A stretch of 64,000 bases of DNA from an uncultured virus (IMG/VR IMGVR_UViG_3300006148_000272) (IMGVR_UViG_3300006148_000272), one strand, 5' to 3'. Counted from the stretch's first letter, positions 1-64,000 are shown. Numbers and translations are program-made. The notes: a model not told the origin generated them from the letters alone.

Positions 1-1140
1 ATGAGCAAACCTTTTTACAAGGGGCGTCTGTCCATCAACAAGGAAAAATCCTCGCCCTACTGGATGGTGACATTTCAGGGGCCGGACGGCAAGATGAAGC
101 GCCGTTCCACGAAAGTTCCTGTGAATGGCGGCGAGTTCGAGGGAGACCGCATCACGGCCAAGCTGGCGGAACGTATCGCCTACCAGCGGGGCGTGCAGAT
201 AGCCTGCGCGGAAGCGGAAGAATACCAGGTGCACAACAATGTTTCCGTGCGGACTTGGTGTGACGGATTTGTTGGGCGCAAGGCGGCTCTTGTCTCCGAA
301 CAGACGGCCTACAATGCCAGAACCGCCTGCAAGCATTTTTACGAGTATCTGGGGGCGCGGGCGAACGCCCCCCTTCGCCTGATCACCAAGGCGGACATCA
401 AAGGCTTTGTGGCGGCTCGCCGCGAACTGGTGCGGCAAAAGACTGTGTACAAGGATATGTCCGTTCTTTCCCAGGCATTCGCGGATGCCGTGGATTCAGA
501 AGTAATTGACCGCAATCCGTGCGCCGGCGTTTCCATTCCCCCGGACCGTGCCGGGGAAAAGCTGCACAAGGAAGCCTTCACACTCGACGAGATCCGCTAC
601 ATGATTGAGCATTTCCCGCCCCTGTGGAGTTCCGCGGTACGCTGCTCGTTTGAAACCTACGGCCAGCGGCTGGGGGATATTCTGCGCCTCAACTGGAATC
701 AGTTTGACTGGGAACGCCGCATCGTGCGCTTTGACACGGGCAAAACGGGGCGCTGGATGGACCAGCCCATGAGAGAAGGCTTTTACCAATGGGCGCTTGC
801 CCGCTGGAAGGAAGCGGGGGAACCGGCGGATGAACTACTTCACGCGCCCCTGCTGGCCCTGGGGGATGGCGCGTCCTATCAATTCGGCCTCCTGTTGCGC
901 ACCCATGGCATCGGCGTGGTGCATGGAGCGGCCGGCGGCCGCAGAAGGAGGATGAACAGCAAGTCCTTCCACAGCATTCGGGCCACGGCGGCCACGTTGT
1001 TGCAGGCATCAGGCGTATCGCAGGGGCTGGCCATGGAGCTGGTGGGGCATGACTCTTCCGCCGTGCATAGCGTGTACATCCGCCCCTCCGTGGATCAGCT
1101 GCGCTCCGCTGCGGAATCCCTACCGGAACTTCTTCCTTAA
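1..1140 (+). CDS. int: Tyrosine recombinase / phage integrase
   Basis: Catalytic motifs GQRLGD (R), FHSIR (HxxR), GHDS (H) and SVY (Y); N-terminal arm-binding-like region. Confidence 0.93.
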   Translation: MSKPFYKGRLSINKEKSSPYWMVTFQGPDGKMKRRSTKVPVNGGEFEGDRITAKLAERIAYQRGVQIACAEAEEYQVHNNVSVRTWCDGFVGRKAALVSEQTAYNARTACKHFYEYLGARANAPLRLITKADIKGFVAARRELVRQKTVYKDMSVLSQAFADAVDSEVIDRNPCAGVSIPPDRAGEKLHKEAFTLDEIRYMIEHFPPLWSSAVRCSFETYGQRLGDILRLNWNQFDWERRIVRFDTGKTGRWMDQPMREGFYQWALARWKEAGEPADELLHAPLLALGDGASYQFGLLLRTHGIGVVHGAAGGRRRRMNSKSFHSIRATAATLLQASGVSQGLAMELVGHDSSAVHSVYIRPSVDQLRSAAESLPELLP

Positions 1141-1173
1141 AAAAGCCCTGCTCCCAAAAAGGAAACAGGGCTT
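1141..1173. terminator. Hairpin between the convergent int and scaffold genes (probably bidirectional)
   Basis: AAGCCCTG...CAGGGCTT inverted repeat preceded by an A run. Confidence 0.6.
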
Positions 1174-1193
1174 GCTGGAAAAGCAATATCTGC

Positions 1194-1946
1194 TTACGCA
1201 CCCATCAGTCGCATATACTTGGCCCTCACCTCGGCAAAACGCGGATGGTCGCAATCGTGGAATGCCGAATAATCCGGGTGTTCCGGATCGTGCATCATGC
1301 GCCGGGCTTCGCCGCGGGCCTGCTGTTCCTGCCGTCCGGGAGGCGCCGGAAGAGCCGGCTCGTCCAGAATCCGGCCTACTGCATCCAGAATCCTGTACAT
1401 GGCCGGATGATCGGCAATGCCCATCTCATTAAACACGCTCTGGTCGATACCGGCCATGCGGCACAACCTCCCGGCCATTTGAACGGCGCGCATCTGGCGT
1501 GCGTCGCTGTCCCGGCCCCACTCTCCATCCAGCTGTCTCCAGGCCTCTTCCATGGCGGCATCCTGCGCCTGCTTCTGTTCGGTCGCTTTGGCCGCCAGAC
1601 GCGCATCCATATCCTTGATAAACGCGGAAAGCCCCTCGACAGGAAGCCCGTGGGCCTTGCCGGTCTCGGTCAGCAACTGCTGCAGCGTCTCGTCTCCAGA
1701 AAACGTATCATCGAACGTCAACACGTAATCCCCCTGGGAAGGCGGATCTCCCTGCGGAGAACCCGGATCCGATGGGGGAGGAGGGTTCGGCTGCTCATCA
1801 TCCGCCGGAGTCGGCTCCGGTGCAGGATTAGCCAGGCTGGGACGTCCGGAAGCGGAAGGGGCGGCGGAACCTCCTCCGCCACCGCCTCCATTCTCCGGAG
1901 CCTCTTCAAAAAGAAACCGGTTATGGTACAACTTAAATAAAATCAT
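1194..1946 (-). CDS. Putative capsid scaffolding protein
   Basis: Follows the portal; Pro/acidic N-terminus and helical C-terminus; probable start MILFKLY at 1946. Confidence 0.6.
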   Translation of the reverse strand: MILFKLYHNRFLFEEAPENGGGGGGGSAAPSASGRPSLANPAPEPTPADDEQPNPPPPSDPGSPQGDPPSQGDYVLTFDDTFSGDETLQQLLTETGKAHGLPVEGLSAFIKDMDARLAAKATEQKQAQDAAMEEAWRQLDGEWGRDSDARQMRAVQMAGRLCRMAGIDQSVFNEMGIADHPAMYRILDAVGRILDEPALPAPPGRQEQQARGEARRMMHDPEHPDYSAFHDCDHPRFAEVRAKYMRLMGA

Positions 1947-1956
1947 GGTACTTCTT

Positions 1957-2208
1957 CTATATCTCTTCTTCTGGTTCGTAATGATTGCCCATGACCGCTT
2001 CGATGAACAAAACCACCTCGCGGTAGGCGTCTCGACGCATAGCGTCAAGGGGGTCGTAAGAACCGGCCTTCCCCTGGAAACAGGGAAGATCGGTCTGGAA
2101 ATGTCTCTTCAGCTCCTCCAGGACTTCCGGATTCCTGAATGCTTCCCGGAAAATCCTTCTGCGGCGCTTCATGTACTGTTCGTACTTATTGGTGGGGTCT
2201 GTCTTCAT
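1957..2208 (-). CDS. Small phage protein between portal and scaffold (Bbp19-like position)
   Basis: 83 aa, overlaps the portal stop; position typical of BPP-1-like podophages. Confidence 0.6.
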   Translation of the reverse strand: MKTDPTNKYEQYMKRRRRIFREAFRNPEVLEELKRHFQTDLPCFQGKAGSYDPLDAMRRDAYREVVLFIEAVMGNHYEPEEEI

Positions 2209-3854
2209 GTCGTTTGTAAAGCCTGCTGGGCCTGGGCATTATTCCTGTTAGCCACGGAGGACTGTTCGGCAATGGCTGCCTGTATGGCCGCTTCCTGCTG
2301 ATTCTTCCTTTCAGTCTCCTTCTCCTTCACCTCATCCTCTGTCGCCTTGCACTCCATCGGGGCGCCCTTGGAATCGTAAATCAATTCCCCGGCCTTATTG
2401 AGATTCACAATATCCAGCAGCTCCGGTCGGCCGGTCATCTGCGACAAAGTGCCGATAGACTCAAGAGCCGTCATCAAGCCGTCCGTCTGTGTACGTGCAA
2501 TCGCCTGGGCAATCTTGCCCATGAACTGAACCTGGGGGACGGCCAGGCGTGTAGGAGCGCCCCGCCGGTTGACCTCAAACACGCCCTGAACCGGCTCCGG
2601 AAGTTTCCCGGCGCGGTACAACAGGGCCATAATACGCTGGCACATCATCCTGAAATCGCTCACAAACAACGTAAAAGAAGGCGTAAACCCAAGCACCTTC
2701 TCGGCTTCCCGGGCCGCCACCTCCGTAGCCGTCATCTGGCGGTCGATGCGGGAAACGGTTTCCAGCATGGGAACGTAAAAAGCCTCTTCAATCTTGGCGT
2801 ACAGGCCCCGCAGGTATTCCAGCCCGATATCATACTCCCCTTGTGTGCCCCATTCGCGCGGCAAGCCAAGTTCCGCCGCTTCCGGAGAAATGACGGTCCT
2901 GCCTCCGGCGCGCAAATCCACCTCCCCATACTGCTCTGCCAGCAGGAAAAGCCTCGGATAAGCCTTTGTCTGTCCCAGCGTGTAAAGAATCTTCTCCATG
3001 TCGATAGCCATGCGGATCGTGCGCCGCGCGAACCATGCCGGTCCCACCCCGTAGGGGCTGTCTCCCCAGCGCAGAAAGCGCGTCACCAGAAACGGAAATT
3101 CGAAAAAACCGCTCTCAAACACAATCTTCTTATCGTCCAACGAAATAATGACGTCCTTCCACGCTCTCTTGCCAGGCGGCACATGGTCGGACAACAGCTT
3201 GCCCTGCGGGTTAGGCAGGACGCATTGCACAAACTCGAAAGAATCCGTATAGCGTCTCCTGGCATCCTTGAGCGCTCTCCGCACTTTTGGGCCCAGAGCC
3301 TCCTCCTTCCACTTCTGCGCCGCCTGGTGAGCCGTCAGCCGGAACCAGCGCACCAGCGTATCAACATCCCCTGACTCCGACTCCGCGATAGCGTAAGTTC
3401 CCGTGGGAATGTGCCGGAAAATCAGCTGCCTGTTAATATTCATCTCGGCAAACATGCAGCCGGTTCCCGTCAGGCAGCGATCAAGGTAAACCTCATGAAT
3501 CACTGAATAAAAATTGGAAACGGCAAGTTCCCGCTCCATCACCTCCGTAACCTTGCTGTACCAATCATTCAAAGCCTGATTCCCATCCTTATTAAAACCT
3601 ACCGGGCGCAAGGTAAACCAGCGCCTGTCCAAAGGCGTAATATAAGTCAAATGGGCGGATGCCAGCTTCTTCAGGCTGTTATTGGCGACGTCGCTATGCT
3701 CCAATCCACCGCTGTGATCAGGTACGCGGTCGGGATAAGCGTTGCCCGTAGCCCTGGGCATGATAATACGGCGCATTTCATCCCAGCCGCCTTCAAAAGC
3801 GGCGCGTTCCGTGCGCAGATTATCTGCCAGGGAAATGTAATCGCGTACCTCCAT
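2205..3854 (-). CDS. Portal (head-to-tail connecting) protein, T7/BPP-1 type
   Basis: 549 aa; motifs FTLRP, SPYGVGP and QMTATEVAAREAEK typical of podovirus portals. Confidence 0.88.
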   Translation of the reverse strand: MEVRDYISLADNLRTERAAFEGGWDEMRRIIMPRATGNAYPDRVPDHSGGLEHSDVANNSLKKLASAHLTYITPLDRRWFTLRPVGFNKDGNQALNDWYSKVTEVMERELAVSNFYSVIHEVYLDRCLTGTGCMFAEMNINRQLIFRHIPTGTYAIAESESGDVDTLVRWFRLTAHQAAQKWKEEALGPKVRRALKDARRRYTDSFEFVQCVLPNPQGKLLSDHVPPGKRAWKDVIISLDDKKIVFESGFFEFPFLVTRFLRWGDSPYGVGPAWFARRTIRMAIDMEKILYTLGQTKAYPRLFLLAEQYGEVDLRAGGRTVISPEAAELGLPREWGTQGEYDIGLEYLRGLYAKIEEAFYVPMLETVSRIDRQMTATEVAAREAEKVLGFTPSFTLFVSDFRMMCQRIMALLYRAGKLPEPVQGVFEVNRRGAPTRLAVPQVQFMGKIAQAIARTQTDGLMTALESIGTLSQMTGRPELLDIVNLNKAGELIYDSKGAPMECKATEDEVKEKETERKNQQEAAIQAAIAEQSSVANRNNAQAQQALQTT

Positions 3855-3859
3855 GGCTG

Positions 3860-4069
3860 CTATCCCAGGGTTTTGCGCAACGTGGACAAACCGCCGGACA
3901 GATTCGGATTATTCACCGTATCGGACAGCTTCAACCTGCGCTTACTTTTGGTCTGAACATCCTCCGAAGCATCGGAAACAGACTTCTCCGTAGCCGTCGG
4001 ATTCAGCGGCTCTTCTACTACCGGCGGAGCCGGAGCCTGTGTCACTTTAGGTTTGAAAATAGATCCCAT
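3860..4069 (-). CDS. Small virion-associated protein
   Basis: MGSIFKPK...RKTLG, directly upstream of the portal. Confidence 0.55.
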   Translation of the reverse strand: MGSIFKPKVTQAPAPPVVEEPLNPTATEKSVSDASEDVQTKSKRRLKLSDTVNNPNLSGGLSTLRKTLG

Positions 4070-4088
4070 AACAACTAATGGAAAACAA

Positions 4089-4631
4089 CTAAACAAGCTC
4101 CTGCGCCGTAAAATCCCGGACGCCCTCGGCAATCGCGTTGGCAATGCTCTCCGGATGATGCTTCATGATATCCGCATCCCCGGCGTTACTGATAAACCCG
4201 CATTCGCACAATACCCATGGCATACGAGTCTGCTTGAGGATGGCCAGCCCCGGCCGGGCTTGAATCGTATTGGCTCGTCCCGGCAGAAGGTCTGCCAGAG
4301 GCTCGGCGATACAGGCGGCCAGGCGGCTTCCCTGAACAGATCCAGGATAAAAGCATACATGAGCGCCACAGGCATTCTGTCTGTCATGGGCGCAATCGCA
4401 ATGCAGGGAAATACCGAAGTCGTATCCGTCCGCATTGGCAACCTTGATGGTGGCGTTCAGGTCTTCCGTATTGCCTTTGTCCGGAAAGTCAAGAACATGG
4501 ACGGTATGTCCCATATCCTTCAACTGCGCAAAAAGATGGCGTGCTATCACACATGCCACGTCGTGCTCTTCCAGCCCGTTTCCACGAGCTCCGGTTCCTT
4601 TGGCGTGTCCGATGTCTAAAGCGATATTCAT
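4089..4631 (-). CDS. Endolysin, N-acetylmuramoyl-L-alanine amidase (Amidase_3)
   Basis: LDIGH, E, SLHCD and LCECGFISN zinc-amidase motifs. Confidence 0.9.
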   Translation of the reverse strand: MNIALDIGHAKGTGARGNGLEEHDVACVIARHLFAQLKDMGHTVHVLDFPDKGNTEDLNATIKVANADGYDFGISLHCDCAHDRQNACGAHVCFYPGSVQGSRLAACIAEPLADLLPGRANTIQARPGLAILKQTRMPWVLCECGFISNAGDADIMKHHPESIANAIAEGVRDFTAQELV

Positions 4632-4813
4632 TTGTTCAGGTATTGGTTAATAAGATGTTCCGGCAAGTCATACTCCACGTAGGTGCTGTTGAGATGCCAT
4701 TCCGCGTGTTGGGCTTTGTAGGCTGTACGCTGCTTCCTGCTGTGCAGCATGTGCATCTCCTGCTTGCGTCCGGGAGTTTCAATGACGAGTAAATAAAGGT
4801 ATCGTTCCGGCAT
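4628..4813 (-). CDS. Hypothetical protein (61 aa)
   Basis: Its stop overlaps the amidase start (ATGA). Confidence 0.5.
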   Translation of the reverse strand: MPERYLYLLVIETPGRKQEMHMLHSRKQRTAYKAQHAEWHLNSTYVEYDLPEHLINQYLNK

Positions 4814-4882
4814 GGTTAATTAAGTTATAAACTATTGGCTATGAGATAAAGGGAACTTGTAAGAAAAACTTTACAGTTGGAA

Positions 4883-5110
4883 TTAATCTCGCTGTTTAAG
4901 CTGTTGCTGGTGGTAATTCTCCAAATGCTGGAGACGGGTATCCATCGTCCGCAGGATCTCCGCCGTATGGGCCGCGTTGGTAGCCTGTTCCTTCACCACC
5001 TCGCGGAAATCCAGGTAGATGAACACGGCTATCACAAAACCGCCGAAAGTGACGATCTCACGCGTATAATCGCGGATCACTCCCAGATATTCCTTGAGGG
5101 GTTTGCACAT
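4883..5110 (-). CDS. Putative holin / single-TM lysis protein
   Basis: One TM (IVTFGGFVIAVFIYL) followed by a coiled coil; lies next to the endolysin; probable start 5110. Confidence 0.5.
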   Translation of the reverse strand: MCKPLKEYLGVIRDYTREIVTFGGFVIAVFIYLDFREVVKEQATNAAHTAEILRTMDTRLQHLENYHQQQLKQRD

Positions 5111-5114
5111 GGCC

Positions 5115-5582
5115 TTATTTCTTGGAAGGTACGATCTGAACAACGGGCGGAACGTCCGTTTCCGGCTGGGCCTGACTGTAGGAGATATGCCCCTGCTCAA
5201 TGACGAGGCAGGAGCCGTCTTTGCAGACCACCGTCTTTTCCGGCGTCACGTCCACGGAGTGCCCGCAGCCGGAGAGGGACATTCCCAAACCGCCAAGGAT
5301 GGCGCCGACAATACCCACCCCGGCCCAATAGAGGGCTTTCTTCCAGCCGGTGGAGGTCTTGGCCTGCCCGGTGAGGTAGCTCCTTACATCTTCCATCGCA
5401 TGTTCTGCAATGGTTGGTAGCGCTTGATGTGCAACAGCCAGCCATCCGGCCTTATCATCGTCCGAAAGGTCAGCGTATTCCAGCATCGGCCTATGCGTGG
5501 ACAGGTTCTTGGCGATGGCATAGGTATGGTACAGGTCCTTAGCTATTGCCTCCGCGTGATTGCATTGATTGTTAGTAGTCAT
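5115..5582 (-). CDS. Membrane protein with internal lipobox (possible lysis/spanin-like protein)
   Basis: Hydrophobic stretch followed by LSGC; located in the lysis region. Confidence 0.5.
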   Translation of the reverse strand: MTTNNQCNHAEAIAKDLYHTYAIAKNLSTHRPMLEYADLSDDDKAGWLAVAHQALPTIAEHAMEDVRSYLTGQAKTSTGWKKALYWAGVGIVGAILGGLGMSLSGCGHSVDVTPEKTVVCKDGSCLVIEQGHISYSQAQPETDVPPVVQIVPSKK

Positions 5583-5998
5583 TTGATTATGTTGTTATTG
5601 GTAGGGGTAGTGAAGAAATTGAAAAACGCCACGGCGGCGAGGTCGGTCAGGATAAAAGCCGGGTAGTCACGGGCAGTGAACACCCTGCGTCCCCCGTGGG
5701 GATTAACGGCCTCCACGGTCAAATCCACGGCTTCCACCGTCCGCATGGGGTCATCCTCCTCCGGAGCGTAAAACTCTTTCAGCCGCGCCCACACCTGCAC
5801 CGCCAGCCACGGTTCCGCCAGTCCAACCAGCGCGGCAACGACGGCCTCCATGGCCGGAGCCTGATCCGCGGGTATATCGTCCTGATTAAAGCGGGCCGGA
5901 GGTCTATAACCGCCCGCGTCCCGGTAAATGGGCGTCAGGGTGAATTCCTGCCAGTTGCCGGGCCGGGGGAACTGAATCTGTATTTCTGAATTATTCAT
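5579..5998 (-). CDS. Hypothetical protein downstream of the tail fibre (possible fibre chaperone)
   Basis: 139 aa, overlaps both neighbours. Confidence 0.55.
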   Translation of the reverse strand: MNNSEIQIQFPRPGNWQEFTLTPIYRDAGGYRPPARFNQDDIPADQAPAMEAVVAALVGLAEPWLAVQVWARLKEFYAPEEDDPMRTVEAVDLTVEAVNPHGGRRVFTARDYPAFILTDLAAVAFFNFFTTPTNNNIIK

Positions 5999-8027
5999 AA
6001 GGTGTAAATTCTGTTACGGTGGTTGACTGTATCAACCGGGTTTCCAACGCCCGGAACGCATCATAAGCCCCATTAGGCTGGTTATACCCCGGAGCCGTCA
6101 TCTGCCGCATCGCTCCAAGATAACTATGCGTATTGGTCCCGTCGCTATCCCAATACAAAGCCCCAACGCCAGTCCAGGAGAACGTGTCAACAACGCCGTG
6201 CATGTCGGCAATGCACAACAAACGGCGAGAATCCGCCGCATTAGAGCCAATCCACAATCCCGCTCTGACGTCGCGGCCCGGCCTATCCTGTTGATAAGAA
6301 AGAAACATATTGCAGGACGGGTTGGTATTGGTGGACGGGAAAACGGAAAGCGTTTCATAACATAACCACTTGGCCTGAGTGGAATCATAGACGAGTTCCC
6401 TCACCCTCACCGGATAACCCGCCGGATTCATGGACGCGTCATTAACCATGTAAAACGTCACATCAACAAACCGCGGGAAACTCGCGGTACTACCGGAGGC
6501 CGGAGACAGCGTGAACATATCCATCTCCGCCGCCGTCTTCTTGACGAAATTTCCCGGCCTTCCCAACGAGAAAGTCAGTTTGCGGGCGGCAGTACTGCCG
6601 GTATTGCCCAAAGCGACTGGCAGGACAAACCCGCTCCATCCAGAATAATTGGATACTCCTAAAAATGGATTTATCAGGTTAATCTGAATTGTTCCCGGAT
6701 ATGCGGACATCTTGCGGAGTCGCCACACCTGGCCGGGAACCGTCTGTTCTACGGCGACGCTCTCGCCGTACAAATTAAAATCAGAAAGGAAACTCTGAGG
6801 AGAAAACGCCTCCGTCACGGCGGCCAGCCCGGAAGCGTACAGGCGATTAACGCCGGATTCATTGGTCGGCGCCCCCACGGCCAGCGGGATGTTGATGCCG
6901 CCGTTGGCGTTGACGGTCCCGTCAAACGTGCCTCCCGCGGCAGTGATATTGCCGGGAAGCGTCATGTTGCCGGATTCGTCCACCTGCGGAATAGCCGCCA
7001 GAGCATTAGCCGCCGCTGTTGCAGAGTTGCCCGCGCTAGTGGCAGAATTCGCGGCATTCGTCGCCGCCGTATTGATGCGTCCCTCCGCCTGATCTATAGC
7101 CTCTTTAGCGGTTTCGGCGCGCTGGACAAGGGGCGTAATCGCCCCCACCGCTCTCTCCTGCGCCGTTTGCACGGCGGCAACGGCATCCGTTCGTGCGCCG
7201 GCTATATTCTGCTGCGCGGTCTGTGAGGCACGTCCCACGGCAAGAACAGAATCGGCTTGCTTGTCCTGTATGGCAGTAACAGCCTCATTCCCGGCATCAA
7301 CAATCTTCTTCTCCCCGTTGCTGACCGTTTCCGGCCAAGTGGTAGCCAGCGACTCCACAGCCGTTTTAGCGGCATTGGCGCTCTTGGCGTCACGGGCTGC
7401 GTTAGTTGCGGACGTGCCGGCGGCGGTCGCAGAATCGGCGGCAGCATTTTTGGAGGCCCAGGCAGACCCTGCATAGCCTTCCGCCTCTTCGGCCCGTGCA
7501 GCAGCGGTGGCTGCCGCGTCCGTTGCTGTCTTGGCTGCCTGGCTCGCCGTTTCCGCATTGGTGGAGGATGTGTTGGCATTCTGTTGCGCCTGTTGGGCCG
7601 CGATAATGGAGGCCGTGTTGGAAAGCCACTGGGCCTTGATCGTCTTACTTGCCTCAACAGGTATCGTAATACCCATTGCAGGAATATCGTACACCGTGGA
7701 CGACTCAACAGGAGCCACAGAATCCACGGCCCCAATATAACCGGAAAACAGCCTCAAATCCTCTCCGGACTCATCCTGTGCATGAATGGCATACGGCCAG
7801 CGGCCAACAGGCAGGGCAGGAAAAGTAAGCTCCAAACAATGTTCTTGCTCGCCGTGTTCAATAACAACGGGCAAGTCTCCCTGTTCCGTCTTCACCACAC
7901 CGGTGAAAGAAACTCCTGTTACCGGGAACGGAGATTGCGTCACATCCTCGAACAAAAGCCAGCCTATGCGCTTGGCATAGCCTGCCGTCGTGGACAAATG
8001 GCGCGTCATTCCCAGAAAATTTAACAT
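5991..8027 (-). CDS. Putative tail fibre / receptor-binding protein
   Basis: N-terminal adaptor-like domain, long Ala/Thr-rich coiled stalk and beta-rich C-terminal domain. Confidence 0.72.
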   Translation of the reverse strand: MLNFLGMTRHLSTTAGYAKRIGWLLFEDVTQSPFPVTGVSFTGVVKTEQGDLPVVIEHGEQEHCLELTFPALPVGRWPYAIHAQDESGEDLRLFSGYIGAVDSVAPVESSTVYDIPAMGITIPVEASKTIKAQWLSNTASIIAAQQAQQNANTSSTNAETASQAAKTATDAAATAAARAEEAEGYAGSAWASKNAAADSATAAGTSATNAARDAKSANAAKTAVESLATTWPETVSNGEKKIVDAGNEAVTAIQDKQADSVLAVGRASQTAQQNIAGARTDAVAAVQTAQERAVGAITPLVQRAETAKEAIDQAEGRINTAATNAANSATSAGNSATAAANALAAIPQVDESGNMTLPGNITAAGGTFDGTVNANGGINIPLAVGAPTNESGVNRLYASGLAAVTEAFSPQSFLSDFNLYGESVAVEQTVPGQVWRLRKMSAYPGTIQINLINPFLGVSNYSGWSGFVLPVALGNTGSTAARKLTFSLGRPGNFVKKTAAEMDMFTLSPASGSTASFPRFVDVTFYMVNDASMNPAGYPVRVRELVYDSTQAKWLCYETLSVFPSTNTNPSCNMFLSYQQDRPGRDVRAGLWIGSNAADSRRLLCIADMHGVVDTFSWTGVGALYWDSDGTNTHSYLGAMRQMTAPGYNQPNGAYDAFRALETRLIQSTTVTEFTPYE

Positions 8028-8060
8028 GGCTCAATCATGAGCCACAAAACACGGGAAATG

Positions 8061-8078
8061 CAAGTTGGCGAGAATCAA
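8061..8078 (-). promoter_or_regulatory. Late-promoter box, copy 1 (tail fibre operon)
   Basis: CAAGTTGGCGAGAATCAA, 34 bp from the ATG at 8027. Confidence 0.75.
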
Positions 8079-8083
8079 TGTTT

Positions 8084-8575
8084 TTATCCCTGCTTCACGG
8101 GAGGCTCAAAAGGCAGGGAGGACAGCAGAGTTATAAAATTCTCTCCTGCATCCACTTCCATCTTCTGAGGAGTGTATGCGCCATCCATCTTGTTAAGCTC
8201 GGCAATAGCGGCGATTTTTGAGGGCATCTTAAATTTCGCTCCGGTTTCATCCATGGAAACCTCCTGACAGAGATCGGATGCGCTACCAACATTGCCGATG
8301 GGAGTTGTCACTACGCGGGACAACCATTCCATGCGCTGCTGCCTGGTCAGCACAGCAGACTTATCCAGTTGCTTATTCAATTTGTCAATCATTCGCAAAA
8401 CTTCGTCATCTTTGGACAAACGGGATGCCGCCTTGCTGGCTGCGACATTACTCATATCCTTGCGATTGTGGGCCTTACGATAAGCGTCCGCCTTGGACAA
8501 CTTTTCCGCAACCAGAAGCCTCGCAAACTCCTTCTTCTTCTCGGTCACTTTGGTCTTGTTATCCTTCCTTCTCAT
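8084..8575 (-). CDS. terS: Terminase small subunit
   Basis: TEKKKEFARLL...ADAYRKA HTH-like N-terminus and KIAAIAELNKMDG C-terminal motif. Confidence 0.78.
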   Translation of the reverse strand: MRRKDNKTKVTEKKKEFARLLVAEKLSKADAYRKAHNRKDMSNVAASKAASRLSKDDEVLRMIDKLNKQLDKSAVLTRQQRMEWLSRVVTTPIGNVGSASDLCQEVSMDETGAKFKMPSKIAAIAELNKMDGAYTPQKMEVDAGENFITLLSSLPFEPPVKQG

Positions 8576-8608
8576 ACCAATATTTTACCCTCCTGATTTT
8601 CAGCGCGT

Positions 8609-8626
8609 CAATTTGGTGAGAATCAA
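8609..8626 (-). promoter_or_regulatory. Late-promoter box, copy 2 (terS)
   Basis: CAATTTGGTGAGAATCAA; on the minus strand TTGACG-18-TAAAAT-6-ATG. Confidence 0.75.
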
Positions 8627-8645
8627 TACTTCTTGCCCGAGACAA

Positions 8646-8927
8646 TCAACCTGTTGGCTTTGAATCCTCAAGACACTCTAAAAAATCACGCCCCTGCCTG
8701 CTGATATAAAACACGCAAGGCCGTGTGCCGATTCTGATCACGTCGCCGGCCCGCACCAGATAATCCAGCCGGTGAGACACATTGCTGGGATCCAAATGGC
8801 AACGGGTGGCAATCTCCCGCGACATCCTGCCCGGATGGTCTCGGATTTCCATCAGAATAAGCAGCTGCGACGGACTCACCTTCCGGTGTATAATGTTCCT
8901 CAATAGATTCTTATATTCCTGCTTCAT
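8646..8927 (-). CDS. MarR-like winged-HTH transcription regulator
   Basis: SPSQLLILMEI...SREIATRCHLDPSNVSHRLDYL HTH pattern. Confidence 0.75.
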   Translation of the reverse strand: MKQEYKNLLRNIIHRKVSPSQLLILMEIRDHPGRMSREIATRCHLDPSNVSHRLDYLVRAGDVIRIGTRPCVFYISRQGRDFLECLEDSKPTG

Positions 8928-9940
8928 TCGTCACCTCCCAGTCCCAATTCTTTTCTCCAATTCTTCAATTCTACTGCGGCTTCTTCGGTGGTCACAACGG
9001 GCCCTTCCGGCTGCCGTGGTTCTTCGGGCTTCGGCTTCTTACGGGCCGCTGCCGGCTTCCAGCGTGTCTCTTTTGCCCAGCGTTCCGCGTGGGTGAGCAC
9101 ATCCCCGAAGCACTCCCAAAACTTCTTGCGGCTGTCCGGCCTCCAAAAAGCTTTCTTCTTGCAGTCCTCCGTCAGTCCTGACGCGTAATAATCCCTCAAC
9201 ATCTCCATATCCCGCGGCGTCACCCGTCCCTGTGCTGAACGGTAAGCCTCAAGCGCGGCTGCCTGCTCAATGGCAGTTGGCATTGTCCGGGACCATGAAG
9301 GGTTGATTTCCAAACAGGCAGCCATGAACCTGGCGGCGCCGGGAGAAGCCCCCAGATCCGCGTGATTGTCGGCGCAGCGCATCCCCCGGACGTCGTTCAG
9401 GCGTTCCCGAACCGGGAGCGACCGGGCAGGCAGCACAGGAGCAGCGGGCGCTTCTTCCCCCGGTGTACTGTCCACCGTAGTAGTTTCTCCCCCTATATTC
9501 CCTTTCTTTTCTTTTCCTTTCTTTTCGCTTTCCAACGAAGCTTCATTTGCTATCCAACGTTGGTTTCCTACGTCGGAACCAACGTTGGTTTCCGGTATAG
9601 GTTCCGGCGTTGGTTTCCGGCCTCCCTTACGTCCGTTGGCGCGCGCGATTTCCCTTTTACGCTCAATCTCCCGCTGGGCGTCGGCAGGGTAAAAAGAAAT
9701 GACAAGGTCGTTCCCGTCCCAACGGAAAAGGCCGCAGGACTCGGCCACCTCGGAAGCCATGACCCCGCAAGACTGCATCCAGCGGCGGTCTCCCCAAGAC
9801 CGTGCCCCGGCAATCCGCCCCATATTCTCCTGGTCACAAGACCAGGCGATCAAAGAAAGCCACGTAGCCCGCTGGGTGGGATCAGCGCCTATGTACTCAT
9901 TGGAGCGGATAACGTAGAGTGGTATATTGATGTATTCCAT
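8924..9940 (-). CDS. Phage replication initiator protein
   Basis: ARANGRKGGR motif, low-complexity linker containing iteron-like repeats, located in the early region. Confidence 0.65.
   Translation of the reverse strand: MEYINIPLYVIRSNEYIGADPTQRATWLSLIAWSCDQENMGRIAGARSWGDRRWMQSCGVMASEVAESCGLFRWDGNDLVISFYPADAQREIERKREIARANGRKGGRKPTPEPIPETNVGSDVGNQRWIANEASLESEKKGKEKKGNIGGETTTVDSTPGEEAPAAPVLPARSLPVRERLNDVRGMRCADNHADLGASPGAARFMAACLEINPSWSRTMPTAIEQAAALEAYRSAQGRVTPRDMEMLRDYYASGLTEDCKKKAFWRPDSRKKFWECFGDVLTHAERWAKETRWKPAAARKKPKPEEPRQPEGPVVTTEEAAVELKNWRKELGLGGDE
9558..9618. repeat. Three iteron-like repeats CGTTGGTTTCC at 25-bp spacing (putative phage ori)
   Basis: Copies at 9558, 9583 and 9608; pyrimidine/AT-rich tract at ~9498-9528. 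Confidence 0.7.
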
Positions 9941-9944
9941 TATT

Positions 9945-10469
9945 CTATATCCCTTCCGTCTCTTTTGCTTCTACTCCAAATGCAGGTGAAAGCTGTATTT
10001 TTCTGCCTTGGACAGTATTGATTTTTAGCGGCTTCTGGATGTAAAGACACGCGGTCAAAAGGCACCTTTCAGCGAAGTAATTTGCTTCGGGAAATGCTCT
10101 GCTGTACCGTATTATCCGAACCCGTCCACCAGGTAGGACATGCAACAAGCCCCACCGTTCCGGCAGGTCATTTTCCATGATGATCCCTGGCTCGCAGATG
10201 TAATAGCGGCAATAACCCATACCCTCTTGAGGATAAACGCGGAACGGCTTTTTGAGGTCTGCTCGGAAGTCCGCCCGACTGGTTTTCGCCTCAACCAAAA
10301 TGCTACCCGAACTCTTGAAACCTATAGCATCGGGCTGCTCGTTTGTAACGATGCAGCTCGGCTCAGCAATCGCCACCCGGCAACGTTGGGAGCCCAGGAG
10401 CCATCGTTCAGCGATTTCGCACAGTTCACGGTGCGTCCTCGGTATTAAAGATGTTGGTTTACGTGCCAT
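9945..10469 (-). CDS. PD-(D/E)xK nuclease-like phage protein (MmcB-related)
   Basis: EQPDAIG...LVEAKTSRADFRAD motif. Confidence 0.65.
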   Translation of the reverse strand: MARKPTSLIPRTHRELCEIAERWLLGSQRCRVAIAEPSCIVTNEQPDAIGFKSSGSILVEAKTSRADFRADLKKPFRVYPQEGMGYCRYYICEPGIIMENDLPERWGLLHVLPGGRVRIIRYSRAFPEANYFAERCLLTACLYIQKPLKINTVQGRKIQLSPAFGVEAKETEGI

Positions 10470-10470
10470 A

Positions 10471-11304
10471 TCAAAAAAGCGTCAGTTGGGGGTTGTAGTT
10501 AAGCCACAGGCATTCGATTTTCTTGCCTCCCTGCGTGTCGTAAGAGACCTTGCATTCCTTCCTCCAGCCGGAAAGATGCCTGGAATAAAGGTCGGAATCA
10601 TAGCCAGACAGGACAACCTTGCCTTTCAGCGTCTTGAGAAAGACAAGAAGCCGCTCATGGTCTTGCTGGTCGTACTCGTGCGCGTACCTCGCGCGGTTGC
10701 CGCGGGTAGATTGCACATAGGGCGGATCCACGTAATGCAGCGTGTCCGGCGTATCGTACCGGGCCATGACCTGCAGGGCGTCCATGTTGTTGATCTCGAT
10801 ATTCCGGTTCCGTAGTTCGGCCGCACATTCTCGCACTACGGCCGGATATTCCCGCACTACGGCCGGATATTCCCGCCACGTTTGAGGATAAGGGGTTGCG
10901 TGGAGTAAGCCGTTGCGTTTGAACCCCGGCTTGTGGATGCCTCCGCCGTAGCTCATCATGGAGTTGACGGCAAAGCGGAGAGCATCTTCCACGGGGTCTT
11001 CAGCGATTTCAAATGACCGGGCATAGGCTTCCTGGGCGTAGGGCGTCAATTCCAATAGACTGGCCAGCCGTGCGGATTTTTCCGGATCCCTCAAAACTTC
11101 AAAGAAGTTCACCACCCGGTCATAAAGATCGTTGTAGACCTCCATCCATGCAGGTTGCTTGTTGAGCAGCACCGCACCGGAACCGCCGTAGGGTTCAACA
11201 TAGATTTTGTGAGGCGGGAAAAAGCTGATAATCCAGGGGGCGATTCTGTTCTTTCCTCCGAGGTATCGGGCCAGAGCCCGTTTACGTAGTGCGCTCGTGT
11301 TCAC
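10471..11304 (-). CDS. DNA adenine methyltransferase (Dam/D12 class)
   Basis: RYLGGK, YVEPYGGSG and YVDPPY motifs; probable GTG start at 11304. Confidence 0.9.
   Translation of the reverse strand: MNTSALRKRALARYLGGKNRIAPWIISFFPPHKIYVEPYGGSGAVLLNKQPAWMEVYNDLYDRVVNFFEVLRDPEKSARLASLLELTPYAQEAYARSFEIAEDPVEDALRFAVNSMMSYGGGIHKPGFKRNGLLHATPYPQTWREYPAVVREYPAVVRECAAELRNRNIEINNMDALQVMARYDTPDTLHYVDPPYVQSTRGNRARYAHEYDQQDHERLLVFLKTLKGKVVLSGYDSDLYSRHLSGWRKECKVSYDTQGGKKIECLWLNYNPQLTLF
10832..10873. repeat. In-frame 21-bp tandem duplication (REYPAVV x2)
   Basis: cgcactacggccggatattcc occurs twice in tandem. Confidence 0.9.
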
Positions 11305-11642
11305 TCCCCCTCCTTTCTCGGTTCCCAGCGGTCCATGATTTCTGCGATATTGGCATGAGAGCATTCGCAACATGGAACATCCCATTCAGAATAGTCTGAA
11401 TATTTGCAGTTACCGCAGTACCTCTCTTTAACCTGCCACGCCCTGCACGCGGACCTCTTCTGCCAAGCGTTAAGCACAAGCTCATGTTGATGAGTCTCGT
11501 TTCTGGCTTGCCTTAAAAGTTTTTGGCGAGTTTTCCCGGGCAACGCTTTGACGGTCGATCTGATACCCTTGTGAGTTAAAACAACCTGTTCCCATGCTCC
11601 GCCGTACTCAAAAAAAGCTTTCTGTTCAGGCGTCATTTTCAT
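11301..11642 (-). CDS. Hypothetical protein with C-terminal Cys cluster
   Basis: CGNC...CCEC; coupled to the MTase start. Confidence 0.6.
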   Translation of the reverse strand: MKMTPEQKAFFEYGGAWEQVVLTHKGIRSTVKALPGKTRQKLLRQARNETHQHELVLNAWQKRSACRAWQVKERYCGNCKYSDYSEWDVPCCECSHANIAEIMDRWEPRKEGE

Positions 11643-11778
11643 TTTCTTCCTTTCTTTTTAAAAGAATGACATTAACCGCTTGAAGAAGACCTTTAACTTT
11701 ACCAATTAAATAAAGGTAATATCCATACGCGGCGACGGTGGCTAAAAAAACTATAAGTTGTGCAATATCAAATATCAT
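11626..11778 (-). CDS. Small single-TM protein (50 aa; not in the ORF track)
   Basis: MIFDIAQLIVFLATVAAYGYYLYLIGK...; ATGA overlap with the upstream frame. Confidence 0.5.
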   Translation of the reverse strand: MIFDIAQLIVFLATVAAYGYYLYLIGKVKGLLQAVNVILLKRKEENENDA

Positions 11779-12041
11779 TGCTCCTTCCTTTCCAGTATTG
11801 CCGCTTGCTCGTCAGTAAGGTACTTCCAAGACTGCGGCGGACGGGTCAGCCCAATGTCAGACAGCGGCACGGCATTAGGGAGACGCACGGGATCACCGAT
11901 GAGCCAGCCATAGCAAGGTGTAAGGCTTGCAAGATAATTTTTGTCCAGATGCGCTTCTATGGCAACCCATGCAACGGCTCTTCCCGGATTTCAAAAAAGT
12001 CCACCAAGCGCCGTCAGTATGAAACAGCTTGTCTTCTTCAT
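11775..12041 (-). pseudogene. 89-codon frame with an in-frame TGA at codon 17; C-terminus resembles ASCH-like phage proteins
   Basis: MKKTSCFILTALGGLF*NPGR...RPPQSWKYL...; ATGA overlaps at both ends. Confidence 0.55.
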
Positions 12042-12349
12042 CTGCTTTCATAGTCGGGAACTCCTTTTTGTAACCATGTTTTCGCTTTCCGAATGGCTTC
12101 CTCGTATGTGGTCAATGTCCATCCATAAATTCCCCACTCTTCAGGACTTGGCATGTATTCATCACCAGCCTTTGTTCCGGCAAAGTCATTGTCAGATTTG
12201 CGCTTTCGAATAACCATGACCTCAAAATTCCGGTGTGATTCCTTTTCCTGACTGTAAATGGCAATATCTCCGATACGTGTGACAAGCGTGTAAGAATAGC
12301 CATGCTTGTTGAATTCTCGCGGTATGGTCTTCATTTGGTTGGTCTCCAT
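12038..12349 (-). CDS. Hypothetical phage protein
   Basis: 103 aa ORF in the early operon. Confidence 0.65.
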   Translation of the reverse strand: METNQMKTIPREFNKHGYSYTLVTRIGDIAIYSQEKESHRNFEVMVIRKRKSDNDFAGTKAGDEYMPSPEEWGIYGWTLTTYEEAIRKAKTWLQKGVPDYESR

Positions 12350-12750
12350 TCTGCAAATTCGATGGTTATTCCGACGTTATCGCCCCAATATTTGGATGTT
12401 CGACCGTCAAAGATTTGTGCATCGTCCGTCCAAAAGCCAAGCTTGGTCATCACATCGTTGAGAGTCTTTTCCATGTTGTCCCTGTCCGGTTTGGATGTCA
12501 TCGGGATCTTTCCTAAAATGCGGTTCCGCTTCGGTTCCGACTTTCGCCAAGGAAATACAAATTCCAGGTTCAGAATGATTGGTCCGGAGAGGGGACGAGG
12601 GGGGGCATAGGGCTGTAATAGAGACATGTAGTCACTAATGACCTCCGTCAACTCCGGCTTGTCGGCAAGTTTGTGAAACTTTCCTATGCGGACAATCTTC
12701 TTTGAATGGTGTGTTGTCTTCGGTGGGACGATGGGGAGGAAAATCTTCAT
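12331..12750 (-). CDS. rusA: RusA-family Holliday junction resolvase
   Basis: KPDRDNMEKTLNDVM...WTDDAQI motif. Confidence 0.88.
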   Translation of the reverse strand: MKIFLPIVPPKTTHHSKKIVRIGKFHKLADKPELTEVISDYMSLLQPYAPPRPLSGPIILNLEFVFPWRKSEPKRNRILGKIPMTSKPDRDNMEKTLNDVMTKLGFWTDDAQIFDGRTSKYWGDNVGITIEFAEWRPTK

Positions 12751-13235
12751 ATTTCGCCTCCTTCCTCATTTTCATCTCCATCAAAATTGAATTCCGGCTG
12801 GCAATCATCCGGAAGGAGGGCTACACCTTCTCCCTTCACTTTGATGCTTCCGCTCATGCTGGCATCGGCCCGGAATTTCTGATAATCCACTTTTACAGAA
12901 AAACTTAAGGACAGGGGTACTAACGCTTCTATGGCTTCCTGTCGGATTTTGTCGTACTTCTTGAGGTTGCAGGATTCCACGATAGCACAGGCTACGGCAT
13001 CAATCTCTCCTTTCAGCTTCTCCATGTGGGGATCTTTTGGAACACTCTCGCACGCCGTCAGGACGGAAGGACGAACCTGCAGAGGGGCGTAACGGGCGGC
13101 TAGTTTCCCCTTGACCGTGTAAACGCGTCGGTCAGGGTGCTGGCAGACGTTTTCCCAGGCCCCGGAAAAATTGGTGAAGGCCAGAATATTTTCTCCCATA
13201 GAAGGGACCAGATAGACTTTTTTTATTTTTTGCAT
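12747..13235 (-). CDS. Hypothetical phage protein
   Basis: 162 aa ORF coupled to rusA. Confidence 0.65.
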   Translation of the reverse strand: MQKIKKVYLVPSMGENILAFTNFSGAWENVCQHPDRRVYTVKGKLAARYAPLQVRPSVLTACESVPKDPHMEKLKGEIDAVACAIVESCNLKKYDKIRQEAIEALVPLSLSFSVKVDYQKFRADASMSGSIKVKGEGVALLPDDCQPEFNFDGDENEEGGEI

Positions 13236-13279
13236 AATATTGTTAGTTAATGTTTAATTTATGAATTCAAATGACATCC

Positions 13280-13918
13280 TCATGCGACCTTCTGCCCTTC
13301 GGAAAGGATAGGCATGATGCGCTTATAAACGTCCGCGTAATAAATGATAAACCGTTCAAGGGCATCTTGTAGCGTGTCGGTATAGCTGTCTCTCTCCACC
13401 CGTAAAATCAGGGGCTTGAGACGCCGGCAGTAGCTCATGAAGTACCAGTAGGGCAATCCAGTCACAATCATGGAACCGTGTACCTGCGCCTTGTATTGGC
13501 CGGGTAATACGCCGTCCAGCAGGTATTCCGCGTGATTTTTTGCAAGAGGGCATTTCAGCTCCACACCCGCCGCGTACTGCCCATTGATCTTGATCATGCC
13601 GTCAGGGGAGCAGCCCACCAGTTCATTGTCTTGGACGATAAATCCCACCTGTTCCACTTCCAGCCCCATGATTCGGCTGAATTCTTCCCGCGCTTCCGGT
13701 TCCAGTTCTTCCCCGCGGTCCGTGTGGCGGTTTCCTTCCCACTGTATTTCATCAGGACGGATGCGGCTGCAACACATTTCAATGGCAAGTTCTCGCCATT
13801 GGGAAGAGTCTTTTCCCGAGGGAGTTAAAACCCGGTGAAAATTGCTGGCTGTCAGACGGCCGGCACGGGCACGGAACCAAGCTTCCGAACGTTGTTCCAT
13901 GGAGGGCCAGATTTTCAT
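13280..13918 (-). CDS. YqaJ / lambda-type exonuclease
   Basis: QRSEAWFRARAGRLTAS, GCSPDG and ELKCP motifs. Confidence 0.9.
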   Translation of the reverse strand: MKIWPSMEQRSEAWFRARAGRLTASNFHRVLTPSGKDSSQWRELAIEMCCSRIRPDEIQWEGNRHTDRGEELEPEAREEFSRIMGLEVEQVGFIVQDNELVGCSPDGMIKINGQYAAGVELKCPLAKNHAEYLLDGVLPGQYKAQVHGSMIVTGLPYWYFMSYCRRLKPLILRVERDSYTDTLQDALERFIIYYADVYKRIMPILSEGQKVA

Positions 13919-14901
13919 TTCTCACCTCCTTCCGCTATGCAGGCTTTCCAGGCCTCGTTGACGGCTTGAGCAAAATAGGCAACGCGGCTTTTGTTGGCGG
14001 GGTGAGTAAGCTTCTCTCGGGCATCCTTGAGTTTTGCAAAGGCTTCAAAAACGGATTCCTGGAATTGCCTCCATTCTTCTGATTCGCTTTTTGGAGCCGG
14101 GAATGTTGCAGGAGCCTGTACCGGTTCCTGGTCAAACGCGGTCATGTTGATGGAGGCGGGGGCCGGAGGGACAGGAGGTTTGCCCTGTTCTTCCAATTCC
14201 GCTTTTGCCCGTTGAGCTTCTTCCCGTGCCTTTCGGGCCTCTTCCTCCAGTCTGGCGCGTTCTGCGGCGGCTTTGGCAACATCCTGACGACGACGCAGCT
14301 CAGCCTCAACATAGATAGTGGATTTCGTTTCCAGTTCGTCTTCGTCCCACACGAGGTTATCACCGTACAAATCAATGAATTCACAAATGATTTCACGATT
14401 GGTTGTGATGTCTTTGTTTGCTTTTGCCACGGCGGCATCAAGCGCGGCCTCAATGCTTTTAATGGTGCGCTTGTTCTTGATGGATTCCGCCATTGTACCG
14501 CCAAATAATTTCTTCCTCAAATGGGGAGCGCATTCCAGGCGGGCAAGGGCGTCATCGATTAGCTTATTGCGGATTTTCTCTTTCTCCCCGGCGATCTTCT
14601 TTTCCAGGGTGAGCCGGGCTTGCCGGATTTCTTCACTGGATTCGTCCAGCGCGGCAAAGAATTCATGGAGGCTCTCGGCATCCTTCAGGGCTTTTTCCCT
14701 GGCCGCCTTGACAGTATCTTCAGCTCCTTTGAGCATTTTGACGTTTTGTTCAGCAAGGCCGAATTCTTCATCGGTTTCGGGGGTGAGGCTGATACTGTCC
14801 AGGACGGTTTTGACGGAGGCGCGGAATTCGGCAAGATTGGAAGAGAGCACTTCGCCTTTGGCGCTCACATTCAGGGGGATAATTACAAGTTGTTCGCTCA
14901 T
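13915..14901 (-). CDS. Coiled-coil phage protein in the recombination module
   Basis: 328 aa, lies between recT and exo. Confidence 0.65.
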   Translation of the reverse strand: MSEQLVIIPLNVSAKGEVLSSNLAEFRASVKTVLDSISLTPETDEEFGLAEQNVKMLKGAEDTVKAAREKALKDAESLHEFFAALDESSEEIRQARLTLEKKIAGEKEKIRNKLIDDALARLECAPHLRKKLFGGTMAESIKNKRTIKSIEAALDAAVAKANKDITTNREIICEFIDLYGDNLVWDEDELETKSTIYVEAELRRRQDVAKAAAERARLEEEARKAREEAQRAKAELEEQGKPPVPPAPASINMTAFDQEPVQAPATFPAPKSESEEWRQFQESVFEAFAKLKDAREKLTHPANKSRVAYFAQAVNEAWKACIAEGGEK

Positions 14902-14906
14902 GGCGT

Positions 14907-15779
14907 TTAAAGGAGGTTTGTGGTGGAGGGTTCGGAGGCTGGGGCCGGTTCCGGCATCGGGGTCGGGTCTTGACGGTCTAACGGGTAGTCATCTATGCCG
15001 GGGTCATCTTTCGATACAATTTCGCCGTCAATGACAACGCCGTCGTCGATTTTGACGACACGCCCCGTTTCCGCGGCATGGGAGACTTCAATGGCATTTG
15101 CCACTTCCACACTTTTCGGCATGTATTTGAGAACTTGCAGCAGAACCACCTTGCGGGCGTACATTTCGCGGTTTTTGTAGGAGTAATGCTTTTCTCCGAC
15201 CTCGTTGTGTGCGTCTCTGTGGCGCCAGATGCGTTCCATGGGCCATGCCTCAATGACAGGGGTTTCCGCTCCGTTAACCCGGGCGCAGGCATAGGCCCAT
15301 GTCATTTTGTCCTCATCCCCGTAATTGATGCCGGGGATGTGGCGGAGGATAGGATAGGCTCCAAGCTCAAATTGGAACTGGTCGCCCTCGTAAACTACCC
15401 CCGTCCAGGCGGTAGTCCTGCCCGTGTTGTTGAGCAGTCCTACAAGGCCCTGCCAGCCGGGAACAAAGGTGCACTTACCTTTGTAGGGGATAAGATATCC
15501 CTGCCCGGCTACTCCCGGCTCAAGCCCAAGCTGGGAGGCAATGAGCAAGCTGGAAAAGATACTTACAGCGGAACACCGCTGCAAGGCTGGGTTTTGTGAA
15601 AAGCAAGTTACCGCGAGACGAATCATACGGTCCGGGTTGAGATGGGCCGGCAGAGCGGCGGCAATGGAGGTTTTTGACCTGGTTAAAAAGCCAGCAAGCT
15701 CTTTCGGGGTTGACAGGGTAAGGGCCTGTTGTCCTTGTCTGTCCTCGTATTTTGGTTTATAAGGTTTTGCGTTACTCAT
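14907..15779 (-). CDS. recT: RecT-family single-strand annealing protein
   Basis: ALPAHLNPDRMIR, QLGLEP, GYLIPY and VYEGDQF motifs; probable start 15779. Confidence 0.9.
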   Translation of the reverse strand: MSNAKPYKPKYEDRQGQQALTLSTPKELAGFLTRSKTSIAAALPAHLNPDRMIRLAVTCFSQNPALQRCSAVSIFSSLLIASQLGLEPGVAGQGYLIPYKGKCTFVPGWQGLVGLLNNTGRTTAWTGVVYEGDQFQFELGAYPILRHIPGINYGDEDKMTWAYACARVNGAETPVIEAWPMERIWRHRDAHNEVGEKHYSYKNREMYARKVVLLQVLKYMPKSVEVANAIEVSHAAETGRVVKIDDGVVIDGEIVSKDDPGIDDYPLDRQDPTPMPEPAPASEPSTTNLL

Positions 15780-15843
15780 AATCTTTCGACGGATTGTTGT
15801 AACAGGCAGGGGATCGGTGGCCGCCGCCCCCCTGCCAACTGAA

Positions 15844-16281
15844 TCATCCTTCGCATTCCTCGCACTCGCATCCAACGATTCCAAGCATGGCGGCAATGGG
15901 ATTCATCCTCTTTTTCATTTTCTCTTTTTGCTGTTGTTCAAGGAACAAACGAACACCTTCTCCCATAGTGTTTACATTGCAATCAAAGCATTCGTTTGCT
16001 TTGAGAAGATAGCCGAAAGCGCTCGTCCACCCGTAAACTTTGAAATTCATTCTCTCAGACTGAAAAACGGAGCTGGAGGATTCTAATATGTGCCGAGTTT
16101 TTCTTTCTTCCGGGACCTCCAAAAAGGCGGAAAAAATAGCGCGCCCATCGTAACGCTTAATCAAATCAACAAGGTTATCAAGCGCGGCGCTGATTTCTTC
16201 TTTTGTGGATGCAACAGTATCGCAGCAGCAGGCTTCGTCCGGCGTGCAGGACTGCGCATTCTTTTCTTCGGTATTGTCCAT
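15844..16281 (-). CDS. Hypothetical phage protein
   Basis: 145 aa with Cys-rich termini. Confidence 0.6.
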   Translation of the reverse strand: MDNTEEKNAQSCTPDEACCCDTVASTKEEISAALDNLVDLIKRYDGRAIFSAFLEVPEERKTRHILESSSSVFQSERMNFKVYGWTSAFGYLLKANECFDCNVNTMGEGVRLFLEQQQKEKMKKRMNPIAAMLGIVGCECEECEG

Positions 16282-16293
16282 TGTATTGGTATT

Positions 16294-16509
16294 CTATTGG
16301 TTATTGCGTTTCCTCATACCGTGAGGGCGGGACGGTTTTTCCAAGCCGTCAAAAGCTTTCATGGGAGTGGGAGACTCCGGGCAAAACCCGGAATGCGGAG
16401 ACTTGCCCGCCTGGAGCTCGGCGTTATCCAGCTCCACCGCCAGCCAGAACAGGCACGCAGCGGAAAGACCAAAGGAGCAGGCCCCCAAGAACTTGAAAAA
16501 GGTATTCAT
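16294..16509 (-). CDS. Small membrane/secreted hypothetical protein
   Basis: N-terminal hydrophobic stretch. Confidence 0.5.
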   Translation of the reverse strand: MNTFFKFLGACSFGLSAACLFWLAVELDNAELQAGKSPHSGFCPESPTPMKAFDGLEKPSRPHGMRKRNNQ

Positions 16510-16724
16510 TTGCTCACTCCTCCTTCTCCGTATTCTCGGAGTAACGCCCGGCGGAACTGCTTGCCGTGCACCTTCATCTTCCCCTGCTTGCCCCAGTACA
16601 GGATCTCGATCACATGCCCCTTGTCCTTCAACTCATGGACGGTTCGCTTGATCACATCCCGGTCGGAATCGTACATCAGGGCCAGGGTCTTGCAGTCGTA
16701 AAACTCTGATTCAGGGTAGGTCAT
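16506..16724 (-). CDS. Small DNA-binding protein, possible excisionase
   Basis: 72 aa with a winged-HTH-like pattern, in the early operon. Confidence 0.45.
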   Translation of the reverse strand: MTYPESEFYDCKTLALMYDSDRDVIKRTVHELKDKGHVIEILYWGKQGKMKVHGKQFRRALLREYGEGGVSK

Positions 16725-16794
16725 AATATTTTCATTGTTAAAGCTCGTGCCAGCCGAGCAGCTTCAATTCTTCGATCAGGTCTTCTTCCATGGT

Positions 16795-16962
16795 TCAGTC
16801 GTCGTAGTGTCCGTCGGGGTTGTCGCACTGGGGGGCGTGGTCAAAATCCCACTCGTCGATGGCCTGCTCAATCTGCTCCAGGAGTCCAACCGCAACGCCG
16901 TAGGAGATCGCTTCACCGTCCACCCGGATGCACCGGTCTTCGTCGTCGTATTCGATAATCAT
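16795..16962 (-). CDS. Small acidic hypothetical protein (55 aa; not in the ORF track)
   Basis: MIIEYDDEDRCIRVDGE...; ATGA-coupled to the upstream ORF. Confidence 0.5.
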   Translation of the reverse strand: MIIEYDDEDRCIRVDGEAISYGVAVGLLEQIEQAIDEWDFDHAPQCDNPDGHYDD

Positions 16963-17108
16963 GCCCGCTCCTTTCTCATCTGATCCAGGGTTCTGTTTAC
17001 CTGGCGTATGATGTGTTTCTCTCCCAGGCTGATACCAAGCATCAACGCGGACAGGTAGCCTGCCATGTTAAGCAGCGTCACAACAATAAATTCAGTCCAG
17101 TTCATCAT
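16959..17108 (-). CDS. Small single-TM protein (49 aa; not in the ORF track)
   Basis: MMNWTEFIVVTLLNMAGYLSALMLGISLG... Confidence 0.5.
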   Translation of the reverse strand: MMNWTEFIVVTLLNMAGYLSALMLGISLGEKHIIRQVNRTLDQMRKERA

Positions 17109-17270
17109 TGGTTATTTGTTAGTGATTGATATTGGTTGTTATTACTTAAATAAAAATGGAGAGCCTGCCAATGTAACGCCTTGGCTTTGAATGTGCTCGT
17201 ATTGCCTAAATTCATGCGCATGCCGGCTCATTATTCTTGAAGATGAAAGCTGTCAGGCTACTATTCCGTT

Positions 17271-17465
17271 ATGCCTAAATTCATCACAATAGAAGATTCT
17301 TCTGGTCGTCCCCATATCGTGAATGCTGATTACATTGCGCTGATTAAGAAGCGCTCCGACGGGACTTATGATTACATCCTCTCCATCCCTAACGCGAATT
17401 CCAGATTCCGCGTTATTCATTCAAACTACCTCCTTTCCTTCTTTACATCTGGCAACAATCATTAG
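17271..17465 (+). CDS. Small counter-oriented hypothetical protein (moron-like)
   Basis: Has its own promoter-like sequence TTGAAG-16-TACTAT-6-ATG. Confidence 0.55.
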   Translation: MPKFITIEDSSGRPHIVNADYIALIKKRSDGTYDYILSIPNANSRFRVIHSNYLLSFFTSGNNH

Positions 17466-17681
17466 TTTCTCTTTCCCCCATTCAGGGCAAGAGACAGCCA
17501 ATACCAGGAAACCTTTCCCCAGAACAGGGGAAGGACAGGAACTTATTCTTTCAAACTCGCGTATTTCTCCATCTACTTCGAGGAAAATGGGGTCGAAATC
17601 GGAACAGATCTTGTCCCAGTCATCTGCTTCTTCCTTGGTCAACATCCGAGCGTTCCTCGGTAATTCAGTATTTGTATTCAT
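17421..17681 (-). CDS. Hypothetical phage protein
   Basis: 86 aa ORF in the early operon. Confidence 0.55.
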   Translation of the reverse strand: MNTNTELPRNARMLTKEEADDWDKICSDFDPIFLEVDGEIREFERISSCPSPVLGKGFLVLAVSCPEWGKEKLMIVARCKEGKEVV

Positions 17682-17793
17682 TTTTGGTTCTTGTTTTCTT
17701 TTCTCCCTTCATGGAGCCCCATCCAAAAGCAGGCGAGAGCTGTGGGAAATTGTTTCCAGATGCCTTCGACAATGTTGGACCAGTCTATTTCCA

Positions 17794-18150
17794 TTATGCC
17801 TCCGGCTTCTTGGGTTCGAGGTTGCTGGACTTCCTTTCTTCATCTCCATCCGCGTGGTCAGCGCCTTGCGGAATACGACGACGAATAGCCAGAAGGCAGT
17901 AATCGCCTTCCGCCACAACCAGGCAGTCATGCAGCAAATGAGGTTCGTCCGTATAAACGGATGAAGCGAACAATGCTGTTCTCTCCTTGAGAGGCTTCAT
18001 TTTGTAAGCCCTGCCCGCAACCTCTACATAGAACTCTCCTTCCTCCGGTAGAGCTGTACGGAGCTCATCTGCGTAAATCACCAGTTTCTTATTGGTGTTT
18101 TCCCATTGCATACTTGTGGTTCTTTCTTGGGGGGAGGTTTTCATATTCAT
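17794..18150 (-). CDS. Hypothetical phage protein
   Basis: 118 aa, coupled to the cro-position gene. Confidence 0.6.
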   Translation of the reverse strand: MNMKTSPQERTTSMQWENTNKKLVIYADELRTALPEEGEFYVEVAGRAYKMKPLKERTALFASSVYTDEPHLLHDCLVVAEGDYCLLAIRRRIPQGADHADGDEERKSSNLEPKKPEA

Positions 18151-18347
18151 GCTGCCGGCTTCTTGGGGTTCTTCGGGCGGGGAAGGTTGCTAGCCGTGGT
18201 CAGGTGAACACGGAATCCCCTGCGGAATGATTCTCGTTCAATGATGCGGATAATAGCTTCCGAAGGCTTCAATCCTTCTTCCGCTTCGGCCAGCAGATGG
18301 CTCTTGCAGCCGTCCGGCAATTTGTCTAAGTCGATTTCTGTTTTCAT
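18147..18347 (-). CDS. Cro-position small regulator
   Basis: First gene divergent from the repressor. Confidence 0.55.
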   Translation of the reverse strand: MKTEIDLDKLPDGCKSHLLAEAEEGLKPSEAIIRIIERESFRRGFRVHLTTASNLPRPKNPKKPAA

Positions 18348-18477
18348 CTATTTCCGTAACTGATGGCCTCAAATTACAGCGTATAACTGAATATTTCAAG
18401 ATATATTTTCAGCATAATACTGAAATTGCTAGGTAACAAGGTGTTGACATATCAGCAAAATGCTGTAATATCAATGC
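18348..18477. promoter_or_regulatory. Lysis/lysogeny switch: divergent promoters and three CAG-N7-CTG operators
   Basis: CAGCGTATAACTG at 18377, CAGCATAATACTG at 18410, CAGCAAAATGCTG at 18453; TTGACA(18444)-16-TAATAT on + and TTGAAA-17-TAATTT on -. Confidence 0.78.
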
Positions 18478-19239
18478 ATGACGACAACAAAAGAAGACGT
18501 AAAAAAATGGCTCAAGGTTATTGGTAGAGACAGAGAATGGCTCGCTAACCAATGTGGAGTTTCCAAGCGTCAGGTAGATAATTGGCTTTCGTCATCCATC
18601 AATATTCCCGCAAAGGCTATCCTTGTTATTCAGCGTCTTATGAACGGAGAAGCCGAATCCTCTCCCCGCATCGTCATCGACTTCACAGATGAAGAATGGG
18701 ACATTATCTGTGAGGCCGCTAAAGCCCACAAAGAAACCTTCCTGGAATTCGTCAATACCGCTATTCAAAATGCCGCCAAAGAAAAAGAGGCAGCCCGCAA
18801 GAAGTTTACCCCGGTAGAAACATTCACAGCCCCTCCCTTGGAGGCTCAGGGACGAATCATCGGCAACATTGCCGCCGGCAACCTGGCGGATGGAGACACC
18901 ATCCCGCAGGACATCTGGTTATACCGCGAACTGGAAAAAGGGGAATACCTGCTACGCGTCAACGGTCACTCTATGGAACCCTCCATCCCGGACGGCTCCG
19001 TGGTCATCATGAAAAAATACACCATCCCTCCCATCCCCAAGTTAGGAACCATTGTTCAATACCACGATGAACGAGGGGTGACGCTCAAAAAACTGGTTCG
19101 CAGGAAAAACCCGGAAACCGGAAAAATGGAATACGTATTACATCCACTCAATCCCGACTTCGGAGACATCGAACCCATGGACGGCGGTAAAATCTCCGGC
19201 ATCTATGTGGAAACGCTGGAACGCTGGAAGAAAGCTTGA
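18478..19239 (+). CDS. cI: CI-like repressor (HTH plus S24 autopeptidase)
   Basis: N-terminal HTH; IAAG cleavage-site motif; RVNGHSMEP (Ser) and VTLKKL (Lys). Confidence 0.9.
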   Translation: MTTTKEDVKKWLKVIGRDREWLANQCGVSKRQVDNWLSSSINIPAKAILVIQRLMNGEAESSPRIVIDFTDEEWDIICEAAKAHKETFLEFVNTAIQNAAKEKEAARKKFTPVETFTAPPLEAQGRIIGNIAAGNLADGDTIPQDIWLYRELEKGEYLLRVNGHSMEPSIPDGSVVIMKKYTIPPIPKLGTIVQYHDERGVTLKKLVRRKNPETGKMEYVLHPLNPDFGDIEPMDGGKISGIYVETLERWKKA

Positions 19240-19287
19240 CGTAATAGAGAGGTATGTTATAGGTAAACCCTCTTTTTTATTTTCCGT

Positions 19288-19323
19288 TAGCCGTCCACGT
19301 TGGGAAACGCGGGCGGTTTTTTA
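19288..19323 (+). terminator. Rho-independent terminator after cI
   Basis: AGCCGTCCACGTT-GGGA-AACGCGGGCGGTT followed by a T run. Confidence 0.7.
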
Positions 19324-19375
19324 TTGCCATTACAGCCGTGTACAGTAGCATCCTCCCAGAAAAGCGCTCCTGTTC

Positions 19376-19406
19376 AGCCCTTGGCCTCCGGGTCAGGGGC
19401 TTTTTT
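19376..19406. terminator. Second hairpin/terminator
   Basis: AGCCCCT...AGGGGCT followed by a T run. Confidence 0.65.
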
Positions 19407-19419
19407 GTTAAATAAGTTT

Positions 19420-20265
19420 CTACCTAATGAGATCAAAATTATCTAGGTAATAGGTTGCGTCTTCTTGTTTATCTCGGTTATAGATAAACAATCCTCTATT
19501 GTCTTGCTTGACCTTGATTGTCATTCCGGCGTCTGATGTGCTAATATATCCTCCGTGTTGCATTCTGTTAATATCCCCATTTTGCAAAATGAGAAAACGA
19601 TTAGTCATATGCCCATCGCATGAATAGCGGAACACAATCACATAAAATATATTAGCGGTAGAGCTGTTGATAAAATTATTCGGTTTAATGAAAACAGAAA
19701 GCTTGTTTTCTTTGAAAAAAGAAGTTTTAACCTGAATAAAGAAAAATTTGTCTCCTTTTGACGCTGTAATATCAACTCCTTCATCAGCAGACATAATGCT
19801 GGCATTATAGCCACGGAATAATAATTCACTCACTACAGCAAATTCACCACCTTTACCGCAAAAGATCTTGTCGCAGGAAGTATTGGAAAAGACAAGAGGG
19901 AGTTGTACTTGCTTATCTCCTCCGGGGTTTGGTTTCTTTTTACGGTCAGGTTCTGTTCTGATGACTTGAGTACCTTTTGGCTCCGGCTTGATCTTATAAA
20001 GCCCCTTTCTGGATCTCTTCGTCTTTGGATTGATAACCTTTGCATAAACCGGTGTCTTGCTTTTGACATTGGCTGCCAAAAAAGAATTAACCTTCTTCTT
20101 CATGTCCTCAACGGATGCCCCTTGAAATTCAGCGATATGCTGAACAATATGCTCCGCTATATCGTTTACGTGGGCTTCTTTCTTACCTAATGCCTTGAAA
20201 GAAATTGAAACAGCTTCTTTAATGTCCATATTCTCCCTTATATGTATCGGTTCTTTCCAAGTCAA
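19420..20265 (-). CDS. Winged-HTH plus PD-(D/E)xK nuclease-fold protein (low-GC moron)
   Basis: GKGGEFAVVSELLFRGY...GVDI...IQVKTS motif; AT-rich; may start at MDIKEAV (20229). Confidence 0.72.
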   Translation of the reverse strand: MTWKEPIHIRENMDIKEAVSISFKALGKKEAHVNDIAEHIVQHIAEFQGASVEDMKKKVNSFLAANVKSKTPVYAKVINPKTKRSRKGLYKIKPEPKGTQVIRTEPDRKKKPNPGGDKQVQLPLVFSNTSCDKIFCGKGGEFAVVSELLFRGYNASIMSADEGVDITASKGDKFFFIQVKTSFFKENKLSVFIKPNNFINSSTANIFYVIVFRYSCDGHMTNRFLILQNGDINRMQHGGYISTSDAGMTIKVKQDNRGLFIYNRDKQEDATYYLDNFDLIR

Positions 20266-20322
20266 TAAATTCCTTTCAGAAAGTTTCGTGGTGCTTTTTA
20301 AGAATTTAGCTCTACTATTTCC

Positions 20323-21204
20323 CTACTTCGGAATCTTGAGTTGTATCTGCTTCTTGAAAAAGCTCTTAGCAAAAACTTCGGCTCCATTACTATTCCAGTC
20401 TTCTGCGTTGATCGCGTTCATATTCTTTTCTACCTCCACAACGCATGCATTCCTCTCCTGAAAATCCTTCCAAATCTGATCTGCCGTAACAACATCTGTT
20501 CCCCACAAATTGTTGGCGTTCTTGTAAATCTGGCGGCCTACATCTCTATCTCCGTCACCGATGGTCTCCATCAGGCGATTCCCAAGCATATAAGCCCGGT
20601 CATGTTCGCTAGCCAGATCAAGGAGGGAAACAGCATCTTCGCCCCAACGTACGCGGAATCTCTCTTTCGCCCCTTCATCTCCGGTAGCAAACAGCACAAG
20701 ATCCATCAAGACCATCTCCTTGGTATTCGATCCTTTCCTTGCTCTGTAACATTCCATCTTCTCTTCCTGCTTTGCTCTCGCCTGCTCCTGTTGCATTCGC
20801 TCATGGGTGGCCACCTTCTCCAGCCTTTCATTCTCTCTATATTTGACAACAGCAAAAGCGGCGGAAGCAATTACCAGAAGCACAAACAGGACTTTAACCG
20901 GACCCTTCACCTTCTTCCAGATAATGGACCATGGCGCCATAATGGACAAAAAAAGAACAATGGTTCCGGCATTCACCCACATCCAGACCTCTTTCTCCAA
21001 ATGCACCCGGAAAATGGGATTGTAAAGCAGGGCAATAGCGGCGGCTGACACGCTTCCAAAACAAACTCCCTTCTTCTGTTCCTGTGCAAATACAAAGACA
21101 GCATAAGCACAGACAGCTAAACGCAGGAACATATAATACCCGTAAGGCATCGGCAACAGCGCCACCCCCAGAAGAACGCAAACAGCAATCAGCAAGCCTT
21201 TCAT
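20323..21204 (-). CDS. Multi-pass membrane protein (DUF6804-like N-terminus) fused to a copy of the ejection-protein N-terminal segment
   Basis: LLPMPYGYYMFLRL...LLYNPIF; about 5 TMs; block identical in protein to part of the 3275-aa protein; probable start 21204. Confidence 0.8.
   Translation of the reverse strand: MKGLLIAVCVLLGVALLPMPYGYYMFLRLAVCAYAVFVFAQEQKKGVCFGSVSAAAIALLYNPIFRVHLEKEVWMWVNAGTIVLFLSIMAPWSIIWKKVKGPVKVLFVLLVIASAAFAVVKYRENERLEKVATHERMQQEQARAKQEEKMECYRARKGSNTKEMVLMDLVLFATGDEGAKERFRVRWGEDAVSLLDLASEHDRAYMLGNRLMETIGDGDRDVGRQIYKNANNLWGTDVVTADQIWKDFQERNACVVEVEKNMNAINAEDWNSNGAEVFAKSFFKKQIQLKIPK
20459..20623. repeat. 165-bp direct repeat, copy A
   Basis: 163/165 identical to 30492-30656. 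Confidence 0.95.
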
Positions 21205-21259
21205 GAGTCCACACCATAATGGCGCACAAAATGAAACACAAGCTTGCAATATTTTGGAA

Positions 21260-24200
21260 TCACTCCGCCAGCTTAAACCCAGGCTTGGACAAATTCGCCA
21301 CCCCAGCCACGGACAAGAGCCAGGACGCCACGGAATCAGCCGCCTTGCTGCGGCTCCCGGCGCCCGCTCCGGCCACGTAAGCGGCCGCCTTGGCATCCAG
21401 CAGAATCAATTCCGCCCAATCGGCAAACGTCATCTCCTTCTCCCCGGTGACGGCTTTCCACGTATTTTTGGCCGCCCGGTAAATCGCGGAATAATCAATC
21501 ACTCCGGACGCGGTGCCTGCGTAAATACGCTGTCCAGTCGCCTGCTTGTAGCCAAACTCCACCGCCGCACCCAGCATCGGCACCCCGCCAATCATGGCAA
21601 CAGGAGCCCCCAGCATGGCGCCGAACCATCCGCCGTTCTTCTCCCACTCGTCCTCGTCATCCAGCAGGGCGTGCCACAGGGCAATCACCGTCTGTTCGGC
21701 AACGGACATCATTCCATATAAAGCAAGAGCCTGCCCCCAATTCCCGGAGCTCACATGAGAAACGATCATCCCCACCTTATTCAACACCTCGGAACTCATA
21801 AAACAGGCCATCTTCGCAAACAGGCCCGTGGAAGCCCCCAGCATGCTCTTCTGGCTCTGCGTCAGCGGCTGGGCCACCAGCTCCAGCGCCCGGGTCACGC
21901 TCTGCATGCACAGGGCGTGCATCTCATCATCCGTCATCGGGACGCCGGTCCTTTTTCCTGCCTCTTCCAGCTCGGCCCACTTCGCGTTATACAGGGCGGC
22001 CATGGACACGGCATTGCTCCACACGTCCATCTTCTCAATAGCCCTCATGCCGGCCATGGAAAACCTGATCGCTCCGGTGTAATTCTGATCGGAAGCATAC
22101 CCCATCAGCTGGCTCACCAGCTCCGCCTGAGCGTCATTGGTCCTCGCCCGGAAAGCCTCCGTCTTCATCACCTCAAACACCCCCATGCGTCCGGTCATGG
22201 ACATCGTCTGCCCCAGGTGCAGCAGGAAACTCCCCATGCCAACCTCCCCGGCAAACATCCCGTGCATCAGGCCGCTGGTCTGCTTGAGCATCGTCAGCAC
22301 GTTCCAGGCCAGCAGGGCCACCGCCTTGGCGCTCTGGAAGCGGCTTGTCGCCTGGGCTCCGGCCAGCAGGGCGCCCCCCTCCATCACTCCGGCCCCGTCG
22401 ATCACATCCAGCCAGTGCCGCAGCGAATCAATCCCGTGGCGCCCCATGTGCTCCTTCAGGGACGCTGCCGCCTCCTTGTCCGCCAGAATGCCGCGCCAGC
22501 GGGCAGTAATATCCGCCGTGCAAATATAATTCTCCACCTCGGCGCTCGCCGCCTGGAACACGGCCTCGCAATCCATATTCCAGGCCAGGTGCAAATTGTG
22601 CTTCCGCCTGGGAATCAGCATCCCGTACTTCGCCCCGCCGGCCACGGCATTCGTCTGTTCCCCGAAAGACGCCTTCGTATCAAGCTTGTGGTCCGCCCGG
22701 AACACGGCCCGGAAATAATTCTCCACCGCGGGGAAGGGAACCCCCTCACGCTCCTCATACACACGGGCCAGCAGCTTTCCCTGCCGGTTCATCAGCTCCC
22801 GCAGGCCGTAGCCGAACGCCAGCCCTTCGGCGCCCACAAACTCGCGCAGGCGGGCAACCTCCGCTTCTCCAATGCCTTCATTCCGCATCGTCTCCACGTA
22901 CTCGGCCTGCTCGTAAAGCAAAATGGCATACATCGCCTGGGCGCGGGAAACCTTCAACGTCTCGCCCTTCCTGCCCGGGCGCACCACTTCCTCCTTCGCC
23001 GTAATATTCTTCCTCCTTCTGGCCCGTCCGTCTCCGGCCTTCACCAATTCATCCAGCTCGGCAAGCTGCCGGCGCATCTCCGGAATAAGCGCTTCCGGCA
23101 CGGACGCCTTATCGTCGGAAAGCCCCCGGTCATTGTACTCCTTCCTGATTGCCTTGCGTCGTTCCTCCCTCTCCTCAAAAGACAACCCCACCCACTCGCG
23201 GGCCTCGGCGATCCTCACGGTGCGCTCCACCTTCACCAGCGGATTCAGCACTACGCCGGAATCCCCTGTCTTCTTGAAATCGGAAAGAACCCTTGCCACA
23301 TCTTTGGTGCGCTGAACGCCAAAACACCGCTTAACCAGGGCCGTCACCTCCCGGTCCCGGGCGTGCTTCATATTCCTCAACGCCACATTCGCCTCGGCAA
23401 TCGCAGTAACCTCGGCATGCGCCAGACCGCGCAGGGCGGGAATCTTCTTCCATCCATTCAACAGCTGGGAATAAGACTGCAAACCGTACTTCAGGTACTT
23501 GGCCGCCTTCGTTCTCGTAGACGCCTTCGCATCCTCTTCCGCGTCACGTCCTCCCTGGGGAGTGGCCTGCCCAAGCCCTTCCACAATCTTCTCGGCCTTG
23601 AACTTCGTCCGGCGCCTCTCCTCGTCCAACCGGGTGGACCAGGCCGTCCGTCCCGTCGTGATAAACAGGGCAAGGGCGCGCGCGCAGGCGCGCGTCTGCT
23701 CCAGTCCCATCCCGGCCAGATATCCGAACGTGTGCCAATCCTTCAATTCCAGCTCGGCCGCACCCCGTTCCTCTTCGGTGGACTGGTTGCTGGAAAGCAC
23801 GCCCTCCAGCTCCAGCATTCGCTTCTCCTTCGCCTCCTGGTCCGTATTCATCATGGCGACTATCCCGTGCAAATGCCTGTAATCCTCCGCGCTCAACTTG
23901 CCCTTGTTAAACTTCCCGCTGGCCTTCTTCGTCGGCTGCACGGCCTTGATGCGGGCAACCATCTCCGCCCGCATCTGGTCGACGGCATATCGGTCTGCCT
24001 GTTCCAGCGTGCGGGCCAGCAGCTTGTCAATCACGGCATCCATGCGCTCGCTGGTATCGTCCATCAGCGTCTCCTTCTTCAGCTCATCGGAAAGCCATGC
24101 CTGACCGTCCTCCAGACGGGTGGCAAGATTCTCGGCAGCTCTCATGTAAGGGTAAAGGCCAAACCTGTACCCCTCCGGCAGCGTCTTGTAAATGGAAGCC

Positions 24201-27200
24201 ACCACGGCCATGACCCTTCCGAACGCCTCCGCGCCGTCTCCCTGCTTCACATCGTTGGCCGCGCAAACCCGGCGCCATGTCTCCAACGCTTTTGCCGTCT
24301 GGCTGCGCAGCACCTCCAAACGGTTCTTCTGCGCCTCCCGCTCCAGCGTCACCCAGACACTTTCTCTCGTGGCAAGAGAGAAACTCGCCGTCGGATCCTC
24401 ATAATCCGCCCACGCTCCCCCGGTGGACTCGTCCGCAAACGCCGTAATCTTAATATCGTTGCCGTCAAAAATCACGTAATTATACGTCTGCTTCTCCTCC
24501 GCCTTCCAGCGGGAAAAACCGTCTGCGTACCTGATGCCCCTCACTCCATGCCTTAACAGAAACTCGCTCGCCTCTCTGGGGCTTCCCAAGGCATCCTCCA
24601 ACGAGCGGTAAATCTTGCCCCCCATCCAATACCCATTTTCCGGATCCTTGTCGTTGAACAAAGAATACGCTTCTTCCTTGCCCTCATCCAGAAGCCAATC
24701 TCCTATTCTGGATGTTGTAGATGAGCCGTACCCTTTATCCCAAAACAGCAGCTCCCCTCCTTCCATGAAGTCCAAATAATCCTCCACATTCAGCTCCACG
24801 CGGTAATTGGAAGGCATGCCCGTCCTGACCTCTATCTCGTCCAGATGATCAAGCAGAGAAAGTAGAAAGCCTTCCAGCTGGACCATTTTCTCCCGCTCCT
24901 GGGGATACTCCTCCGCGTGTTTCCTGTTGATTTCAATCTCCTCCATCACCTCTCTGGCGATGTCTGAAACAGTCATGCTTCCTTTGGAGGCATCAACCAA
25001 ATCGCCAAGAACAGACCAGGCGATATCTGACGCGTCCTCCTTGGCCTCCGGCAGGGCATCCTTCGGCAAAAAACTATTTACCAGGGATCGTTGCATCACT
25101 TCTATAACGCCAGTCTCCACCTCCCGGAACTTCCATGTCGTCTTATCCTGCGCGAACTGGTTCATATAACTCCGGTTCACCTCCGGATTTTCCGCAAAAT
25201 AAAGTCCCCAGCCATACGCCTGCGCTCCTTCCCCCTTGCCCATGAACGCCGTATCAAACTTGCGAAAACTGTGAGGGGAAGCATGCAGGGCAGTAATGGA
25301 GAACGTCACCCCCGGTTCCGTAATCACAGCGTTGCCCGCCTCAAAATGGCCGTCCCGGAACAAGCCCTGTTCCTGTGCCGAAACAATGGAAAACGTAATG
25401 TCCGGATTCTTCGGATCAAACGTCCCCCGGTTGTTCGTGGAGGACTTGATCTGATTCGGCTCAAAGGCAATGTACTCCGTCCATTTACCCAGTACAGCAA
25501 TGAGTCCATCATGTCCTCTTTCTTGAGCACTATCGGCTATCTGGGCCGCTCCTGTCGCATACGGCCGGAATATTCCAAACCTGTCATCTTCATGAAAATT
25601 CCCATCCCAGATATTTAAATAATCGCCTATCTCTTCGGCGGACTTGTAATCATTAAAAATAAAAGGATTCCTGAAATTCAGAAACAGAGCCAGCTTCTTG
25701 TTCCCGTACGGAGTATTCTCCATATTGGTAAAATAAAATCCTCTACCCCATATACCATAATCAGTAGCAGATCCAATCTTGGCCTTGTCAAACACCGTGA
25801 AATCACCGTATGTCCCATGATACACCACCCTCGGCTCCCCGTTCTCGTCCACCACCTTGGAAGCATTCTGCGGATCCTTCTCCCAATCGCCAAACCAATT
25901 CTTAAACGCCGCCGTGCGCACGGCAAGCCACTGGTCTTCCGTCAGATTCGTTTCCTTCCCGTTCGGGGCCTTCATGAACGTGCCCGCAGCCACAGCTTCC
26001 TTCTTGATTGCCTCTTTTTCCAGAGATAGGGAAAACGTCGCCGGAACAATAGCCCCGTCGTCAAACCGGCATTCCACTTCATTCACGTTGACAACATGCG
26101 CCCCTTGTGGTAAGGAAAAACCATCTCCCCCGCCAGCGGATTGGGACGGCAGAGCGGCCTTGCTTGCCGATCCTGGACCTAGGCGCGCGGTGCCGCTATT
26201 CGCGTTTGCAGGTTGTCGCTCTGCAAGGGGGAGCTTCTTCCCCAGCGGCTTCTTGCCCTGCCGCACTGGATAAGCCGAGACAATGGAATAAAACCCGTCC
26301 TTCCGGTCCAATTGCAGCAGCATCCATGAAGAAGGCTGCCTTCCCTTAACCAGCAGCTCACGCCCGGGCGCCACCTCGTAAAGCTCGCTCACATTCGCCA
26401 GAATGGAACTGATATAGCGTTCCGGGGAACGGTCCTTCCAGAAGGAAAACCCGCGGGAAGCCAGGATATGGGTCAGTCCATAGCCGCGATGCTCCCCGAC
26501 ATCGGAACCCACCAGCAGCCGCACCGGCATGGCTGGCTGCCTCTTGCGGCGCGGAATCACAAACCAGTCAGGACTTCCGTCTTCCCGGGTGACGAACGTC
26601 TCCGGAGCCAGGACAGTTCCGGAACTATCCATGGCAACCACGGAAAACGTCGCCCCGGAAACGGGCACACGCTCGAACGGATTCACTTCACTCGTGCCGT
26701 CCCAGGCAAGGGCGCGGTCATGAAGGTGCAGCGCCGGGTCATGGGACTGCCATGCCCCCTTGGCTCTTTCCAAATCATGAATGGCCGCATTCAAATCTGC
26801 GTCCGTCTCCAGGCGGATGCCCATCCTGCCCGCCAAATCCTTCCGCCGGCTGATGCCTCTGGACTTCTTCAGAAGGGACAGGCGTTCGGCAATCAGGGAA
26901 ATCCCCCGGGCCGCAAAGCGGGCCACCTTCTCGCAATCCTCCTGCCAGGACGTATCGTTGCCGAACAAATCAAACGCCTCTCCCTCCCGGGACTTCTCCG
27001 CAGCCACCCGGTCCGCCTCCTTCACATAGGCCGCCACGTAATCCCACGGCTTCCCCTTCTCGCGCAGCTGCAGGGCAAGCATCTGTCCCGCCTCCGTTGA
27101 AGACAGGCGGCATACCTTCCACGCCTCGTTATCCGTAATCACCCCGTTCTTCAGGCGGGTAAACACCTCATCCCCGGCCAGGGTGGCAATATCCCAGCCC

Positions 27201-30200
27201 ATCACATTGGCGGAACCGGGGCGCAAATACCCCTGCGCCTCCATCTCGTCCCGGCCCATATTGGAATTCCGGACAAAAAAAGCCACCTCCAGCGCGGACG
27301 CCTGACCGTCCAGCATATTCTGCCCGACGTCGTGCATCTTCGCCCAAGTGGCGTCATGCGCATCATCTTCTTCATACACGTAAGCCGGAATAAACTCCAC
27401 CCCGTCGCGCACGGCCAAATCAAACCGGTGGCGTCCGGTAATCACATGCAGGGCTCCATCCCTGCGCCGCCACACGGAAATGGGCTGGGCGTCTTCCCGG
27501 AACCATCCCTGAAGCTCGCGCCCCTTCACGGCTCCGCGTTCATTATGATCTCCCTGCTTGAACTGCTCCACATCCGGCGCCAGGGCCAGGGAATCCACCC
27601 GCACCTGGGCAAACACGCAATCCGGCGCCACCCGCACAAACGCGTGATCGCGGAACTCCGCGCCGGCCTCTTCATCGTGTTCGGCCTCTTCCCCCACCCC
27701 CTCCAGGGAGCCGCCGGCATCCTCCACCAGCGGAGCGGGGGATGCCGAATTCCCGGCAATGCCGGTCACGGGATCAGTCTCATCCTCCTCTTCCGCGGTC
27801 TCTTCCACATCCTCCGCGGCATCCATCCGCGCCATGGACTCTTCCAGTGCCTCCAGCTCGCCCAGCGTCATCGTGGCATCCCCCGGAGCCCTGCGGGAAG
27901 CAAGGTCCGCGTGCACCATCTCCACATCCAGTTTCTGCGCGGCATCCATCCGCGCCTGGCGGAAAACGCTCTCCGTACTCACGCCCACGGCCTGCAGGGC
28001 GTCTGCCAGGCCTCCGTGCTCTTCCATAAACTTCTTCCCCTCGTCCGTCGCGGCAAACTCGTTCCATTGCTCGCCCATGCGTATGATGCGGGCGGAATCC
28101 TCCAGATTCTTCAGGGCGAACTCCGCGGTGTCCTTCACCCACTGTGGCACGGGCAGGCTCTCAATATCCGCCAGGGAGGAAGACAGGGACAGGTTGGAAA
28201 AACTTTCCACCACGTCCCTGGCATCATGCGCCGGGCCCTCATACGTCCCCAGACTCACGCCGTACCTTCCCAACACGGCGTCCGCCGCCTGCAAATGCTC
28301 CCACAAATCCTGCCAATCCTTCCCGGTCAGGTTCATGTAATGAACCAGGGCGGACTCCTGCACATCCTCCATCACGTTGGCCGTCGTGGCATGGCCTCCT
28401 GCGTAAAGCAGCAGGGAACTCCCAGGATCGGTCGCCATCGTAAACCGGTGGGCGAAGCTGGCCGCCGCCGTGCCGTTCCTGATCTCCTCGGATCTCCCCC
28501 TCGTAATCTCTCCGGAACGCACTGCATGATCAAGACGCCTCTCAAAAGCCGCCGCCAAATCGGCAATGGAACCAAGCTGAACCTTCCCCATCACTTCGGC
28601 ATCCGTCCTGCTTCTGGCTTCCTGGACGGACACGCCCTCTTCCCGGACAATCGCGTCAATCCTCGCCTGGGCTCGCGCGGCCACATCCATCAACCCCGGG
28701 ACGGTCATCCCTCCGGTTTCGGCGGCCGCCTTCCGGTACTCCGCAGGCGCTTCCTCGGACAACATATCCAGCGTCTCAATAAAATCCATCTTCCCGGCTT
28801 CCGAAATCGCGGCATTCCCCAGCACGGCATCCTGCATCACGCGGACGCCATTCAAATAAGCCCCCTGCAGCACTACCTGAACCAGGGCGTCCGTCTGCTC
28901 CTCGTTCATCTCCACGCTCCTGTCTTCCTCCATCTTCACGCCGTTCACTACAGCGCCCTCCCGCAGGCTCACCTCGTACCTGTCCGTTCCTTCCAGCTTG
29001 CGGATACGGCCAATGTTGGCCTTCTCCAGCACCTTGTCCAGAGCGCCGGACATCTGGTACAGCCGGGCCTCCTGCCGGTCCGCCAGCTCGGCGCCGGCCT
29101 TCCGCGCCCGTTCGGCGGCTCCTTCTGGATCCTTCAATACATCAGTCTCGAAATACTTCTGGGCCAGCGCAGCCTTGTGCTCCGCCGTGGAAAAAGACGC
29201 CATCTCTTCGGCATGCTTCTTCGTATATCCGGCCAGCTGGGCCCGCTGCGCATCCGTCACGAACGCCGCCACTTCCTGCTTCATCCTCGGAGCGTGGCCG
29301 GCAGCCATGGCCGCCACAAACAACGCGCATCCGCCGGACTGCTCCACATCCCCCATCGCCTGAAGCACGGGGCCCACCACCTCGAAATCCTTCGGCTTCA
29401 CCTCCATTCCCGTCATCCCGGACAACTTCCGGGCCGTCCACTCGAACAACTCCCCGGCCAGAGGTTCCGCCGCCATCTCTTCCACGTAGGCAAACGCCGG
29501 GGTGGAAAGCATCTTGCCGGTTCTCGTCCCGGCAAAAAACGTGCGCCCCGGCACCTTCGCGGCCAGTCTCGCCAGGGCGCCGGTTCCCGTCCTGGTCATC
29601 AGCTTGTTGATGGCCCCCATGCGCCCGAACACGGAAAACACCCCAAACCCCTTTTCCTCCACCGTATTCCGCAGCCCGTTGATCGTCACGTCCACCAGGG
29701 AATCCCCGTTGCGGGAGGCGGCATTCCCGGCGTGCCCCATATCCCCGGCCAGCGCCAGGGCCCAGCCGCCGGGAGCCATGTAGGAAAGGCTCTGCCCGGT
29801 GATATTCCCGGCTCCGTTAATCGCCTTGACGTACCAGGACGCATCAGGGCTCGTGCCCCGCATCCGCTGTCCGAACTCGTGCATCACATCCTGCATCGTA
29901 TTCAGCGCTTCGCGTCTTTGCTCGTAGCGGTCGAAGAGCTGCCTTTGTCCGTCAAACGTATCCTTCACCCCCTGCAGGGGAGCAATATTATTGGAATACC
30001 ACTCTTCCATTCCGCTCATGCCGGGAATGCCCCTCACCGCCTGAACCGCCTTCACGCCCAGGCTCTCCGCGCCGCGCGCCGTGTCGGCAAAACTTCTATA
30101 CAAATTGCGCCAGAAAGCAGCGGAATCCGTCTGGCTCTCCTGAACCTTCCGGTCAATCGCGGTCATCAGCAACATCAACGCCTGCTGGTCCAGCACCTCA

Positions 30201-31087
30201 TTCCCGTTGACATTCACTGTCAGCAGATCGGCCATGTCCAGCGCGTCGGAGCGCCAGACATCCTCAAACCCGCGCCTCTCGGCAAAAGCATACGCCCGCC
30301 GCGCCCTCATGATGGAATCGGCAGCCTTCTGCGGACTCTCGGCATACTTCAGCAAATCGGCAGGACACGCGTCCCAGCTGCCTTCCTTCCCGGCTACGCA
30401 ATCCACTATCCGGCGGGAAATCTCCTCCTGTTCAGTCTGAACCCTCTTCAGATTTTCATTATAGGCGTCCAGCGTCTTCTGATGCCTCCCTTGAAAATCC
30501 TTCCAAATCTGGTCTGCCGTAACAACATCTGTTCCCCACAAATTGTTGGCGTTCTTGTAAATCTGGCGGCCTACATCTCTATCTCCGTCACCGATGGTCT
30601 CCATCAGGCGATTCCCAAGCATATAAGCTCGGTCATGTTCGCTAGCCAGATCAAGGCGGTTCAGAGCATCTTGGCCCCAGAGTTCCGCAGCTTTCTTTCT
30701 GCCCTCTCCATCCATGGCCCCGGCCCGCAGCACATCCATCAGCCGGGCCTGCTTATCCTTTCTGCGCCTCTCTTCTCGCTCTGCTGCGCCGTACATCATC
30801 ATAGCCCCCTGGTCATGCAGGGATTCAGGATCCGTCAGCTGCGGACGGAACTCCGTTTCGGAAGGATCTTCCGGAGCAGGAAAAGGGGAAGGAGTGGTTT
30901 CCATCACGTCGCTTCCATTCAAAAGATTAATGTCGGCTGCTGCTTGCTCCTGTCCTGTTCCCGGTTCCATCTCCGGCAGGTGAAATCCGGCGGCAGCCTC
31001 GCCCTCCGGCAGCGGCAGGGAGGAAAAAGAAAGATCCAGAGGCATATCCGCAGCGTCGGCCCCGTCAAAGGAAAAATTGTCGTTCAT
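21260..31087 (-). CDS. Giant (3275 aa) internal virion/ejection protein with polyvalent effector domains
   Basis: Last gene of the ejection cluster; contains ParB-like (VITGRHR), PBECR-like (GYGLTHI) and two ADP-ribosyltransferase-like (VYHGT...GFYFT; LHAS...YGWGLYF) modules. Confidence 0.8.
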   Translation of the reverse strand: MNDNFSFDGADAADMPLDLSFSSLPLPEGEAAAGFHLPEMEPGTGQEQAAADINLLNGSDVMETTPSPFPAPEDPSETEFRPQLTDPESLHDQGAMMMYGAAEREERRRKDKQARLMDVLRAGAMDGEGRKKAAELWGQDALNRLDLASEHDRAYMLGNRLMETIGDGDRDVGRQIYKNANNLWGTDVVTADQIWKDFQGRHQKTLDAYNENLKRVQTEQEEISRRIVDCVAGKEGSWDACPADLLKYAESPQKAADSIMRARRAYAFAERRGFEDVWRSDALDMADLLTVNVNGNEVLDQQALMLLMTAIDRKVQESQTDSAAFWRNLYRSFADTARGAESLGVKAVQAVRGIPGMSGMEEWYSNNIAPLQGVKDTFDGQRQLFDRYEQRREALNTMQDVMHEFGQRMRGTSPDASWYVKAINGAGNITGQSLSYMAPGGWALALAGDMGHAGNAASRNGDSLVDVTINGLRNTVEEKGFGVFSVFGRMGAINKLMTRTGTGALARLAAKVPGRTFFAGTRTGKMLSTPAFAYVEEMAAEPLAGELFEWTARKLSGMTGMEVKPKDFEVVGPVLQAMGDVEQSGGCALFVAAMAAGHAPRMKQEVAAFVTDAQRAQLAGYTKKHAEEMASFSTAEHKAALAQKYFETDVLKDPEGAAERARKAGAELADRQEARLYQMSGALDKVLEKANIGRIRKLEGTDRYEVSLREGAVVNGVKMEEDRSVEMNEEQTDALVQVVLQGAYLNGVRVMQDAVLGNAAISEAGKMDFIETLDMLSEEAPAEYRKAAAETGGMTVPGLMDVAARAQARIDAIVREEGVSVQEARSRTDAEVMGKVQLGSIADLAAAFERRLDHAVRSGEITRGRSEEIRNGTAAASFAHRFTMATDPGSSLLLYAGGHATTANVMEDVQESALVHYMNLTGKDWQDLWEHLQAADAVLGRYGVSLGTYEGPAHDARDVVESFSNLSLSSSLADIESLPVPQWVKDTAEFALKNLEDSARIIRMGEQWNEFAATDEGKKFMEEHGGLADALQAVGVSTESVFRQARMDAAQKLDVEMVHADLASRRAPGDATMTLGELEALEESMARMDAAEDVEETAEEEDETDPVTGIAGNSASPAPLVEDAGGSLEGVGEEAEHDEEAGAEFRDHAFVRVAPDCVFAQVRVDSLALAPDVEQFKQGDHNERGAVKGRELQGWFREDAQPISVWRRRDGALHVITGRHRFDLAVRDGVEFIPAYVYEEDDAHDATWAKMHDVGQNMLDGQASALEVAFFVRNSNMGRDEMEAQGYLRPGSANVMGWDIATLAGDEVFTRLKNGVITDNEAWKVCRLSSTEAGQMLALQLREKGKPWDYVAAYVKEADRVAAEKSREGEAFDLFGNDTSWQEDCEKVARFAARGISLIAERLSLLKKSRGISRRKDLAGRMGIRLETDADLNAAIHDLERAKGAWQSHDPALHLHDRALAWDGTSEVNPFERVPVSGATFSVVAMDSSGTVLAPETFVTREDGSPDWFVIPRRKRQPAMPVRLLVGSDVGEHRGYGLTHILASRGFSFWKDRSPERYISSILANVSELYEVAPGRELLVKGRQPSSWMLLQLDRKDGFYSIVSAYPVRQGKKPLGKKLPLAERQPANANSGTARLGPGSASKAALPSQSAGGGDGFSLPQGAHVVNVNEVECRFDDGAIVPATFSLSLEKEAIKKEAVAAGTFMKAPNGKETNLTEDQWLAVRTAAFKNWFGDWEKDPQNASKVVDENGEPRVVYHGTYGDFTVFDKAKIGSATDYGIWGRGFYFTNMENTPYGNKKLALFLNFRNPFIFNDYKSAEEIGDYLNIWDGNFHEDDRFGIFRPYATGAAQIADSAQERGHDGLIAVLGKWTEYIAFEPNQIKSSTNNRGTFDPKNPDITFSIVSAQEQGLFRDGHFEAGNAVITEPGVTFSITALHASPHSFRKFDTAFMGKGEGAQAYGWGLYFAENPEVNRSYMNQFAQDKTTWKFREVETGVIEVMQRSLVNSFLPKDALPEAKEDASDIAWSVLGDLVDASKGSMTVSDIAREVMEEIEINRKHAEEYPQEREKMVQLEGFLLSLLDHLDEIEVRTGMPSNYRVELNVEDYLDFMEGGELLFWDKGYGSSTTSRIGDWLLDEGKEEAYSLFNDKDPENGYWMGGKIYRSLEDALGSPREASEFLLRHGVRGIRYADGFSRWKAEEKQTYNYVIFDGNDIKITAFADESTGGAWADYEDPTASFSLATRESVWVTLEREAQKNRLEVLRSQTAKALETWRRVCAANDVKQGDGAEAFGRVMAVVASIYKTLPEGYRFGLYPYMRAAENLATRLEDGQAWLSDELKKETLMDDTSERMDAVIDKLLARTLEQADRYAVDQMRAEMVARIKAVQPTKKASGKFNKGKLSAEDYRHLHGIVAMMNTDQEAKEKRMLELEGVLSSNQSTEEERGAAELELKDWHTFGYLAGMGLEQTRACARALALFITTGRTAWSTRLDEERRRTKFKAEKIVEGLGQATPQGGRDAEEDAKASTRTKAAKYLKYGLQSYSQLLNGWKKIPALRGLAHAEVTAIAEANVALRNMKHARDREVTALVKRCFGVQRTKDVARVLSDFKKTGDSGVVLNPLVKVERTVRIAEAREWVGLSFEEREERRKAIRKEYNDRGLSDDKASVPEALIPEMRRQLAELDELVKAGDGRARRRKNITAKEEVVRPGRKGETLKVSRAQAMYAILLYEQAEYVETMRNEGIGEAEVARLREFVGAEGLAFGYGLRELMNRQGKLLARVYEEREGVPFPAVENYFRAVFRADHKLDTKASFGEQTNAVAGGAKYGMLIPRRKHNLHLAWNMDCEAVFQAASAEVENYICTADITARWRGILADKEAAASLKEHMGRHGIDSLRHWLDVIDGAGVMEGGALLAGAQATSRFQSAKAVALLAWNVLTMLKQTSGLMHGMFAGEVGMGSFLLHLGQTMSMTGRMGVFEVMKTEAFRARTNDAQAELVSQLMGYASDQNYTGAIRFSMAGMRAIEKMDVWSNAVSMAALYNAKWAELEEAGKRTGVPMTDDEMHALCMQSVTRALELVAQPLTQSQKSMLGASTGLFAKMACFMSSEVLNKVGMIVSHVSSGNWGQALALYGMMSVAEQTVIALWHALLDDEDEWEKNGGWFGAMLGAPVAMIGGVPMLGAAVEFGYKQATGQRIYAGTASGVIDYSAIYRAAKNTWKAVTGEKEMTFADWAELILLDAKAAAYVAGAGAGSRSKAADSVASWLLSVAGVANLSKPGFKLAE
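30492..30656. repeat. 165-bp direct repeat, copy B
   Basis: 163/165 identical to 20459-20623. Confidence 0.95.
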
Positions 31088-31116
31088 AGTGAAAAATATT
31101 TATAATATGTTCAATG

Positions 31117-33474
31117 TTAAAATGATTTGTAATACTTGCTTACGCCGTTGACCCAATGCTTATTCAATCCGCGCGGATCATTCCCGGCTCCTGCCGGAGC
31201 GTACTTCCCTCCAATGGCGGCAATCGTCGTCAACCCCTGGTCCAGATAATGCTTCCTCAACAGGCGGGCGGCGTAATTAATGCTCTCTTCCACGGAGGAA
31301 AAAGTGCGCGGTCCCCCTCCATTCGGGCTGATGCCCATGGCGTTATTCTTGCGCAGGAAAGCGGCGCTCGTTCCCTTGCCGGTCTCGTGCATGGCAATAG
31401 CCATCAACAGCTTCGGATCCACGCCATACTTCCTTCCCGCATCATAAAAAGCCTGGCTGTACTGTCCCAGCCCCCCCAGCTTGGCGGCAGGCACCCTGGA
31501 CTCTCCGGCATCCTGCTCCCAATCCTGGCTTCCCGGATATTCTCTCTTGAAAAACTCCCTCATTTCCGGGCTGGCAGGGGAAATCGTCACATTCGTATCC
31601 ATCTTGGAAGAAAACGTCATCCGCAGCTTGCTGGCGCCGGACAGGGTAAGCTGGGGGGAACTCCCCCTGGTGTAGCCCACCACGGGAAGGGGCTTCCCGC
31701 GGCGGGAAGAAGAGGAAGAAGGAACCAGGGCGGCCAGTCCGGAAACGTCGTCGCCAAACCGCTGCCTCATGCTCTCCGGCAGAAGAATGCCGGCGGGCGC
31801 GTTCGTATTCACGGTATCTACGGAAACCATGGCAGGGAACGTAAACGGCTTGCGCAACATATCCTTCCGGCGCAGCGTCTGCTTCTCCCCTTCACTCAAT
31901 AATTTGGGGCCAGCATTAAACCGTTCACTATCCCTATCTCTCCATTTCTCGCTTGCAGTCTGCTGGTATTCATCCATCAATCTCCCACGACTCGGAATAA
32001 CTAAATCATTGCGACCTGTTACTTTTCTTAAAATAGTCTGAAGCATATCCTCCTGCAAAACATAGGAAGGCTCCTTCCCGTTCCCCTGCACCTCTCCATC
32101 AAACCAGGCCTCAAAATCATCACGAACGGCAATCTCGGTCTTGGCGGCAAGATTCTTTTGCAGGTTCTCAATCTTCTCCTTCTTGAACCTCTTGATCCAT
32201 GTATCTTCACTGTCTTTGGGTGTGTCGGACCCTTTGGAGGAATCAGCGTAGAGTTGCCAGGCATTCTTCGCCTCGGCATCAAGAGTGCCAATGACGTTAT
32301 TATAATCCGCCTGACGGTACAACGGAGCCCCATCCATCTCCTTCATGCGCTCGGAAACATTCAACATCTTGTACTTTTCCTTGCGCTTGGCCCACTTATC
32401 CATGCGGTTCAAAACATCCTTCTGGAACTCGGCTGACTTCGCGTAACGCTTGCACAGAAGGATCACATTTTCCTTCTTGCTCGCCAAATCCGGCCCTTCT
32501 TCTCCAGCCCTCACCATATCCGCAACCCGGTAAATGAAAGAATCAATCTGCGGAGCGCAGGCGCTGTAATCCCCGTCGCGCTCATAAACCGCATGAAACC
32601 CCAATTCTTCCTGATAGACGGGACCGGACAGCAAAGCATTCGTCACGGCCTGCCTGTCGTTCTTTGACTTAGGACGGGAAGCCGTCTGCTCGACTACCTC
32701 CGTAAGCCTGTTGTCGTCCTGACGCCGCAAAGAACGCATCATCTCATCCTGTTCGGAGGCGGAAAAATACCCGTCCAGCTCCCCGCGGTTAATCATCTCG
32801 GCGGCAAGATCCGGGTTAGTCGCGGCCAGGTTCTCAAAATGATGGCGGGAAGCCTTCTTCCTCCCTCTCAATAAACGCAGCTCACCTTCGTCACGGGAAA
32901 TCGTGCCGGAAGCTACGGCGTCATCAACAGACCTCTCGTAACCGCCCCAATCCTGCTTCTCCTCGGCCAGCTTCAAACTCGTATCGAAAGCCTGTCTGGC
33001 AACGCCCAGCTGATGTTTGGCAGCCAGCCCCCAATAACGTTCCGGCAGGCTTGACCTCACGGAAGCCCTGACAGCCTCCGCCTTCATGGCGCTCTCCGGG
33101 TGGAAAAAACTGCCACCCAGCGCGTCAATCTTCTGGCCGAACTCGTAAGCCAAATCTTTCAGCTTCCCCTGCCGGATGGAACCGTCCTTCTCAAAAACGC
33201 TCTCCTTCGTGCCCGGCGCGAAAGCCAGCATCCTGGAAAACTTCGCGTCGGACTCGTCCCGGATGCGTCGCAGCTCCACCTCCTGCCGCTGCATCTCCCC
33301 GAAATCGGAAATCCTGGCAAACGCCTCCGCGCTCCCCTGAACCGCCTCTTCGGCCTTCTGGACGGACGCGCCCAGCACCTGGCCCTGATCGCCATTGGCG
33401 GCCCGCGCCGCGACACCGGGATCAGCCTTGGCCGTCTGCAGGGACGGCCCGCCGTATAAAGAAAACTCGCTCAT
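31117..33474 (-). CDS. Internal virion protein with C-terminal lysozyme-like peptidoglycan hydrolase
   Basis: YGVDPKLLMAIAMHETG...NNAMGI...KYAP motif; long helical N-terminus. Confidence 0.8.
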   Translation of the reverse strand: MSEFSLYGGPSLQTAKADPGVAARAANGDQGQVLGASVQKAEEAVQGSAEAFARISDFGEMQRQEVELRRIRDESDAKFSRMLAFAPGTKESVFEKDGSIRQGKLKDLAYEFGQKIDALGGSFFHPESAMKAEAVRASVRSSLPERYWGLAAKHQLGVARQAFDTSLKLAEEKQDWGGYERSVDDAVASGTISRDEGELRLLRGRKKASRHHFENLAATNPDLAAEMINRGELDGYFSASEQDEMMRSLRRQDDNRLTEVVEQTASRPKSKNDRQAVTNALLSGPVYQEELGFHAVYERDGDYSACAPQIDSFIYRVADMVRAGEEGPDLASKKENVILLCKRYAKSAEFQKDVLNRMDKWAKRKEKYKMLNVSERMKEMDGAPLYRQADYNNVIGTLDAEAKNAWQLYADSSKGSDTPKDSEDTWIKRFKKEKIENLQKNLAAKTEIAVRDDFEAWFDGEVQGNGKEPSYVLQEDMLQTILRKVTGRNDLVIPSRGRLMDEYQQTASEKWRDRDSERFNAGPKLLSEGEKQTLRRKDMLRKPFTFPAMVSVDTVNTNAPAGILLPESMRQRFGDDVSGLAALVPSSSSSRRGKPLPVVGYTRGSSPQLTLSGASKLRMTFSSKMDTNVTISPASPEMREFFKREYPGSQDWEQDAGESRVPAAKLGGLGQYSQAFYDAGRKYGVDPKLLMAIAMHETGKGTSAAFLRKNNAMGISPNGGGPRTFSSVEESINYAARLLRKHYLDQGLTTIAAIGGKYAPAGAGNDPRGLNKHWVNGVSKYYKSF

Positions 33475-33851
33475 CGTGATATAAAACCGGTAAGTTGATC
33501 AATGGAAAAAACATGCACCTTCGGCCCGCGCAAAAACCGCTGCCAGGCCACATGCGTAAAACCTCTGCGGGAAAACTGCCGGGCCAGCCGGGCCAGCTCG
33601 CGCGGCTCCCCGGCCGCCCACCACACAAACAAGCACCTCTCCGGAAGATCCGGCATGCCCACAGGAGGAAAACACAACTCACCCAGCCTCTCGGAGGGCA
33701 GAGCCAGGCACACCTCCTCCGGGGAAACGAACGCCAGCCCCAGGGACGCGCAATCCTTCACATCCGTCCACAAATCCCGGCCCACCTCCGCATAAGCGCT
33801 CACGGTCGCATCAAACGCATTCATCGCCACACGCTCCTGTAAGGATTCCAC
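33471..33851 (-). CDS. Hypothetical protein in the ejection cluster
   Basis: 126 aa ORF overlapping both neighbours; may start at 33824. Confidence 0.6.
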   Translation of the reverse strand: MESLQERVAMNAFDATVSAYAEVGRDLWTDVKDCASLGLAFVSPEEVCLALPSERLGELCFPPVGMPDLPERCLFVWWAAGEPRELARLARQFSRRGFTHVAWQRFLRGPKVHVFSIDQLTGFISR

Positions 33852-34516
33852 TTCTGGCCGCCCAGGTAATCGTAAAAAGAAAACCCGCTCTTCTCCGGAC
33901 TCGCCGCCCAGGCCCCCAGCGTCATCATCCCCAGGCGGGGATCCGCCGTAGACCCGGGAAACACGCTCCCGGCCAAACCGCCCAGATCATAACCGGCAAA
34001 AAACCCCTGGTCGGCCGTCGTCGAACCGAAAGCCCCCATTCCGGCGCCAATGCTGCCTATCAAAGCCCCGCCAAGCTGAATCCCCGTGGACACCAGGGCC
34101 CCGGAAGCGGCGGACTTATAAGCCGCCGCCTGATTCTGCGCGCTCACCAGCGCGGCATCCCCCTCCCAGCGCTGCATCGCCGCCTCATAGCGCTTGCTCT
34201 GGTCGCTGATCGCCGCGCCCAGGGACAAATCGGAAATCTGCTTCTCCAGCACTTCGGCCGCGGCAAGCTCCGCCTGGCTGCCGGACCCCTCGGAAGTAAA
34301 CCCGGAAGCGCCCCTCCCAGCCCGCACGGAAGCCGTGGCGGCCGTCTGATTGCGCCTGGCTGTCGCCATATTCTCGGCGGCAAGACGCAAAGCGGAAGCG
34401 GACTCCGCCTCGGTATTGGCCGCATTCACATACGCGGCATCCCGCGCCGCCCGTCCCTGTGCCAGCGCGCTCTTCGCGTTGGCCCTGTTCGTCGCATAAG
34501 AACCGATACTGCCCAT
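33821..34516 (-). CDS. Putative small internal virion (ejection) protein
   Basis: Ala/Gly-rich and helical with a hydrophobic segment; T7 gp14-like position. Confidence 0.65.
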   Translation of the reverse strand: MGSIGSYATNRANAKSALAQGRAARDAAYVNAANTEAESASALRLAAENMATARRNQTAATASVRAGRGASGFTSEGSGSQAELAAAEVLEKQISDLSLGAAISDQSKRYEAAMQRWEGDAALVSAQNQAAAYKSAASGALVSTGIQLGGALIGSIGAGMGAFGSTTADQGFFAGYDLGGLAGSVFPGSTADPRLGMMTLGAWAASPEKSGFSFYDYLGGQKWNPYRSVWR

Positions 34517-34520
34517 AACC

Positions 34521-35066
34521 CTACAAAATGGAACGATCCAAAATATCCTTCAGCGGATGCTGGTCATTGCTCCCGCGCTGGCTCACATCGTGATACAGGG
34601 CGTCGGCAACATACCCCCTGTACAACTCCAAAAACACGCCCACATTCTGCGGCTTGCCCGTCACCGTGGCCGCCACCTTGGAAGCCAGCAAACACTTCAC
34701 GGCCTCCACAAACAAAGGCTCATGATCCGGCAGCATCTCTGCCAAAGCCGCCTCATTGGACAAAAACCGCACCTGCAGCAGGGAAGGAGCTTCCTCGCAA
34801 ATCACCACGCGGCCGGCCATGCGCCAGCGCCTGGCCTCCACCTTCAACAACTTCAGGCAATCCTCCGGCAGCGGAAACCGGCCGTTCCCCTCCGGGCACG
34901 CCAGCACGGCCTCCTTCGTGGCAAACGACCACGGGCCATAGGAAACGGCCTCCAGCATCACGGATGGAAACCACAACTCGCAAGCCCTGGCCGCCGGGGA
35001 ATCCATCACAAACTCCTGATCCCCCAGCAGGGAAAGGCACTGTGAAAAAAACGTCAGCTTATCCAT
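34521..35066 (-). CDS. Putative tail tubular protein A / adaptor
   Basis: WSFATK and FPLPEDCLK motifs; probable start MDKLT at 35066. Confidence 0.7.
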   Translation of the reverse strand: MDKLTFFSQCLSLLGDQEFVMDSPAARACELWFPSVMLEAVSYGPWSFATKEAVLACPEGNGRFPLPEDCLKLLKVEARRWRMAGRVVICEEAPSLLQVRFLSNEAALAEMLPDHEPLFVEAVKCLLASKVAATVTGKPQNVGVFLELYRGYVADALYHDVSQRGSNDQHPLKDILDRSIL

Positions 35067-35098
35067 TCCCCAACAATCGCATGAGGGCGGACTTCCTT

Positions 35099-35116
35099 CA
35101 AGTTGGCGAGAATCAA
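35099..35116 (-). promoter_or_regulatory. Late-promoter box, copy 3
   Basis: CAAGTTGGCGAGAATCAA, 33 bp from the ATG at 35066. Confidence 0.75.
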
Positions 35117-35137
35117 TGTTTCTATCCCTGCCGCATC

Positions 35138-36751
35138 TCAATAAAGCATCCCCTCCAGAGCGTCGGGGCGTCTGTGAGGCCTCTTCACCTTCTCCGGCTC
35201 CCCTGCATGACCGGACACCAGGCCGCGGCTCACCGCCTCCGCAAAGGTTCGTGCGGCATCCGCGCCATGGGAACAGGCGTCATGAAGCGGCATCTCCCGC
35301 ACGCACCCGTTGGACCCCGGCGGCAAACTGCGGTAATACTCCAGGGAACCCACCCCGGAAACATACTTCTGCCCGTCAATCTCCGGGCGCCGGTTGCAGC
35401 GCTCATGAAACACGCAAAAACGCAGCATATTCCGCAGCGCGTTAATCCCGGTCCAGACATCGGACGTGCGCGGCACGATCGCCGTGCGGAACCCGGCCCG
35501 CTGCAGCACGGACTCAAAAGAAGTCTTGGAAAAATCCCTCCTGGCCGCATCGTGCGGCAGCAGGTGCAGGGCGACAGGCCCGAACTCCCTCTCCCTCATC
35601 CGGATCTGCCCCACGTAATAATCAACCGCCTGATTATTCCCGGCAATATAATCCAGCGCGTAATACCTGCCGCCCACCACCTGCCAAAGCCAAATCGCCA
35701 TAAAATCGCTCAACCCCAAATCCCAGGAAGCATAAATCGGAGCCACGTCATCCACTTCAAACTCGGCTGCGATCCTCCCCTCGGCCCGCAGGGCAGAAAT
35801 CCACCTCCCGTAAATAGCCCCCTCCACGGACGTCTGCAAAGCCTCCTCCGGCACGGTGGGAAACTCCTGCTTCACCTCCGCCCCGTTAATCCTGTACTGG
35901 GTAGCGTACCACGCCTTCTGCCCCTCGGACAACTCAATCCCGTAACGCCTCTTCAAATCGGAAAAATAATCCCGCAAAAAATCATCCAGCCTCGGCTCCA
36001 CCCCCTCCAGGCAATACTCCCGATGCTGAATCCAGGAAAAAAAGAAAAACCTGAAATCCAGGCTGGAAAGAGGCTTGCCCACCATCTCCATAGCCTGCTC
36101 CATCAACTGGTAAGCCAGCCCGGCCTTCCCTCCCTCGTGGGTGGACTCCATCACCACCACGCAGCTCTTGCCAACGGTATTCAACGCGCCCGTGCGGATC
36201 TTCCTGGCCCTGGCCGGATCATGCAGCGCCGTATAGGAAAACTCGGAAATATGCAAAAACTGGAGAGTGGACCCGCGCAAATTAACCCCTACATCAACAG
36301 ACCCGTTCGTGGACCAGGCCATGCGGGTGGCCCTCTTCTCCACCACAGCGCACCCCTCCTTAACCATCCTCCCCAAAGCAGCCAGCGCCCGGTCCTCCAT
36401 CGTCGGATTCTCCGGCAAAAAATCCAAATGCTCATAAGCAAAAGCAATCTTGCGCAGCTTGGCCTCCCCGTCCTCCAGCGTCTTATCAATAATCCCGCAA
36501 TGCTGATTCCTCCCAAACAGGCAAAGATCCAGCATATAAATGGCGCAAAACGTAGAAATCCCCAGCTGGCGCACCTTCAAAATCGTATTGCGGAACCAAA
36601 GCCCGTGAAAAAGCTCCTCCTGGGCCCAATTCGGGCGGAAGCGCACCATCCGGCCCTCCTTATCCTCAATCCAATACAAATGATTAAGGCGCCACCACCT
36701 GTCGGCCAGCAGCTCCTTCCAATCCGGTCTCGTCTTCGCAGGCTCCGTCAT
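35138..36751 (-). CDS. terL: Terminase large subunit
   Basis: ILKVRQLGIST (Walker A-like), LHISE, MEST, SWDLG and HGADA motifs. Confidence 0.9.
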   Translation of the reverse strand: MTEPAKTRPDWKELLADRWWRLNHLYWIEDKEGRMVRFRPNWAQEELFHGLWFRNTILKVRQLGISTFCAIYMLDLCLFGRNQHCGIIDKTLEDGEAKLRKIAFAYEHLDFLPENPTMEDRALAALGRMVKEGCAVVEKRATRMAWSTNGSVDVGVNLRGSTLQFLHISEFSYTALHDPARARKIRTGALNTVGKSCVVVMESTHEGGKAGLAYQLMEQAMEMVGKPLSSLDFRFFFFSWIQHREYCLEGVEPRLDDFLRDYFSDLKRRYGIELSEGQKAWYATQYRINGAEVKQEFPTVPEEALQTSVEGAIYGRWISALRAEGRIAAEFEVDDVAPIYASWDLGLSDFMAIWLWQVVGGRYYALDYIAGNNQAVDYYVGQIRMREREFGPVALHLLPHDAARRDFSKTSFESVLQRAGFRTAIVPRTSDVWTGINALRNMLRFCVFHERCNRRPEIDGQKYVSGVGSLEYYRSLPPGSNGCVREMPLHDACSHGADAARTFAEAVSRGLVSGHAGEPEKVKRPHRRPDALEGMLY

Positions 36752-39700
36752 TGCGTATCAACAGCTAAAAACTCAAGGGGGCGGTCCCCGGAAACCCGGA
36801 TGCCAAACCGCACATCCCGCCTCCACATGGCGGACGGAAGCACCTCATGCCATCCCCGTTCCATCGTCCTGGTCTTGCTCAACCGGTCCCAGGCGCTCCC
36901 GTCATTGGACACCTCAATACCGGCCGGGGCCGTATCGGAAGCAAAAAACACGCGCACGGCCGCGGCCTGTCTATCCCTGCCCAGGGACTCCGCCACATCC
37001 AGCGCATTCGTCACCACCGTGGACGTAAAATCCCACGCGCCGGCATCCACAAACGGGCCGTCCGGATCAAACACCTCCACAAACCGCCCATCCTCACGCT
37101 CCACGGACACAAACAGCAAATCCTCCCCGGTCCCATTGGGCAGCACCACGGCGTTGGACATCCGCCCCTCCGTCCTGTGACGGTGCCAGGCATGCACCTG
37201 GTGCATGCTATTATAAGTCATCAGCGCCAGCGTGCCGTCCGCCAGGGTCATCACCGCCCGCGGGTGGGGCTTCCTCATAAAATCCCCGGAAGTAACCCCG
37301 CCGCCGCCGGCCAGCACATGATCGGCGAACACCGTCAAATCGCGGGACACAAACCCGTCGCTCTCATAATCATACCCGTACTGATACACCCGTCCGCCGC
37401 CCCTCTCCACATACAGCACCTTATCGGTCGCCATCAGGGCCGGCACATCGGAAGACCCCACAAACCCGTGGCTGTCCGCCCGCGCGTTGGCGTAAGTCAT
37501 CACCCCCTGGCCCCCGGACACCGTCCACTCCGCGTCCGCCGTCCCCAGCAGCAGCTGGGAACTCTGCGCCATCAGCCAGCAAATCCTGTTCTGCGTTGTG
37601 GTGCTCAACGTCAAAGCCAGCGCGGAATCATCCTGCTTCCCCACCTCGAAACTGTTGAGGTCATCCGTCTTGCTCAACCACACCGTCTGCGGCTGGGCCT
37701 GCGTAGCGGCCAACACCAGGCGCTGCTGAAACACATCCACCAGGGAAGGAAACCCGTACACCCCCCGGAACGCCGCGAAACTCCACATCAACGACTCCCC
37801 GGACGGAGGAACCCCCTCCGGAACCGCGGAAACATTATCCCAAAGAGAATACTCCGCGGAAGCCGTCACCTCGGCAGCCTCCGCCTCCATCCACGCCGTG
37901 CAGGCCGGCACCTCCACCCGCACCCGGGAACGCAACTTCACATTACTCTCCGTCCATGCCTGTACGCTAATCAAAAACAAACCATCCTCCGGCACCGTGT
38001 AAGACGCCTCCTCCATCGCGCTGAACACCTCCGCATACCTGCCGCCGGACATCCCCTTGATCGTGGAAGGCAGCACAATCTCCATCCCCGACTGGACAGA
38101 CCTCCATCCCTGCAGCGTCACCACCGTACCCGCCGTTAAAAAACGGCTCATGAAAATGCTGGCCGCATTCCCGTTCCCGCTCTTATTGACGGACTCCGCC
38201 GCCTGCGTCCACTCCAGGCGCACCATGCTCCCGGCGCCCACATCATCCGTCGTCAGCCCCCTGGGCCTCACCGTCAGCGTCCGCCCCTCTCTGGACAACG
38301 GACACTCCCCGGAAAAACGCTCCCCGTCAACCACCAGGGCATTCACTGCGGGCAACCCGGCATACACGCAATAATCATACGCATCGCCCTCCAAAGGCAG
38401 CGTCAACTTCAACACGTCGCTGGTGGACAACCCCGCCGCGGACATCTCCTCCCGGACTTCCGGCTTCACCACCCCGGAAGCCACCCCGGAAAACTCCGCC
38501 TGACACTCGGCAGCCTCCAGCGTACTGCCCTTATCATGAACAACCTTAACCGTATAAAACCCGCTGGCCGGCGCGGTATACACATCCGCACTGCTCTTCC
38601 AAACCGTCGTAAACTGCGCATCCCCGGCGGACCAGGCCGTCAACCGAACCACCGCGCCCTCACCCATTCCGGTCAGGGCGTTCCCCGTCACATTCACGTC
38701 AAACCTCGCCCCGGCTGGCCAAAAATCCGTCCTCATCCCGCGGGCGTCCAGCGTCACGGCCCCGGATTTGCGCGGCTCCGTCCAGGCAAACCGGACCGTC
38801 TTCCCGTCCTCCAGCGCATCCGCGGGCAGCCCCCTGGGCGTCACGTCAACACCGTCGGGCCCCAGCGTCAGCACGGCGGACGCCCCCGGAACCTCCACCT
38901 CATCCACCCACACGCGGCTTGCCCGGATGGAAGACGCCGTACAGGTCAGGAAATGCCGCAACGCCGGCGTGGCGGGAACCGAAAACCGCTGTATGGAAGC
39001 AGGCCGGGAGCCGGAACGCAGCCGCAGCACCACATCCTTCTTATAAGCATCCACCACCAGCTTATTCCCGCAGCTGTCCGGAGGAAACCCCTGGCTGGGA
39101 TCGGAACCGCTGGAAAGCCGGGACTCATACAACATCAGGCGCAGGTAGCACTCCTCTTCGCTCTCGTCCCCGGTAATCTGCAAATTGGAAGCCGAGCCAA
39201 CCATGGAAGTGGACGTCCCCAGCAGCTGCCAATCCTCATCGGGAAAACGCCGCTCCACGGCATACGTGCCGTACCACTCCTTACTGCACCAAAACTTCCA
39301 TGTCCCCTTGCAGGTAATCGTATTGGAATGGCAAATCACGCCCTTATGAAAATGCTCCGGATAATCCGCCGGAGACGTCAGGCCGTCCACAAAATCCGCC
39401 GCCCCGTTAAAATCCCTGTCGCACGTCCACCAGGACCAATAACTCCCCTCATTGAGGCAGAGCTTTTTCCCAGCCGTGAAAGCGCTGGCCGCCGTAAACG
39501 CCCCGGCAACCACCCAGCCCTGGCGAATCACGGCCCCCGTGCTGAACCCGGTCTGCTGGGGCACCGTCACCTGGACGCGCATCACATCCCCCTCATTCAC
39601 CGCCGCGTCCGCATCGGACGCATGCTCCCCGAAAGACACCCTGTAACACCCCTCATCCAGCGTCAGGCGCACCGGAAAATCCCGGAACTCCTCATACCGC

Positions 39701-40137
39701 CAGGGGCGGGCCTTAAACTCATAGGGCGCCAGGGAAAACATGCCCTCGTCATCCCGTCTCAGCACCATCAGCTCATGCGTAGGGCAGGCCAGAAACAACA
39801 TGCTGTTCACCTGCTTGTGGCGCAGGGCGGCAACGTCAGCCGCCGTCCACACGGAAGGCAGGGAGGCAACCACATCCCCCTCAACGGACAACACGCGCAG
39901 CAGAGAAGGAGCCACCTCCACAAGAAAACGGTCATTGGTGGAATAAACATAGGGAAGAAGAAGGGAACCCTCCAAAGCGGCGGCCACCCTCCTCATCCCG
40001 TGCCGCCGGGAAACTCCCCCCGTTTGGGAAACATCCACATTCTCCAGCACGGACGCCCCGCGATGATAAACATCCAGATCCGGACGCGCGGCAATCCCGG
40101 GCGAAAGCTCGCCTCCATTAAAGGAAATCCTCTTCAT
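36748..40137 (-). CDS. Tail tubular protein B / nozzle with a large central insertion
   Basis: SFNGGELSP N-terminus, FQQRLVLA and HAWHRH motifs; probable start MKRISF at 40137. Confidence 0.8.
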   Translation of the reverse strand: MKRISFNGGELSPGIAARPDLDVYHRGASVLENVDVSQTGGVSRRHGMRRVAAALEGSLLLPYVYSTNDRFLVEVAPSLLRVLSVEGDVVASLPSVWTAADVAALRHKQVNSMLFLACPTHELMVLRRDDEGMFSLAPYEFKARPWRYEEFRDFPVRLTLDEGCYRVSFGEHASDADAAVNEGDVMRVQVTVPQQTGFSTGAVIRQGWVVAGAFTAASAFTAGKKLCLNEGSYWSWWTCDRDFNGAADFVDGLTSPADYPEHFHKGVICHSNTITCKGTWKFWCSKEWYGTYAVERRFPDEDWQLLGTSTSMVGSASNLQITGDESEEECYLRLMLYESRLSSGSDPSQGFPPDSCGNKLVVDAYKKDVVLRLRSGSRPASIQRFSVPATPALRHFLTCTASSIRASRVWVDEVEVPGASAVLTLGPDGVDVTPRGLPADALEDGKTVRFAWTEPRKSGAVTLDARGMRTDFWPAGARFDVNVTGNALTGMGEGAVVRLTAWSAGDAQFTTVWKSSADVYTAPASGFYTVKVVHDKGSTLEAAECQAEFSGVASGVVKPEVREEMSAAGLSTSDVLKLTLPLEGDAYDYCVYAGLPAVNALVVDGERFSGECPLSREGRTLTVRPRGLTTDDVGAGSMVRLEWTQAAESVNKSGNGNAASIFMSRFLTAGTVVTLQGWRSVQSGMEIVLPSTIKGMSGGRYAEVFSAMEEASYTVPEDGLFLISVQAWTESNVKLRSRVRVEVPACTAWMEAEAAEVTASAEYSLWDNVSAVPEGVPPSGESLMWSFAAFRGVYGFPSLVDVFQQRLVLAATQAQPQTVWLSKTDDLNSFEVGKQDDSALALTLSTTTQNRICWLMAQSSQLLLGTADAEWTVSGGQGVMTYANARADSHGFVGSSDVPALMATDKVLYVERGGGRVYQYGYDYESDGFVSRDLTVFADHVLAGGGGVTSGDFMRKPHPRAVMTLADGTLALMTYNSMHQVHAWHRHRTEGRMSNAVVLPNGTGEDLLFVSVEREDGRFVEVFDPDGPFVDAGAWDFTSTVVTNALDVAESLGRDRQAAAVRVFFASDTAPAGIEVSNDGSAWDRLSKTRTMERGWHEVLPSAMWRRDVRFGIRVSGDRPLEFLAVDTQ

Positions 40138-40172
40138 TTCCCCTGAACATAACCCAGGGCGTTCAACCGGGG

Positions 40173-40190
40173 CAAGTTGGCGAAAATCAA
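40173..40190 (-). promoter_or_regulatory. Late-promoter box, copy 4
   Basis: CAAGTTGGCGAAAATCAA, 36 bp from the ATG at 40137. Confidence 0.75.
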
Positions 40191-40210
40191 CGTTTCTTCT
40201 CCGGAACAGC

Positions 40211-40241
40211 AAAAAGGGCCGCCTCCATGCAGAGACGGCCC
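40211..40241 (-). terminator. Rho-independent terminator after the capsid operon
   Basis: On the minus strand GGGCCGTCTC-TGCATG-GAGGCGGCCC-TTTTT. Confidence 0.75.
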
Positions 40242-40266
40242 TATGGACAAACCGACGGAAAAAAAA

Positions 40267-40722
40267 CTACTGAATACCGTAAGCAATAGCAAAAACAAGC
40301 TTCTTGCCGGCGGTCACCGCCGGTGTTCCGCCCACCTTCGCGTAAACCATCGTCACAGCATCCACCGGCCCCGTGGAAACCGCCTGGGAACCCTTCGTCA
40401 ACTGATAAGTCCCGGCGGCGGTCACGGTCAGGGAGGCGGAAAAAGCATCCGCCGCCTCCTTCGTTCCCACGGTCAGCTGCAGCGTCCCCACGCCTTCGGA
40501 AACGACATGGGAAAGCTGCGGCAGCACGCGGGCTCCACAGGGAACATTGCAAATGGCGATCAGGTCATCGGCCGCCAGGGACGCGGGCATGATGAACTCC
40601 GCCGTAGCCACATGGACCCCGGCGCCGGTATGGATGGCCGCCAGCTGCGGCACCGTCGGCAGGCCGGTCCGATCCGCAAGGGCAAGCTGTTTCTCTGCAA
40701 TAACTGTTTGATACGTTGCCAT
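40267..40722 (-). CDS. Putative capsid decoration/cement protein
   Basis: Beta-rich 151 aa protein directly after the capsid gene; probable start 40722. Confidence 0.6.
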   Translation of the reverse strand: MATYQTVIAEKQLALADRTGLPTVPQLAAIHTGAGVHVATAEFIMPASLAADDLIAICNVPCGARVLPQLSHVVSEGVGTLQLTVGTKEAADAFSASLTVTAAGTYQLTKGSQAVSTGPVDAVTMVYAKVGGTPAVTAGKKLVFAIAYGIQ

Positions 40723-40754
40723 AATCAATAAAATAAAATGTGTTGTTATCCTAA

Positions 40755-41723
40755 TTAAGAAAGCTGCTTGCACTTAATCTGCACAAACGCCTCTTCGCGC
40801 ATGCGGGTGGCTCCCATAATCGTCTTAAGGCCGATCTGGATCGTGTCCTCCTTATCGGAGCGCTTCTCCACCGTCACCTTATTCTGCTTCCAAGAACCGA
40901 AATACAGGGAATTCTTCATCCACATCGGGCAAATGATATCCCCGTCCTCGTCAAGCGGCAAATTGGGAGCAATGATAAACTGAATCCCCATAATCGGATC
41001 CAGGGCGCCGTTGCTCTTGCGCAGGGAGGAAAAACCGAAATCCGCCTTCTGCAGACGCTCGTCATTAATCAGGGCCTCGCGCATGCGGGGAGTAATCGCG
41101 CAGCACACCTGGTCGCCGTAGGCATTGGAAGCATCATCCAGAATCCCGTTCTCCTGCAGCAGCGTAATACCACGGTTCAGCTTCTCAATCGTCAGCGGGC
41201 AATCCTTAGCCGTGCCGCCGGTATAATCGACTGCCACCACATTAGCCTCCAGCAATTCCAGCTGTTCCATGCCGTCATTGCCGGCAAACGCCGTCCCGAA
41301 AATGCCGCCCTTGGACGGCACATATACCCCTCCCTGCTTCTTCAGGCCGAACAAAACATCGTCCATCTTGCGGGCAGCCGCGTACTTCAGCGCGTTAATC
41401 GTCTGCGTCACGGGAGCGTCCAGGCCGTGCAGGAAAATATCGTCATCCTCATCATAGCCCAAATGCTTCGAAAAACTAACCGGCAGCATCCGGCGCTTGA
41501 AATAATCAAGCTCGTCCAACACAATATCCTGCATCCGGCCCTGCTTCTCATTCAGCTCCGTAGTACCGACAAAACTGAACTCCTGGAGCTTGCCCGTCAA
41601 ACCGGACTTGATCACGCAGAAACGTTCCAGGCGGGACGTAGCCTGCTGAACCTGCTCCTGCCACTGGTTATCGTAAGTCTCCTGATAAAGATCGGAGATG
41701 GGTAAAGTGTAATTACTTGGCAT
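40755..41723 (-). CDS. Major capsid protein
   Basis: QVQQATSRL...AAARKMDD...MGATRMREEAFVQI pattern of podophage capsids; probable start 41723. Confidence 0.82.
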   Translation of the reverse strand: MPSNYTLPISDLYQETYDNQWQEQVQQATSRLERFCVIKSGLTGKLQEFSFVGTTELNEKQGRMQDIVLDELDYFKRRMLPVSFSKHLGYDEDDDIFLHGLDAPVTQTINALKYAAARKMDDVLFGLKKQGGVYVPSKGGIFGTAFAGNDGMEQLELLEANVVAVDYTGGTAKDCPLTIEKLNRGITLLQENGILDDASNAYGDQVCCAITPRMREALINDERLQKADFGFSSLRKSNGALDPIMGIQFIIAPNLPLDEDGDIICPMWMKNSLYFGSWKQNKVTVEKRSDKEDTIQIGLKTIMGATRMREEAFVQIKCKQLS

Positions 41724-41755
41724 GCTTCCATCAGGGGACAGAAACCGCACATTTG

Positions 41756-41773
41756 CAAGTTGCCGAGTGTCAA
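41756..41773 (-). promoter_or_regulatory. Late-promoter box, copy 5 (capsid)
   Basis: CAAGTTGCCGAGTGTCAA, 33 bp from the ATG at 41723. Confidence 0.7.
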
Positions 41774-41874
41774 TTCAGTTGCAGAATCTCCAATTCGGCA
41801 TCTTGTCTCTGTCATACAGACGTTACAGAAGTGTTACAAATTGAAGCAAATTATTTATAGAAATAAACTTAACA

Positions 41875-41890
41875 CCCACTCTCTCCGCCA
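41875..41890 (+). other. attR of prophage 1: duplicated tRNA(-Ser-like) 3' end
   Basis: CCCACTCTCTCCGCCA ending in CCA; GTTACA arm-like repeats at 41822 and 41833; sits at the phage/host boundary. Confidence 0.7.
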
Positions 41891-42014
41891 AACTTCTTTG
41901 ATGCCGGACGCAAGCCATGCCTGTTTTCGCTGAACAGAAAAAGGCAGGCGAATACGACGGCCGCCCCGGCATTCCCGGAACGGCCCTGAGTGCCTTATTG
42001 ATCCTTCCTCCTGC

Positions 42015-45000
42015 CTAAGACTCCCCATTCAGTTCCCGGCGGATGTATTCCGCTGTGGGGGATTCTTTCCTGGCTATCTGTTCCGGCGTGCCTTCCGCCA
42101 CGATGGTTCCTCCGGCATCGCCGGGGCCGGGGCCCATGTCGATGACGTAGTCCGCCTCCGCCATGATTTCCGTGTTATGTTCAATGACGATGACGGTGTT
42201 CCCCTGGTCCGCCAGACGGTGCAGCACGTCAATGAGCAGCCGCACATCCCGCGGATGCAGGCCGATGGAGGGTTCTTCAATCAGGTACAGGTCTCCGGGC
42301 AGCTCCCTGCCTTTCATCAGGGCGTTCCGGCTGACGCGCCGGCCCTTGATGAGTTCCGTCACCAGCTTGAGCCGCTGGGCCTCCCCGCCGGAAAGCGTGT
42401 TGGAGGCCTGCCCCAGCGTCAGATAGCCCAGGCCGGTTTCCGACAGCAGTTTAAGCGGGTCCGAGATGCGGGGCTGGCTTTCAAAAAATTCCGCCGCTTC
42501 CGCAAAGTCCATCTGAAGCACGTCCGCAATGGTCTTCCCCTTGTACCTTACGGTCAGGGTTGCGGCGTTGTAGCGCTTGCCCCGGCAGGTCTCGCACGGC
42601 ACATAGCAGGGAGGAAGAAAGTCCATTTCCAGCTTTTGCATGCCCGTGCCCTTGCAGGATTCACAGTTGCCCTGCCCCGTATTGAAGGAGAAGCGGCCGC
42701 GGTCAAAGCCCAGTCTGCGGGCATCCGCCGTCTGCGCGAACAGGGTCCGGATGTCGTCCAGGAAACCCACATAGGTGGCCGGGGTGGAACGGGGCGTTTT
42801 GCCGATGGGGCTCTGGTCCACGCCGTACACCATGCGGATGGAGTCAAAGCCGGAAGAGGTTTTCCATAATTTTCTCTGGTCCCTCGTGAGCTTGTCGCCG
42901 ATGGCCTGGCGCGCAGCCAGACGGATGGTTCCCGTCATCAGGGAGGTTTTCCCTGCGCCGGACACGCCGGTAAGCACCGTCAGCCGCCCCTTGGGAATGG
43001 CCGCGTTCACGTCCTTCAGGTTGTGCAGGCGGCAGCCCTCCACGCGCAGCCACGCGGATTCATCCTTTTTGGAAGGAATCCTGCGCCTTTTCCCGCGGTA
43101 GGGGTGCCTGGGCTTATGGTGCAGGGCCGCGCCCGTGACGGAGTCCGGCATGGCGGCCAGTTCTTCAAAGGTGCCCTGGGCCATGATTCTGCCGCCATGA
43201 ATGCCGGCTCCCGGCCCCATGTCCACAATATGGTCCGCGCGCCTCATGGTATCTTCATCATGTTCCACCACCAACAGGGTGTTGCCCCGGCGTTTGAGTT
43301 CATCCAGCGTGCCCAGCAGCAATTCGTTGTCCCGCGGATGCAGGCCGATGGTCGGTTCATCCAGCACGTACAGCACGCCGCGGAGATGGGAGCCCAGCTG
43401 GGAAGCCAGGCGGATGCGCTGGGTTTCCCCGCCGGAGAGCGTCGTGGCGCTCCGGTCCAGGGAGAGGTAGCCCAGCCCCACCCGCTGGAGAAAGTCGAGG
43501 CGCTGCGTGATTTCCGCCACGACGTCACGGGCAATGAGCGCTTCCTCCCGCTCAAATTGCCACCCTTTGACCAGTTCCGCGGCGGCCACGGCAGGCAGGG
43601 AGGCAATGTCACCGGGAGTCACGCCCTGAAGCCGCACGGAACGGGCAAATTCATTCAACCGCACGCCCCGGCAGGCAGGGCAGGTTGTTATTCCCTTGTC
43701 ATCGTCCGCTCGCCGCGCCAGTTCCTTGTCATATTTCAATTCGGCCTCCAGCAGGGATTGCGCCAGGTCTTCCTTTACTTTCCCCTTGCCGACGATTCCA
43801 TGCCCGCGGCATACGGGGCACCACCCGCGCGGAGAGTTGAAGGAGAACGTGTACGGTTCCAGTTCCGGGAAGGATTGCCCGCAGGAGGCGCATGCCAGCC
43901 TGGTGCCCATCAGTTCCGGACGGCCGGAACCGGGCGGGAGAACTTGCAGGAACCCTTCCCCCATCTCCAGCGCGGCATGAACCGCCCCGGCAAGCTTTTC
44001 CAGCGGCCAGGAGGCCTCCGGACGTGCAACGACCAGGTCCAGGTCATGGCTGGAATAGCGGTCCAGCGGCTGGAATCCGCTCAGGGGCACCAGTTTGCCG
44101 TCCACCCACATTTCTTCATATCCCTTTCCTTCCGCCCAGCGGGCCAGGTCGGCGTAATGCCCCTTGCGTCCCCTGACGAGGGGGGCCAGCAACGCGAGCC
44201 CGCCATGTTTTTTCAGCTCCCTAGCCACCAGCTCCACCACTTCCGATTCCGACCTTTTGCCCACCGGAACGCCGCACTGCGGGCAGTAGGCCTGCCCCAG
44301 TTTGGCATACAGCAGACGCATGAATTGCCAGATTTCCGTGACGGTTCCCACGGTGGATTTGGTGCCTCCGCGGGACATGTTCTGTTCAATAGCCACCGTG
44401 GGGGGCAATCCGGTCAGGCGGTCAATGTCCGGACTTTCCAGCTGTTCCGTGAATTGCCGGGCGTACGGGGACATGACGTCCATGAAACGCCGCTGCCCTT
44501 CCGCGAAAAAGATATCAAAGGCCAGGGAGCTCTTCCCGGAGCCGGAAAGCCCGGTCAGCACGGTCATTTCTCCGCGCGGCACGTCCAGGTCCACGTTTTT
44601 CAGGTTGTGGTGGCGCGCTCCCCGCAGGGCCATCACGCCTTCCGGTATATCCATGTCCGCGGATTCCGGGACGGCGGCGTCCGCAGGGTCGTAAACGGAA
44701 GGGTTGCCTTCCAGCACCTCCCTGAGGTATTTGCCCGTATATCCCTTCCCGGCGGCTACGATTTCCTCCGGCGTGCCCGTGGCCACCACATGGCCGCCTC
44801 CGGCGCCGCCCTCCGGCCCCAGGTCAATCACGTAGTCCGCGGATTTGATGAACTCCGGGTTGTGTTCAATGACCAGCAGGGTATGCCCCTGCTCCACCAG
44901 TTCCCGGAACACGGCCAGCAGAACTTCAATGTCCGCAAAGTGAAGACCCGTTCCCGGCTCGTCCAGAATCAGCATCTTGGGGCTGTTCGCGCCGGAACCT

Positions 45001-47537
45001 ATCTGGTCCAGCAGGATTTTAGCCAGCTTCAGGCGCTGGTTTTCCCCGCCGGAAAGGGTATTCAGAGGCTGCCCCAGGGTCAGGTGCCCCAGCCCTACGC
45101 GCTGAAGCACGCCCAGCTTGGAAGCGATGCGGGAGGCTTTGGCCCCTTTTTCCGCGCTGAAGCATTCCAGCGCAGCCGCTACCGTCATGCCGAGCACGTC
45201 CGCAATATTCCTGCCGTCACGGTACACGCTCAGCACTTCGCTCCCGTACCGGGAGCCGCGGCACAGCGGACACTGCACGAAAATGTCGGAAAGAAACTGC
45301 ATTTCCACCTTCTCACTCCCCATGCCCATGCAGCGCGGACACCGGCCGTCCCCGCTGTTGAAGGAGAAGAAACCGGGCTTCATGCCGCGCGCGAGGGCCG
45401 TCTCCGTTTCCGCGAAGAGGGAGCGTATTTCTTCAAAAACTCCGGCATAAACGGCAGGAGTGGAGCGCGGGGTGCGGACAATGGGGCTCTGGTCCACCAT
45501 CACCACTTCATCCAGATGTTCCCAACCCTTGATGGATTTGACGCGGGCGGGTTCTTCCTCACATACGGCTCCTTTCTCCACCAGCGCGTTCAGGTAAAGA
45601 ACATCGTGGGCCAGGGTGCTTTTCCCGGACCCGCTGACGCCTGTCAGGCAAGTGAAGACGCCCAGGGGCACTTTCACGTCCAGTTTGCGCAGGTTATGGC
45701 GCGTGGCGCCGGATACGGTCAGAAACCGGCGCGGCTTGCGCCTCTTTTCGGGCACCGCGATGCGTCGTCTGCCGGAAAGAAAAGCCCCCGTCAGGGATTC
45801 CGCAATTTCTCCAATCCGGGCAGGCTCCCCGGAATAAACCAGCCTTCCCCCTTCCCGTCCGGAACCGGGGCCCATGTCCACCAGGCAGTCCGCGGCACGC
45901 ATGACCGCTTCCTCATGCTCCACCACCACCAGGGTGTTCCCGCGCTTTTTAAGCCGGTTCATGGCGGAAATCAAACGGGACGTATCGCGGGGATGGAGCC
46001 CAACGGTAGGTTCATCCAGCACAAACAGCGTATCCGTCAGGGATGCGCCCAGGCAGGTCGTCAGGCTCACGCGTTCAATTTCCCCGCCGGACAGGGACCG
46101 CGTGGAGCGGTCGGACGTCAGGTAGCCCAATCCCACTTCATTCAGATATTCCAGGCGGCTCCTGAGTTCCGCCACGGCATGTTTCAAGCCGGGGTCTTCA
46201 TCCGCCCGCGGCGTCACGTACCTATCCACCCAGGCCAGCAGTTCATCCATGGGCATGCCGGAAAGTTCCGGCATGCTTTTGCCGCCCACCTTGAATTGAA
46301 GGGCTTCCGGCCTCAGGCGCAAACCGTGGCAGGAGGGGCATTCCTGATACGTGCGGAAACGGCTCAGGTACACCCGCACGTGCATCTTATGCGTGCGGCT
46401 TTCCAGATATTTGAAAAAGCCCGCAATGCCGTACCACAACCCCTGTTCATACATCTCATCCGGGTCATCGCCGTCGCCGTACAGCAGCCAGTCCCGCTCC
46501 CATTGCTTCAAATCCTTCCACGGCACATCCAGACGGACTTTGCGGGCGTTTTTGCGCCAGCCGCGCATCAGGTCCCGCTTGCATTCGGAAAAGACTTTCC
46601 CGTCCCCCTCAAAAATATGGATGGCCCCGTCATGAACGCTGAGTTCCGGCTTGATGCACCGGTTGTAGTCAATCGTGATAACGCGCCCGTAGCCGCGGCA
46701 TTCCGGGCACGCCCCCAGCGGGGAATTAAAAGAAAACAGGCCCGGCCGCGGTTCCATCAGCGGATGCCAGTCCCCGCGGAATTTCAAAGCGGACAACCAG
46801 ACGCCGTCCACACGGGGAATCACATGGGCCACGCCGCCGCCCAGGCGCATGGCCGTCTCCAGAGCCTCCAGCCTGCGTTCCCTCTGGTCTTCCGACAGCC
46901 TCACGCGGTCCTGAACCACCAGCAGCGGTTCTCCTTCCTCCAGCGTCCAATCCTCATCCTCCAGCCGGAGGATCTCTCCATGCGCAAAAGCGCGCAAATA
47001 CCCCTGTGCCACCAGATTCCTTTTCAACGTGGGAAGATCCACGGATTCGGGCCGCGCCACCTCCAGGCAAACCATCACTTCCGTTCCGGCGGGGAATTCC
47101 GCATGCAGTTTTTCATCAATGGTGCCCGGCGTTTCCGGCTTGATTTCCCGTCCTGTTTCCGGGTCAATGCCCACGGCCAGACGGGCGAAAACAAACTTCC
47201 AGTAATCATTCAGCCCCGTCATGGTCCCCACCGTGGAGCGGGATGTCCTGACGGAGTTGCGCTGATGCAGGGCGATGGCCGGAAGAATATTCTCTACGGC
47301 GTCCACGTCCGGCTTGTCCATGCGGTCCATGAACTGGCGCACGTACGGGGAAAAGGTTTCCATATAACGCCGCTGGCCTTCCGCGTACAGCGTGTGCATG
47401 GCCAGACTTGTTTTCCCTGAGCCGGAAGGTCCCGTCACCACCGTCAGCCGTCCCAGGGGAATATCCACATCCACATTCTGCAAATTATGCTCACGGGCGC
47501 CGCGGATACGGATGCGCCCCTCCTCGCAATGACTCAT
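42015..47537 (-). CDS. uvrA: Excinuclease ABC subunit A, double-length form
   Basis: Four Walker A motifs ([32 protein letters not shown]), LSGGE signatures and zinc fingers. Confidence 0.96.
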
Positions 47538-47749
47538 GGAGAAAGAATATTATTAATTTGGAATCATTCCAAGAGAAGCGCCTGTCATGAATCCGGGTTT
47601 CCAGCGGCGTCCGGCCAGGTCCAGCCTATTACGTCATCATCGGCACAAATGGAGGGCCGTGCTTGCATTTCTCCCGGCAGCCGCTAGTATTTTTCGATTC
47701 TTAGACCGCTGAAAGCGACTCTACCTCGTCAATTTTCAACAAGACAAAG

Positions 47750-50700
47750 ATGATTAAGTGGATTCTAACCAAGATTGTCGGCACCAAAAACCAGCGTGAA
47801 GTGCGCCGTCTGCGCCCCATTGTGGAACAAATCGTCTCCATTGAAGAATCATGGAATGGCAAGGGACAGGAATTCCTGCTTGAGAAAACGAAGGAATGGC
47901 AGGGGTACCTCCATCGCTTCCTCCCCATGGATCTGCCCCCTGTGCGCATTGTGGAAGCCGCGCCCAGGGAAGAGCTGGAGGAAATAGCCGCCAAACTGAA
48001 TGCCCGTTTTGAATCCCTGAAAGGCGAATTCGCTTCCCTCCCCGCGGTGGAAGCCACCCCCGCCTCCATTGAAGAAGGGAAAGCCGCCTGGAACAACATC
48101 ACGCCCCAGTTTGACAAGCTGCGCGAACGCTACCTGAACCAGATACTGCCGGAGGCCTTCGCCGCCGTCAAACACGGCGCCCGCCTGCTCTGCGGGGAAG
48201 AACGCGATATCTGCGGTCAAAAACAGGTTTGGGACATGGTCCACTTTGACGTGCAGCTGCTGGGCGGCATTGCCCTGCACCGCGGCTACATTGCGGAAAT
48301 GGCCACGGGGGAGGGGAAAACGCTTGTCGCCACCCTCCCCGTTTACCTGAACGCCCTGACCGGCATGGGCGTGCATGTGGTGACCGTGAACGATTACCTG
48401 GCGCGCCGCGACTCCGAATGGATGGGCATGCTCTTCCAGTTCCTGGGGCTGACTGTCGGCTGCATCCAGAGCATGATGCCCTCCCAGCTCCGCCGGGAGC
48501 AATACGCCTGCGACATCACTTACGGCACCAACGCCGAATTCGGCTTCGACTACCTGCGCGACAACGGCATGGCAACCTCCAAGTCCGAACAGGTGCAGCG
48601 CGGGCACTACTTCTCCATTGTGGACGAAGTGGACTCCATCCTTATTGACGAGGCCCGCACCCCCCTCATCATTTCCGGCCCCGCGGTCGTCACCCGGGAA
48701 CAGCAGTACGATACCCTGCGCCCCGCCATTGAGCGCGTGGTGAAGGCCCAGACGGACCTTTGCAACGAACTGATGGCCCAGGCCCTGAAAGCCCAGGAGG
48801 AAGGCCGCACGGAAGAAGTGGGCCGCTGCCTGTTCAAGGTAAAAATGGGCCAGCCCCGCCACCGCGCCTTCCTGCGCGCCATGCAGGACCCCGAGCTGCG
48901 CCGCATCGTGGAAAAATATGAACTGACCCTTTACCAGGATACCCGCAAGAAGGAACTCTACAAGCTGAAGGAGGAAATGTTCTTCACCGTGGATGAAAAA
49001 ACCCACGACGCCGACCTGATGGAAAAAGGACGGGAAGTCATCTCCCCCGGCCATCCGGAAGATTTCGTGCTGCCGGATCTGGGAACCGCCTTCGCGGAAA
49101 TGGACGAAGACCCGCGCCTGACGGAAAAAGACAAACTGCGCCGCAAAAATGAACTGACCAAACAGCTTGACGAAACGGGAGCGCGCCTGCACACCACCTC
49201 CCAGCTGCTGAAGGCCTACTGCATTTACGAAAAAGACGTGGAATACGTCGTCAAGGAAGGCAAGGTCATCATCATCGACCAGAATACGGGCCGCGAAATG
49301 CCGGGACGCCGCTGGAGCGACGGTCTGCACCAGGCGGTGGAAGCCAAGGAAGGCGTGGAAGTGGAACGTGAAAACCAGACGTACGCGACCATCACCATCC
49401 AGAACTACTTCCGCCTGTACAAAAAACTGGCGGGCATGACCGGCACGGCGGAAACGGAAGCCGCGGAATTCCATGATATTTACAAGCTGGACGTTCTTCC
49501 CATCCCGACCAACCGCCCCTGCATCCGCAAGGACCAGAATGACCTCATCTTCAAATCCCGCCGTGAAAAATTCAATGCGGTAGTCAATAAAATCCAGGAA
49601 CTTCACGACAAAGGCCAACCCATCCTGATAGGCACGGCCAGCGTGGACGCCTCCGAAACGCTCTCCCGCATGCTCAAGAGGGCCAAAATCCCCCATGAAG
49701 TGCTGAACGCCAAAAACCACCAGCGCGAAGCGGAAATCGTAGCGCAGGCCGGCAAGCGCGGAGCCGTCACCGTCTCCACCAACATGGCGGGCCGTGGAAC
49801 GGACATCAAGCTGGGCGAAGGCGTAGCCGACCTCGGCGGCCTCTTCGTTCTGGGTACGGAACGCCATGAATCCCGCCGCATTGACCGCCAGCTGCGCGGC
49901 CGCTGTTCCCGCCAGGGGGACCCCGGCGCCTCACAGTTCTTCATCTCCTTTGAAGACGACCTGATGCGCAACTTCGGCGCGGCGGAACGCATGACCAAGA
50001 TGATGGAACGCCTGGGCGTGGCCGACGGCGAAGCCCTGGAACACAGTTTCCTGAACAAATCCGTGGAATCCGCCCAGAAACGGGTGGAACAGCGCAACTA
50101 CATGTGGCGCAAGCACGTGCTGGACTATGACGACGTGATGAACAAGCAGCGCGAAATCGTTTACGGATACCGGAATGAAGTGCTCTCCACGGAAAACCCG
50201 CGTGAAATGATTTACGATATTCTGGAAGAAGTAATCGCTACGCGCGCCCATGAATTCCTGGACCCGGATGCGGAAGGCGTCACCCACCCGGACGAAGTGC
50301 TCGCCTGGATGAACGCATCTTTCCCGCTGGGACTCACGGCGGAGGCCGCCAAACTGGAAGAACGGCCCATAGACGACACCATCGCCTTCCTCACTGACAA
50401 AGTCAAGGCCACTTACGAAGACAAAGCTTCCCGCGAACGCCCGGAATACCTGGACCACATGGAACGCCAGATCATCCTGGGAGCCATTGACAAAATGTGG
50501 CAGGAACACCTGTACAACATGGACTCCCTGCGGGAAGGCGTGCGCCTCCGCGCCCAGGGGCAGAAAGACCCCCTGGTGGAATACAAATCGGAAGCTTACG
50601 ATCTCTTCATCACCCTGATGGAAAGCATCAAGGGAGAAGCCATCAGCAACCTCTTCAAGAGCACCACCAACCTGGACGCCTTTGAGGACTTCCTGGCCAG

Positions 50701-51103
50701 CCTGCCCCAGTTCGAATCTTCCGACGAAAACCAGGAAGGCGGAACCAGCCTGCCTGAAATCGGTTTTGACGGCATGCCTTCGGACCTGCTCTCAGCCCTG
50801 AGGGAACAAGTCTCCCGGGCACGGGAACAACAAGCCGCCCAGCAGGCGGAACCGGAACAGGCCCCGGCCGTCATTTCCGACGCCACTACCATTGGGGAAG
50901 GTTACAAACCCGCCGTGGCGGAACCTAAACTGGTCATGCCCAAGCGCAAGGTCAGCGTCGTCCTCCGCAGGGAGGAAGCCCCCCAGGCGTCGGCGGCAAC
51001 GCCCTCCTCCGGAGACGGGGAAGAAACTGCCGTTACTCTGGACTCCCAGGACTTCGCGGAAACCATGGACAACCGGGATTCCGCGGATACCCGCACATTC
51101 TAA
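47750..51103 (+). CDS. secA: Preprotein translocase subunit SecA
   Basis: EMATGEGKT, DEVDSILIDEARTPLIISG and TNMAGRGTDI motifs. Confidence 0.98.
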   Translation: MIKWILTKIVGTKNQREVRRLRPIVEQIVSIEESWNGKGQEFLLEKTKEWQGYLHRFLPMDLPPVRIVEAAPREELEEIAAKLNARFESLKGEFASLPAVEATPASIEEGKAAWNNITPQFDKLRERYLNQILPEAFAAVKHGARLLCGEERDICGQKQVWDMVHFDVQLLGGIALHRGYIAEMATGEGKTLVATLPVYLNALTGMGVHVVTVNDYLARRDSEWMGMLFQFLGLTVGCIQSMMPSQLRREQYACDITYGTNAEFGFDYLRDNGMATSKSEQVQRGHYFSIVDEVDSILIDEARTPLIISGPAVVTREQQYDTLRPAIERVVKAQTDLCNELMAQALKAQEEGRTEEVGRCLFKVKMGQPRHRAFLRAMQDPELRRIVEKYELTLYQDTRKKELYKLKEEMFFTVDEKTHDADLMEKGREVISPGHPEDFVLPDLGTAFAEMDEDPRLTEKDKLRRKNELTKQLDETGARLHTTSQLLKAYCIYEKDVEYVVKEGKVIIIDQNTGREMPGRRWSDGLHQAVEAKEGVEVERENQTYATITIQNYFRLYKKLAGMTGTAETEAAEFHDIYKLDVLPIPTNRPCIRKDQNDLIFKSRREKFNAVVNKIQELHDKGQPILIGTASVDASETLSRMLKRAKIPHEVLNAKNHQREAEIVAQAGKRGAVTVSTNMAGRGTDIKLGEGVADLGGLFVLGTERHESRRIDRQLRGRCSRQGDPGASQFFISFEDDLMRNFGAAERMTKMMERLGVADGEALEHSFLNKSVESAQKRVEQRNYMWRKHVLDYDDVMNKQREIVYGYRNEVLSTENPREMIYDILEEVIATRAHEFLDPDAEGVTHPDEVLAWMNASFPLGLTAEAAKLEERPIDDTIAFLTDKVKATYEDKASRERPEYLDHMERQIILGAIDKMWQEHLYNMDSLREGVRLRAQGQKDPLVEYKSEAYDLFITLMESIKGEAISNLFKSTTNLDAFEDFLASLPQFESSDENQEGGTSLPEIGFDGMPSDLLSALREQVSRAREQQAAQQAEPEQAPAVISDATTIGEGYKPAVAEPKLVMPKRKVSVVLRREEAPQASAATPSSGDGEETAVTLDSQDFAETMDNRDSADTRTF

Positions 51104-51177
51104 AAACGCCACGCATCATTTACAGACCGGGGGAAGCGGATATTCCCGTTCCCCCGGCCCCAAACTTCCGGTCCGCC

Positions 51178-52278
51178 TTGGCTACGCTCCCGCCCAACAA
51201 ATCCGCCAATGTCCGTTCCGTGCTGGAGTATGTTCCGTACTTCAGGGATAAAATCTTTGCCGTGCACGTGGAACGCCCCCTGGTGGATTCCAGGGAATTG
51301 GTGGACGCTTTGCTGGACTTGGACGTACTGCAGGAAATAGGCGTCAGGCCCGTCCTGATTGTGGAAGGGGCGGACGCCTCCGCGCTGTACGAACACACGC
51401 GCGTCTGTGAAATGCGTTCCGCCCTGGTGGAAGCGCCGTTGAAAGGCGGCCAGCTTGTCCGGGAAAGAGTCCGGGAAATCCTGGGGCGCCACCAGATTCC
51501 CGTGGTGGCTTCCGGCCGTTCCGGCTCTTTTGACCCGGAATCCGTCCATATGGCCTTCAGCCTGGGGGCCTCCAAATACATCGCCCTGCTCAATGACCAC
51601 AAGGTTCCGTCTCTGGATGGCCGCCCCATTGCCGCCATTCTGGAATCGGAAGTAGCGGGGCTGGCAGGAAACGTGACCCACCGCGAACTGCTTGACCAGG
51701 CGGCGGAAGCCTGCCGGGCGGGAATCCCCCGCGTGCATCTGCTGGACGGAAAAATGCGCGGCGTGCTGGTGGAGGAACTCTTCTCTGAAGAAGGCGTAGG
51801 CACCATGGTCCACACGGACTCCTACCGGGAAATACGCCCGCTGAAGGAAGAAGACATTCCGGAGCTCCTCTCCATGATCGCCCGTTCCGTGGTGGACTCC
51901 AAACTGGTCAACCGGAATTACGAAGACATCGCCGCCAGGATGGACAGTTACTACGTGCTGACCCTGGACGACAGCATCGTGGGCTGCGTTGCCGTTTATC
52001 CCTACCCGGAACACCACAGTGCGGAACTGGGCTGCCTGTATATCAAGCACCGCCATGAAGGCCGCGGCTACGGCCGCGCATTATGTGAATTCGCCAAAAG
52101 GAAAGCGGAGGAAATGGGCATGGACTTCATCTTCGCCCTCTCCCAAAGCGCCGTCCATTACTTCCGGGATCGCATGCATTACGCGGAATTTTCCCGCGAC
52201 AGCCTGCCTCCGGAACGTCTGCGCACCCTGGAACTCAGCGGTCGCAAATCCGGGGTTTTTGGGTTAAGGCTGAAATAG
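51178..52278 (+). CDS. argA: Amino-acid N-acetyltransferase (N-acetylglutamate synthase)
   Basis: AAK-like N-domain, ELFSEEGVGT and C-terminal GNAT (AELGCLY, GRGYG). Confidence 0.85.
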   Translation: MATLPPNKSANVRSVLEYVPYFRDKIFAVHVERPLVDSRELVDALLDLDVLQEIGVRPVLIVEGADASALYEHTRVCEMRSALVEAPLKGGQLVRERVREILGRHQIPVVASGRSGSFDPESVHMAFSLGASKYIALLNDHKVPSLDGRPIAAILESEVAGLAGNVTHRELLDQAAEACRAGIPRVHLLDGKMRGVLVEELFSEEGVGTMVHTDSYREIRPLKEEDIPELLSMIARSVVDSKLVNRNYEDIAARMDSYYVLTLDDSIVGCVAVYPYPEHHSAELGCLYIKHRHEGRGYGRALCEFAKRKAEEMGMDFIFALSQSAVHYFRDRMHYAEFSRDSLPPERLRTLELSGRKSGVFGLRLK

Positions 52279-52855
52279 TTTTCTATTTACCTATCTGCTC
52301 CGTTCTTGCTTATGGGCGGAATTCCCTGCACCAAATGGGCGGGTAGCTACTCCCGTCTGCTCGTTAAAGGGTATATAGTAAGTTTAGGAAAGGTTTTTCC
52401 ATTTCTCTTTTCCTCTTGGAATCTTCTTCCTACCGAAAAAGAATCAGCAATAATAATCTGATAATAAAAACATTATAAAAGCTATATAGTCAAAAAAGAA
52501 TTTTGCGAATTTGGAATCCGGCGTCAACGTAAAATTATAAAATGGGAAAAGCGTAAACCTGTTACCGTATTTTTCCCTCCAGTCCTGACCGGAGAACAAG
52601 ACAAATTTTCCCTCTCCATTTTTTATGAACACGCAGGAAAAAAAACGATATCCCGCTTCATCCTCCTTTCGCGAAGATAGATTTTTCAAATTAATTATTA
52701 ATGCATTACATATATAGCTAATAGAAATCCCGATAATCGGAATGTTTTTTGCTACGAAAATATCCCATCTCTTGCATTTGCGCTGCGGATTCCAAATCCG
52801 TTATTTTGACACACACATTCATACTATTTCTATTAACTTTAACTGTACATTCCAT

Positions 52856-53506
52856 ATGAAAAAAACTCTGACTCTATTGGTTATTGGACTAATGGCCAAT
52901 GCAGGTGCGGAACAAATTACTGTCACTGGGCCTCAAACCTCCAATAATCAAGCGGGCTGTACCGGATTCAATTTTACGCTGACCAACTCGGGTTGGTTAA
53001 CACCATCAGCCCCTCTTGCGGATCAGGTTCTCTTGGAAAGCCTTGCTCTTACTACTGCCAATACGTGGTATCGCAATTCCGCTCTGGGAATTGCCATTTA
53101 TGAAAAGAATGGGGAAACTTGGAACTTTGTAGGTAAATCCGCATGGCAAGCTTCCGCTCCTGTCGGGAAAAATACATTCACCTTCAGTGATCTTCTATTG
53201 TCCTCATCCACAACATACACAGCCGTCTTTTATGGACACGAATCCTCATTTAACAATCTGTCCCCGGAAAGTACCTTGACCAGTCTGGCTGGAGGACAGT
53301 CTCCCTCGGAATCATCACCCCTTGCATGCGCAGGAGTCAGGCTTGCAACAAATTCCAATGGGGAAGAGCTTTACAACCAGAACGGGACAATCGTTACGAA
53401 TTATGTTCCTATCGCTTCCTTTGCAGTTCAAAATGTGCCGGAACCGGCTACGGCGTCTCTGAGCCTTTTGGGGTTAGCCGCTCTGATGATGCGCCGCCGC
53501 GTCTAA
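52856..53506 (+). CDS. PEP-CTERM sorting domain protein
   Basis: Signal peptide MKKTLTLL...; C-terminal VPEP, TM and RRR. Confidence 0.92.
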   Translation: MKKTLTLLVIGLMANAGAEQITVTGPQTSNNQAGCTGFNFTLTNSGWLTPSAPLADQVLLESLALTTANTWYRNSALGIAIYEKNGETWNFVGKSAWQASAPVGKNTFTFSDLLLSSSTTYTAVFYGHESSFNNLSPESTLTSLAGGQSPSESSPLACAGVRLATNSNGEELYNQNGTIVTNYVPIASFAVQNVPEPATASLSLLGLAALMMRRRV

Positions 53507-53528
53507 ACCCATTCCCCTCTCTCCTCCG

Positions 53529-53560
53529 CCGCATTGCCCAAAAGCAATGCGGTTTTTTTA
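53529..53560 (+). terminator. Rho-independent terminator
   Basis: CCGCATTGC-CCAAAA-GCAATGCGG-TTTTTTT. Confidence 0.8.
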
Positions 53561-53858
53561 TTTTCCGGCATCTGTCCGGTACCAGGCCTTCCCTTCATCC
53601 GGCATCCTGAACGGTAAAATTTATGAGAAAAGAAAGCGCAGTTTCTCGTAAATGGGATTCCAATCTAACATTCATATCCCCATGTTAGAGACACGCACCG
53701 TAATAACAACCCGCCACGGTTTCCCAGGGCGGGAAGTGCAAGGGCGCGGCTTCCAACCGTCAACCAAGCTGTGCATCATTATGCATGCTTTTTGACTACA
53801 TTATACCCTTTTTCACTGTTTTCCAGCATGGAATGTAAACTATGCTCTAAAAGTAACA

Positions 53859-53890
53859 AGCCCCTTAAACCGTTGGATTTAAGGGGCTTT
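53859..53890. terminator. Hairpin downstream of the tRNA fragment
   Basis: AAGCCCCTTAAA...TTTAAGGGGCTT. Confidence 0.7.
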
Positions 53891-53895
53891 GAAGA

Positions 53896-53940
53896 TGGTA
53901 GCAGGGAGGTGATTTGAACACCCGACCAAAGGCTTATGAG
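53896..53940 (-). other. att site of prophage 2: 3' half of a tRNA(CAT), likely Ile2 or Met (fragment, not a full tRNA)
   Basis: Reverse complement CTCATAAGCCTTTGGTCGGGTGTTCAAATCACCTCCCTGCTACCA has the anticodon loop, T-arm and CCA; the 5' half is absent. Confidence 0.85.
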
Positions 53941-54338
53941 GTCTTTTTCATTCTACTCATTATCAATTAGTTATGCGTTTTGTATTTTATTAGTGCATTA
54001 TAGTGCATAGTTTATAAATATGCTTTGTTTGTGGCAATGTTGGCAATGTGTATGCTACTACGCTATACGCGCGCACAAGCGCGCACGAGAAGCCTTATTT
54101 AGTCCTCTTACATTCCCATGATGGCCTGATCCAACCCCGGAAGGGGGGTAAGGAATCTCTTTGCCTGGGGCCGTTCCGATCGGTGCTTGTGTGACTGGCG
54201 GGGGTATTTTTCTGAAAGTGGAACGGAGTTTTTACGGAACGCAACGCCGTTATTATTAGCATGTTGGAATATAAAAATCCAGCGAAAAACGGAACAGCCA
54301 GAAAGAGAAAGCGGGGAATAAGGAAAAGGAAAAATAGC

Positions 54339-54920
54339 ATGCCAAGACGACCAACGGAAGACAGTTTGAAAGTGCGGGCTCTGGCGAAAGCTCACGGCAA
54401 AACGGAGCGCTGGGCCCGGAAACAGCGGGAAAAGAACACGCCCATGTGGCAAGAATTCTGTGAAGGGAAACAGGTGGCCAGCCCGGCAAAACGGGAAGAC
54501 GCCCAGGAAAGAACGGATCTGGAAAAAGCAGAACTGATTTGCACGGAAGCCTGGGCCGCATGGCAAGGAATGAACGGATTGCTGAACGCGGCCCTGAAAG
54601 ATCCCGGCAAGCAGGATATTATTCCGTCCCTGGCCCGCGCCACCAGGGAATCCCGGAAACAATGGGAAGACGCCACCAAGCACCGGGAAGCGCTATTGCG
54701 TGCGGCGGGATTGTGGATCCCGGTGGAACGGGTCATGGCAATCCGCACACACTTGAAACCGCTTGGATCCGTCATTGAAAAGCTGGAAGTGAACATTGCG
54801 GGCCGCCTGTCTCCGGAAAACCGGCATGAGTTTTACCAAGCCTTTGAAACCGCCATGCCGGAATGGAACACGGGAATACGAAAAATGGATGAATATATCA
54901 CTAGCCTTTTGCCATGTTAG
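54339..54920 (+). CDS. Putative terminase small subunit
   Basis: Immediately upstream of and overlapping terL; probable start MPRRPT at 54339. Confidence 0.65.
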   Translation: MPRRPTEDSLKVRALAKAHGKTERWARKQREKNTPMWQEFCEGKQVASPAKREDAQERTDLEKAELICTEAWAAWQGMNGLLNAALKDPGKQDIIPSLARATRESRKQWEDATKHREALLRAAGLWIPVERVMAIRTHLKPLGSVIEKLEVNIAGRLSPENRHEFYQAFETAMPEWNTGIRKMDEYITSLLPC

Positions 54921-56638
54921 AAGATCTCCTATTTCAGCCGCGGGGGAGTGTGGTGGAATGGGTGGAACGGGAATTGAGGCTGCCGAGGGAAACCTCCCCA
55001 AACGCGCCGGGCCCCGTGTCCCTGGACCGTCAGCCTTACATGAGGGAACCGCTGGAATGCCTGCGTAATACCCGGATTGAACACTTGTATCTGGTTTGGG
55101 CAGCCCAAACCGGAAAAACAACGCTGGACCTCCTGGCCCTGGCCTATCTATTGGAACACGATCCCATGCCCTTGCTATGGGCCCTCCCATCCGATAATCT
55201 GGCCGCGCCCTTTTCCCGCAACCGCCTTCAGCCGTTTCTGAAAGCGAATCCCTGCCTTGCCCGGCATATCCTCCGGAATCCCGCATCTTTTGCCCCGCTG
55301 GAAATGACGCTGGACAATATGCCGATCTACATGACCGGCGTGACCAGCCCTGCCCGTCTGTCATCCCGGCCCATTGCTTACGTGATCCAAGACGAGGAAG
55401 CGAAATTTGAACATATCAACAAAAAAGAAGCGCATCCTTCCGCCCTGATCGAAGAACGTACAAAAGCCTTTCCGCGGCGGCTGATCATCCATAGCAGTAC
55501 ACCGAATGTTGAAGATGAACCCTACTGGCAGGGCTACAGCCTGACGGATTGCCGGGAATACTTCATGCCCTGTCCCCATTGCGGGATGTGGATCCGGTTT
55601 GAATTCAGCCGGGCAACGCTGGTTTGGGACGGGGACAGCCTGGAAGAAATTGAAGCCAGCGCCCGCTATGTCTGCCCGGATTGTTCACGGCCCATTTACG
55701 ACGCCCAAAAAATAGACATGATGCAGGCGGGCGAATGGAGGGCCACCAATGAAGCCGCGCATCCGTCCCGGCGCGGGTATCATTTGAATTCGCTTTATTC
55801 CCCTTTCGTGTCCTTTGGTCAGTTTGCCCGTAAATTTGTAGAAAGTTCCCGCGCCCTTCTGGCGCAAATGGAATTACAGAACTTCCGGAATTCCTGGGAA
55901 GCCCTGCCTTACTCAAAATATCAGGTTAAAGTGAAAGATCAGGCTGTGGAAGCCCTGAAAACTTCCGCGTACCGTCGGGGAGAAATGCCCCCCGTGGAAC
56001 CGCTGTACCTGGTGGCCGGCTATGATCCGGGGGAACTGCAAACGCATTGGGTTGTTTGCGCCGTGTCAGCCGGCGGGGAATTATGGGTTATCGATTGGGG
56101 AACCATCCTAAGTTTCCGGACGGAGGGAGGCCGGAAAGGCGTTGCCGCCCATTTCCCCGGATTGCTGTATCAGGCAGGGGATCATATCTTTCAGCCGGCG
56201 CTGGGATTAGTAGATTCCGGCTGGAGCGCGGAAGCGACCTATACGGAATGCGCCCTGATGCCCGGCCAGCTTTATCCAACAAAAGGATCCGCCGCGGGTT
56301 TTGGCGTCTGGAATCGCACGGATTTGAAAACGCATCCGGGCCTTGAACTGTACACCTATCAGGACCGGGCCGCAAAAATCGAACTATACGCCGAACGCAT
56401 TGCACACGGACGCGGCCCTGGGCTGCACCTTCCGGGGAACGCGGATCCGGATCTGATCAGGGGATTGAGCGGGCAAGTACTAGAAGAGAAACCCGGCAGC
56501 CCCAGCCAATGGAAGAAAATTGCCGGAGACCACTATGGCGACTGCGTGAAGCTCTGCATGTTTTCCTGGTGGGTCCTGAAATCATCCGTCCCGGATCCCG
56601 AACCGGAAGAAGAGAGAGAAAGAGACGGCGGGGAATAA
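54914..56638 (+). CDS. terL: Terminase large subunit (lambda GpA family)
   Basis: AAQTGKT, IQDEE, SSTP, PCPHCG and GYHLNSLYSPF motifs. Confidence 0.92.
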   Translation: MLEDLLFQPRGSVVEWVERELRLPRETSPNAPGPVSLDRQPYMREPLECLRNTRIEHLYLVWAAQTGKTTLDLLALAYLLEHDPMPLLWALPSDNLAAPFSRNRLQPFLKANPCLARHILRNPASFAPLEMTLDNMPIYMTGVTSPARLSSRPIAYVIQDEEAKFEHINKKEAHPSALIEERTKAFPRRLIIHSSTPNVEDEPYWQGYSLTDCREYFMPCPHCGMWIRFEFSRATLVWDGDSLEEIEASARYVCPDCSRPIYDAQKIDMMQAGEWRATNEAAHPSRRGYHLNSLYSPFVSFGQFARKFVESSRALLAQMELQNFRNSWEALPYSKYQVKVKDQAVEALKTSAYRRGEMPPVEPLYLVAGYDPGELQTHWVVCAVSAGGELWVIDWGTILSFRTEGGRKGVAAHFPGLLYQAGDHIFQPALGLVDSGWSAEATYTECALMPGQLYPTKGSAAGFGVWNRTDLKTHPGLELYTYQDRAAKIELYAERIAHGRGPGLHLPGNADPDLIRGLSGQVLEEKPGSPSQWKKIAGDHYGDCVKLCMFSWWVLKSSVPDPEPEEERERDGGE

Positions 56639-56641
56639 GGT

Positions 56642-56920
56642 ATGAGCGGATTTTCTCAAGAAAGTTTAGATGCCCTGGCGGAGGCTTACAGCCTCCAGGA
56701 ACTCAAGGCCAAAAGAAAGGAAGTAGCGGACAAGCTACTTGAACTTGACATGATCACATCCGCCAGCGGGGGCGGCGGCAGCAGTTACAGCCGGCAACAA
56801 CGCATGGACGCGGAAAGCCTACTGGCCGCCCTGAACATGGCGATCAAGGCGAAGACGGGGCAATCTCCGAATCCGGGACAAAGCGTTACCATTGTAGGAT
56901 TTAGGAATACAGATTATTGA
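56642..56920 (+). CDS. Putative head-tail joining protein (gpW position)
   Basis: 92 aa between terL and portal. Confidence 0.6.
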   Translation: MSGFSQESLDALAEAYSLQELKAKRKEVADKLLELDMITSASGGGGSSYSRQQRMDAESLLAALNMAIKAKTGQSPNPGQSVTIVGFRNTDY

Positions 56921-56921
56921 C

Positions 56922-58499
56922 ATGAAACGACGCAAGAGAAAATACAAGTTACGCATGAACCGGGCAGATCTGGGCTCCATGCCGGAGGCCCTGAACCAGC
57001 CCCGCGCCCTGTCCCCTCAAATGTTCGGAGGCATCCAGGGCGCCCTGCCCTGGGCTAACGGCATGTTGTACTGGCCTACGCTGGATGACGCCTCCGAAAT
57101 GGATGATTATGACCGTGCCGCCGTCATGAGGGCCGCCCGGTATCTGTACAAGAATTCCGGCGTCATCCGGAAGGCCGTCCGTGACATTTGGCTATTGCAG
57201 GGCTGCCTGATGCCTATTCCTACGACGCAAGACCGGGACTGGAACCGGAAAGCCCGCGCGGCCTTTCTGGCGCGGGTGGCCAGCCCCGCCGCTTTTGACG
57301 TTACGGGAAAATTATCCTGGAAAACCATGCAGGCATGGGCCGAAAGGAAAACCAGCATTGACGGCGATTGCCTGTGCGTTCTGGCCCGCGGCCTGGACGG
57401 CGGGGGAATGGTGGCCTGGTACAGCGCGCCGAAGATAATCACGCCGCCGGGCCTGGGTAAAGAAGACGGCTGGAACCAGGGGGTGAAAACAAACGCACAG
57501 GGGCGCCCGGTTGCTTATGGACTGGCAACGGCGCCGGGCCGCTGCATCGTCATCCCCGCCGGCTGTGCCATCCTGTATCAGCGGGATCCGGATCCGGCAG
57601 TCCCACGCGGGGAATCAGATCTAATCCACGCCATCCGGCACGGGGTGGATATTGCGGAAATACACGGCTTTACGAAAGCCAGCGTGAAACTGTCCGCCGC
57701 CGTGGGATTTGTCGAAACGAAAACGGAGGCAGACAAGGCCCCCGGAATGGCCGCCGCCATTGGGGGCAAAAAGAAACCGGGCTGTGACGAAAAACCGGAA
57801 AATCCGGCGCAATCCTTTGAAGTCGTCACCGGCGGCGGGGCCCGTGTAGTCAGCCTTGCCCCAGGGCGTGATCTGAAAGCCATTTATGACCAGCGGCCAT
57901 CTCCCAATGTGGCCGCCTTCATCCGCGACTTGCTCGCGGAAATCGCCTACGGCGTGGGACTGGACGCGGAAGTCCTCTATGACATCAACACGTTAGGAAG
58001 CGCGGCGGCCCGGCTGATCCTGTCAAAATTGCGGCGCTGGATCGACGAACGGAAAGACGCGCGGGAAGTGTACATGAACCGGATTTACCGGCATGTCCTG
58101 GCCCTGGAAATGGAGGCGGGGCGCCTCCCCCGCTGTAAAGATCCCGCCTGGGAAAACGTGGCCTGGGTGGGTCAGCGTGATTTGACGATTGATTTAGGCC
58201 GTGAAGGGGGCCTGGCAATCAATCTGATCCGGGAAGGACTGGCTGACGCGGACCGCTGGACGCTCGCCACGGAGGGCATGACTGCGGAAAGCATTTTGGA
58301 CCGCCGGGCGGATTTGTTGCGCCGGGCTCATGAAATTGCCGAATCCTCCGGCATCCCCATCACGGAACTTTTGCCTGGCGCCATCGGCTCCACACATGCG
58401 GCCCATGACGTGCACCCGGGGCCGCCTCCGGAAGACGATGAACCGGAAAATGCCGGCAACGGGGAAAAGAGCAAAAGAGACGGCGGGGAAAATATATAG
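56922..58499 (+). CDS. Portal protein, lambda family
   Basis: RAARYLYKNS, PRGES and IAYGVGL motifs; position after terL/gpW. Confidence 0.87.
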   Translation: MKRRKRKYKLRMNRADLGSMPEALNQPRALSPQMFGGIQGALPWANGMLYWPTLDDASEMDDYDRAAVMRAARYLYKNSGVIRKAVRDIWLLQGCLMPIPTTQDRDWNRKARAAFLARVASPAAFDVTGKLSWKTMQAWAERKTSIDGDCLCVLARGLDGGGMVAWYSAPKIITPPGLGKEDGWNQGVKTNAQGRPVAYGLATAPGRCIVIPAGCAILYQRDPDPAVPRGESDLIHAIRHGVDIAEIHGFTKASVKLSAAVGFVETKTEADKAPGMAAAIGGKKKPGCDEKPENPAQSFEVVTGGGARVVSLAPGRDLKAIYDQRPSPNVAAFIRDLLAEIAYGVGLDAEVLYDINTLGSAAARLILSKLRRWIDERKDAREVYMNRIYRHVLALEMEAGRLPRCKDPAWENVAWVGQRDLTIDLGREGGLAINLIREGLADADRWTLATEGMTAESILDRRADLLRRAHEIAESSGIPITELLPGAIGSTHAAHDVHPGPPPEDDEPENAGNGEKSKRDGGENI

Positions 58500-58517
58500 G
58501 GAAACCTGTATCATATC

Positions 58518-59654
58518 ATGAATAGAAAAAAAACATACCAGTTGCCCATGCTGACCATGCAAGCCGGAACCTCCGGCGCCGTGGCGGTCGTGGACGTTAC
58601 CGGGGTTATTGGGTGGGATGACGCCCAATGCCTTGAATTTGCCGATAAGCTGAAAGCCGCCGCCAATCAGGGCGCGTCCAGCATCACCTTGCGCGTGAAC
58701 TCGCCCGGCGGGGACGTTTTTTCCGCGTTGAGCATGTACGATGCCATCCGTTCATGCAAGATCCCTGTCCGGGCGGAAGTTCATGGCCTGGCCGCCAGCG
58801 CGGCAAGCCTGCTGTGCATGGCCGCCGATACGGTAGCTATGAGCGAAAGCGCTAAATTCATGGTACATCAGCCCTATGCGGGCGTTTGGGGGAACCCGGA
58901 TGAAATCATGAATTATGCGGCCATGCTGATCAAAGAACGGGAACGCATGTTTGCCATCTATGGCGGAAAATGCGGAAAGTCCTGGGAACAGGTCAGCAAT
59001 GACCATAAGGCAAGCGTCTATTACAGCGCCGCGGAAGCCATTGCTTACGGCTTTGTGGATGAAGTCATCCATGACGACGAAAGCGCCGGAAACGGTGAGG
59101 ACGACGAAGAAGAAAACGCCGGAGACGAAGACGACGAATCCACAGCCACCGCGGAAACCGGCAACAATGACGAAGAAGACGACGAAAGCCCTACAGGGGA
59201 AGAAGGGGACGACGAAGACGAAGAAACCGCCCCGGCGGCAGGCATGACCGGAAGCCGCCTGAACCTGAAAAACGCCGCGGGGGGCATCTGCATGCGTATT
59301 TTTGGCCTTACGGGATCCGGGAAGAAAAAGGATCCCTTGAAAGCGCTGAAAATGCAGAACAGCCGCCTGGCTGCCATGAACAAGGGACTGAAGGCCCAAG
59401 TGGCGAAGCTGAAAGCCGCCCAGGATCAACAGGCGGCAATCACGGAACAACTGGTGGAAAAACAGGTTACGGCCAGATTGGCGTCCCTGAATATTCCCGC
59501 TTCCGATCTTCCGTCAGCCACGGAAACCGAAATGACCGCCCCGGCGCAAACGGTAGCCCTGCCCGCCAGCAGGGAAGAATTCATGTCTCTGACCGTGGAT
59601 GACCGCCTTGCTGTCACGTCCGCCTATCCGGAGGCCGTGAAAAAATGGCTTTGA
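58518..59654 (+). CDS. ClpP-type prohead protease with scaffold-like C-terminus
   Basis: VNSPGGDV, GLAASAAS and FMVHQP motifs; acidic linker and coiled coil. Confidence 0.9.
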   Translation: MNRKKTYQLPMLTMQAGTSGAVAVVDVTGVIGWDDAQCLEFADKLKAAANQGASSITLRVNSPGGDVFSALSMYDAIRSCKIPVRAEVHGLAASAASLLCMAADTVAMSESAKFMVHQPYAGVWGNPDEIMNYAAMLIKERERMFAIYGGKCGKSWEQVSNDHKASVYYSAAEAIAYGFVDEVIHDDESAGNGEDDEEENAGDEDDESTATAETGNNDEEDDESPTGEEGDDEDEETAPAAGMTGSRLNLKNAAGGICMRIFGLTGSGKKKDPLKALKMQNSRLAAMNKGLKAQVAKLKAAQDQQAAITEQLVEKQVTARLASLNIPASDLPSATETEMTAPAQTVALPASREEFMSLTVDDRLAVTSAYPEAVKKWL

Positions 59655-59720
59655 ATGCGATTGAGATTCCTACGTCCCGGCCCGTCAGACCGGAGAATCA
59701 ACCAAGAAAGAAATCATACG

Positions 59721-60104
59721 ATGCCAACTCTTTACGGTACAACGCCGGAATTCGGGATCAAAAACAGCGAATCCGGGATCCTTGTCGAAAGCATGAATTT
59801 TGACGGGTCCATGGAGAAATACGAACAGAAGGATCATATGGGAAAAGTCATTGGTGTTTACATCATTGACGAAAAATTAAGCTTCAGCATGTCCGGAGCC
59901 CTCCCCCTGGGAGGGGATTATACGCTGACCATGGGAAGCACCCTCCTTTTGAATAATACCATTCCGCCCATTTGGAACAACACGCCCAAAGCCACAACGG
60001 TATTCATTGAGACTGTCAAGCGCAGCATGACCAACACGGGCCCCGTGAAACTGGACGTGAGTGGAACCGTTTATGCGTTCGGAAGCGCTTCTTCCGAAGA
60101 ATAA
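59721..60104 (+). CDS. Structural protein, possibly tail-tube-like
   Basis: Beta-rich 127 aa; probable start MPTLYG at 59721. Confidence 0.5.
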   Translation: MPTLYGTTPEFGIKNSESGILVESMNFDGSMEKYEQKDHMGKVIGVYIIDEKLSFSMSGALPLGGDYTLTMGSTLLLNNTIPPIWNNTPKATTVFIETVKRSMTNTGPVKLDVSGTVYAFGSASSEE

Positions 60105-60144
60105 CAACATATTAACATTCAACTATTAGAAAACAAAAAAACAT

Positions 60145-61149
60145 ATGACTATCGCAAATAAAGGAAACAAGCCGTTTAATATGAAGGATCTGTTCCCGGT
60201 CACCAATTTGACCGACCAGAAGCCCAGCATGCACATGGCGGAAAACACGAACAGCATTGCCGGCCTGGGCTGGAAAACTGTTGCAAGCAAAAGCCTTGCC
60301 GCGGTAAGCGAGGTTTTTGCCCCGCTGGACCGTTATACAACGGACTACACGGACGAAATTGTGACTTTTGGGCCAGGACGGGCCGTCACGCTAACCATTG
60401 AAATTGCCAGGGAAGTAGGGGAAGCCCTCAAGAACCCGGAAGATTGGAACGTTTCAGCCGTCAAAACGGATGCCGTCAGCATTGAGTGCAACCGCTACAG
60501 CCGCCCGTTCCTGGTCACGTCCTATGACATGGCCGCCGGAAGCCGCCTGGAAGGGAAGCTGAACAAGGCTATTGAAACCGTAGCCAAGGCCGTCCTGAAG
60601 GACTTGCACACGCAGATCAAGACCGCCGCGCCGGAAGTAATTTCCGGCGTGACGCTGGAAAGCTTCACGCCGGAATACGTGGCAACCGTGCTTTCCGGAC
60701 TGATCATCCCGGAAGTGTCCGCCCTGACGGTGAATCCCACCTACCACGCCAAGCTGACGCCTTATAACGCGGACAGCCTGAAATTGGAAACCGGCGTGTA
60801 CGGGATTGGCGGCATTTACAAGGCTACCGGCCTGGAAGCCCTGTCTGACGATAAAAAAACCATTGGATATATGGGATATGAAAATGCCATCGGCATCATC
60901 AGCCGCCAGCCCTTGATTCCCACCGAAAACGGCGCCATTTTCGTTTCCGAACTGGGCAGCGTCGGAGGCATCAAGCTTTACCTGAAACAATGGGTTGTGC
61001 CTGGGATGGAAGGGGTTATGCACTCCGTAGAAGCCGCCGTGGGAACCGTCGTGGCCCTACCGGAAAATCTGCGGTTGTTGAGTACCGCCGCCGCGGCATC
61101 CGGAACCGCGTCCGAAAAAGACGCCGGAGAAGAAGACCCCGCGGCATAA
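60145..61149 (+). CDS. Putative major capsid protein
   Basis: 334 aa in the head module, followed by a terminator. Confidence 0.65.
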   Translation: MTIANKGNKPFNMKDLFPVTNLTDQKPSMHMAENTNSIAGLGWKTVASKSLAAVSEVFAPLDRYTTDYTDEIVTFGPGRAVTLTIEIAREVGEALKNPEDWNVSAVKTDAVSIECNRYSRPFLVTSYDMAAGSRLEGKLNKAIETVAKAVLKDLHTQIKTAAPEVISGVTLESFTPEYVATVLSGLIIPEVSALTVNPTYHAKLTPYNADSLKLETGVYGIGGIYKATGLEALSDDKKTIGYMGYENAIGIISRQPLIPTENGAIFVSELGSVGGIKLYLKQWVVPGMEGVMHSVEAAVGTVVALPENLRLLSTAAAASGTASEKDAGEEDPAA

Positions 61150-61175
61150 CCTGTCCGGTATTTGTTGAACTATGA

Positions 61176-61219
61176 GCCGCCGTCGGAACCGTGCAAACGT
61201 CCGGGCGGCGGCCCTTTTT
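61176..61219 (+). terminator. Terminator after the capsid gene
   Basis: GCCGCCG...CGGCGGC followed by CCTTTTT. Confidence 0.6.
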
Positions 61220-61234
61220 CCGAAATTATCATCA

Positions 61235-61567
61235 ATGAGTGTACGTGAGTTATTAACCGCCGGCGGGAATGACATGATCCGGGAATTGGGGGAACGTGTA
61301 CGGCTGTTGCGCAAAGGGAACGTGTATGCGGATTGTTACGCCGTTGTTTCCCCCGCCGCCGTGGGGTACACCGTGGAAATTGGAGGCGCGGAAAAACAGG
61401 TTACGGCACATTGCATGTTGAGAGCTCATGACCTTCCCAAGCTTCCGCGGGCCGGGGACCGCCTCACCGTTTCCGCCCCGCTGGGGGATCAGCCGGTCAT
61501 ATATTATATTACCACGGTAACGAGCGGCAACACGGATCCTATGATCCACATGGATCTTGCATCATGA
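61235..61567 (+). CDS. Putative head-closure (gpFII-like) protein
   Basis: PRAGDRLTV pattern; probable start 61235. Confidence 0.55.
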   Translation: MSVRELLTAGGNDMIRELGERVRLLRKGNVYADCYAVVSPAAVGYTVEIGGAEKQVTAHCMLRAHDLPKLPRAGDRLTVSAPLGDQPVIYYITTVTSGNTDPMIHMDLAS

Positions 61568-62334
61568 AAGTCCGTTCGGAATTCAACATGGCCGGCTTCA
61601 CCCGGCTTTGCCGGGAACTGGAAGCCGGCGCCCAGGAAGCGGCCCATGAAGCCGCCCTGGACTATGGCCGGATTTTCACCAAAGCGGCTATTGACTGGAC
61701 GCCGCCTTCAGGCGGGGGAAGAAACGGCGCCCGCGTCCAGGGAGCGGAAGCGAAAAACCGCCAGGAAACGCGGATCCGCTGGGATATTATGGGCTCTGAA
61801 TTTGCCAAGCCCCGCTATTACCGTTCCCGCGGCCAACTGATGACTTATGACGACGGAGCGCACCATCTTTCCCCGTTCATGCTCGCGCGCCCTAAAGATC
61901 CCGTGCTGATTGTGGATCCGCGCACGCACTTGAAACGATTTGGGATGAAACGCGGGCGGAAGGGAATGAAGCTGAACTGGCACGGCCCGCGGGCCTGGAC
62001 GACAAAACAGGCCCTGAACGCGGAATATAAACGGCGCCTGGCCCGCGTGGGGCGCATGGCCGCCGGATGGATGGCCGGAGCGGTATTGAGCGGACGGCAA
62101 ACCGGCATCCCCGCCTGGGTGAAACGCCACGGAACCGGCGGCGGGCGGGCCCGGCTGGTGAACCGCCGTGGGAAGTGGGAAATAATCATTACCAATTCCA
62201 CGGCCTACCACCCAAACATGAACTTTATTATCAATCAATTACTTGATGAAGTAGTGAAAGCCAAAATACGGAAGCGGGATGAAAAAGTGAAATCATGGCT
62301 GCTGAAAAAGGCGCAGTGCACCATGAGGGGATAA
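61564..62334 (+). CDS. Basic phage morphogenesis/neck protein
   Basis: 256 aa, ATGA-coupled, in the neck position. Confidence 0.55.
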   Translation: MKVRSEFNMAGFTRLCRELEAGAQEAAHEAALDYGRIFTKAAIDWTPPSGGGRNGARVQGAEAKNRQETRIRWDIMGSEFAKPRYYRSRGQLMTYDDGAHHLSPFMLARPKDPVLIVDPRTHLKRFGMKRGRKGMKLNWHGPRAWTTKQALNAEYKRRLARVGRMAAGWMAGAVLSGRQTGIPAWVKRHGTGGGRARLVNRRGKWEIIITNSTAYHPNMNFIINQLLDEVVKAKIRKRDEKVKSWLLKKAQCTMRG

Positions 62335-62355
62335 CCTCAAACATATCATGAAATC

Positions 62356-63687
62356 ATGATACCTATTTTCAAAGCAGGCGATCCTTTAAGCGCAGGAAAA
62401 TTCAATGCGCTTGGTGACAGCATCCGCCACCTGTCAGAAAACGTCAGCACCGCAGGGGAAATGATGGTTCCGCAGCATTTTGACGCCCTGCCCCTGCCGG
62501 AAATGGATTTTGCGGTCCTGTACCGGAAAGACGACGCGGGGGCCTGGGGCTGGTGTTGCCACCAGGGGCGCGTAATTGTTAAAGGAAAAGAAAATGTTGT
62601 AGGGGAAAAAGAATGGACCCTGATTGCGGGCGATACCTATACCGGGGAAATCAAGCTTGTTGTCACGCTGGATGATGCCGGGGAATTTTCTTCCGGCGTG
62701 GTCCAGGAAGGAACCGCCACGGAAGGAAGTGGAACCTCCCTGGAATTTTCGTTGGCTACCATTGGGGAAGAACTTATTTGGAGACATGCCGGGGGACCTG
62801 TTTATATTATCCGCCCGGACGAAATTGTCATTAAAGCCGGGAAAGGAATTCAGGCGGAGGAAGACGAAGAAGACGGCGCAAACGGGAATAAAATAAAAAC
62901 ATGGAAGATCAGCGCCTTGATTGAAGACGCGAAAGAACCTTCCAGCGCGGACTGTTCGCTGATTTACGAAGAAAAGGAAGACGGCGGGAACACTGATGGA
63001 GATCCTTATAAGCTTAAATTGTTATGTTCTTCTGACGGGTCCGTCAACATTGAGGACAAAGAAGGGAAGCTGTCTTTATCCGCCCAAAAAGTGGAACCTG
63101 GGGATGGGCTGGAATGGAAAAAGGACAAGGACCAGGACGGGAATGACATTGATACGCAGATTTTACAGATCAGGATTGATTCAACGGCGGTAGATTCCAA
63201 AACGCCGGGGGAAAATGGAAAATGGCCGCTGTCTTTGTCAGTATCTCCGGAGGGTTTGGCCGGGGAACTTGATTTAACGGTAGATACCAGCGTTCATGAT
63301 TTAGGTGGAGGCGCTAAGGTAGGATTGTCCACGGAGGCAGGGGCTCTTTCTCTTATAGTTACTCCTGGGGGCGACGCGGAAGAATTGAGTTTTCGCACCC
63401 CTTTGCGGAAAAATGGAAAATATGTGGTGCTGGATTATGAATCAAGTTGGTCTGATGCTGTCAACGGTGTGAAGGCAGGCTTGTTTATCCGGAATAATAA
63501 ATTGGCTGTGGAGCTGTACGCGGAAACGGCGCCGGATGGCTCTGATAGTCTTATAAGCGATTCCTGGACCGCTCTTGTATGCGACAGCGACCATGCAATA
63601 CGCCTGCACCGGGACGAAAACGGAAAAATCTATATCCAGCAGGGGGAATGGATTGTGACCTCCAAAATTTATTCACCGATAAATTAA
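62356..63687 (+). CDS. Acidic structural hypothetical protein
   Basis: 443 aa, beta-rich. Confidence 0.6.
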   Translation: MIPIFKAGDPLSAGKFNALGDSIRHLSENVSTAGEMMVPQHFDALPLPEMDFAVLYRKDDAGAWGWCCHQGRVIVKGKENVVGEKEWTLIAGDTYTGEIKLVVTLDDAGEFSSGVVQEGTATEGSGTSLEFSLATIGEELIWRHAGGPVYIIRPDEIVIKAGKGIQAEEDEEDGANGNKIKTWKISALIEDAKEPSSADCSLIYEEKEDGGNTDGDPYKLKLLCSSDGSVNIEDKEGKLSLSAQKVEPGDGLEWKKDKDQDGNDIDTQILQIRIDSTAVDSKTPGENGKWPLSLSVSPEGLAGELDLTVDTSVHDLGGGAKVGLSTEAGALSLIVTPGGDAEELSFRTPLRKNGKYVVLDYESSWSDAVNGVKAGLFIRNNKLAVELYAETAPDGSDSLISDSWTALVCDSDHAIRLHRDENGKIYIQQGEWIVTSKIYSPIN

Positions 63688-63691
63688 ATAA

Positions 63692-64000
63692 ATGAACTAC
63701 GCAATATTTTTATATCGAGACGATCACCAATGCTTGAAAATATGCATGGAACAAATACGGAGAATAGACCAGGCCGCCCAATTTTATTTATTTGATGACG
63801 CGGCGAAGCCTTTATTTCCGGCACAAGTCCCCACGGGGAACGATATATTTTACAAAATCACCTATTTTGCCCGCGGGGGGAACCTGAACGGCCTGGAATG
63901 CGTGCGCGGCATGCTGGGGTGCATGCTGGACATCCCAGGGGATGATCCGGTCATCAAGATTGACGCTGATACGCTGCTCATGGATCCGGCGGAAATCACG
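63692..64000 (+). CDS. Glycosyltransferase-like protein (GT-A fold), truncated by the window end; not in the ORF track
   Basis: MNYAIFLYRDD...YLFDD...VIKIDADTLL with a DxD motif. Confidence 0.6.
   Translation, partial: MNYAIFLYRDDHQCLKICMEQIRRIDQAAQFYLFDDAAKPLFPAQVPTGNDIFYKITYFARGGNLNGLECVRGMLGCMLDIPGDDPVIKIDADTLLMDPAEIT

Follow-up and report, generated by a model that had tools for sequence, protein, structure and literature searches.

A predicted membrane-anchored copy of a giant phage protein's N-domain as a candidate exclusion decoy in an Akkermansia prophage

The window, a 64,000-nt stretch of DNA from an uncultured virus, carries a temperate podovirus-like prophage with T7-type structural genes, whose host is a gut bacterium of the Akkermansia lineage. 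A small predicted membrane protein of this element ends in a domain which, as judged by alignment, is a paralogue of residues ~110–215 of the giant protein encoded next to it, and the core of this shared domain (the block) undergoes concerted evolution by gene conversion between the two genes. We propose that the most likely function of the small gene is homotypic superinfection exclusion by mimicry, a reading to which we assign a probability of about 0.5.

Table 1. Features of the small gene, the giant gene and their surroundings in the window.
Feature	Coordinates	Strand	Basis
Phage recombination module: YqaJ exonuclease, RecE-like protein, RecT	13280..15896	-	PF09588, PF03837, phrog_7655
cI-like repressor (HTH + Peptidase_S24), convergent with late operon	18478..19239	+	domain matches
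281-aa ORF downstream of small gene, variable accessory	19420..20265	-	weak phrog_5018 match only
Small gene, 293 aa: membrane anchor, stalk and giant N-domain copy	20323..21204	-	ORF call
C-terminal seven-helix domain, residues 155–293: giant N-domain paralogue and own 44-aa tail	20326..20742	-	domain-only model
Homogenised block, copy in small gene	20459..20623	-	163/165 vs 30492–30656
Fifth TM helix (~101–121) leading into charged helical stalk (~122–154)	20743..20904	-	model, hydrophobicity
DUF6804 domain, residues 4–89, modelled four-helix membrane bundle	20938..21195	-	Pfam PF20619 and AlphaFold
Promoter-like string TTGTGT-17-TATGGT, 8 nt before ATG, putative and weak	21213..21241	-	read from sequence
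Giant polyvalent protein, 3275 aa, predicted packaged and injected	21260..31087	-	ORF, ART-PolyVal
ART-PolyVal domain of giant, residues 1747–1890	25418..25849	-	E 4.2e-24
Giant N-domain, residues ~110–215	30443..30760	-	alignment to small protein
Homogenised block, copy in giant gene	30492..30656	-	allele comparison
785-aa virion-block protein, C-terminal glucosaminidase domain	31117..33474	-	PF01832, PHROG

As the earlier note had reported, the two copies of the block are identical at 163 of 165 nucleotides, and because the encoded 55 aa are the same in the small-gene and giant ORFs, both changes are synonymous; read in codon register (20458–20622), the copies differ at 3/165. The direct repeat extends to 260 nt at 85%, and a search of window positions 1–42000 for direct repeats of 40 nt or more (seed 14) shows no second family. 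The weaker homology claimed for ~30 aa upstream of the core is likewise present, with a DNA identity of ~0.43–0.67 per 30-nt interval versus 0.93–1.00 in the core. In the alignments of both the window and G002, identity is 0.93–1.00 in the tract and 0.2–0.6 in its flanks, with sharp borders, and residues 164–266 of the small protein align to the giant N-domain. These diverged flanks around a near-identical tract, together with the allele comparison below, bear out the suggestion that the paralogy is old and that its core was homogenised recently.

Within every record that shows both copies (10/10), the small-gene and giant-gene blocks differ at 0–4 of 165 nt. Specifically, there are three differences in the window, G001, L003 and L069, four in L006 and L074, two in L005, one in G002 and on comparing L083 with L101, and none in L073. 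In contrast, lineages A and A'' are separated by 20–22 of 165 nt, both from small gene to small gene and from giant to giant, mostly by synonymous changes (16 of 20 in the block), and domain types A and B lie 53–64 of 165 nt apart. This pattern demonstrates that the block copies undergo concerted evolution by gene conversion. The tract is ~30 nt longer upstream in G002 and one codon longer downstream in L073, and since tract ends vary by lineage, the conversion events are independent. Additionally, near-identical gene backbones carry either a type A or a type B block, the block type varying on the same backbone between L008 and L075, between P0003 and both L008 and P0007, and between P0004 and the window. 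In particular, L008 and L075 show zero synonymous and one non-synonymous difference over codons 1–163, none in the tail and 14 in the block; P0003 carries an A block on an L008-type backbone, and P0004 has a window-like backbone (all but one N-terminal signature) in which 63 consecutive aa are the same as in the L039 giant.

The expectation that the block follows the cognate giant allele holds directly for A, A'' and D (the last on another anchor) and indirectly for B. In L075, the giant body shares 99.2–99.7% identity with B2 giants and the small block lies 6/165 nt from the B2 allele, and P0010 is a deletion recombinant in which a type-B giant N-terminus is joined to a small-gene tail, a junction implying that both copies once resided in one genome. 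The repeats cause natural 10-kb deletions, and the giant gene is lost in L084, P0009 and P0010. The further claim that conversion keeps decoy and target matched stands as regards conversion but not as regards strict matching, given isolate run X1 and the type-B records. In X1, a window-type small gene adjoins a giant gene whose N-terminal region (~218 codons; 762 nt) is replaced by 571 other letters, so matching to the resident giant is not obligatory. Subtype tracking may also fail in L008, where the giant C-terminus is closest to B2-type giants and the small block is B1 (20/165 from B2), in a comparison for which the giants are mosaic and the L008 contig lacks the giant N-terminus.

The small protein contains five hydrophobic segments, including one at 98–123, in agreement with the ~5 TM helices described earlier, and from these it is predicted to be an inner-membrane protein. 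Its residues 4–89 match DUF6804 at profile positions 5–90, covering 86 of 91 (E 1.5e-19; 70.4 bits against a curated gathering cut-off of 27 bits), which places it in this family. AlphaFold models helices at 2–14, 21–43, 49–60 and 71–89, followed by one uninterrupted helix at 101–154, of which the last ~33 residues form the helical stalk; TM5 and the stalk are missing from the 95-aa and Cys-rich variants of the small gene. In the VIA structure comparison, the DUF6804 bundle matches generic four-helix bundles only (Z up to 9.9). The C-terminal domain modelled alone reaches a pLDDT of 90.1 and a pTM of 0.84, and no solved relative of it is found among 48,161 chains (best VIA Z 3.5), by Foldseek (zero matches at E≤0.001) or by a PDB profile search (best E 0.058). 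The small protein matches 0 families in PHROG and 0 in PADLOC, and thus shows no kinship there to a described exclusion or defence family, a point against the proposed exclusion reading. Full-length relatives occur in 6 viral loci at 86–100% identity, with more among 49 metagenome loci.

Applying the positive-inside rule by hand together with the hydrophobic segments, we obtain the periplasmic C-terminus that had been proposed for the small protein, and this prediction is consistent across three different anchors bearing the domain family. In all three, the loop preceding the last TM helix is strongly positive and the flank beyond it is neutral or acidic. TM5 is missing from the Cys-rich variant with its four CxxC motifs, as a cytoplasmic C-terminus of DUF6804 would predict. 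On the other hand, K-Y-R opens the stalk right after TM5, which weakens the periplasmic call.

The giant gene sits among virion genes, with those for the 785-aa glucosaminidase protein, the tail and the capsid on one side and the end of the late block on the other. The giant has the marks of the polyvalent class, being very large, set among virion genes and endowed with ART-PolyVal, the sole Pfam domain recognised in the window's giant; its relatives combine LPD3 with ART-PolyVal or carry MuF_C. According to the available text of Iyer et al. 2017 (PMC5512222), polyvalent proteins encoded among virion genes are predicted to be injected, and by analogy the giant is predicted to travel in the virion and to enter the cell along with the DNA. 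The neighbouring 785-aa protein matches PF01832 at residues 674–743 (E 4e-10) and PHROG endolysin and tail-lysozyme families, and is a candidate ejection or peptidoglycan-breaching protein. The giant N-domain is the first folded domain behind an acidic, Pro-rich leader, and the N-terminal ~200 aa form a swappable module of types A–E in giants that are otherwise ~96% identical beside the junction, an organisation that fits a specificity determinant under conflict.

The same domain family, in types B, D and E, is borne by two further membrane anchors. P0012 joins a single-TM anchor to a type-B domain, and P0016 joins a different four-TM anchor to a domain that over 89 aa shares 82% identity with the L119-type giant N-domain. 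The small protein of L116 combines the P0016 anchor with a type-D domain; it shares identical runs of 27 and 16 aa with its own giant, and its DNA is 95% identical to that giant versus 80–86% to other type-D giants. On these comparisons, domain fusions arose independently on two other anchors.

We propose that exclusion by mimicry would operate as follows. In the lysogen, where we infer the small gene to be expressed, the DUF6804 four-helix anchor would lie in the inner membrane with both ends predicted inside, TM5 would carry the chain across the membrane, and the stalk would hold the domain at its tip, most likely in the periplasm. The domain itself is a paralogous copy of the giant's first folded domain, the core of which is repeatedly overwritten by conversion from the co-resident giant gene, so that it tends to the resident giant's allele. 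Thus tethered, it may occupy or capture an envelope partner needed by the N-domain of an incoming giant, possibly another ejection protein, a host envelope factor or the N-domain itself, and DNA entry would be blocked for phages with the same N-domain type. If true, the small protein is a self-updating decoy against related phages.

An unlikely alternative, albeit one with some substance, is that the protein is functional and its match to the giant incidental, the domain having a role independent of allele (for example, binding a host envelope component) and the near-identity reflecting mechanical gene conversion between homologous stretches 10 kb apart in a RecT phage. The recombination module is present (PF09588, E 8.3e-24; PF03837, E 1.2e-28; phrog_7655, E 1.9e-33), and we infer that the phage's own RecT module probably drives the block conversions; in a RecT-encoding phage, conversion between paralogues does not require selection. 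Conserved W-G and W-K-D-F codons fall at the tract ends, which may thus be set by homology alone, the X1 small gene persists without a matching giant, and the natural deletions between the repeats indicate that the copies recombine readily. However, identical direct repeats are costly, as the loss of the giant gene in three records illustrates, and the arrangement nevertheless recurs in several lineages, on three anchors and with four domain types; with such recurrence despite the cost, a benefit tied to the giant-like domain is otherwise hard to avoid. This alternative also overlaps with mimicry, since a domain that masked a host receptor would likewise be excluding phages by mimicry.

Somewhat more doubtful is the idea of a role for the small protein in the life cycle of its own phage, its giant-like domain pairing with the resident giant or a partner in lytic growth, for instance as a membrane dock for assembly or as a sensor of lysis timing in the manner of T4 lysis inhibition (RI/T), in which a periplasmic domain senses a superinfecting phage. 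A cis-acting partner would need to match the resident giant, and the small gene immediately follows the giant gene on the same strand; the 55 nt that separate the two hold no terminator-like site, so that the small gene could be just the last one of the late operon. The promoter attributed to it earlier is there as a string (TTGTGT-17-TATGGT-8-ATG, 21241–21213) but is a weak match, with a consensus score of 8/12 and no call in a sigma-70 scan; small-gene relatives mostly have different upstream sequence, with the last ~40 nt alone in common. Additionally, no holin or separate endolysin is recognised in the prophage, and the DUF6804 variant of only 95 aa is superficially holin-like in having several TM segments as well as a charged tail. 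Against a role in the phage's own cycle, the gene is accessory, as DUF6804 is absent from 10/10 type-B-giant viral records searched, 7 of them at least 90% complete, and the allele-7 giants (L021, L105) have no DUF6804 gene within 1.3 kb downstream. X1 retains the small gene although the giant N-terminal region is replaced, DUF6804 genes in 6 unrelated genomes are not beside lysis or phage genes, and a periplasmic domain would be unable to meet the giant during cytoplasmic packaging. A holin assignment for the small protein was rejected in view of the same ten records and six contexts.

Most improbable among the biological readings is a functionless chimeric by-product, in which a 5' fragment of the giant gene was fused by accident to a DUF6804 gene. 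The region that separates the late operon from the cI-like repressor, in which the small gene lies next to another variable gene, is a hot-spot of many alternative membrane-protein genes and indels, a setting in keeping with an accessory gene; the 281-aa ORF is missing in L084 and L018 and has no PADLOC match, and a terminator-like hairpin lies at 19376–19401. The C-terminal domain family is also very narrow, with 7 representatives at E≤0.001 among 1.84 billion. Neutrality is nevertheless contradicted by dN/dS, which is 0.07–0.16 for codons 1–163 (anchor and stalk; dS ~0.46–0.54) and 0.10–0.29 for the tail. Judged by these ratios, the small gene is under purifying selection and belongs to the functional accessory genes (morons). 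For the block of A versus A'', dN/dS is 0.04, and such strong purifying selection, with no fine-scale arms-race signature in this comparison, counts against exclusion by mimicry. Apart from P0011 (232 aa, 2 member sequences), which diverges within the block and ends early, the full-length copies found are intact; the extra TM helix and stalk are placed exactly where export of the domain would need them, and the independent fusions on two other anchors likewise argue against an accident.

That the repeat is an assembly artefact, an outcome that the earlier note took as refuting, is scarcely credible: in run X20 a single contig of low depth links 30491 with 20459 via the repeat, so assemblers can cross over there, but 10 records, deposited separately and drawn from different samples, show both copies with their own unique flanks, alleles vary across lineages yet agree inside each genome, a read pair is longer than the 165-nt repeat, and the small-gene copy lies within a single isolate contig of 28 kb.

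DUF6804 typically makes up a whole protein of ~100 aa, found in varied bacterial settings, whereas here it anchors an additional TM helix and a domain of phage origin; our literature search found no paper naming DUF6804 and no described precedent for a membrane-anchored giant-domain copy. T4 Imm and Sp, HK97 gp15, Ltp of TP-J34 and T5 Llp are small envelope proteins that stop later phage entry, and the proposed decoy resembles them as an envelope protein made by the resident or infecting phage; to our knowledge, none of them is paralogous to any virion protein of its own phage. In animals, Fv1, Fv4 and enJSRV env/gag are resident copies of viral structural domains that interfere with an incoming related virus. 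They share the principle with exclusion by mimicry as an analogy only, in another kingdom and by another mechanism, and we know of no concerted evolution of theirs against a co-resident intact virus.

The likeness to polyvalent proteins (PMC5512222) lies in the giant's ART-PolyVal, the LPD3 or MuF_C of its relatives and the virion-gene setting; a term search of the available text of Iyer et al. 2017 found neither 'transmembrane' nor 'Akkermansia'. For P22 SieA, escape mutations in the ejection proteins gp16 and gp20, as given in the available part of Leavitt et al. 2024 (PMC10883804), point to the ejection conduit as the target, and the role that we propose for the small protein is the same, acting on the ejection conduit. 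That part of the paper describes SieA neither as a paralogue of an ejection protein nor as evolving in concert with its target, and it is by this description, together with the absence of a PHROG family match, that the small protein is set apart from SieA. Unlike SieA as described there, the small protein would display a copy of its presumed target's own N-domain.

Family profile matches to its genes mark nucleotides 1 to about 41,900 of the window as a prophage, in which the small gene comes after the giant gene and is followed by a 281-aa ORF and, in convergent orientation, by the repressor gene. The 281-aa ORF is missing from two related loci, L084 and L018, and represents a second variable accessory gene at the site. 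The host genes UvrA and SecA come after the prophage; SecA shares 66% identity with its counterpart in an uncultured Akkermansia MAG, and the host guess of the earlier note, Akkermansia, is compatible with this. Past these host genes lies a second block of genes, including a gpA-type large terminase, that probably represents a further prophage or else a satellite-like element. The nearest record to the window is the provirus G001, and a megablast search of named phage genomes returned no match to 19400-31100. The giant carries an ART-PolyVal domain (E 4.2e-24) and is assigned by its sequence to the polyvalent proteins, which Iyer et al. (PMC5512222) predict to be injected along with DNA.

Features of the prophage and of the block beyond the host genes
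Feature	Coordinates	Strand	Remarks
Integrase	1-1140		
T7-type portal	2205-3854		PF12236, E 4e-87
Small terminase subunit	8084-8575		
Dam-type methylase and RusA			within prophage
Recombination module: YqaJ exonuclease, RecE-like protein, RecT	13280-15896	-	
cI-like repressor	18478-19239	+	HTH and S24
281-aa soluble ORF	19420-20265	-	between small gene and repressor; weak phrog_5018 match only
Small gene	20323-21204	-	begins 55 nt past the giant's stop codon
Giant 3275-aa ORF	21260-31087	-	end of late block
785-aa protein with C-terminal glucosaminidase domain	31117-33474	-	late block
Tail genes	between capsid gene and 785-aa protein gene	-	late block
Capsid gene	40755-41750	-	start of late block
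Second block	54261-63687	+	past host UvrA and SecA
gpA-type large terminase	54914-56638		E 3.6e-53

The 165-nt segment that the earlier note had described as shared by the small gene and the giant gene is indeed present in both, its two copies differing at 2 positions, both synonymous, and alignment bears out the weaker homology upstream of this core (hereafter the block). The prophage contains no other direct repeat of 40 nt or more. Relatives were gathered from viral contigs (24 loci and 21 loci), metagenome contigs (49 loci) and protein databases, and 72 full-length blocks were extracted, in 19 DNA alleles. In each of the 10 records showing both copies, the small-gene copy departs from the giant copy at 0-4 of 165 nt. 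Between lineages the block has diverged: type A, the giant N-domain type of the window lineage, and type A'', that of the G002 lineage, differ at 20-22 nt in each gene (16 of the 20 differences being synonymous in the small gene), and 53-64 nt separate type A from type B. The blocks thus group with their genome rather than with their gene, silent sites included, which is a signature of gene conversion and indicates that the block is homogenised with the co-resident giant gene. Conversion tract ends vary among lineages. Block swaps on genes that otherwise match are also seen: L008 and L075 show 0 synonymous differences outside the block and 14 differences inside, the related protein P0004 matches the giant of L039 exactly over a run of 63 aa on a window-like backbone, and P0003 combines an L008-like backbone with an A block. 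Giant alleles are also found in phages without the small gene, and the small-gene block varies with its context, pointing to giant to small as the usual direction of conversion. For type B, the small gene and the cognate giant N-terminus lay on separate sequence pieces in all cases compared, and indirect evidence suggests that the block tracks its giant there as well. In particular, the giant body of L075 is 99.2-99.7% identical to giants with the B2 block allele, and its small-gene block is 6/165 from B2; additionally, the recombinant P0010 joins a type-B giant N-terminus to a small-gene tail, which implies that both copies were in one genome. The conversion may have a purely mechanical basis, given that RecT is encoded by the phage and tract ends fall at conserved codons, and the YqaJ exonuclease/RecE-like/RecT system could convert diverged paralogues. 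No fine-scale diversifying selection was seen in the block (dN/dS 0.04). The architecture, the fact that it recurs and the cost that the repeats impose lead us to argue that an exported, membrane-tethered copy of the giant N-domain is selected.

Recombination between the direct repeats occurs naturally: L084 fuses window 32868-30482 to 20646-20316, so that the giant body and the DUF6804 part are missing from it, and P0009 and P0010 are deletion products of the same class; in all three (L084:1126-3759, P0009 and P0010) the giant N-terminus is joined via the block to the small-gene tail with the removal of about 10 kb. Such products are known for both type A and type B. In sequencing run X20, one contig at depth 3 joins window 30491 to 20459, placing the upstream part of the small gene before the block and the downstream part of the giant after it; this may be the reciprocal product of recombination (a circle or a duplication) or else a cross-over that the assembler made within the repeat. 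The isolate run X1 holds a 28-kb contig with a window-type small gene, in which the first 762 nt of the giant are replaced by 571 other letters, at the same breakpoint as in the type-C giants of L016 and L017. In L008, the giant C-terminus resembles B2 giants while the block is B1. The proposed decoy is thus not matched in every genome: the evolutionary claim of the earlier note, that gene conversion keeps decoy and target alike, is supported and widened, but strict matching does not hold in X1 and may fail in L008. The giant N-terminal ~200 aa is a swappable module of at least five types, A-E (window 30434-31087; L029, L009, L013, L116, L119). Giants of different N-types are ~96% identical immediately past the junction, the right-hand breakpoint of the module falls at a conserved W-(K/Q/D)-(D/R)-(F/W) motif, and a GD.D.D-like loop is kept in all types. 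A role of the small protein in the phage's own assembly fits X1 less well than exclusion does, because under exclusion a type-C phage would there shut out type-A phages.

In the small protein, DUF6804 covers residues 4-89. Its AlphaFold model (pLDDT 81.5) consists of a four-helix bundle, a long helix 101-154, which comprises the fifth TM segment and a charged stalk, and a seven-helix domain that is confidently modelled by itself (pLDDT 90.1, pTM 0.84). Comparison with PDB structures and sequence profiles found no solved structural relative of this domain: Foldseek against the PDB gave nothing at E<=0.001, the best VIA Z for the domain by itself was 3.5, and the best PDB sequence profile reached E 0.058. 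With the whole model, the VIA matches were all generic four-helix bundles covering residues 1-99. The structure Atlas gave no usable match, and PHROGs and PADLOC placed the small protein in 0 known phage or defence families. The domain family is very narrow: a set of 5.8 billion sequences yielded 9 clusters of similar length, and one of 1.84 billion yielded 7 representatives (E<=0.001).

Within this family the giant-like domain recurs on other anchors. P0012 carries a type-B domain on a single N-terminal TM helix. P0016 carries the domain on an unrelated four-TM anchor, with 82% identity over 89 aa to the L119-type giant N-domain, and L116 combines a P0016-type anchor with a type-D domain that shares 27- and 16-residue runs with L116's own giant; at the DNA level this domain is 95% identical to its own giant, compared with 80-86% to other type-D giants. 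The arrangement was thus found with three anchors and four domain types, every one shortly downstream of a giant gene, and a membrane-anchored copy of the giant domain appears, from these comparisons, to have arisen no fewer than three times, on anchors unrelated to one another. L116-L121 hold, at about 9989-11080, a second membrane-protein family downstream of giants, in which three TM helices are followed by an acidic linker and one further TM helix; its C-terminal ends vary between a giant-like domain, more TM helices and an unrelated soluble domain, and two (-) ORFs, one with a weak PLD-like match, separate its gene from the giant.

The charges of the membrane-flanking segments bear on the location of the domain. 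The window protein has positive loops after TM2 (QEQKKG) and TM4 (KKVKGPVK) and a charge-balanced flank after TM5; in P0012, M-K precedes the sole TM helix and an acidic stretch follows it, and in P0016 and L116 K/R clusters precede the last TM. A sister form (L009:10001-10690, L010-L012, L026, L085-L089) has DUF6804 without TM5 and a Cys-rich ~130-aa tail with four CxxC motifs, for which Pfam, PHROGs and PADLOC gave no match and its own giant contains no paralogue; this tail fits a cytoplasmic end of DUF6804. Loop charges and the sister-form tail together lead to the prediction that the giant-like domain is extracytoplasmic and carried by a stalk roughly 5 nm long.

At a dS of about 0.5, dN/dS is 0.07-0.16 for anchor and stalk and 0.10-0.29 for the tail. 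The small gene is absent in 10/10 viral records with type-B giants, 7 of which are at least 90% complete, and is absent with allele-7 giants as well; in relatives its site is occupied by other membrane-protein genes. These patterns mark it as a probably functional, accessory gene. A holin was rejected on the grounds of the absence in these 10 records and the occurrence of DUF6804 genes outside lysis cassettes in six unrelated genomes. The small-gene frame is open for 64 codons upstream, running into the giant's 3' end, and a frameshift fusion of the two genes was put aside because relatives carry a 660-770-nt spacer with a separate ORF between them. This spacer is present in most relatives (L007:9342-10000, L008:871-1642, L013, L014), whereas in the window the two genes lie 55 nt apart; the L007 spacer contains a 119-aa ORF without family match, and upstream of the small-gene ATG only the last ~40 nt, GGAG included, are common to spacer-bearing relatives.

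An exclusion mechanism, a receptor-masking variant included, is plausible for the small protein, with the odds about even. The fuller reading, to which we give a probability of roughly 0.35, is that of a self-updating decoy: the anchor would display in the periplasm a copy of the N-domain of the phage's own injected giant, the phage recombination system would rewrite this copy from the resident giant gene, and the lysogen would always exclude phages with entry machinery of the resident type. Such exclusion would in turn drive the wholesale N-domain swapping (A to E) among otherwise near-identical giants. If this is true, exclusion gains a readable specificity code, in which the small-gene block names the phage type kept out, so that the excluded type could be read from gut metagenome sequence alone. 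The first folded domain of the polyvalent protein would then be the part acting in the envelope during entry, providing a handle on how giant polyvalent proteins exit the virion. Additionally, the system would offer a clear microbial case in which a decoy and its target are maintained through gene conversion, at the measurable cost of deletions between repeats, and paralogous mimicry with concerted evolution would constitute a principle of superinfection exclusion that is general and has not been described before. Hosts of the Akkermansia lineage are an abundant gut group, in which prophage-determined phage resistance affects strain dynamics. Whatever the function, three anchors recurrently paired with four domain types form a regularity that is new and testable.

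A literature search for DUF6804 found no paper, and the literature searched on Akkermansia prophages and podoviruses, superinfection exclusion, and ejection proteins with gene conversion did not describe any system of this kind. In function, the nearest known parallel is P22 SieA, an inner-membrane prophage protein that stops injection, with escape mutations located in ejection proteins (PMC10883804). Distinct from P22 SieA, the excluder proposed here would mimic a domain that belongs to its target.
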